Positions 1 through 32,000 of a stretch of DNA of 32,000 bases are shown here, piece by piece. The DNA comes from Candidatus Electrothrix yaqonensis (lineage in GTDB: Bacteria > Desulfobacterota > Desulfobulbia > Desulfobulbales > Desulfobulbaceae). The notes beneath the pieces were generated by a model that made no database searches, had not been told where the DNA came from, and saw only the letters and a program-made list of their open reading frames with translations. A program made the translations under genes and the position numbers. Every line of letters starts with the position of its first letter. Positions within the stretch are counted from its first letter, which is position 1. Location of the stretch: assembly GCA_047651235.1 (NCBI GenBank), contig CP178758.1:2640001-2672000 (forward strand), in the 5' to 3' direction.

Positions 1-121
1 TCAAGTGGATTCAACGGTTGATCGATCAACTCTTAACAGGGAGACCATCGAAAAAATATTTCTCAGATTAAGCACTCCCGACACAGCAGCAGCATCGGTT
101 TCATGGCAGTCTGTCCCGCAG

Positions 122-3100
122 TTACGTACCCCGGATCAGTTCCAGCAGTTCATCCGTGCTGATACGGGCGCCTGTATCTGTTCCTTCCAGTAGGGAATTT
201 GCCAGATTGCGTTTTTCCTGATGGAGCTGGACTATTTTCTCCTCAATGGTACCGGCGGTCACCAGACGGTAGACCGTGACCGGCCGTTTCTGCCCGATAC
301 GGTGCGCCCGGTCTGCAGCCTGGTCCTCCACAGCCGGATTCCACCAGGGATCCATATGGATCACATAATCCGCTGCCGTAAGATTCAGGCCGAGTCCGCC
401 AGCCTTGAGGCTGATCAGAAAGAGGTCGCCCTTACCGGCCTGAAAGGCGTCCACCCTGCGCAGGCGTTCTTTGGCCGGAGTGGTGCCGTCCAGGTACTGA
501 TAGGAAATTTTCTGCTGATCAAGATAGTCGCAGATCAGGGCCAGATGCCCGGTAAACTGACTGAAGACCAGGGCCTTGTGCCGGGAATCGAGCAGCTCTT
601 CCACCACCTCGGCAAACACCCGGAGTTTGCTGGAAGTGATTCTGGTGTTCCGGTCAATGAGTTTCGGGTTGCAGCAGGCCCGGCGCAGACGCATGATCTC
701 GGCCAGGATCTGGAGATGGCGGCCGCTCTGCTGGCCGTTGCTTTCAATATTTTCTATGGCCTGCTGCCGGACAGCCTCATAAAACTGCAGTTCCGATTTT
801 TTCATTTCCACCCGCAGGGTGATTTCCGTTCTCGGAGGCAGTTCATCCAGCACTTCGGACTTAATCCGGCGGAGCATAAAGGGACGGATGAGCTTTTTCA
901 GCTGGCGGCGGGCAGCCCGGTCATGATGTTTTTCAATGGGAATGCCGAAACGGCTGTTGAACTCTTTGTAGGTGCCCAGCAGGCCGGGATTGATAAAATT
1001 AAATAGGTTCCACAATTCCCCCAGGTGGTTCTCGATGGGCGTACCGGTGGTGATCAGCCGGAATTTGGCTTTCAGGCGCATGGCCGCTTTGGACCGTTTG
1101 GTGGCTGCATTTTTGATGGACTGGGCCTCATCCAGCACAGTGGTCTGCCAGGAGACTTTTTCCAGCAGATCGATTTCCTGCTGAAGCAGGGTATAACTGG
1201 TTATCAGGATATCCCGTTTTCCGAGGCCCAGGATAACAGCTTCTCTGTCCTCTGCTCCGGCAAGGCTCTGCAGGGTCAGGGTCGGGGCAAAACGGGCGAC
1301 CTCCTGCTCCCAGTTCATACAGACCGAAGTGGGGGCGATCACAAGCGTCGGCCCGGATTCGGCCCGATCCAGGATAACAGCGATGGACTGCAGGGTTTTG
1401 CCTAACCCCATATCGTCGGCAAGGCATCCGCCCATCCCGAGGTGGGCAAGTCGGGCCATCCAGATAAAACCCTCGGTCTGGTAATCACGCAGTTCCGCCT
1501 GCAGGGTGGACGGGACTTCCGGAACAAAATCCCGGGCAAAATCAATTCGTTTTAATTGCTCCCGCCAGCCTGTATCTGTACTGGTATTGGCCTGACGGGT
1601 CAGATCATCCAGGGCAAGGGCGGCCAGCGGATGCACCTGAATTTCATCCTCAGCCGCCCCCTTGGGTCCCTTGGTGTCACCGAACTGGATCAGCTCTTCC
1701 AGCCGGTCCCGGAACTCCTGGGTCAGGGCGAGAAACTGGCCCTTGCCCAGGGGGATAAAACGGCTGTGCGATTCACGGATTTTATCCAGCAGAGATTTCA
1801 GATCAATGACCTCATCCTGATCCACCTGAACATGACCGGAAAGGGCAAACCAGTTCTGCTGGCTGGTACGGATGTTGAGATTGAGCTGATTGACCCCGGC
1901 CCGTCTGCGGACAGCGAGTTTTTCGCCTTCAGGCCATTCCAGAACCACCCGGTCGCGGATTTCTTCCAGTTCCAGCAGGGCCTGCAGACATTCTTCCGGA
2001 TCCAGCATATGCCATTCCCGATCGTTTTCCTGCTCCAGGTCAATGGCGAGATCGAGAATAGGGCAGCTTTCCTCCACTTCCCGCGCCTTTTCCTCCTCAA
2101 GCAGGAGGTTCCTTCTGGTCTGCATCCGGCGACCGTTGACTTCGGCCATCAGGTTAGCCACCCCGGCACCCGGTTTCAGATACGGGCCGCGCCGGGAAAA
2201 GGGCTGGACAAACATCTCCAGCCGGAACCCGCTGCCGTAGGGAATGATATGCAGATGCACCATGGAATCAGACTCGACAATCTGGACGCCCTGTTCTGCC
2301 GAGCCGACATTGATGGAGGAATGCACGGTCATGAACGAGGCGATATTACCGATGGCATTGAGGACCTGCCCACTGGCGGCCACAGGGATACGCAGCCCGT
2401 CACGCCCGGTTATTTCAGCCACCCTCCTGTGCTCATCATTGATTTTCATGACCCGGAAACGGGTGGGGGTTTCCTGCCAGACCGCTACGTTGCCTTCGCC
2501 GATATCCTGCAGAAAATGGATAAAGAGATGGTCATCCTGCTTCTCCACCATCAATTCGGGTTCTCCGGCCACAACCTCTACAGGCGTCCTGCCGGAATTT
2601 TCCAGGAAAACGATAGGATGTCCGACCAGGGCGGGCAGAGCTTCGTCCAGATCAAAGGCGCAGCCGCCGTTCCGGGAGTTGATATCGCCGATCTGACGCA
2701 GAGCCGCACAGATTTTTTGGTCCTGCTCAGTCAGAAAATCAAACTGTTCAGGTTCCATCAGCCGGTTCAGGCCGATTCCTCTGCCTTTGCTCCATTTTCC
2801 CCGTCCTTTCCTTTTCTGTTCCTTGGCGTTCAGCTCCAGATTTTCTCCGTCAAATCCCACCAGCCAGATCAGACGGCTGGTTTTTTCCGGTGCTCTGGAA
2901 CGGCTGGTCACCGTGATCAGCTCCTGCAGGCTCTGCTTCCAGGAATGTTTATCCGGAGAAACGATATGAATGATCGTGGCACATTTGTTTTGCTTTCGGA
3001 ATTTTTTTGCTTTTTCAGCCTGCTTTTTTTGTGAGGCATCAATGGCAGCCAACAGCTCGGCTGTCTCCCCGGCCAGCCAGGAGAAGTTATTATTCTCAGC

Positions 3101-4324
3101 CTGTCGGCATAAAGAAACCAGAGCGTCCTGAAATTTTTTCGGGATCTCCACCCCCATCCAGTACAGAGCCAGAACAGCTGTCAGGGTGCTCAATCCCCGT
3201 TCCTCAGCCTCAAGGCGCTCTGTCAGAACCAGCATATCCGGGAGAATGCCGTCGATACTCCGTGCATAGGCATCAAGAAATCGGACCGATATTTCCAGCG
3301 GCCCTTCTGCGCACTGTTCCAGAATCAGGGCCACGGCCCGGCGGATCAGGCTGCGGTCCTGCTCGTTATTCCGGGCCAGCAGGGCGAGCAGGCAGAAGAT
3401 GCCGTTGATGTTGAAGAAAAAGCTTCCCTCCGGCTCGGCATATTTATTGAGTAGGGCAAGATCCTGTTCAAAGAGTTCCAATGCCTCTTGTTTGCGATCC
3501 TGCAGAAAAGCGAGACTGCCTGCAAAACCGGATCCCTGAAAGATATCCGCATGGGTGGTCAGCAGGGCCTCCAGTCTATCGAGGTTGCCCTGGAACAAAT
3601 AATATTCCGCCAGCATACGCTGAAAAGGAACCCGCTCGTCCTCGGACAGGGGCATTTTGTCTTTATCTTCAAGATAACTGATCACAGCCGGAAAATGACA
3701 GAGCTTGTCCATAGAATACCGGATGATGCTGTCCAGGAGATAAAACTGCAGGGAACCCGGCAGGCCGCTGAACCAGGCTGCAGAAAAATTCCGGGCAACG
3801 ATCCTGACTGCCGGCGGTTCCGGTCCGATGTGTTCCCTGCCGTGCCGGGCCAGAAAGGTGACTGCCTCATCAATTTTCTCAAAATCATCTGTATAGAGAC
3901 CGATCCGGAACTGACGCAGGGCCCGTTGACAGCGGGTGGCCCATTTGCCGTACAGATAGGAAACCGGCGCTTTTTTTTCGATCAGAGCGGCAAAATCGGT
4001 AAAATCTCCTTGTGCAGCAGCCTGTCTGGTCAGATATTCGGCAAGCGATGGCGGACACTGATTGAGTTCGTTGAGCAGCTCCATTTTCCGGAGCTGACTG
4101 ACCGCCAGCTCCAGCTCACTTTTGGTCAGACGCCGGATATCCGGGATGGGAATATCTGCTTCAGCAAGGCAGTTGCCAAGAAAGGTTGTGGAAACCGGTT
4201 CATAAATTATCGAGATGAACCGGAGGAGAAACTGCTCAAACGGCGGCAGGATCGCAACCACTGCTGTCTGGTCTTTTTCCGGGAGGGATATTTTTTCCTG
4301 CACAGATGGAGGCGAGAAAACCAT
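122..4324 (-). CDS. SNF2/SWI2-family helicase with a long (~900 aa) non-helicase N-terminal region
   Basis: The C-terminal third has SNF2 motifs: DDMGLGKT (motif I), LDEAQSIKN (motif II) and helicase-C DPWWNPAVEDQAADRAHRIGQKRPV. The ORF is open to 4393. The ATG at 4324 (MVFSPP...) has AAGGAA 7 nt upstream and avoids overlap with the ppiD stop, so it is the preferred start. Confidence 0.85.
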   Translation of the reverse strand: MVFSPPSVQEKISLPEKDQTAVVAILPPFEQFLLRFISIIYEPVSTTFLGNCLAEADIPIPDIRRLTKSELELAVSQLRKMELLNELNQCPPSLAEYLTRQAAAQGDFTDFAALIEKKAPVSYLYGKWATRCQRALRQFRIGLYTDDFEKIDEAVTFLARHGREHIGPEPPAVRIVARNFSAAWFSGLPGSLQFYLLDSIIRYSMDKLCHFPAVISYLEDKDKMPLSEDERVPFQRMLAEYYLFQGNLDRLEALLTTHADIFQGSGFAGSLAFLQDRKQEALELFEQDLALLNKYAEPEGSFFFNINGIFCLLALLARNNEQDRSLIRRAVALILEQCAEGPLEISVRFLDAYARSIDGILPDMLVLTERLEAEERGLSTLTAVLALYWMGVEIPKKFQDALVSLCRQAENNNFSWLAGETAELLAAIDASQKKQAEKAKKFRKQNKCATIIHIVSPDKHSWKQSLQELITVTSRSRAPEKTSRLIWLVGFDGENLELNAKEQKRKGRGKWSKGRGIGLNRLMEPEQFDFLTEQDQKICAALRQIGDINSRNGGCAFDLDEALPALVGHPIVFLENSGRTPVEVVAGEPELMVEKQDDHLFIHFLQDIGEGNVAVWQETPTRFRVMKINDEHRRVAEITGRDGLRIPVAASGQVLNAIGNIASFMTVHSSINVGSAEQGVQIVESDSMVHLHIIPYGSGFRLEMFVQPFSRRGPYLKPGAGVANLMAEVNGRRMQTRRNLLLEEEKAREVEESCPILDLAIDLEQENDREWHMLDPEECLQALLELEEIRDRVVLEWPEGEKLAVRRRAGVNQLNLNIRTSQQNWFALSGHVQVDQDEVIDLKSLLDKIRESHSRFIPLGKGQFLALTQEFRDRLEELIQFGDTKGPKGAAEDEIQVHPLAALALDDLTRQANTSTDTGWREQLKRIDFARDFVPEVPSTLQAELRDYQTEGFIWMARLAHLGMGGCLADDMGLGKTLQSIAVILDRAESGPTLVIAPTSVCMNWEQEVARFAPTLTLQSLAGAEDREAVILGLGKRDILITSYTLLQQEIDLLEKVSWQTTVLDEAQSIKNAATKRSKAAMRLKAKFRLITTGTPIENHLGELWNLFNFINPGLLGTYKEFNSRFGIPIEKHHDRAARRQLKKLIRPFMLRRIKSEVLDELPPRTEITLRVEMKKSELQFYEAVRQQAIENIESNGQQSGRHLQILAEIMRLRRACCNPKLIDRNTRITSSKLRVFAEVVEELLDSRHKALVFSQFTGHLALICDYLDQQKISYQYLDGTTPAKERLRRVDAFQAGKGDLFLISLKAGGLGLNLTAADYVIHMDPWWNPAVEDQAADRAHRIGQKRPVTVYRLVTAGTIEEKIVQLHQEKRNLANSLLEGTDTGARISTDELLELIRGT

Positions 4325-4332
4325 TGTATTCC

Positions 4333-6243
4333 TTATTTGAGCAGAGAAGCGTTGGTTGTAATGGTCGAACGGGCCTGCAGGGCCGCGATCCATGCAGAGA
4401 CCAGCTCGTTGCGGGCTGCTGCTGCCAGATTTTTTTCAGCCTGATCGCGCTCTGCAGTATCGGTAGTATCGGCTTCCGTTCCTGTCCGTCGTTCCGCGAC
4501 TTCGTACACATAATAAAGCTGGCCGATCTGCACAGATTTTTCCGGCAGTTTTTCTTTCCAGGCCAGGGCAAAGCCGCTCTGCAGGAGTTCTCCCGGAGGG
4601 GCGTCCTTCTCTGCAGGAGAGCGCGGAAGAAAATCTGTGGTGATTATTTGTTCCGCATCCGCATCATCGGAACCGGAGGGTTCCTGCAGAGCGCCCTGTT
4701 CCCGGCTTGCGGCCAGCAAGGCATCAGCTGCCTGCGAAGCCAGTTCTTCAGCTTTCACCTTTGTGTAATCAGTCACTACCTGTTCGCGCACCGCATCAAG
4801 CTCCGGCAGAGCCGGTTCCTGGATATCATCGACAAAAATGACCGCATAGCCGTCACGCATTTCCACGATGGAGGAAAGCTCGCCTTTTTTCAGCTGAAAG
4901 GCGGTCTCAAGAAACTTAGGGTCATCGACCATGCCTTCGGGCGGATTTTTTCGGGAGAAGTACTCGGAAGTACTGATCGTATCCTTGCCTTGCTGACTGT
5001 ATTTCTCCAGACTGCCTGCCCGCATAATGCCTTCATAGGCACTTGTGGCCCGTTTGAAGGTCAGGTTCTTTGCCTGCTGTTTTTTCAGCGTACCGGCCAG
5101 ATTATCCCTGACCTGCTCAAAGCTGCGGACAGATGCCGGAAGGATTTCTTCGAGTTTGATAATATGATAGCCGAACTGCGTTTCCACCACATCGCTGACC
5201 TCTCCGGACTGCATGGCAAAAACCTTCTTATCAAAAGCAGGCACCATCTGACCGGCAGGGAAGAACCCCAGATCTCCGCCCCGGTCCTTTGTCGGTCCCT
5301 CGGAATATTCCGTGGCCAAGGCGGCAAAATCGCTGTTCTCCTGACGGGCCTGCTGCAGGACTTGCTCTGCCTTTTTCTTCTGTTCCGCCCGAATTTCTCC
5401 GCTGTCCGTTTCGCTGACTTTCAGCAGAATATGACGGGCATGGCGGCGTTCCGGCTGGCGGTAGTTCTCCTTGCGGCTTTCGTACAGGGCTTTAACCTCC
5501 TCTTCGGCAGGCTCCACCTGCTCCAGATCATCCTCGGTTCTGAAGACCAGGTATTTCAGCCGCACCTTGGGGTCTGAACGGTACTGCTCTTTGTGCTGTT
5601 CAAACCAGGCCGCAAGTTCTTCCTCCTTCACCTCTACTTTGTCGGTAAAGTCAGCAGGATCAAACTGGACATAGGCGAGTTTGATCTCCTGTCCGTTATA
5701 GGCAAGCCATTGATCAACAGCACTGTCCGGCACCAGGGTAAAACCGGCCACACCGCCTGTCACCCGCCCGGCCCGGAGATCAGACTTGATGCCTTCTTCA
5801 AAACCGGAGGGGGTCATTCTGTTCTGACCGAGTATGGAGGTATAGCGCTCCTGATCGAATTTTCCGTTTTCCAGAAACACGTCCATTTTTTTTATCTTTT
5901 CCTGCACCATGCGGTCGCTGACCCTGATCCCCATTTCTTCACCGCCCTGACGGATCAGTTCCGCCCGGATCAGCTGCGACAGCACCTGCTGCCGAATTCC
6001 TAACTGTTCCAAGAGACCCGGAGGCATCTGCCCGCCAAACCGGCGCCGGAAGTTTTCTACGGTCCGGTCATATTCCTGCCCGTAAGCCTGATAGGATATG
6101 TTCTCCCCGTTCACTGTGGCGACGGCTGTACGGCTGCTGTTGCCCCCACCGCCAAATCCCCAGAAAATAAAGACTATGGCGATGACGACCACCATTGCCT
6201 GGATAAGAGGGGATTGCGCCTGTTTGCGTAATATGTTCAGCAT
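4333..6243 (-). CDS. ppiD: PpiD-like periplasmic chaperone / parvulin-type peptidyl-prolyl isomerase
   Basis: It has an N-terminal membrane anchor (MLNILRKQAQSPLIQAMVVVIAIVFIFWGFGGG) and a SurA_N-like region. The parvulin domain reads ARHILLKV...GGDLGFFPAGQMVPAFDKKVF...FGYHIIKLEE. The upstream extension of the ORF to 6675 looks non-coding, so the start is set at the ATG at 6243. Confidence 0.8.
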   Translation of the reverse strand: MLNILRKQAQSPLIQAMVVVIAIVFIFWGFGGGGNSSRTAVATVNGENISYQAYGQEYDRTVENFRRRFGGQMPPGLLEQLGIRQQVLSQLIRAELIRQGGEEMGIRVSDRMVQEKIKKMDVFLENGKFDQERYTSILGQNRMTPSGFEEGIKSDLRAGRVTGGVAGFTLVPDSAVDQWLAYNGQEIKLAYVQFDPADFTDKVEVKEEELAAWFEQHKEQYRSDPKVRLKYLVFRTEDDLEQVEPAEEEVKALYESRKENYRQPERRHARHILLKVSETDSGEIRAEQKKKAEQVLQQARQENSDFAALATEYSEGPTKDRGGDLGFFPAGQMVPAFDKKVFAMQSGEVSDVVETQFGYHIIKLEEILPASVRSFEQVRDNLAGTLKKQQAKNLTFKRATSAYEGIMRAGSLEKYSQQGKDTISTSEYFSRKNPPEGMVDDPKFLETAFQLKKGELSSIVEMRDGYAVIFVDDIQEPALPELDAVREQVVTDYTKVKAEELASQAADALLAASREQGALQEPSGSDDADAEQIITTDFLPRSPAEKDAPPGELLQSGFALAWKEKLPEKSVQIGQLYYVYEVAERRTGTEADTTDTAERDQAEKNLAAAARNELVSAWIAALQARSTITTNASLLK

Positions 6244-6534
6244 GATATCCTTTTCTCCACATAGAGTTGTTCGGAATAACCGGGTTACGTTCAGTATATT
6301 ACGGGAAGGCAATAATAGCAGATTATTGACGAAAAAGCCAATTTTTGTGCAGCAGGACGGACAGGAAAATCGGAAAAAAGAAGAAGTCTTGACAGAAAAG
6401 ACTGTTGACAAAAAAAGCAGGCTATAGTAAGTGTTGCCTTCACTGAAACAAATAGAAACAAGATAATAACCAGTGAATAATTTTTTATTCATTATCACCT
6501 TCATATTCTTATTTTTATCCAAGGGAGAAAAACA

Positions 6535-6855
6535 ATGGCAACTCTTGAGCACAATGGTACCACCTACGAGGTTGATGAAGACGGCTTCCTGCTGAATGGC
6601 ACCGAGGAGTGGGACGAAAACTGGGTCGATTACGTGAAAAGCGTTGAAGGCATCTCCGAGATGACGGATGAGCATCAGAAAGTGATCGATGCTCTGCAGG
6701 AATACTACAAGAAGAACGGTATTGCTCCCATGGTCCGTATTTTGTCCAAGACCACCGGATACCCGCTGAAAAGAATTTACGAGCTGTTCCCGTCAGGACC
6801 GGGTAAAGGAGCCTGTAAAATGGCCGGTCTGCCCAAACCCACAGGTTGTGTCTGA
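6535..6855 (+). CDS. dsrC: DsrC (TusE/DsrC/DsvC family, dissimilatory sulfite reductase-associated sulfur carrier)
   Basis: 106 aa. The characteristic C-terminal arm CKMAGLPKPTGCV carries the two conserved cysteines. The RBS AAGGGAGA lies upstream of the ATG. Confidence 0.93.
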   Translation: MATLEHNGTTYEVDEDGFLLNGTEEWDENWVDYVKSVEGISEMTDEHQKVIDALQEYYKKNGIAPMVRILSKTTGYPLKRIYELFPSGPGKGACKMAGLPKPTGCV

Positions 6856-6901
6856 TTTCCGGAACTCCCGGATCAGATAATCAGGATCAGCCTGAAGTCT
6901 G

Positions 6902-6940
6902 AAGGAAGGTTGCCGTATGGTGACCTTCCTTTTTTGTGTC
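6902..6940 (+). terminator. Rho-independent terminator downstream of dsrC
   Basis: A 9-bp stem pairs AAGGAAGGT (6902-6910) with ACCTTCCTT (6923-6931) around a 12-nt loop. A T-rich run follows. Confidence 0.7.
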
Positions 6941-6962
6941 TTTTTTCCCTTCTACTGCTCCG

Positions 6963-7021
6963 AAAAAAAAGCTGCAGAGAGGCAGGCTCAGCGGTTCTTT
7001 CCTGTCTCTCTTATTTTTTTT
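6963..7021. terminator. Bidirectional terminator hairpin between dsrC and the convergent carbonic anhydrase gene
   Basis: The stem pairs GAGAGGCAGG (6976-6985) with CCTGTCTCTC (7001-7010), with one mismatch. An A8 tract lies on the left (6963-6970) and a T tract on the right (7014-7021). This gives a U-run on both strands. Confidence 0.65.
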
Positions 7022-7035
7022 CTTCTTGGTGGCCG

Positions 7036-7773
7036 CTACTGCAGAACCGGACGGGCATTGATCGGCTGAACCGGTCGGTTGTTGGGATGTCCTAATGCCT
7101 CAGCCAGCTGTTTGACCTGTGCCTCCGAAACCGTGACAGGGTTCTTCATGACCAGCCAGAGCACGCCTTCCGTGCAGGGCGGGGTGGTCAGGGAGCCGTT
7201 GAAGCGGTAGTACTCCTTATTTTTCGGCAGAAGACGCTCGGCCCGGGCCTGCGAGACCATGCCGGATTTTTTTCCGGCCTTGGCAGGCATCTGCTGCCAG
7301 ATTTTTTTCAGCTCGGCATTTTCTTCCCCCAAAGTGTACATGACCGCGATGACGGCAAGATGGCCGTCGGTATCAGCATGGATAAAATGCGCCTCCATGG
7401 GAAACTGCTTCCCATCAATCAGGTTTTCACTGGGGGTATGAAAATGGAACTGCTTGAGCATAAAGGTCTTCCCGGCTGCGGTCATGGTGGACCCGGCAGT
7501 ATAGTTTGCCTGAATCGCATGACCGTTATGCACCACCTCGGTTGCCAAGCCGGTGTAGTTGAAGGTGATCGGTTCCAGTTCCGCCTCGATAAAACCAGTC
7601 AGGTTGATCGGGGCCTGATTGACCCCTTGAGCGCAGAGCTCAAAAGCCGGATACAGCTCACCCCAGTGTTCCGGCGCTCCTGCACCGGTGTATCCCCATT
7701 TTCCTGCTGAGGCTGCAGCACTTCCGGCTGCTAGAAGCAGGGCAGCTGCAACAGCCGATATTATTCTCTTCAT
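7036..7773 (-). CDS. Alpha-class carbonic anhydrase, secreted
   Basis: Signal peptide MKRIISAVAAALLLAAGSAAASA. The alpha-CA zinc-ligand context is present: QFHFHTPSEN and EAHFIHAD. The C-terminal NNRPVQPINARPV is also typical. Confidence 0.88.
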   Translation of the reverse strand: MKRIISAVAAALLLAAGSAAASAGKWGYTGAGAPEHWGELYPAFELCAQGVNQAPINLTGFIEAELEPITFNYTGLATEVVHNGHAIQANYTAGSTMTAAGKTFMLKQFHFHTPSENLIDGKQFPMEAHFIHADTDGHLAVIAVMYTLGEENAELKKIWQQMPAKAGKKSGMVSQARAERLLPKNKEYYRFNGSLTTPPCTEGVLWLVMKNPVTVSEAQVKQLAEALGHPNNRPVQPINARPVLQ

Positions 7774-7841
7774 CTCGTTCTCCTGTTAAAGGTATCCGGA
7801 ACAGGTACTGAGTACCTCTCCCCTGCAGTATCCTCTGAAGT

Positions 7842-8846
7842 TTACAGCGGCTTGTTTGCCTCCATGTGCAGGGCAAGATCAAGCATCCGGTTGGAGTAAC
7901 CCCATTCATTATCGTACCAGGACATAATCTTGACCGTGGTGCCCAGCACGCGGGTACAGAGGCCGTCCACTATAGAGGAATGGGGATCGCCCTGAAAATC
8001 AATCGAGACCAGCGGTTCCTCGCAGTAGCGCAGAACACGGCCGTCCGCTTCCTGCAGCGCCTTGTTGACCTCGGTCACCGAGGTTTCCCGTTCCACTTCC
8101 ATTACCACATCCACCAGCGAGACATCAGGCGTGGGCACCCGGACAGCCAGCCCGTCGAATTTGTTTTTCAGTTCCGGAATCACCAAGGCCACGGCCGAGG
8201 CCGCACCGGTATTGGTGGGGATCATGGACATAGCTGCGGCCCGTGCCCGGCGCAGGTCGGAATGGGGAAAGTCCAGGAGCCGCTGATCGCCGGTATAGGC
8301 ATGCACTGTAGTCATCAGGCCGCGTCTGATACCAAAGTTATTCAGAATCACCTGGGCCACCGGAGCCAGGCAGTTGGTGGTACAGGAGGCATTGGAAACC
8401 ACATGATGTTCAGTGGGATCATATTCCTCCTCATTTACCCCCATGACAATGGTCTTGACCCCGCCCTTGGCCGGAGCAGAAATAATGACCTTAGAGGCAC
8501 CTGCATCAATATGGGCACCGGCGGATTCATGATCTCTGAAAAAACCTGTGCACTCGAGCACGTATTCCGCGCCTCCGGCTTTCCAGGGGATATCAGCCGG
8601 TTTTCTGTGATTGGTTACCGGGATTTCGCGCTCGTTGACCACGATACCGTTGTCAGAGCTGGTTATATCGGCTTTGCACACTCCCATCACCGAGTCATAT
8701 TTCAACAGATGGGCAATGGTTTTAATATCCGTAAGGTCATTAATGCCCACAACCTCGATATCTGCAAACTTTTCATCTTCACTGAGCGCCCGAAAAATAT
8801 TCCGTCCTATCCGCCCGAATCCGTTGATGCCGATCTTGATGCTCAT
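7842..8846 (-). CDS. gap: Type I glyceraldehyde-3-phosphate dehydrogenase
   Basis: INGFGRIGRN NAD-binding motif, catalytic SNASCTTNCLAP, and the WYDNEWGYS C-terminal motif. Confidence 0.95.
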   Translation of the reverse strand: MSIKIGINGFGRIGRNIFRALSEDEKFADIEVVGINDLTDIKTIAHLLKYDSVMGVCKADITSSDNGIVVNEREIPVTNHRKPADIPWKAGGAEYVLECTGFFRDHESAGAHIDAGASKVIISAPAKGGVKTIVMGVNEEEYDPTEHHVVSNASCTTNCLAPVAQVILNNFGIRRGLMTTVHAYTGDQRLLDFPHSDLRRARAAAMSMIPTNTGAASAVALVIPELKNKFDGLAVRVPTPDVSLVDVVMEVERETSVTEVNKALQEADGRVLRYCEEPLVSIDFQGDPHSSIVDGLCTRVLGTTVKIMSWYDNEWGYSNRMLDLALHMEANKPL

Positions 8847-8927
8847 GGTGTTGCTCCTCTTTTTTTGATTTGTCGTATCTTTATCCGAAGCAAGTCGGAA
8901 AACTGATTCTGTCTGTACCGTGTACCG

Positions 8928-9830
8928 TTATGCTGCTTCCAGAAACGCGCTGTTTTTGCGGATCAGCGTTTCAAGCTCGCGTATTTTTTCCGCCGCTTCT
9001 CCGCATTCTCCGCTGGTCTCCAAAGCGCGTTTATACATAACTAGGGCCCGTGTATACCACTGACCGCTCATATAGCTCCTGCCGGCAGCACAGAATCCCG
9101 AAGCAGGAGAGCCGGAAAACATATCCTGAAAGACATCGGTGAGTTCTTCGCCCCAGAGATCCTGGACAATGTCCTCCTGCTCCACCAGGAAACGGACCAG
9201 CAGGGAGTTGCCGGAAAGCCCGCTGAGCATGGTGCGCAGCATATTGGAGGTCTGGCCGAAAAGAAACGCAAGCTGTTCCATCTGCTGCATAACATCCACA
9301 GCAATCCGTCTGATCAGTCCCTTTCTGTCCAGAATTCTGGACAGCCGGGAAGCAGGAAAATGCACTCTCCGGACTCCTCCCTCTATCATGGAACCGTAAT
9401 TGTTCAGAATATACACATCTTCCCGCAACCGCATGGCTTCATGAAAAATGGAACCTACGAGCCAGTCCACCAGCGAGCCCTCGATATTTTCTCCCTGCTC
9501 CTCTTCGGCCCAGACACGGCGGCAGTGATCGCGCAGTTCCCAGAGCGGCCCTTTTTCCGTTTCCGAGCCGATCATTCTGTCCAGCCGGTGCCAGATTCCG
9601 CACTGCGCATCTTCATCCTGGGCCGTCAGCAGATAACAGCAGCCTCCTGTTGCCGAACCCCGGCAGTCGCAGTACGTGCAGTATAACTGCTGAAATGAAT
9701 AGCTGAGGGTAAAAAAATCCGCGAAAAATCGACGGACAAAAAAATCCCGCTGCCGGTCGAACCAGTTTCTGCAGCGACGGCGGGCAGGGAAGCTGCCGGA
9801 ACCGCTCGTATAGCCTCTCCTTTTGAGCAT
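8928..9830 (-). CDS. Hypothetical protein with a Cys-rich N-terminal segment
   Basis: A 300-aa ORF co-oriented between glgA and gap. It contains CTYCDCRGSATGGCC and a helical C-terminal half. I recognise no family and the start codon is uncertain. Confidence 0.5.
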   Translation of the reverse strand: MLKRRGYTSGSGSFPARRRCRNWFDRQRDFFVRRFFADFFTLSYSFQQLYCTYCDCRGSATGGCCYLLTAQDEDAQCGIWHRLDRMIGSETEKGPLWELRDHCRRVWAEEEQGENIEGSLVDWLVGSIFHEAMRLREDVYILNNYGSMIEGGVRRVHFPASRLSRILDRKGLIRRIAVDVMQQMEQLAFLFGQTSNMLRTMLSGLSGNSLLVRFLVEQEDIVQDLWGEELTDVFQDMFSGSPASGFCAAGRSYMSGQWYTRALVMYKRALETSGECGEAAEKIRELETLIRKNSAFLEAA

Positions 9831-9884
9831 ATTATCAGGCTGATGTGTCTGTTATCGCGTTTGTTGCTGTTTTAAAACAGCTTC

Positions 9885-11486
9885 TTACAATGCCTGCTGG
9901 TAAAGTTCGAGATATTCCTCCATCACTTGCTGCCAGGTATGATGGGTGCGGATGCGCTGCACAGCAGCCCGACGGATGGTTGTCAGCTGTTCCGGTGCAT
10001 CCCGATACAGGCCCAGAACCCAGCGTATGATTCCGGCAAGGGCCTCCGGCGTATGTTCCTGATAGGCAAACCCGGTTTCCCCGTTCCGCACTTTAACCAG
10101 ACCGCCCACATGCCGGACAAGGGGAATATTGCCGAGCAGCTGGGCAATATAATCTGTCAGGCCGCAGGGTTCATACAGGGAGGGGATGAGAAAAAAATCT
10201 CCGGCTGCATAGATCTTTGTGGCCAGCATGGGATCATACCCCTGGAGAAAACAGAGCCGTCCGTTCAGGCTGTCGTCATCAGCCAGTTCCCGGAGCTGGG
10301 CTTCCAAGTATTTTTCACCGCTGCCGAGCAGGAGCAGCTGCAACCCGTGTTCCCCCTCTGCGGCAAGCAGGGACACGGCCCGGAGCAGGATATCCACGCC
10401 TTTCTGGGCTGTGAGTCGGCCGATAAAGGTGAACAGGGGCAGGGCCGGATCGCTGGTCAGGCTGCCGTGTTGCCTGACCAGGGGCCAGTCCCGGCACAAA
10501 CTGCACGCCGCCAGCATTTTTTCCTTGCAGATCCATTTGCCGCCAAGGTCGCCGGTTTCCGGGTTGAAAGCAGCGTCGGTGCCGAGTTTTTCCGGCTGCT
10601 GCGGATCAAAATCCTCCGGGTTGATGCCGTTGGTGATTCCGGCCAGTCTGACCTCTCTGCGCAGCAGTTCATGGCCCAGCCAGCCGGTCCTGCTGTCTTC
10701 AAGGCTTCCCTGCAGTTCACGGGCATAATTCTCACTTACCGTGTTCATCTGCGCGTATCCGGCCGCAGCAACAAAGGGATTGAAGGCGTTGTTGAACTGG
10801 CCGGAACGGATCAGGGCATCAGGCAGCCCTGTCACGGAACGGGCAAACCCCAGATCTTCCACCTCCTGATGATAGCCGATTCCGGCATTATGGATAGTCA
10901 CCACCGCACCAGTCTGACAGAAGAAATGCCGGTAGCCGCTCTGCTCCCGGATCATGGCTGGCAGAATCGCCGCATGACCGTCGTGGCAGTGGATGATATC
11001 CGGCCGCAGATCAAGGAGGATCAGCATGTCCAGGCATGCCTTCTGCAGGAGCACATTCATGGCAAAATAATCAAAATGCCCTGATCCGGCCTTCTGCCAG
11101 TCCTTTTCTGTCTCCTCCTCGGCCGTATAGGTATACACGGCTTTCTTTTCAGCAAATCTGGGCGAATCAAGCAGGTAGATGGTCAGGCCCCGATCCTCCT
11201 TCATCCAGATGGAAACAGGTTCCCGCCGCTCCCTAGACGGATAGTTCATGTCCACCGTAAAAACGGTGCCCCTTGAAGCCTCTTTGCGGGACGGCACCTG
11301 CAGCCGCTGAAATCCCAGCCCGACCGGATACATGAAGCCGTAGCAGGGCAGAATCACTTGCACATCACAGTGCGCCTGCCAAGCTAGGGCTTCTGCCAGC
11401 TGGCGGCAGACATCCTTGACCCCGCCTGCCCCGGCCAGCCCGTCGTATTCACGGGTGACCATCACGATGTTTCTGACCTTTTCCAC
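9885..11486 (-). CDS. glgA: Glycogen/starch synthase family glycosyltransferase (GT5-like)
   Basis: The N-terminal sugar-nucleotide loop reads LAGAGGVKDV. It has GT-B features (VTIHNAGIGYHQ, PSLYEPCGLTDYIAQLLG). It is longer than the classical GlgA. Confidence 0.8.
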   Translation of the reverse strand: MEKVRNIVMVTREYDGLAGAGGVKDVCRQLAEALAWQAHCDVQVILPCYGFMYPVGLGFQRLQVPSRKEASRGTVFTVDMNYPSRERREPVSIWMKEDRGLTIYLLDSPRFAEKKAVYTYTAEEETEKDWQKAGSGHFDYFAMNVLLQKACLDMLILLDLRPDIIHCHDGHAAILPAMIREQSGYRHFFCQTGAVVTIHNAGIGYHQEVEDLGFARSVTGLPDALIRSGQFNNAFNPFVAAAGYAQMNTVSENYARELQGSLEDSRTGWLGHELLRREVRLAGITNGINPEDFDPQQPEKLGTDAAFNPETGDLGGKWICKEKMLAACSLCRDWPLVRQHGSLTSDPALPLFTFIGRLTAQKGVDILLRAVSLLAAEGEHGLQLLLLGSGEKYLEAQLRELADDDSLNGRLCFLQGYDPMLATKIYAAGDFFLIPSLYEPCGLTDYIAQLLGNIPLVRHVGGLVKVRNGETGFAYQEHTPEALAGIIRWVLGLYRDAPEQLTTIRRAAVQRIRTHHTWQQVMEEYLELYQQAL

Positions 11487-11550
11487 GCTTTCTGTTTTCT
11501 GTCCTGATCGTTGCGCAGCACCGGGCTGCAGAGGGTGATTACGTTCCCGG

Positions 11551-12624
11551 TTAAATATTCCGGATCGCCTGCTGCCGGAGCAGATGATCTGCCAGGGTCA
11601 GGCGTACCATTGCCTCACAAACCGGAATAATTCGCGGAATAGCGGAGATATCGTGCCGACCGCCGACTTTGATGGTCACGGCTTCATTGTCCAAGTTGAC
11701 GGTCTGCTGTTCTTTGTGGATCGAGGGGATAGGCTTGACCGCTGCCCGGACGATCAGCTCCTCGCCGCTGCTGATTCCAGCCAGGATGCCGCCTGCGTTG
11801 TTGCTGCGGAAACCGTCCGGGGAAAGGGAATCGTTATGCTCGGAACCTAACATTGCTGCGGCCCTGAACCCGGCCCCGATTTCCACCCCCTTGACCGCAC
11901 CGATGGACATCAGGGCCCGGGCCAGCTCGGCATCCAGTTTGTCAAACACCGGCTCACCGAGTCCGGCCGGACAGGAGGCCCGCACCTCAACAATGCCGCC
12001 CAGGGTGTCGCCCTGACTGCGCACCTCATTGATCCGTTTCTCCATGCGTTCCGCTGCGGCAGCATCCGGGCAGAACAGGCTGTTTTCCTTGATCTGCTCA
12101 AAATCACGCTGTTCGGCAATCACCCCGCCGAGAGCAACTGTGTATGCCTGTACAGAAACAGCTTGGGCAGCGAGCAGCTGTTTGGCCACTGCTCCGGCAG
12201 CTACCCGTGCTGCGGTTTCACGGGCCGAAGCCCGGCCGCCGCCCCGGTGATCCCGAATGCCGTATTTGGCCTGATAGGTGAGGTCGCCGTGTCCTGGTCG
12301 GAAGACATCCTGCAGATGGCTGTAGGATTTGGAATGGGCGTCTTTGTTGAAGATGACCAGAGAGATCGGGCTACCTGTGGTCAGGGGACAGGGGCTGTCC
12401 TCCGGCTGAAAGATGCCGGACATGATCTCCACCTTGTCCGGCTCCTTGCGCGGTGAGGTAGCGCCGCCTTTGCCCGGACGCCGGCGTTCCAGTTCCTGCT
12501 GGATCATTTGCGGAGTCAATTCGATGCCCGGCGGGCAGCCGTCAATCACGGCACCCAGAGCGGTGCCGTGGGATTCTCCCCAGGTTGTCACCCTGAAGAG
12601 CTTGCCGAATGTGCTTCCTGCCAT
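11551..12624 (-). CDS. aroC: Chorismate synthase
   Basis: [11 protein letters not shown], the [19 protein letters not shown] signature, and full-length similarity to AroC. Confidence 0.95.
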
Positions 12625-12886
12625 AAGAGATACTCCTATCGCCTGCAGATGTTCATGTTCAGGACCAGCGGATGCGGTGTCCGAGACCGTTTTTTCCGCA
12701 TTGCCGGTCAGCCGGTCGGATGCCGCCGCCGGTTATGTATTTAATCCGTTTTCCGAATGATGACAAGGAATTTGAACAGGATCGGAATTGATCAGTCAGG
12801 AGAGGGGGATAGGAGAGGGTTTATTTTTTCTGTGAGCAACAGTTCTTTATATCAAGATATTCGGTGGATTGACTGGAGGCGCATAG

Positions 12887-12917
12887 AAAAGCCGCTTCCG
12901 TTTTGCTGAGAAGCGGC
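12887..12917 (-). terminator. Rho-independent terminator downstream of the beta-barrel gene remnant
   Basis: An 8-bp stem pairs GCCGCTTC (12891-12898) with GAAGCGGC (12910-12917). The minus-strand reading is followed by UUUUCU. Confidence 0.55.
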
Positions 12918-12953
12918 CTTGTTTGCCTGGTTAGTGAGCAGACGGAGCAACAA

Positions 12954-13649
12954 TTAAAAACCATAAGAAACCATAGCAAGAAGCCCCAGCTGACTTGTCT
13001 CTTTGTAGCGCACTGCGGTTTCACCTGACGGGAGAGGTCTGTTTTCCTCAATGCCGTCACCCAGAATTCTGACTGAAGGGTCCACGACAACGCCAAGTCC
13101 AATATTGAAGCTGTCCGTGCTTTGATTAGTTCTTCTGAAACCAAGCATTACTCCGGCACCGATATATTCAATAATCTCATTGGATCCGTTTTGGATACCG
13201 ACGAACGGTCCGATACCAAAATTGCCCCGTTCATGATCAAGATATCGGACAACTCTTTTAATGCGAATTAGGAGTTGAATTATCCGGTCTCAGCAAAAAA
13301 CAGATAGTTACAGAAAATCCGTTCCGATTTTGCAGAATCTGGCAGTTTTATCCTTTTGATTTTGCGTCATAGATTTTAACCCCTAATTCGCATTTTTACC
13401 AAATACCTTTTTGGGATCTGGAGTAAAGAAATAATGAGTTTCCAGCATGATTCTCGGAACATCGTTGTTTTCTTTTGTCACCCGGACAACACCATTAACG
13501 ACATCCGCACTTTCAACTCGATCATTATCACCGTGATACCATTGAAACCGCAAGCGTCTATTACGCGAGAGTCGTGCAGGAACCGCTTGCATGGCCCGGC
13601 ATGGCCTGGACAAGTCCGATCTGGATTGACGTGCAGGGATGAGCAGCAT
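12954..13649 (-). pseudogene. Outer-membrane beta-barrel protein gene remnant, split by a small insertion and lacking an N-terminus
   Basis: The C-terminal sequence ...GLLAMVSYGF ends in the aromatic residue typical of OMP barrels. An alternating pattern is visible (FGIGPFVGIQ, FNIGLGVVV). The two ORF pieces (13383-13649 and 12954-13259) are in the same frame. They are separated by an element that carries stop codons. No signal peptide is present, and an in-frame stop lies at 13653-13655. Confidence 0.55.
13260..13394. mobile_element. MITE-like 135-bp insert with 13-bp terminal inverted repeats and a TTT target duplication
   Basis: AATGCGAATTAGG (13260-13272) is the exact reverse complement of CCTAATTCGCATT (13382-13394). 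TTT flanks both sides (13257-13259 and 13395-13397). Conceptual excision rejoins ...KKVFGK|RVVRYLDHERG... in frame. Confidence 0.5.
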
Positions 13650-13781
13650 ATTTTAAGAAATTCAGCATTATATAACTGAACTTGAAGTGCGGAAAGAAAA
13701 GACTCATTTTTATTCCGATGGATACAGCATAAGGAGGAATCATGCCCTTGGAAATCCTGAGTTTTGCCAAACCTGCATGGA

Positions 13782-14336
13782 TCAAACCGCTCTGGAAGCA
13801 GCCTGATTCTTGCTGCTGCTCTCATGCAATCTCTGGCAAACTACTCCTGTCTCACTAGGTGCCTTCTCTACAGCTTCCTGTTCACGTGTTCGTTCACTCC
13901 CAAACAGGTAACCAGCTATGCCACCCAAAACGCCTGTTGCGGCTGTCATTGCTTCTGTGCTAGCTGCTGAGGTAACGACAAATAAAGTAGCCTGAACAAC
14001 AAGAATAAGCCCTATAAGATTTACAGCTTTTCCTGTCGAGTGACTTGGTATTTTATACAGAAAATGAAGTGCAATAAACATGATAATCGGGGTAACTATA
14101 AAAATACCTATCATGAGTTGTATCCGATAGGATACTGCGGATTGAGCAGCTTTCTGTACTTCTTTTTTCTTATCTGCCAATTTTGCTGCTTCGCGAGCTC
14201 CGTCCTCAGCATCAGTCAGCAGAGCATCAACAGTCGCACTCTCGCCCGTCGCCTCACCTGCAGATAGCTGTCCAACAAACGAGAACAAATATAAAGAGAA
14301 AACAGCAAGACATAATAACATAAGCGTTCTTTTCAT
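13782..14336 (-). CDS. Hypothetical membrane protein (signal peptide plus about 3 TM helices)
   Basis: MKRTLMLLCLAVFSLYLFSFVGQLSA, followed by hydrophobic helices (IQLMIGIFIVTPIIMFIALHFLY, LIGLILVVQATLFVV, GVLGGIAGYLFG). The ATG at 14336 overlaps the upstream stop (ATGA coupling). The region is AT-richer than the backbone. Confidence 0.6.
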   Translation of the reverse strand: MKRTLMLLCLAVFSLYLFSFVGQLSAGEATGESATVDALLTDAEDGAREAAKLADKKKEVQKAAQSAVSYRIQLMIGIFIVTPIIMFIALHFLYKIPSHSTGKAVNLIGLILVVQATLFVVTSAASTEAMTAATGVLGGIAGYLFGSERTREQEAVEKAPSETGVVCQRLHESSSKNQAASRAV

Positions 14337-14653
14337 TGCACCTCTCCCTTGCACTTATTATCAAACTTTTTATTTGCGATATCAATCAGTCTCTTGTAGA
14401 AGCCAGATTTGTCTTGGTCACTCTCGGCTACAATTTTTTCCTTAAAGGCAGCCTCAGCCGCTTTTAATACTTTACAGCTCATCCCATCCATCTTGGCTCC
14501 AATCTTCTCGACCTTTTTCTCTATCTCTTCTGCGAGCTCTGCAGAATTCTCCTGATTGGAGCTCGCCCCAAAGTCTATAAGAGGTGCACTGTATGAGCTG
14601 TTTGCAGAACAAACAATCAGCGACATAAGAAACAGCAAGGTTAAACACTTCAT
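14333..14653 (-). CDS. Hypothetical small secreted helical protein
   Basis: Signal peptide MKCLTLLFLMSLIVCSANS, then a charged helical body. It is translationally coupled to the downstream membrane protein. Confidence 0.6.
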   Translation of the reverse strand: MKCLTLLFLMSLIVCSANSSYSAPLIDFGASSNQENSAELAEEIEKKVEKIGAKMDGMSCKVLKAAEAAFKEKIVAESDQDKSGFYKRLIDIANKKFDNKCKGEVQ

Positions 14654-15103
14654 ATCTATCCTCCTTTTTATCTTTTTTTAAAGAAAATGATATCCGACAA
14701 CCTGAGCACAACAAAATCAAAGTCTTCCTTTGTGCATCATCGGATATTCTCTGTTTATAACGGATTCTGTTGATACCCAGATTTTCCATTCATAGGCAGA
14801 TACGAGCAATTTGCCTTCCCTTTTCTTTCTTCACAATTTTTGCTGTATACTCTGCAACGGTAAGAAAGAAATCAACAGGCACTTTCCTGTCAGAGCTTGT
14901 TATTTTCTGCCTGTTTAAAATAAATAGTATCACACGTTGTGTGTACAAAGCAAATAAAAAATATTATCACTTGATAAAAAATAATCAATATCATGAAAAG
15001 ATTTGGATAAAAATCAGACAAAGTTCGGTACAATAGCTGAACTTCACGATGAGTAAATTTTCCCTGCTGATGAAATAACAAATTTGAGATACTGTATTCT
15101 GTT

Positions 15104-16256
15104 GTGCATTTCTTCCTTATTGTCAGTATTGTCCTGCTCTTCATGCATTTCTATCTCTGGCTGCGGCTGGTCAGAGACCCACAGTTCAGTCCCGGCGTAA
15201 AAAAAATCGGCACGTGGACAGTTGTTCTGCTGTATTTTTCTTTTCCTGTGTCCGGGTTCCTCGTACGACAGCTGCCGTTCCGCTCTTCCTTCCCAATCTC
15301 CTGGCTGGTGTATCTCTGGCTTGGCAGCCTGACTCTATTTTTCTTTCTTTTTCTGTTCACAGACTGCCTGAAAATTCTCTATCATACAATCCGCTGCCTT
15401 CTGCCTGGCACTCGAAGCCTCCCTGATCCGGAGCGGAGACGCTTTCTGGCCCGTACCTTTGCCGCCTCTGCTTCGGTTCTGGTTTTTGGAACTTCAGCTT
15501 TCGGGGTCAAACAATGTTATACTTCTGCCCGGGTCAACCGTTTCAGGATCAGGCTGAGGGAGCTGCCTCATGTGTTCAGGGGCTTTACGATTGTGCAGAT
15601 TTCCGATATTCATATCGGTGAAATGCTGCGGGCAGGTGATCTTGCGGAGATTGTCGGCCAAGTGAACCGGCTGCGGCCGGATCTTATTGCCATCACCGGC
15701 GATCTGGTTGACGGCGATGTGACCCTGCTCCGTGACGAAATTGCTCCTCTGCGGGAACTCAGAACAAAACAGGGCATCTTTTTTGTGACCGGCAATCATG
15801 AATACTACAGCGGCGTGGACCAGTGGCTGCCGGAGATCGAAAAAATGGGCATCACGGTACCGAAATACCAGGGTGGAAATCCGCAGAGGAGGAGCGTCGT
15901 TTATCCTGGCCGGAGTCAACGATCACTCTGCCGGGCGGTTCGGCCGCAGACACGCACCGGATTACGCCCGGGCCTTGCAGGGCATTGAACAGGGCAAAAA
16001 GATTATCCTGCTGGCGCATCAGCCTGTTGCCGTGAGGAAAGCTGCCACCTACGGAGTGGATCTCCAGCTTTCAGGCCATATGCACGGGGGGCAGATATGG
16101 CCCTTCAGTTATCTGGTCTATCTGCAGCAGCCCTTTTGCAAGGGATTCTACCGGCATGGGGAGACCTTGGTGTACGTCAACCAGGGAACAGGCTGCTGGG
16201 GACCGCCCATGCGGGTGGGAACCTATAACGAAATTACCGAATTCGTGCTGAGCTGA
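15104..16256 (+). pseudogene. Membrane-anchored metallophosphoesterase (YkuE/YaeI-like) with a +1 frame break near 15857-15861
   Basis: N-terminal TM helices are followed by motifs ISDIHIG, GDLVDG and GNHE in frame 1. The motifs LAGVNDH, GHMHGGQ and NQGTGCWGPPMR continue in the next frame (ORF 15798-16256). The junction reads ...EKMGITV / RNTRVEIRRGGASF. Confidence 0.8.
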
Positions 16257-16304
16257 ATTCAGAACGAATTTTTCAGACGAATTTTTACGAAAATACAGGA
16301 GATC

Positions 16305-16730
16305 ATGAAACACCCAATGCAACAGCCTTCTTTATCTGATATCTTCACCTGCACCCGCTGCGGCCACTGCTGTCAGGGGGAAACCACGGTCTCTCTTGAT
16401 CAGGAGGATCAGGAACGGATGATTGCCGAGCTGGGCCTGTCCCGGCAGGAGGTCAAAGCCAGATACTGGCGGGTTACCGGCAAAGTGGTGCAGATGAAAA
16501 TCGTTGATCATCACTGCATTTTTTACACCAAAGACACCGGCTGCACAGTGCATGAAGGCCGCCCCTGGCGGTGCGGGCAATGGCCCCTGCATCCGAGTAT
16601 TCTGGCGGATGAAAACAACTTCCGCATTATCCGGGATTCCTGTCCCGGTATCAACCGGGAATTGAGCTATGAAGCATTCTGTGCCATTTTCAGGCAGCTT
16701 CTGGAGCAAGAAAAACAGCTTGTCTGCTGA
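16305..16730 (+). CDS. YkgJ-family cysteine-cluster protein (UPF0153)
   Basis: CTRCGHCC (a CxxCxxCC motif), plus downstream HHCIF...GCTVHEGRPWRCGQWP. Confidence 0.8.
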   Translation: MKHPMQQPSLSDIFTCTRCGHCCQGETTVSLDQEDQERMIAELGLSRQEVKARYWRVTGKVVQMKIVDHHCIFYTKDTGCTVHEGRPWRCGQWPLHPSILADENNFRIIRDSCPGINRELSYEAFCAIFRQLLEQEKQLVC

Positions 16731-16962
16731 ACAGGCAACCAATTGGCAGTAAACTGATGGAGTTAAGCTGTTAATTTTATATCCCCTTGATCTTGTTCAA
16801 CTGATGGGTTATATCTTGTACAAGCAGACTTGTTGCAATAAATATAATTCTCTTTTTTCAGCTACATAACGCCTGCAAAAGATTGAATCCGTTTCCCGTC
16901 AAACAAAGTCTCTCATGTCCTCTAAGGATCTCCCCATTAAATAACCTAAAGGATTATTTCAC

Positions 16963-18804
16963 ATGATTACAGCCATCCTCACCCTCATCGTCGGGCTTTG
17001 CCTTATTGTCGCAGTGCCAAGTTATCTCTCGCAAAAAGGTCCATCACTGAAAGGACTTGCAAGCATAGCAAGAGGTGCGGGCGCACTGATTATGCTCTTC
17101 GGGGTTGCAAGCATCTCCTTTGTCCATATTTCACAGAATCAAACCGGTCTCCTGCATAGAATTTATCTGGCTGATCCGCTTCCTGAAGGACGTATCATCG
17201 CAATGAAGGGAGAAAAGGGGCCGCAGAGCTGGGTCCTGGGCCCAGGGTTTCACTTTATCCCTTTCCTCAACGTCTTATACGATGTTTCAGAGGGCGATGT
17301 GGTGGAAGTGCCTCAGGGAAAAATAGCAATCCTCCATGCCCGCGACGGTGCCTCCCTGCGTTCCGGCCAGCGTTTTGCCGATCCTTTTACCGCCTTGATG
17401 GAAAAAGGAACCGATAAACCTGTTGACCAGGGAACGATGCTCACCGATGCGGCCTATTTCATCCGGAACGGCGGGCAGCGCGGACAGCAGACCACAGTAC
17501 TAAAACCGGGTGCCTATCGTATGAACCTCTTTCTCTGGAAATACAGACTGACCACAGCGACCGATATTCCGCAGGGATTTGTCGGCGTGGTGAAATCAAA
17601 CATGCATGCACCGGTTCGTTTTGCAGGCAGTCATTTTTCCGACGGCCCAAAACCGGAGGACTGTAATCCTTTAAAGCTTGACCGACCAGAGGATTCTTTA
17701 AAGACACCTCTGGTCCCGGTGGGCTGCATAGGTATTTGGGAAAAAACCTTGGTGCCCGGGAACTATTTTGTCAACCCAGAGGTCTACGTTGTTACTCTGG
17801 TCGATACCCGAGCCCAAGCATGGCTGTACAAGGGCGGGTATAAGCACCGGGTCATTGATGTAAAACTGAATGCCGACGGACAATTCGATCAAAGTGAACG
17901 CTCGTATGAGGTGGCGGTTCCCGAGGGGGCTGCCGACGAAGCCATTGCCATGAAGGCCGAAGGCTGGCGTATGCGTCAGGCAGCACGGGCCGTTGTTCGT
18001 ATCGCTCCGACTGACGCCTCCTTTGTGGTCGCTTCCGTGGGCGGACTTACCGAGGCCGAGGACAGGATCATTACCCCGGCAATCCAAGCATGGCTCACCA
18101 CGCTGGCCGGCGGTTCCATTCAAGTCCCCAGTGACGACGGAGCAACGAGTGATCGACCTACACGTGTCCTTGATTTTATGGAACATCGTGACCTCATCAG
18201 TGACCAGCTGGAACAGGTGCTCAAGAGAGAAGGGGCTAAAGCTGGCGTAACGGTCAAAGAAGTCCGCCTGCTGGAGCCCTATTTCCCGCCTGAACTCCTG
18301 CTCCCCCGTAAGCGTCAGCAGCTCGCTAATGCGCTGGTTAAATCCTTCATAGACGAACGCAAGGCACAGCGTGAACGCATTGAAACCGAACGTGAACGAG
18401 CCACGGCAAACGAGCAGTCCCACTTGGTCAAAGCGCAGATTGAGAAGCAACGGAAGCAACAGCTTGCTGATGCGGCAATCGAAGAGGGCCGAGGTGTGAA
18501 GGGAAATATGCTCCTGACTGCGGAAGGTCAGCTGGCCCAGGCGGAAGTGCTCGGGCAGGATCGGGTTATGCAGCTCCAGATGCTGGATCGTCTCCTCGGC
18601 TATTTTGATCGCCACCCTGAGGTGCTGACGGCAATGGCAACCCAGGCCCATAAGTTTGTCCCGCAGGTCCAGGTAACTTCCGGTGAAGGAGGAGGATTGA
18701 ACCTCACCAGTGCGGCTGCGGTGCTAGGTGGGATTCTGGGGCAGGATGATTCGCCCAAACCTGCAGCGACAAAAAGAAAAGAGGAACCTGTGGCTAGCCG
18801 GTAG
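16963..18804 (+). CDS. SPFH/band-7 (flotillin-like) membrane protein
   Basis: Two N-terminal TM helices and an SPFH-like core ([30 protein letters not shown]). A long charged coiled-coil tail ([36 protein letters not shown]) resembles flotillin/YqiK. Confidence 0.65.
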
Positions 18805-18852
18805 GCCTGCCGGAATAAAACGAAAACAGACTGCTCGTTTATCCAAACGCTC

Positions 18853-19140
18853 TGCCACCCGATAACCCGCCCTGACCATCTTGCTCAGGTAGCCGGAAAC
18901 CGCATGATAGGGCACCCCGCACATGGGCACCTGGTTTTCATCGCCCTTGTTGCGGGAGGTCAGGGTGATACCCAGCACCCGCGAGGCGGTCTCGGCATCC
19001 TCAAAGAACATCTCGTAAAAGTCGCCCATCCTATAAAAGAGGATGGTGCCGGGGTGCTGCTCCTTGATCTCCAGGTACTGGCGGAGCATGGGGGTCATCT
19101 TGGGGGTGCCGGATGCGGCTGTGTTGATCTTGGCGGACAC
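18853..19140 (-). pseudogene. mutS: mutS 5' fragment (mismatch-binding domain I only, about 96 codons)
   Basis: [48 protein letters not shown]...[26 protein letters not shown] is the canonical MutS N-terminus. After GYRVA the expected ICEQ motif is missing. The frame then runs through unrelated sequence to a stop at 18724. Confidence 0.85.
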
Positions 19141-19255
19141 GATACTGGGACTCTTCGGTTGTAATTAACTGGGTGAAACAGGACTGAACGATTTGATCCG
19201 AAAGAGTAGAGGGCGGCTTTGCTTTTGTCAAGAAGATGAAGCTCACCGGTGCGTT

Positions 19256-21496
19256 TCATCTTTTCTGACTGTGCTTCTGCTTCTGCCGTTCCTGCAGCTT
19301 TTCAAAGAAGCCCTTGAGGTTGAGCTTGATGCCGACAACAGGGATAGTCCATTCCGGTTCAACAAGCTCGGTGAGCAGCTCCACCCATGTTGTCGTATCC
19401 TGCGGACTGGCTTTCTCTGCCACTCTTTCCAGTTCTGCCTTATCCTTCGGCTGTACCAGGCCAAGCAGCTCACACACGCTGTAACGCTTCTTTGAACCCT
19501 CGGCAATATAGAGGTCACTGCCCGCTTCTGCGTATTCCAGCAGGGTTTGGTAATCAGCACTGACATGCGGGTCATCCGGCATGGGCACCCGTTCACTGAC
19601 GGTAAGCTTCTCAAAGCTGGAGTTGATGTCGGTGAGCAGGTAGCGGAGATAATGCAGATACTCCCTTGGGGTATCGCCCTGCACCCAAAGATTGATGCGC
19701 CGAGCCTCCACATCCGCCTTGACCAGGGCCTGTGACCCGCTGCGCTTGTCCGCCAGCAGCACCCCGGTACGCCAGCGGGTCTCATCATGAATATCCTTAT
19801 GCACCTTGACCATGAAGCGGGGAAAGACGGATGGCGGCAGGAAGTCGGGATAATGGAGGGCGAAACGAAGGGCGCCGTCCTTGCTGAAGCTGATGTCCGG
19901 CTCCGGTACCGGCAGAAGCTGCGGGATGAGCACAGCATCCCTGCCAAGGTCATAGCACAGCTCGAAATTCTGCATCAGGCGCATAATATAAGCGTGCGTC
20001 TCCTGCGGGCAGCAGAGTTTGTCCCCGCAACGCTGCGGCAGGAGTTTGCCTACGTCCTTCAGGGCCAGGAAGCCCTTGCTGTCCGCCATCTGCTCGGAAG
20101 TGATGATCGTATAGACCGCATTGGTGACCCAGACCGGGTTGAGCACGCTCATGGCATCAAGAATGAAGTCCCGGAAATGGACGGCCACGCCCAGATCATG
20201 GAGGAAGTCCGCCAGTATCTCCCGGCTCTCCTCGCCAGTGATGCCTGCCTCGGCACAATAGCCCGTGTATTCCTCCTGGCTGATGTAGGGCTTGTCCATC
20301 TCCTCCAGCTTGCCCTTGACCGCAAACCAGCTTGTCGGCCAGATGATACTGAGCATGTTGATCTTAGCCAGCTCGGCCAGCAGGGCCTCTTTGAACTCCG
20401 GCACCCCCTTGCCGCTCTTGCAGGAGAGAGGAAAGAAGCCGCAGATGCCGGGATACTTTTCCCGCAGGAAGGGTCGGTTGACATCAAAGGAGGGGTTGCT
20501 GTCTATCTTGTTGAGCACCACCAGCACCGGCGAGTCCCCGCCAAAGGTCTCCACATGCCGCAGCCAGTATTCCGTGCTCTCATCCTTGCGACTGTCAAGC
20601 ACCAGGACATAGAGGCTCCGCTTGGAGAGGAAGAACTGATGGGTGGCGTGCTGGATCTCCTGGCCGCCAAAGTCCCAGACATTGGCCCTGATCTGCTTGC
20701 CCGCGCATTCCGGCTCCCAGCCCTGAATGCTGATGCCGTGGGTGGTGTCCTCGTGCTCGTCAAAAGGGTGACCACGCAGCTGCTTGACCAGGGAGGTCTT
20801 GCCTGCGGCCCCGTCACCGATAAGGAGAATCTTCACCTCGTTCAGTGCCTGCTGACCTTTCTCCAGTTCAGCGAAATACTCCTGCATCACCTCTATCCCC
20901 TTTACGGCAATCTCCAGCGGCGGGCAGAGGAGCGGGTTGTCGCCGAGGAGAAGCATTCTCAGCTTGGTGAGCTGGCAGATCTCCGGCGGCAGGGTGGTAA
21001 GCTGGTTGGCGCCGAGGAAAAGCGTCGTTAGATTGGTAAGCTGGAACAGCTCCGGCGGCAGGGCGGTGAGCCGGTTGCTGTCGAGGGAAAGCCCCATCAG
21101 ATTCGTGAGCTGGCAGATCTCTGACGGCAGGCTGCTCAACTGGTTGAATCTGAGGTTAAGCCGCGTTAGCTTGGTGAGCTGTCCAATTTCCTGCGGCAGG
21201 CTGCTCAACTGGTTGAGGCTGAGGTCAAGCCTCGTCAGATTCGTGAGCTGGTAGATTTCCTGCGGCAGGGCAGTAAGTTGGTTGAAGCTAAGGTCAAGCT
21301 CCGTCAGCTTGGTGAGCTGTCCGATTTCCGGCGGTAGGCTGGTGAGCTGGTTGCCGATGAGGTCAAGTACCCTCAGGTTCGTGAGCTGGCCGATTTCCGG
21401 CGGCACGGTAGTAAGTTCTCTTCCTCTCAGGTCAAGCTCCGTTGCCCCGCTGGCCTTGGCCTTCTCTATCTCCTGCAACACTTCTTCATTCATCAT
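19256..21496 (-). CDS. Bacterial ROCO protein: LRR - Roc GTPase - COR
   Basis: About eight tandem 23-aa LRRs (LTxLPxEIxQLTxLxxLxLxxNQ). Roc G-motifs are present: GDGAAGKT (G1), WDFGGQE (G3) and LNKID (G4). A COR-like region follows (NPVWVTNAVY...LIPQLLP...RFMV) and then a roughly 110-aa tail. The ORF is open to 21535. The ATG at 21496 has AGGAGG 7 nt upstream. Confidence 0.88.
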   Translation of the reverse strand: MMNEEVLQEIEKAKASGATELDLRGRELTTVPPEIGQLTNLRVLDLIGNQLTSLPPEIGQLTKLTELDLSFNQLTALPQEIYQLTNLTRLDLSLNQLSSLPQEIGQLTKLTRLNLRFNQLSSLPSEICQLTNLMGLSLDSNRLTALPPELFQLTNLTTLFLGANQLTTLPPEICQLTKLRMLLLGDNPLLCPPLEIAVKGIEVMQEYFAELEKGQQALNEVKILLIGDGAAGKTSLVKQLRGHPFDEHEDTTHGISIQGWEPECAGKQIRANVWDFGGQEIQHATHQFFLSKRSLYVLVLDSRKDESTEYWLRHVETFGGDSPVLVVLNKIDSNPSFDVNRPFLREKYPGICGFFPLSCKSGKGVPEFKEALLAELAKINMLSIIWPTSWFAVKGKLEEMDKPYISQEEYTGYCAEAGITGEESREILADFLHDLGVAVHFRDFILDAMSVLNPVWVTNAVYTIITSEQMADSKGFLALKDVGKLLPQRCGDKLCCPQETHAYIMRLMQNFELCYDLGRDAVLIPQLLPVPEPDISFSKDGALRFALHYPDFLPPSVFPRFMVKVHKDIHDETRWRTGVLLADKRSGSQALVKADVEARRINLWVQGDTPREYLHYLRYLLTDINSSFEKLTVSERVPMPDDPHVSADYQTLLEYAEAGSDLYIAEGSKKRYSVCELLGLVQPKDKAELERVAEKASPQDTTTWVELLTELVEPEWTIPVVGIKLNLKGFFEKLQERQKQKHSQKR
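20921..21439 (-). repeat. 69-bp periodic coding repeats (LRR modules of the ROCO gene)
   Basis: GGTGAGCTGnCnGATTTCCGGCGGCAGG-type units recur every 69 bp at the DNA level. They match the 23-aa LRR period. Confidence 0.85.
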
Positions 21497-21535
21497 CGCC
21501 TGCCCTCCTGTGGTGTTGGTTAAGTTATCCGGCAT

Positions 21536-21665
21536 TCGGAGTCATACTGTTGGTAAGGAGCGAGTCATACTGCTGACTCGGTCGGAGTCATACTGTTGGT
21601 AAGGAGCGAGTCATACTGTTGACTCGGCCGGAGTCATATTGTTGGTAAGGAGCGAGTCACAGCAC
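21536..21665. repeat. About 2.7 copies of a 46-bp tandem repeat (two 23-bp half-units) carrying 20-bp perfect palindromes, upstream of the ROCO gene
   Basis: Units lie at 21536-21581, 21582-21627 and 21628-~21665. GAGTCA recurs at 21539, 21562, 21585, 21608, 21631 and 21654, a 23-bp phase. The palindromes are CGAGTCATACTGCTGACTCG (21561-21580) and CGAGTCATACTGTTGACTCG (21607-21626). Confidence 0.9.
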
Positions 21666-21737
21666 GCTCATGACAACATCCGTCCATGCTGCTCATACTA
21701 AGGAGCTGCATCGGCTTTGTCAAGGAAATGGATAGGT

Positions 21738-21806
21738 TGATCATCTTCAAAGAACATCTCGTCAAAGTCACCCATCCGGCAGAAAAGAATGTTCGCATCC
21801 GCAACG
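21738..21806 (-). pseudogene. Second, diverged relic of the mutS 5' region (about 21 codons)
   Basis: The minus strand reads VADANILFCRMGDFDEMFFEDD, versus [22 protein letters not shown] in the 18853-19140 fragment. A 31-nt core (21747-21777 vs 19001-19031) differs at only 2 positions. The relic lies directly after the polA stop. Confidence 0.6.
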
Positions 21807-21819
21807 TTACTGAACGAGT

Positions 21820-24534
21820 TCACTCCCCCTTATCCAGACTCGGCCCTGCCTCGGTATTGACCTTGAGCGGCACATCCAGCTCCATGACCGACTCCATCGT
21901 CTCCTTCACCATAGCAGCAACAGAATCAAGCTCATCTTCCGGTACTTCCAGGACCAGTTCATCGTGAATCTGCAGGAGCAGACGGGCCTGGGCCTGCTGA
22001 GTACGTAGCTCCTCATGCACCTTGAGCATAGCCAGCTTGATGATGTCCGAGGCCGTGCCCTGGATGGGCGTGTTGATGGCCATGCGCTCGGCAAACTGGC
22101 GGCGGTTATGGTTGGAGGCATTGATCTCCGGCAGCTGTCTGCGGCGGCCCAGCAGGGTGGTGACATACCCGTTTGTGCGGGCCTGTTCCATGATGCTGTC
22201 CATGAACTGCTGAATCTCCGGATAATGGGCAAAGTAGCGATCAATAAAGGTCTGGGCCTCCTTGCGGCTGATGCCGAGCTGCCGGGACAGGCCAAAGGCG
22301 GACATGCCGTAGACAATGCCGAAGTTGATGCTCTTGGCCACCCGGCGCATCTCCCCGGTGATCATGGGCAGGGCCACCTGAAAGATCTCTGCGGCTGTCT
22401 GCGTATGGATATCCTGATCACTTCGGAAGGCCTCCATCAGGGCAGCATCCTGGCTGTAATGGGCCAGAACCCGGAGATCGATCTGGGAGTAGTCCGCAGA
22501 AAGCAGCAGCCATCCTTGCCGGGAAATAAAGGCTGACCGGATGCGGCGGCCTTCTTCGCTGCGGATAGGGATGTTCTGCAGATTCGGGTTGCTGGAGCTG
22601 AGTCTGCCTGTGGCTGTACCCCACTGGTTGAACGAGGAATGCACCCGACCGGTAATCGGGCTGATATGCCCCTGCAGCTTGTCCACATAGGTGGATTTCA
22701 GCTTGGCCAAGTTGCGGAACCGGACAATCAGGGCAGGCAGCTCATGCTTATGGGACAGAGCCTCCAGCACCTTGACATCCGTGGAATAGCCGGTCTTGGT
22801 CTTGCGGCCTTTGGGAAGCCCGATTTCGTCAAACAGGACTTCGGCCAGCTGCTGCGAAGAGTTGATATTGAACGAATGCCCGGCAACAGTGTAGATTTCC
22901 TGCTCAAGCACCTCCAGCCGTTTGGCAAATTCCGTGGCCAACTCCTGCAGGACCTCCCGGTCCACCAGAATGCCGCTGTTCTCCATTGCCGCCAGGACCG
23001 GGATCAGCGTTCCTTCCACCTCGGCAAAGAGCTGCCACAGACTCTGCTCTTCCAGAGCAGGCTGTTGTTCCTGGAAAAGGCGCAGGCTGCCGTAGACATC
23101 TTCGCAGCTGTAATTCGCTGCCTGCTCAGGATCAACCCGGCAGAAGGCATCCGGTGTTTTGTCATCGCCTACCACCTCGGCAAAGGAGGTCAGTTTCAGG
23201 TCGATTTTCTGACACAGGTCATCCAGCTTATAGGAGCGGCGACCGGGATCAAGCAGCCAGGCCCCGATCATGGTGTCGTACAGCGGCCCGACCAGCCGGA
23301 TGCCGCCGTTCTGCGGAGCTGCCAGCACAGCATAGTCGTACTTGAGATTATGGCCGATCTTGGCAACCGCAGGATCAGTGAGCAGCGGACCGAGCAGATC
23401 GATAATATCCTGCAGGGAAAGCTGATCCGGCAGAAGTTCGCCCTGTTCATCCCTATGACCACAGGCCAGATACCATGCCTGCTCTGTATCGGTGCAGAGC
23501 GAGATACCAACCAGCTCCGCTGCCAGCGGGTCCAGGGAGGTGGTCTCCGTATCCACGACCAGATGCTCTGCCCCGTGCAGCTGCCGGACCAGCTGCTCCA
23601 GTTCTTCCCGCTGCCGGACCAGGACAAAGCCGTCCGTGCTGACCTTGGCAGCCGGGACATCGGCCTTGAGCAGGGTGAAAAACTCCAGCTCGGTGAGCAA
23701 GGCGCGCAGGGCCTCCGGGTCGGGTTCGGTAACTTGGTAGGCGCTCAGCTCTGTCTCAACCTCGGCCTGATCCTGCAGGCGCACCAAGTCACGGGAAAGA
23801 AAAGCATCATCCCTATGGGCAATGAGCCGCTCCTTCATCTTGGATTTCTTCAGGCCCTCGACCTGTTCATACAGCCCTTCCAGCGTCCTGTGCTCCTTGA
23901 GCAGCTTCTGCGCCGTCTTCGGCCCCACCCCCGGCACCCCGCTGATATTATCTGAGGAGTCGCCGACCAGGGCAAAATAATCCAGCAAACGTTCCGGGCC
24001 GAGTCCGTATTTTTCCTTCACCGCAGCTGTGTCCATGAGCCGGTCGTTCATGGGATCCCACAGGATAATGTCTTCAGAAACCAGCTGGAGCAGATCTTTG
24101 TCCCCGGAGACTACCACCACCTTACAGCCCTGTTCGACCAGCAGTCGGGCCGCTGAGGCGATCAGGTCATCAGCCTCCACGTCAGCAGCCGACATGCTCA
24201 GTAGGTTGTAGGCCGCAACTATCTGGTGGATATACGGAATCTGGGCAATGAGATCCTCAGGCATGGGCGGGCGGTTGGCCTTGTAGTCGGCTGCAATCTG
24301 ATGACGGAATACCGGCCCCTTGGTATCAAAGGCCACAGCAAGATATTCCGGCTGCTTTTCCCGCAGGATGCGGCGCAGAATAGTGGTAAAACCGTACACG
24401 GCATGGGTGGGCAGCCCGGCGCTGTTGCTCAGAGGGCGGATAGCATGATAGGCCCGATAAATATAGGCGCTGCCATCGATCAGGTAGACTTCTTTCTTTT
24501 GGGGCACTGGGAACAGCTCAGTCTGCTGGCTCAT
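21820..24534 (-). CDS. polA: DNA polymerase I
   Basis: The 5'-nuclease N-terminus reads YLIDGSAYIYRAYHA. Polymerase motifs are present: LLSADYSQIDLRVLAH (A), RRVAKSINFGIVYGMS (B) and LQIHDELVLEV (C). Confidence 0.96.
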   Translation of the reverse strand: MSQQTELFPVPQKKEVYLIDGSAYIYRAYHAIRPLSNSAGLPTHAVYGFTTILRRILREKQPEYLAVAFDTKGPVFRHQIAADYKANRPPMPEDLIAQIPYIHQIVAAYNLLSMSAADVEADDLIASAARLLVEQGCKVVVVSGDKDLLQLVSEDIILWDPMNDRLMDTAAVKEKYGLGPERLLDYFALVGDSSDNISGVPGVGPKTAQKLLKEHRTLEGLYEQVEGLKKSKMKERLIAHRDDAFLSRDLVRLQDQAEVETELSAYQVTEPDPEALRALLTELEFFTLLKADVPAAKVSTDGFVLVRQREELEQLVRQLHGAEHLVVDTETTSLDPLAAELVGISLCTDTEQAWYLACGHRDEQGELLPDQLSLQDIIDLLGPLLTDPAVAKIGHNLKYDYAVLAAPQNGGIRLVGPLYDTMIGAWLLDPGRRSYKLDDLCQKIDLKLTSFAEVVGDDKTPDAFCRVDPEQAANYSCEDVYGSLRLFQEQQPALEEQSLWQLFAEVEGTLIPVLAAMENSGILVDREVLQELATEFAKRLEVLEQEIYTVAGHSFNINSSQQLAEVLFDEIGLPKGRKTKTGYSTDVKVLEALSHKHELPALIVRFRNLAKLKSTYVDKLQGHISPITGRVHSSFNQWGTATGRLSSSNPNLQNIPIRSEEGRRIRSAFISRQGWLLLSADYSQIDLRVLAHYSQDAALMEAFRSDQDIHTQTAAEIFQVALPMITGEMRRVAKSINFGIVYGMSAFGLSRQLGISRKEAQTFIDRYFAHYPEIQQFMDSIMEQARTNGYVTTLLGRRRQLPEINASNHNRRQFAERMAINTPIQGTASDIIKLAMLKVHEELRTQQAQARLLLQIHDELVLEVPEDELDSVAAMVKETMESVMELDVPLKVNTEAGPSLDKGE

Positions 24535-24570
24535 AATAGAAAAGAGGAAAAGGAGGGTTAGAGAGGAGGA

Positions 24571-25062
24571 TTAGCGTTGCATCTGCGCCTGCGCATTCCG
24601 CATCAGGCCGAGCAGGTTTTGCGGATTAAGCCCGATAAAATATCGATATTTCTTGGGCGGATGCAGCTGCTGCATGATTCTGCCGTCCGGATAGAGTGCA
24701 AAGGTCTTGGGTACATATCCGCCGTCAAACCGGTAGGCATTGGCGAGTTTACGGCGTTCCGCCGTGTTGACGCGGATCATGACAAAGGCGGCGGCAGCAT
24801 CGGCAATGCTCGGCTGATGCAGCACCCGGCGGCTGTAGTTCCTGCAGGTGGAACAGGAGTGGGAGTAGAGGATGAGAATCGCAGGTTTGTTTTCCCGTTT
24901 CGCCTTTGCCAGTCCTTCCTCGTAGTCGTACCAGTGAATCCCGCTGTCGTTCCAGGATATTTTTCCCTTTCCCCCTGCTGCCGGACAGTCACTTCCTGTC
25001 GCTGTCAGGAGAAGTACGAGCATCAATAATACAAGTTGGTACAGCCTGCCGTTCTTTTTCAC
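24571..25062 (-). CDS. Secreted thioredoxin-fold protein (CxxC)
   Basis: A signal peptide is followed by WYDYEEGLAKAKRENKPAILILYSHSCSTCRNY. This layout is typical of the thioredoxin_7/DUF255-like family. Confidence 0.7.
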   Translation of the reverse strand: MKKNGRLYQLVLLMLVLLLTATGSDCPAAGGKGKISWNDSGIHWYDYEEGLAKAKRENKPAILILYSHSCSTCRNYSRRVLHQPSIADAAAAFVMIRVNTAERRKLANAYRFDGGYVPKTFALYPDGRIMQQLHPPKKYRYFIGLNPQNLLGLMRNAQAQMQR

Positions 25063-25370
25063 AATCTTCCGCCCTTATCCTGTTTGCCTTGGTGATTATG
25101 CGTCGGCCTGATCCCGGATCAGAATCGAACAAGATACTATACAGAGTGGAAGGGAGAAACGCAAATGTGGGTACTGATGTTTTGAGCAGTCGGTATAATT
25201 TTCCCCAAATTTCTGACCACATGTTATAGCAGTTTTATCTTGATTTTATATCGTTTTCTTGTAATTGCTCAGCCTGTTAAAGGCCGCCTTCCGTTATCCA
25301 TGAAGGCGCCCTTGTTTATTGCGTAGCCTGGGTTTAATACCCCGCCGCTTGCGGCGCATGTAGAAAACGA

Positions 25371-25386
25371 TTATTTCTACTTTGGC
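25371..25386 (+). repeat. Solo terminal-repeat-like sequence matching the MITE end at 31019-31030
   Basis: TTCTACTTTGGC at 25375-25386 is identical to 31019-31030. With flanks, TTATTTCTACTTTGGC compares with TTAATTCTACTTTGGC. Confidence 0.45.
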
Positions 25387-25388
25387 AC

Positions 25389-25598
25389 TCACAAAGGCTG
25401 TTGTAATAATTTGCAATTCGGTTGTTTCTCATATGCGAAATCAATCGAAGCTTGCCTCTTTTCATGCCGTTGACAAAGCTGTCTTATAACTTCATCTTCG
25501 TTTACATCTCGACGTGGAAGAATTGACTTGAGTAATGTTGTTATATCAGCGCAACTCAATAACGGGACACCGACTTGATGGTATAGCTGGAGCAACAT
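25389..25598 (-). CDS. Hypothetical 69-aa protein (uncertain)
   Basis: The ORF has a natural-looking sequence (DITTLLKSILPRRDVNEDEVIRQLCQRHEKRQ). I recognise no family. It lies inside the IS-remnant patch and may be spurious. Confidence 0.3.
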   Translation of the reverse strand: MLLQLYHQVGVPLLSCADITTLLKSILPRRDVNEDEVIRQLCQRHEKRQASIDFAYEKQPNCKLLQQPL

Positions 25599-25739
25599 AA
25601 TTTGAATATGCCCACAAGAGGCATAAGTTTTGCCTTCACGCCTTTCAGATAGCTGATCCTGTATTCAGTTTATACTGCTCCAGCTATAGCGGTAAAAAAA
25701 ACACATTGGCATCCGCCGTTTCTGTCAAATCACCAAGTT

Positions 25740-26618
25740 TTGCAGGAGGTCTATTATGGGATAACATTACCGGTAAGTACTGTCCGAAATATCACGGAGA
25801 CTCACGCCCGACACATACATGAAAGACGTCGACAGGAGAGAATTGAAGAATATCCGTCTATAAAGGGACGGGACTTCGTTATTGCCGAGACGGACGGCAG
25901 CATGGTTCCGATTGTCCTGACGGATACAGATGCCAGGGACCGGCGCAAAGGTAAAAAGCACAGCTGGAAAGAAGCACGTCTGAGTATAGCTCATGTTCTC
26001 GGTGAAAGGACGCTTAAATTCGGCGTTGAATTTCAGGAAAACGTTGACGAGTCGGGAAAGGTTCTCTTTGATTGCGCCTGCCGTGCGGGATTCGGTCGGG
26101 GTACATATCTGCACTCAGTGGGTGACGGAGCAACGTGGATTTCCGGGCAGGTGAAAAAACAGTTCGGTTCACAGGGGCGTTACCTTGTCGATTTTTATCA
26201 TGTTTGTGAATACCTGGAGGCTGCTGCACCGGCATGTTCCGGGAAAGACGGAAAAGGATCATGGGGTAAGCAGCAGAAAGAGCGCCTGAAAAAGGGACAG
26301 GAAAAAAAACTGATCGAAGCATTGAAGCCTCATCTTGAGCCGGAAAAGACAGAAGATCAAAATGCACCTGTCCGCTGCTGCCTGCGTTACCTGAGCAACC
26401 GTCCGGGGCAGTTCGACTATCCCGATGCTCAACAGCTTGGTTTACCTATCGGTTCTGGAGAAATAGAAAGTGCGCACCGGTATGTCATCCAGGAACGTCT
26501 GAAAATAGCCGGCGCATGGTGGACACCGGAAAATGCCCGAATCATGCTTTCCCTGAGAGTTGACCGTGCGGACGGATACTGGGATAAATATTGGGAGAAT
26601 ATAAGCTGGGCAGCGTAA
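25740..26618 (+). CDS. ISKra4-family (UPF0236-like) transposase, N-terminally truncated, likely a pseudogene
   Basis: The C-terminal motif is LPIGSGEIESAHRYVIQERLKIAGAWWTPENARIMLSLRVDRADGYWDKYW. The same frame continues upstream to 25587 but contains in-frame stops at 25650-25652 and 25584-25586. The expected N-terminal ~150 aa are missing. Confidence 0.75.
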   Translation: MQEVYYGITLPVSTVRNITETHARHIHERRRQERIEEYPSIKGRDFVIAETDGSMVPIVLTDTDARDRRKGKKHSWKEARLSIAHVLGERTLKFGVEFQENVDESGKVLFDCACRAGFGRGTYLHSVGDGATWISGQVKKQFGSQGRYLVDFYHVCEYLEAAAPACSGKDGKGSWGKQQKERLKKGQEKKLIEALKPHLEPEKTEDQNAPVRCCLRYLSNRPGQFDYPDAQQLGLPIGSGEIESAHRYVIQERLKIAGAWWTPENARIMLSLRVDRADGYWDKYWENISWAA

Positions 26619-26800
26619 GGTGTCAGAAACCGCACTTTTAATCGCACCCGCGATGAGGTATAGTTCGGCCCCGCAGGTATCCGTCGTAATGCATCACAAT
26701 ATAATGAACGTCCGGCAGCAGCCGTAATTATAGTCCTCCTGCCTGTCATCACATCAACAGCAGAGCAGATCAAGTCTGCAGAAGCGGAGAATATACCGAT

Positions 26801-27037
26801 ATGCACAGTACCGCAACCACAGCTGCCATCAGAGGGCCATATATTGAACTGTACAAGCTGCTGAAACGGGAGGACGTAGCTGCAAGCGGCGGTGAGGCAA
26901 AGGCGATGATCAGCGAAGGGCTGATCCGGGTGAACGGAGAGGTGGAAACAAGAAAACGGAAAAAGATTGTTGCCCGTGATACAGTTGAGTATCACGGCGG
27001 GCGGATCACGGTGATCTTCGTAGAGGAAAAAGAATAA
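26801..27037 (+). CDS. ybcJ: S4-domain RNA-binding protein (YbcJ family)
   Basis: IELYKLLKREDVAASGGEAKAMISEGLIRVNGEVETRKRKKIVARDTVEYHG matches the YbcJ-type S4 fold pattern. Confidence 0.8.
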   Translation: MHSTATTAAIRGPYIELYKLLKREDVAASGGEAKAMISEGLIRVNGEVETRKRKKIVARDTVEYHGGRITVIFVEEKE

Positions 27038-27105
27038 CAGAGGGCTGGAGCTTCTGAAGGGTGATCGGCAGGGGCATAGACAGGGTGGAATGCCGGAGGC
27101 AGGGC

Positions 27106-27141
27106 AAAAAAAACCGGGTAACGCGCTGAGCACGTACCCGG
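27106..27141 (-). terminator. Strong rho-independent terminator (minus strand)
   Basis: The stem pairs CCGGGTA (27114-27120) with TACCCGG (27135-27141), with extra CG pairs inside. On the minus strand it is followed by U8 (A8 at 27106-27113 on the plus strand). Confidence 0.8.
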
Positions 27142-27300
27142 TGAATTGCTTTACATACAGCCCGGAAAGCGGAAAGGAAGATTGCCCGAAGGCAGTCCCC
27201 TTTTGTGAAGCACCCACTGGATGCCGCTGAACTGGGCGATGGGTAACAAACCCAACTCCCAAGATGAAGGCTTGAGAGCCGGAGAAGAGGACTACAGCGC
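27142..27300 (-). ncRNA. Candidate structured CU-rich 3' UTR or small RNA (unclassified)
   Basis: No plausible ORF. The minus-strand reading has several local hairpins. They include a UUCG-tetraloop stem UGCC-UUCG-GGCA, GAGUUGGG/CCCAGUUC and CAUCC-AGU-GGGUG. It also has CU-rich tracts (CCUCUUCUCC, UCUUCCUUUCC). The terminator at 27106-27141 closes it. Confidence 0.35.
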
Positions 27301-27301
27301 A

Positions 27302-27646
27302 CTACAGAGTAACGACCTTGGCGACGACGCTCAACAGAGAGCTTGCTGCCTCAAGAATATCTTTTACCTGTTTGAGATCTTTTAAGGCATCCTCCAATTT
27401 TTTTCTCTCAGTCGTCAGGGCATCTTCATTCTGTTCGAGCTTGTCTCGAATATCTTTAAGCTGGGCGTTCACCAGTTTATCCTTCGCATTAAAGCATTTC
27501 ATTGCCCGCAGGCTAGCTTCCTTCCTTTCTGTTTCAGGGAGATTGGCGACTTCCTGATGCCACTCGAAAGACATCATCTCAAGGACTGCCTTGTGAAGAC
27601 ACTTTATGGTCAACTCGCGATTTTTTGACGGTTCCATATTATTCAC
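27302..27646 (-). CDS. Hypothetical small helical/coiled-coil protein, no signal peptide
   Basis: 114 aa, charged with heptad-like sequence (LKDIRDKLEQNEDALTTERKKLEDALKDLKQVKDILE). It lies 34 nt downstream of the lipoprotein gene. The region is AT-richer than the backbone. Confidence 0.6.
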   Translation of the reverse strand: MNNMEPSKNRELTIKCLHKAVLEMMSFEWHQEVANLPETERKEASLRAMKCFNAKDKLVNAQLKDIRDKLEQNEDALTTERKKLEDALKDLKQVKDILEAASSLLSVVAKVVTL

Positions 27647-27680
27647 CTTGTGTATTTGTTCGATTGATTAAAGAAGCTTC

Positions 27681-28601
27681 TTAGACAGATGGACCTTTCT
27701 TGACCAGCTCTATCAGATACAGCACCTTGTTAAGGTCATTCACGATGAGCGGGATCTCTTCAAGCTTTACCTTATCGGGTTTGCTTACCAGTGTCTCGAA
27801 CGCTTTTTTAAGCTTTTCGGGTGCCTCTTTTACTGAATCTGCAAGTTCGACAGAGTTGCTGTCTATCAGGACAGCTTTCCGATTTGCAGCCCAATTCCCT
27901 GGCAGCACTTTGTCTTTGAAGAACTGCTTTTGGTAGATTTTCCTGTTTCCTGCAATGATAGTTTCCTGAGCATCTTTCCAAAGGGCAGCAACTTCTTTCA
28001 TAGCTGCGACCTGTAGCTCAAGCTCACCCTCGATGGTTTGGGCATGTGCCTTGAGTTCCTTCTCCAAGGTAGCCTGCTGGAAACTGGCGACTGCCAATTC
28101 AGTCACTGGGCCGACCAAGCTGCCTATAGGGGCGTTGCCAAGTGTTGCCTTGGAGATTCTTGGATTCAGCTTGCTCAGTTCATTAACGATACCTGTGGTG
28201 CCTACGGCAATTTCCGTACCTGCATTGCTTCCTGCCAAGTCTGCAAGGGCCTTGAAGTATAACTTGAGCAGTTCATTATGCTCCGCAATATCGTTAAGAA
28301 TCCGTAAACGATTGGCTATTATCTTATCGCTTTCTTTAAGCTCTTGGTAAGCCTTGCTCGCATCGCTTTCTTTAACCTTGCCATCATCTCCGATAATCGC
28401 ACCACTTCGGTGATTGATGAGTGATGCAGAACTCGCATCAATGGAGACCCCGCCTGATTCATGCAATAATGCATTCATAGTATCCGCATAAAGCACTCCA
28501 GCTTCACCAAAGTCTTTGAACTGGCTGACCCGGCTGGCGCAGCCACTCAGCAGTAATAGACTGACAGCAGGAATTATCATCGTTTTCTTTATTAGTTTCA
28601 T
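27681..28601 (-). CDS. Hypothetical all-helical lipoprotein
   Basis: Lipobox LLLLSGC within MKLIKKTMIIPAVSLLLLSGCAS. The remainder is predicted helical. I recognise no family. Confidence 0.65.
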   Translation of the reverse strand: MKLIKKTMIIPAVSLLLLSGCASRVSQFKDFGEAGVLYADTMNALLHESGGVSIDASSASLINHRSGAIIGDDGKVKESDASKAYQELKESDKIIANRLRILNDIAEHNELLKLYFKALADLAGSNAGTEIAVGTTGIVNELSKLNPRISKATLGNAPIGSLVGPVTELAVASFQQATLEKELKAHAQTIEGELELQVAAMKEVAALWKDAQETIIAGNRKIYQKQFFKDKVLPGNWAANRKAVLIDSNSVELADSVKEAPEKLKKAFETLVSKPDKVKLEEIPLIVNDLNKVLYLIELVKKGPSV

Positions 28602-29072
28602 AGCTCGCTCCTTTTGCAGATTTCAACTTGAAGTTCCTTTAAATCTGGTTCCTGTACCTTCTTGTCATGCGAACAAATCTCACCTGATAAAATGGTATCG
28701 ATAATTTATTTATCCATCATCGGGACAGTCTTTGTCAAATGAAAAATATATTCACCTGATAGCAAATATTGCATTCTGTCAAAGATATAAACTTTCCCGG
28801 CAAGTTATCTTGTAAGGTATTACCAACCCCTTCACCACTACCCTCGTTCTTTTACTCAAAACCTACTATATCCACACTTCAAGCTCTCCCTCTCACACTC
28901 TCCCCAGCACCCCGGTCTCCTGAAAAATTCATCGAGTATGCCCCGAACCATTTATCGGCAGTACTCCGAGCACCTTTCCGCTTTCTCCAGTAGACTTTTC
29001 CTTCCTTTTCGGCTTAAATGTCCCCCGTTGTATGCTGCCTAACCGATAAATAATGTATTGCAGGAAATGACG

Positions 29073-30515
29073 ATGAACAGAGATATCTACCAGGAACCCC
29101 TGGTCAGCCGATATACCAGTTTGGAAATGCAGGAACTCTTTTCTGAACGCTTCAAGTTCACCACCTGGCGGCGTTGCTGGGTCGCTTTGGCCGAAGCCCA
29201 GCATGAACTGGGGCTGGAGGTGGTCACGCAGGAGATGATTGACGAGCTGAAAGCCCATGTCGAGGATATTGACTTTGAGGTCGCGGCAGCCAAGGAAAAG
29301 GAAATCCGCCATGATGTCATGGCCCATGTCTATGCCTACGGTCTGCAATGCCCCAAGGCTGAGGCCATTATCCATTTAGGAGCCACCTCTCAGTTCGTGG
29401 TCTGCAATACTGACCTGATCATTCAGAAGAAAGCTCTGCAGCTGATTAAAAAGACCCTGATCAACACGCTTGCCAATCTCTCCGCATTTTGTCACTGCCA
29501 TAAGGAGCTGGCGACCTTGGGTTTTACTCATTATCAACCTGCCCAACCTACCACCGTGGGTAAGCGCAACACCCTGTACATCCAGGATCTGCTCATGGAT
29601 CTGGAGTATATTGAAATGCTGGAGCAACAGGTAAAAGCGAGAGGGGCCAAGGGCACCGTGGGTACGCAGGCTACTTTTCTGGAACTGTTTCAGGGCGATC
29701 ACGCCAAGGTACGCGAGCTGGACCGACTCGTCGCGCAAAAGCTCGGCTTTGATACGGTGTTCCCGGTCACCGGCCAGACCTATCCCCGCAAACTGGACAT
29801 GAAGACGGCAGAGACTCTGGCCGGGATCGGGGCCTCGGCCCATAAATTCGCGGTTGATCTCCGTCTGCTCTCCAACCTCAAAGTGCAGGAAGAGCCCTTT
29901 GCCAAAAAGCAGGTGGGCAGTTCGGCAATGGCCTATAAGCGCAACCCTATGCGCTCCGAGCGGATGACCGGGCTGGCCCGCAAGCTCATGGGGCTGCCTG
30001 CCAACTTTGCCGCCACTGCAGGCAATCAGTGGTTCGAGCGCACTCTGGATGACTCGGCTATCCGCCGCATGGACATAGCTCAGGCTTTTCTGCTCACTGA
30101 TGCCATCCTGAAGCTCTATGTGAATATCACCAGCGATATGGTAGTCTATCCCAAGCAGATAGAACGCTATCTGCGGGCGGAGCTGCCCTTCATGTCCACG
30201 GAAAAAATTCTCATGGCCTGCGTAGAGCAGGGCAAGAGCCGACAGGAGATGCACGAGGTGATCCGGGAGCATTCAGTGGCTGCAGGGCTGGCCGTCAAGG
30301 AGCAGGGCTTGGAGAACGATCTTTTGAATCGCTTGGCTGAGGACGAGCGCGTTCCTTTCTCACAGGAAGAGCTGGAAGGGATGATCAGCAATTATCAGGA
30401 ATTCACCGGCCGGGCTGCTGAGCAGACCGAAGAGTTTCTGGATGAGGTGGTGACCCCGATTCTGAAAAAATACCGGAATCAGATCGGTGGAATCGATGCC
30501 TCGCTCAAGGTGTAA
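29073..30515 (+). CDS. purB: Adenylosuccinate lyase
   Basis: PLVSRYTSLEMQELFS at the N-terminus and the fumarate-lyase signature GSSAMAYKRNP. The ATG at 29073 has AGGAAA upstream. Alternative starts are at 29067 and 29058. Confidence 0.93.
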   Translation: MNRDIYQEPLVSRYTSLEMQELFSERFKFTTWRRCWVALAEAQHELGLEVVTQEMIDELKAHVEDIDFEVAAAKEKEIRHDVMAHVYAYGLQCPKAEAIIHLGATSQFVVCNTDLIIQKKALQLIKKTLINTLANLSAFCHCHKELATLGFTHYQPAQPTTVGKRNTLYIQDLLMDLEYIEMLEQQVKARGAKGTVGTQATFLELFQGDHAKVRELDRLVAQKLGFDTVFPVTGQTYPRKLDMKTAETLAGIGASAHKFAVDLRLLSNLKVQEEPFAKKQVGSSAMAYKRNPMRSERMTGLARKLMGLPANFAATAGNQWFERTLDDSAIRRMDIAQAFLLTDAILKLYVNITSDMVVYPKQIERYLRAELPFMSTEKILMACVEQGKSRQEMHEVIREHSVAAGLAVKEQGLENDLLNRLAEDERVPFSQEELEGMISNYQEFTGRAAEQTEEFLDEVVTPILKKYRNQIGGIDASLKV

Positions 30516-30726
30516 TTCGGCGGCTCCGGCAGTGCATACCTTTTATCTCAAAATCAGAACGGACCGGATCAGCCTGTTCCGCTTTCTGCTGGAAGGTTAC
30601 GACGGGCTGGCTACCCTGTCCACGGTGGATGTGCGGCAGGGGGTGGTCCGCTTGATTGTGCCGAAATCCAGATATACTGAACTCTGGCAGCTCCTCACGG
30701 CAATCTGTGGAGAGCTGCGTCCGTAA
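30487..30726 (+). CDS. DUF4911-like small protein downstream of purB
   Basis: ISLFRFLLEGYDGLATLSTVDVRQGVVRLIVP fits the DUF4911 pattern. The real start is probably the in-frame GTG at 30532, which would avoid overlap with purB. Confidence 0.6.
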   Translation: MESMPRSRCNSAAPAVHTFYLKIRTDRISLFRFLLEGYDGLATLSTVDVRQGVVRLIVPKSRYTELWQLLTAICGELRP

Positions 30727-30962
30727 CGGGCCAAAGAATTTAATTTCTTTTTCTTTCGTACCCTATAACCATACGTTACCCATTCATGTCTTTGGCTTTT
30801 ATATATTATTAATAATTGTCTAAAGTTATATGTTTTGACAAACGCACTATGCTGAGATTTTCTGCATTGTTCTCCATCATTTCAAAAAGTGTTACCGATT
30901 CAGGCAACCCTGGATTCAAGTGATAAGTGCATAACCCATAATTTTTCTGACATCTACCCCTG

Positions 30963-31475
30963 TCAGTTTCTCAAATAGGGTGTTTTAAATTTGAGACATT
31001 TTCTCGGCCTGCTGTTAATTCTACTTTGGCGATCATAAACATAACTAGCTTATTTTTATTAAGTATTTAAAAACCCCTGTTTTTAGCATTATTAATATTA
31101 TTAAATAGTTAATGGTATGGTCACCAAAGTAGAATTAAGCTTGTCCACAGCACTCACGACCTGCTGCACAGTGATATCAACTAATTCGATATTCTTCGGA
31201 AAATATTGCCGTAACAGACCGTTGGCATTCTCATTCTGTCCTCGTTCCCGGGAGTGGTAAGGTTTGGCGAAATAGGTCTCACATTCAATTTCCTTAGCGA
31301 TCTCCTCATGAAGAGTGAATTCCTTGCCGTTATCAAAAGTTATTGTTTTAACAGACTGTTTTACAGGAGAAAACAATGCGGCCATCGCATCTTTGACATA
31401 TTTTCTGTGTGCCACAACGCGCAACAGTTTCATAACCACATACCGGGCAAATGCCTCTACCTTTAGGAAAGGGCA
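30963..31475 (-). pseudogene. IS30-family transposase relic (catalytic C-terminal half only), interrupted by a MITE
   Basis: KTITFDNGKEF...YFAKPYHSRERGQNENANGLLRQYFPK is the IS30 DDE region. The frame ends artificially at ...DKLNSTLV. It resumes beyond the insert as SRPRKCLKFKTPYLRN-stop (30963-31013). The N-terminal half is absent. Confidence 0.8.
31015..31138. mobile_element. 120-bp MITE with 11-bp terminal inverted repeats and a TTAA target-site duplication
   Basis: TTAATTCTACTTTGG (31015-31029) is the exact reverse complement of CCAAAGTAGAATTAA (31124-31138). Removing the element and one TTAA restores GAC AAG CTT AAC AGC AGG CCG AGA AAA, which reads DKLNSRPRK, the IS30 LNxRPRK motif. Confidence 0.8.
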
Positions 31476-32000
31476 TCACCCTTTCTCCGTCTACTATGGA
31501 AAATTTCATTTTTTTTGAGCCTTAATTTTTTGCTTCAGTAGTCAAACTTATGGGAGTATTAAAAACGAATGCCAAATAATGAAATACACATAAAGAGAAG
31601 CGACCAAATACACGATCCAACTCCAATTCCACCTAATATTCCTGTTAACAATCGTCTATAATTTGTTGATGGAAGGATATGGAAAAATTGTAACGACCAA
31701 TCAAATAATATTATAGCCATAAAAAGTAGGCTGACATAAAAACTTGGAAGAAGACCGAAGAGGAATAAGAAAGGTGGAGATTAAGTCACAGGGTATTGTT
31801 CATAACCCCGCAGTACATTTTCATGAAATCTACAGAAATGTATTGATAGTTTCAGTAAAAATAAATAGAAGCCAGCCTGACTCAGTGTGAATTCTTTTTT
31901 ATTTTCAGCTTTGTTATAAAAATAAGGTGCCGGTACGTTATGAAGATCATCTAATACTGCGATATACTCCGATTTTAAGCCTCCTCCTTTGGGAAGATAG

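Follow-up and report, generated by a model that had tools for sequence, protein, structure and literature searches.

In Candidatus Electrothrix yaqonensis YB6 the ROCO gene found between polA and an SPFH gene probably belongs to a displaced and partly duplicated ROCO-mutS junction, now situated away from the working mutS. The arrangement of ROCO with a mutS fragment (mutS') is a rearrangement scar at a variable hotspot of the genome and represents no new kind of system. We read it as such because ROCO, away from mutS, its usual neighbour in marine Electrothrix, still carries the mutS promoter and the first 96 mutS codons. The locus offers a worked example in which a mutS fragment suggestive of an exotic island is the 5' end of an ancestral neighbour and reveals the origin of ROCO.

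Layout of the block and assembly check

The window, the whole stretch analysed here, comprises 32,000 nucleotides of contig CP178758.1 and all coordinates are positions within it. A sequence-only reading of this DNA had placed a set of pieces between polA and the SPFH gene, all of which are present with small corrections to coordinates and lengths (Table 1). The block covers about 2.96 kb from 18854 to about 21800 and contains, in this order and all in direct orientation, a mutS relic, the ROCO upstream region, ROCO and mutS'. Its upstream border is polA, the stop codon of which is about 30 nt from the relic, and its downstream border is the SPFH gene, which is convergent with the block; polA and the SPFH gene are also mutually convergent. 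Base composition is unshifted: the GC content is 0.55-0.59 across the block, compared with 0.55-0.60 for polA and 0.53-0.58 for the SPFH gene. No integrase or transposase/IS open reading frame was found from 16.9 to 24.5 kb, the whole window contains no tRNA and hence none at the block borders, and the borders show no terminal repeats besides the mutS scraps.

Table 1. Features of the polA-SPFH interval in window coordinates
Feature	Position	Strand	Evidence or remark
SPFH/Band_7-domain gene, 613 aa, XOF32828.1	16963-18804	+	Pfam Band_7, E 3.4e-7
Junction segment, SPFH stop codon to mutS' breakpoint (18853/18854)	18805-18853		49 nt
mutS' fragment, first 96 codons	18854-19140	-	MutS_I and MutS equivalog matches
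Retained native mutS promoter/leader, TTGACA...TACTCT	19187-19237	-	Alignment to mutS-upstream DNA of relatives
ROCO gene, 746 aa, XOF32829.1	19256-21496	-	Pfam, PDB phmmer, AlphaFold/Foldseek
ROCO tail, conserved, low-confidence helical/basic	19259-19462	-	Ortholog conservation, model
ROCO COR-B	19463-19873	-	Pfam
ROCO COR-A	19913-20338	-	Pfam
ROCO Roc GTPase	20501-20833	-	Pfam
ROCO LRR domain	20921-21448	-	About 8 repeats, 69-nt DNA period; Pfam residues ~17-192
Tandem repeat directly 5' of ROCO	21536-21659		TRF
Sigma-70-like promoter, predicted	21695-21723	-	Consensus match
mutS relic, 16-17 codons, ILFCRMGDFDEMFFED	21743-21790	-	Nucleotide match to mutS
polA (DNA polymerase I), 904 aa, XOF32831.1	21820-24534	-	Pfam DNA_pol_A, E 5.6e-168, with 5'-3' and 3'-5' exonuclease domains

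The sequence derives from a MAG, and its LRR and tandem repeats pose a challenge to assembly. An artefact, or a chance resemblance of the relic to mutS, is nevertheless wholly improbable and already refuted by short-read contigs and shuffles: an independent assembly (Logan contigs of SRR31704081) matched window positions 13555-18919 and 25400-21589 at 100% identity, the first contig (L101) covering the SPFH/mutS' junction and the second the polA/relic junction, and zero matches like that of the relic are expected by chance. The SPFH-side contig ends 66 nt inside mutS', as would be expected from branching of the assembly graph at a second near-identical copy.

ROCO is an ordinary prokaryotic Roco protein

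As called, the ROCO reading frame runs from 19256 to 21535 on the minus strand and encodes 759 aa. The conserved start lies at 21496 (MMNEEV..., 746 aa) with AGGAGG upstream, and is common to four orthologs and to the GenBank entry XOF32829.1. The protein had been described as a complete LRR-Roc-COR protein with no kinase or other effector, and the Pfam search bears this out, with matches to LRR_8/LRR_4, Roc (E 1.6e-30), COR-A (2.8e-36, model positions 1-143 of 143) and COR-B (2.4e-28, positions 3-143 of 145), both COR modules being directly C-terminal of Roc, and no match to a kinase domain. The protein has the G motifs GDGAAGKTS, DFGGQ, NKID and SCK; across 27 homologs, conservation of the key residues is complete or reaches at least 90%. 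Phmmer against the PDB matched residues 19-735 to Chlorobaculum tepidum Roco (8r4b, E 1.2e-123) and also found M. barkeri Roco2 (4wnr, E 9e-117). An AlphaFold model (mean pLDDT 76.7) gave 6hlu (E 5e-44), 3dpu, 4wnr (TM 0.77 on the target) and LRRK1/2 as best Foldseek matches. ROCO is an intact and ordinary group-1 prokaryotic Roco (LRR-RocCOR). The lack of a kinase or effector, which had been singled out as notable, is normal, since every prokaryotic Roco protein identified to date has an LRR and no kinase (PMC6337361).

The C-terminal tail, given before as about 110 aa, measures 68 aa beyond COR-B, is conserved in the family and ends in a basic QKQKR-type motif. That the last 110 or 68 aa form a domain of their own was rejected: Pfam returned nothing for either segment even at E up to 10, and the pLDDT is below 50 from residue 698 on. 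On these two grounds we regard the tail as an extension that is conserved but flexible.

By homology to C. tepidum Roco (CtRoco), ROCO should be a GTPase and should form a COR-mediated dimer when nucleotide-free or GDP-bound and a monomer on GTP binding, following the nucleotide-dependent mechanism of CtRoco (PMC5714945, PMC11052575). The LRR domain would be a partner-binding surface, with no enzymatic effector. ROCO is multi-copy in cable bacteria and YB6 has at least three (XOF32829, XOF33563 and XOF35266). The literature search found no paper connecting cable bacteria with Roco proteins.

Between the relic and the repeats a putative sigma-70-like promoter (TTGACA-17 nt-TAGTAT, 10 of 12 consensus positions) is placed so as to drive ROCO. 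The tandem repeat that follows has a period of 23/46 nt and about five half-units (TRF: 2.7 copies, 96% identity), and carries the motif TACCARCANNNTGACTC three times. Across the window and 100 loci this motif occurs only upstream of ROCO genes, three times in the window, twice in E. scaldis (L001) and once in locus L088, and nowhere else. An RNA element in the repeat region was rejected, with no Rfam match and a fold z-score of -0.10. The repeat is a possible handle on a ROCO regulator and might hint at the cellular role of prokaryotic Roco proteins.

Two different mutS scraps flank ROCO

The 96-codon mutS piece that had been reported downstream of ROCO is present within an open reading frame at 18724-19140(-). 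It matches Pfam MutS_I positions 1-81 of 113 (E 3.6e-33) and only positions 1-82 of 793 of the NCBIfam MutS equivalog. It can start at a GTG (19140) or at the conserved ATG (19098) and breaks off after ...GYRVA, from where the frame continues for 42 unrelated codons to 18724 and overlaps the SPFH 3' end. Nucleotide homology to the mutS of relatives ends at 18854 in four of four comparisons. Functional MutS comprises domains I-V including the ABC ATPase and mutS', which has no GenBank protein accession, retains domain I positions 1-81 only; it is a pseudogene fragment. A protein search with the 96 aa retrieved short or partial MutS entries only.

The full-length MutS of YB6 (XOF35411.1, 881 aa) is encoded elsewhere in the chromosome, and no orthologous ROCO with an accession adjoins it. 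Residues 15-96 of mutS' are identical to it at 82 of 82 positions, after which the two diverge (ICEQ versus ERLDK), while 17 MutS sequences of other species share 72-80 of these 82 residues; the comparison is at the protein level and has a resolution of 2-10 aa. This agreement with YB6's own MutS contradicts a foreign origin of the piece. The retained mutS leader begins just 19 nt past the ROCO stop codon. Window positions 19237-18854 are contiguous, from the promoter into mutS, with positions 7904-8299 of GCA_052785085 (L086) at 80% nucleotide identity, and 19183-18854 aligns to positions 13214-13542 of E. scaldis L001 at 85.8%. Thus mutS' is the 5' end of the ancestral neighbour of ROCO, carried along with it, promoter included.

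On the polA side the relic ILFCRMGDFDEMFFED corresponds to MutS domain I residues ~33-48 and lies within a 41-aa reading frame (21698-21823) annotated in GenBank as a hypothetical protein (XOF32830.1). A 36-nt stretch (21742-21777) differs from 18996-19031 at three positions, and no such match occurred in 100 shuffles. The mutS relic that had been described at 21738-21806 is hence real, and its recognisable part is 16-17 codons long rather than 21. It is identical at 39-41 of 48 nt to every Electrothrix and Electronema mutS tested and no closer to YB6's own fragment; of the 7-9 mismatches, 5-7 affect the third codon position. Its divergence is about 17% and mostly synonymous. We infer that it comes from a more diverged mutS allele and is a second, independent scrap, its 48 nt being too short for phylogenetic placement. 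A simple insertion into mutS, already argued against in the sequence-only reading, is excluded because the two pieces derive from distinct copies yet cover the same part of domain I.

ROCO and mutS in related genomes

Three marine Electrothrix genomes, E. scaldis (L001), GCA_053813925 (L083) and GCA_052785085 (L086), have an ortholog of ROCO as the immediate upstream neighbour of full-length mutS, transcribed in the same direction; the other flanks differ among all three. These neighbourhoods bear out the suggestion that mutS is relevant to the origin of the block. The window is colinear with the E. scaldis locus across ROCO (84.9% nucleotide identity) and across the mutS leader and 5' end (85.8%), and the sole gap in this colinearity is a toxin-antitoxin (TA) pair of E. 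scaldis.

The flanks of the mutS locus are 96.6-98.5% identical between E. scaldis and E. aestuarii. Upstream of mutS the former carries ROCO and a HigBA-like pair, and the latter an ion channel, RelB/ParE and only a 3' remnant of ROCO, a 73-aa reading frame 82% identical to residues 676-746 of the YB6 protein; homology between the two genomes resumes at mutS codon ~9. Since E. scaldis carries ROCO and E. aestuarii just its 3' end, the interval upstream of mutS is, by these alignments, a variable hotspot with swapped TA cassettes and with ROCO present or absent. The hotspot cargo in the sister genomes includes TA pairs, an ion-channel gene and, in some, ROCO.

The same ROCO orthogroup also occurs by ilvD in Rat3 (L082, L087), by proS/relA in Electronema PJ (L105) and directly upstream of polA in L088. 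As ROCO-mutS is not the sole context, the term ancestral is valid for part of the genus only. The Rat3 ROCO, called as a product of 543 aa, was considered as a pseudogene and this was rejected, the frame being open through the LRR region. A metagenome scan with ROCO gave two close loci. A YkgJ gene near mutS in Electronema aureum was considered as a vestige of former synteny between mutS and the SPFH side and set aside as too weak.

Origin of the block

In the scenario that we consider the most probable, a duplicative rearrangement in YB6 would have split ROCO from the functional mutS, either by segmental duplication and loss of the 3' part of one copy or by replication-based translocation. 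ROCO would have retained its own upstream repeat and promoter region, the mutS promoter and mutS codons 1-96, and the block would have landed between the convergent polA and SPFH genes, with full-length mutS elsewhere in the chromosome. Either ROCO and mutS' were copied to the present site or mutS may have moved off. A point against the scenario is that neither a polA adjoining an SPFH gene nor an empty polA-SPFH site was found among the polA loci of relatives, which are mostly of non-cable Desulfobulbales, the only cable bacteria being E. gigas and Electronema JC, neither of which shares the downstream region. The relic would fit the sister genomes, in which the mutS 5' end appears as the right-hand boundary of the cassette-swapping hotspot.

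The sequence-only reading had proposed instead an island assembled by mutS-anchored recombination. In its horizontal form, DNA of another Electrothrix strain with ROCO and the start of mutS would have entered by recombination at mutS homology and left the relic as a leftover copy of recipient or donor. The differences of the relic from every tested mutS lie mainly at third codon positions, which points to a diverged functional allele and not to decay of the resident copy. The mutS-upstream interval is moreover exchanged between close relatives with its boundary at mutS codon ~9, the ROCO orthogroup occurs in many contexts, often beside TA modules, and some Roco genes are plasmid-borne, in filamentous cyanobacteria and a few other bacteria. 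We nevertheless regard this origin as unlikely. The block is away from the mutS locus, and a survey of 80 Desulfobulbales polA loci found mutS within 10 kb in none of them, which makes a former mutS target beside polA improbable. The 96-codon piece best matches YB6's own MutS (82/82), and the marks of a mobile patch (integrase, IS, tRNA, shifted GC) are absent.

An equally improbable route is tandem duplication or Campbell-type integration giving mutS'-ROCO-mutS, with the relic as the eroded duplication junction and later deletions and rearrangements that brought in polA and the SPFH gene and shifted full-length mutS to another site. The direct order of mutS piece, ROCO upstream region, ROCO and mutS piece is the signature of tandem duplication or single-crossover integration, and the multiple ROCO copies of cable bacteria, YB6 included, are in line with it. 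This route requires at least three further events, however. It also implies that the relic and the fragment started out identical, whereas now the former is ~17% diverged and the latter 100% identical to the resident protein. Gene conversion acting on the longer copy might account for this difference. A displaced, partly duplicated ROCO-mutS junction remains our preferred reading.

A possible role in defence

From its position on a variable patch one might speculate that ROCO is the sensor of an NLR-like conflict or defence module, the hotspot reflecting selection for turnover; we think this doubtful. In four of eight loci (L001, L082, L086 and L105) TA modules or restriction genes are found no more than a few kb from the ROCO ortholog, in L083 GmrSD is encoded downstream of mutS, and ROCO is polymorphic for presence between E. 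scaldis and E. aestuarii. Among the NTPase cores listed for conflict systems in multicellular prokaryotes, Roc-COR GTPases are a rare type (PMC7159879), and cable bacteria are multicellular. Against this, PADLOC gave no match for ROCO or the SPFH gene at E up to 0.01, ROCO has no effector domain and in YB6 no co-transcribed partner, housekeeping genes stand beside it in every locus, and phages carry no full-length ROCO homolog. Proximity to TA modules may reflect no more than generic insertion hotspots, and the count comes from eight loci only. A literature search on Roco and anti-phage activity returned irrelevant papers only. The likeness to NLR/STAND sensors put forward in the sequence-only reading is an analogy only, as the NTPase core of ROCO is Ras-like (Pfam Roc) and not STAND (NACHT/NB-ARC/AAA_16).

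More speculative and quite unlikely is a wider version, in which the mutS 5' end and its upstream interval would be a dedicated cassette-exchange hotspot of cable bacteria, akin to the mutS-rpoS region of enterobacteria, the effector-less ROCO GTPases carried there, regulated through TACCARCANNNTGACTC operators, would be NLR-like sensors for conflict or kin surveillance in the multicellular filament, and the mutS scraps of YB6 would be footprints of repeated cassette capture.

Significance and comparison with known systems

Three observations are new, if modest. A ROCO orthogroup is linked to mutS in several marine Electrothrix genomes where the other gene order is scrambled, the mutS-upstream interval is a cassette-swapping hotspot for TA modules with ROCO present or absent, and a repeat motif is confined to ROCO upstream regions. 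They may be of use in cable-bacterium genome work and in research on bacterial Roco proteins; existing knowledge of the Roco mechanism and of mismatch repair is unchanged by the block.

ROCO resembles CtRoco (Chlorobium/Chlorobaculum tepidum; 6HLU, 3DPU, 8R4B-D) and M. barkeri Roco2 (4WNR) in its LRR-Roc-COR-A-COR-B order, its intact G1-G5 and its lack of a kinase. It differs from CtRoco in a shorter LRR (~8 repeats) and a shorter C-terminal extension (68 aa). With NLR-like/STAND sensors (Avs, bNACHT) and the NTP-dependent conflict systems of multicellular prokaryotes it shares a repeat-domain sensor fused to a nucleotide switch and the enrichment of the family in multicellular or filamentous prokaryotes; Roc-COR is named as a rare NTPase core in these systems (PMC7159879, Kaur et al. 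2020). Unlike these sensors its switch is a Ras-like GTPase and not a STAND ATPase, and it has neither an effector or adaptor domain nor a PADLOC match.

The mutS-rpoS intergenic region of enterobacteria is polymorphic, and mutS is frequently exchanged horizontally. The sequence-only reading had been reminded of this region, aptly so given the polymorphic mutS-upstream interval of E. scaldis and E. aestuarii: in both groups the genes next to mutS vary, and exchange stops at or within the end of mutS. In contrast to the enterobacterial case, the variable segment of Electrothrix is at the mutS 5' end, carries TA cassettes and ROCO and belongs to the Desulfobulbaceae, and in YB6 cargo and mutS 5' end appear to have departed from the mutS locus altogether. 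Finally, mutS' has the features of an ordinary pseudogene scar, namely a 5' fragment with its promoter, identity to the resident protein and a sharp breakpoint into unrelated sequence. What sets the block apart from such scars is that ROCO is bracketed by two remnants of the same 5' segment that differ in age or origin.

Results

All the pieces described in the sequence-only reading are present in the window, namely the ROCO (LRR-Roc-COR) ORF, the mutS 5′ ORF and a mutS relic beside polA; the relic is indeed mutS-like but shorter than the 21 codons it had been given (see table). The ROCO protein matches XOF32829.1 (‘COR domain-containing protein’) with 100% identity and the neighbouring products are XOF32827 (YkgJ), XOF32828 (SPFH), XOF32831 (PolA) and XOF32832 (thioredoxin-like). 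Alignment with four orthologs places the conserved ROCO start at 21496, giving a protein of 746 aa with AGGAGG upstream. The block of relic, ROCO and 96-codon mutS fragment (mutS′) is packed tightly between two convergent genes, with only 49 nt from the SPFH stop codon to the mutS′ breakpoint and about 30 nt from the polA stop codon to the relic. Two Logan short-read contigs (run SRR31704081), 100% identical to window positions 13555-18919 and 25400-21589, cross both the SPFH/mutS′ and the polA/relic junctions and the arrangement is therefore not an assembly artefact.

Features of the window
Feature	Position	Strand	Remarks
SNF2 helicase	122-4393	-	1423 aa
Alpha carbonic anhydrase (eukaryotic-type)	7036-7773	-	adjoins gap and glycogen-synthase-like gene
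Low-GC region	13000-15000		GC 0.385-0.45; about 0.55 elsewhere
Metallophosphoesterase	15104-16256	+	overlapping ORFs 15104-15988 and 15798-16256; apparent frameshift
YkgJ-matching region	16305-16730		77% identical to Electronema aureum homolog
mutS 5′ ORF (holds mutS′)	18724-19140	-	MutS domain I positions 1-81/113; MutS equivalog model positions 1-82/793
ROCO ORF	19256-21535	-	759 codons; LRR, Roc, COR-A and COR-B domains
Tandem repeats with TACCARCANNNTGACTC	21536-21659		23/46-nt units
ORF holding relic	21698-21823	-	41 aa; hypothetical protein XOF32830.1 (ACL93V_12495) in GenBank
mutS relic	21743-21790		16-17 recognisable codons; adjoins polA stop codon
UPF0236 (ISLre2-type transposase) family match	25740-26618	+	C-terminal part of family only

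In E. scaldis and GCA_053813925 an orthologous ROCO (76-80% identical in amino acids and 85-86.5% in nucleotides) immediately precedes a co-oriented full-length mutS, as does a 60%-identical ROCO in GCA_052785085; the outer flanking regions of the three loci have nothing in common. At the nucleotide level the window and E. scaldis are colinear, with 21437-19248 matching ROCO and 19183-18854 matching the first 96 codons of mutS plus 42 nt upstream, and the sole break is a HigBA-like pair carried by E. scaldis. The match to GCA_052785085 is contiguous from 19237 through the TTGACA...TACTCT promoter into mutS. In YB6, the source cable bacterium, the mutS promoter begins 19 nt past the ROCO stop codon, a join that looks like the bare ancestral junction. 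Small insertions at this junction differ between the relatives: the HigBA-like pair in E. scaldis, a 145-aa ORF in GCA_053813925, and RelB-like and PIN genes in GCA_052785085.

The corresponding state without an intact ROCO is found in E. aestuarii. This genome is 98.5% identical to E. scaldis in the flanks and 96.6% in mutS, and its interval between flank and mutS holds an ion-channel gene, a 73-aa ORF and RelB/ParE, a TA cassette unlike that of E. scaldis, with homology picking up again at about mutS codon 9. The product of the called 73-aa gene (positions 8902-9123 of the locus fetched from CP159373.1) is 82% identical to YB6 ROCO residues 676-746, and the gene is what is left of the C-terminal end of a ROCO gene that was deleted. 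The ROCO-mutS linkage in the relatives and this remnant therefore indicate that ROCO upstream of mutS is ancestral, at least in this part of the genus. The mutS-upstream interval is a hotspot of deletion and cassette replacement with the mutS 5′ end as its right-hand boundary; the sequence-only reading, which gave weight to mutS and likened the region to the polymorphic mutS-rpoS region of enterobacteria, is in this respect right.

The full-length MutS of YB6 (XOF35411.1, 881 aa, a member of the E. aestuarii MutS 90% cluster) is identical in its first 82 residues to mutS′ residues 15-96; past ...GYRVA it reads ICEQAEDP and mutS′ reads ERLDKRAV. Since 17 other cable-bacterial MutS sequences give 72-80 of 82 matches where the region is covered, mutS′ would most simply be a copy of the 5′ end of YB6's own mutS, an identity measured on protein and with a margin over other species of only 2 residues because MutS domain I is very conserved. 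Import of the block from another strain seems unlikely. De Bruijn assemblers break where a sample holds a second near-identical copy, and the SPFH-side contig stops 66 nt inside mutS′, which hints at such a copy of mutS. No query-close ROCO with an accession adjoining XOF35411 was found, the known YB6 paralogs being XOF32829, XOF33563 and XOF35266.

The relic and mutS′ are identical at 33 of 36 nt, and 100 shuffles gave zero such matches. Its 48-nt core is identical at 39-41 nt alike to mutS of YB6 (the fragment), E. scaldis, GCA_053813925, GCA_052785085 and Electronema aureum, and third codon positions take 5-7 of the 7-9 differences. This pattern is expected if the relic comes from a functional mutS allele that had diverged, and not if a copy of today's YB6 sequence had decayed neutrally. 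The relic has sharp edges and is followed by a good predicted sigma-70-like promoter (TTGACA-17-TAGTAT). It may mark an old junction left by duplication, be filler DNA that was copied into a rearrangement joint, or remain from an earlier cassette capture. As a history of the whole block, tandem duplication or a Campbell-type event is improbable when set beside the relic's divergence. The GTG start of XOF32830.1, the ORF that holds the relic, overlaps the polA stop codon (GTGA) and the ORF is probably a spurious gene call.

The TACCARCANNNTGACTC motif also occurs in E. scaldis (locus L001, 9919-9958) and in metagenome contig JACCEE011278798.1 (1385-1401). In all three genomes it lies upstream of ROCO genes, and it was found at no other place in the window or in 100 fetched loci; the repeats could be an operator array. 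Neither an RNA family nor a stable fold was detected in the repeat region.

Several other features were noted. The short-read contig carries the metallophosphoesterase frameshift too, which is therefore real and probably makes this gene a pseudogene. The UPF0236-matching ORF, about 1.2 kb past the thioredoxin-polA pair, is probably a transposase fragment. Two PADLOC models, ZorD and DpdE (E 2e-189 for the latter), give very strong scores with the SNF2 helicase; further dpd or zorya genes were not seen next to it and the following gene encodes a SurA-like PPIase. The small ORFs of the low-GC region have signal-peptide-like N-termini and no Pfam matches, and this DNA may be foreign or fast-evolving. 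In Electronema aureum the recA downstream of mutS (L084, 13602-15722) contains a LAGLIDADG intein in a 706-aa product, and the YkgJ homolog lies 7 kb downstream of mutS.

Discussion

We consider it reasonably probable that the block is a displaced, partly duplicated ROCO-mutS junction together with a second mutS scrap of older or foreign origin. The mutS 5′ end of the ancestral neighbour would have been carried along with ROCO, rather than serving as a recombination anchor for foreign DNA as the sequence-only reading proposed. That reading's mobile island also finds no counterpart: the GC of the block equals that of its flanks, its borders show no integrase, IS or tRNA, and it has no terminal repeats apart from the mutS scraps. 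An assembly artefact or a chance resemblance can be regarded as excluded.

In all 80 of the 80 Desulfobulbales polA loci, mutS, SPFH and ROCO were absent within 10 kb downstream, and no empty polA-SPFH site was found among them. E. gigas and YB6 have only the thioredoxin-polA pair in common at polA, and polA and mutS do not appear to be an ancestral pair. The ROCO orthogroup adjoins ilvD in both Rat3 loci and proS/relA in Electronema PJ, and in JACCEE011278798.1 (1552-3636 and 3737-4381) a co-oriented ROCO of 67% identity immediately precedes polA, on the other side of that gene from the ROCO of YB6. At a further locus (L004), about 7 kb separates polA from a ROCO homolog upstream of it. Cable-bacterial gene order is scrambled in all comparisons, so ROCO-specific mobility is indistinguishable from general genome fluidity. 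An apparent truncation of a Rat3 ROCO (L082, 9186-11632), recorded as a 543-aa product without LRR, is a start-site call: an MNEEVLQ start lies upstream, and the frame stays open from there across a full LRR domain.

The ROCO protein is an ordinary, standard prokaryotic Roco. Pfam searches confirmed LRR, Roc, COR-A and COR-B, and the G motifs GDGAAGKTS, DFGGQ, NKID and SCK are intact and conserved. In phmmer searches of PDB sequences it matched C. tepidum Roco (CtRoco; 8r4b, E 1.2e-123, residues 19-735) and M. barkeri Roco2 RocCOR (E 9e-117), and the best fold matches of its AlphaFold model (27 homologs, mean pLDDT 76.7) were 6hlu, 3dpu, 4wnr, LRRK1 and LRRK2. The sequence-only reading had recognised no kinase or other effector; every prokaryotic Roco identified to date is an LRR-RocCOR protein without a kinase (PMC6337361) and the missing effector is therefore not unusual. 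The C-terminal tail is, as first described, of no recognised type, having no Pfam match and a predicted structure of low-confidence helices, but it comprises 68 residues after COR-B and not about 110. It is shared across the cable-bacterial family (ELLGLVQP..., then an acidic stretch that varies, then G-I-x-L-N-L-K-G-F-F...QKQKR), and the full-length CtRoco alignment extends far enough to cover part of it. A role of ROCO as a conflict sensor is a separate question and would be compatible with any of these structural histories of the block; TA modules stand beside the orthogroup at four of eight loci, no PADLOC defence model matches ROCO, and we regard such a role as doubtful. A GTP-driven dimer-to-monomer cycle has been demonstrated for CtRoco (PMC5714945, PMC11052575), whereas for ROCO it is by homology that the protein should undergo a cycle of this type.
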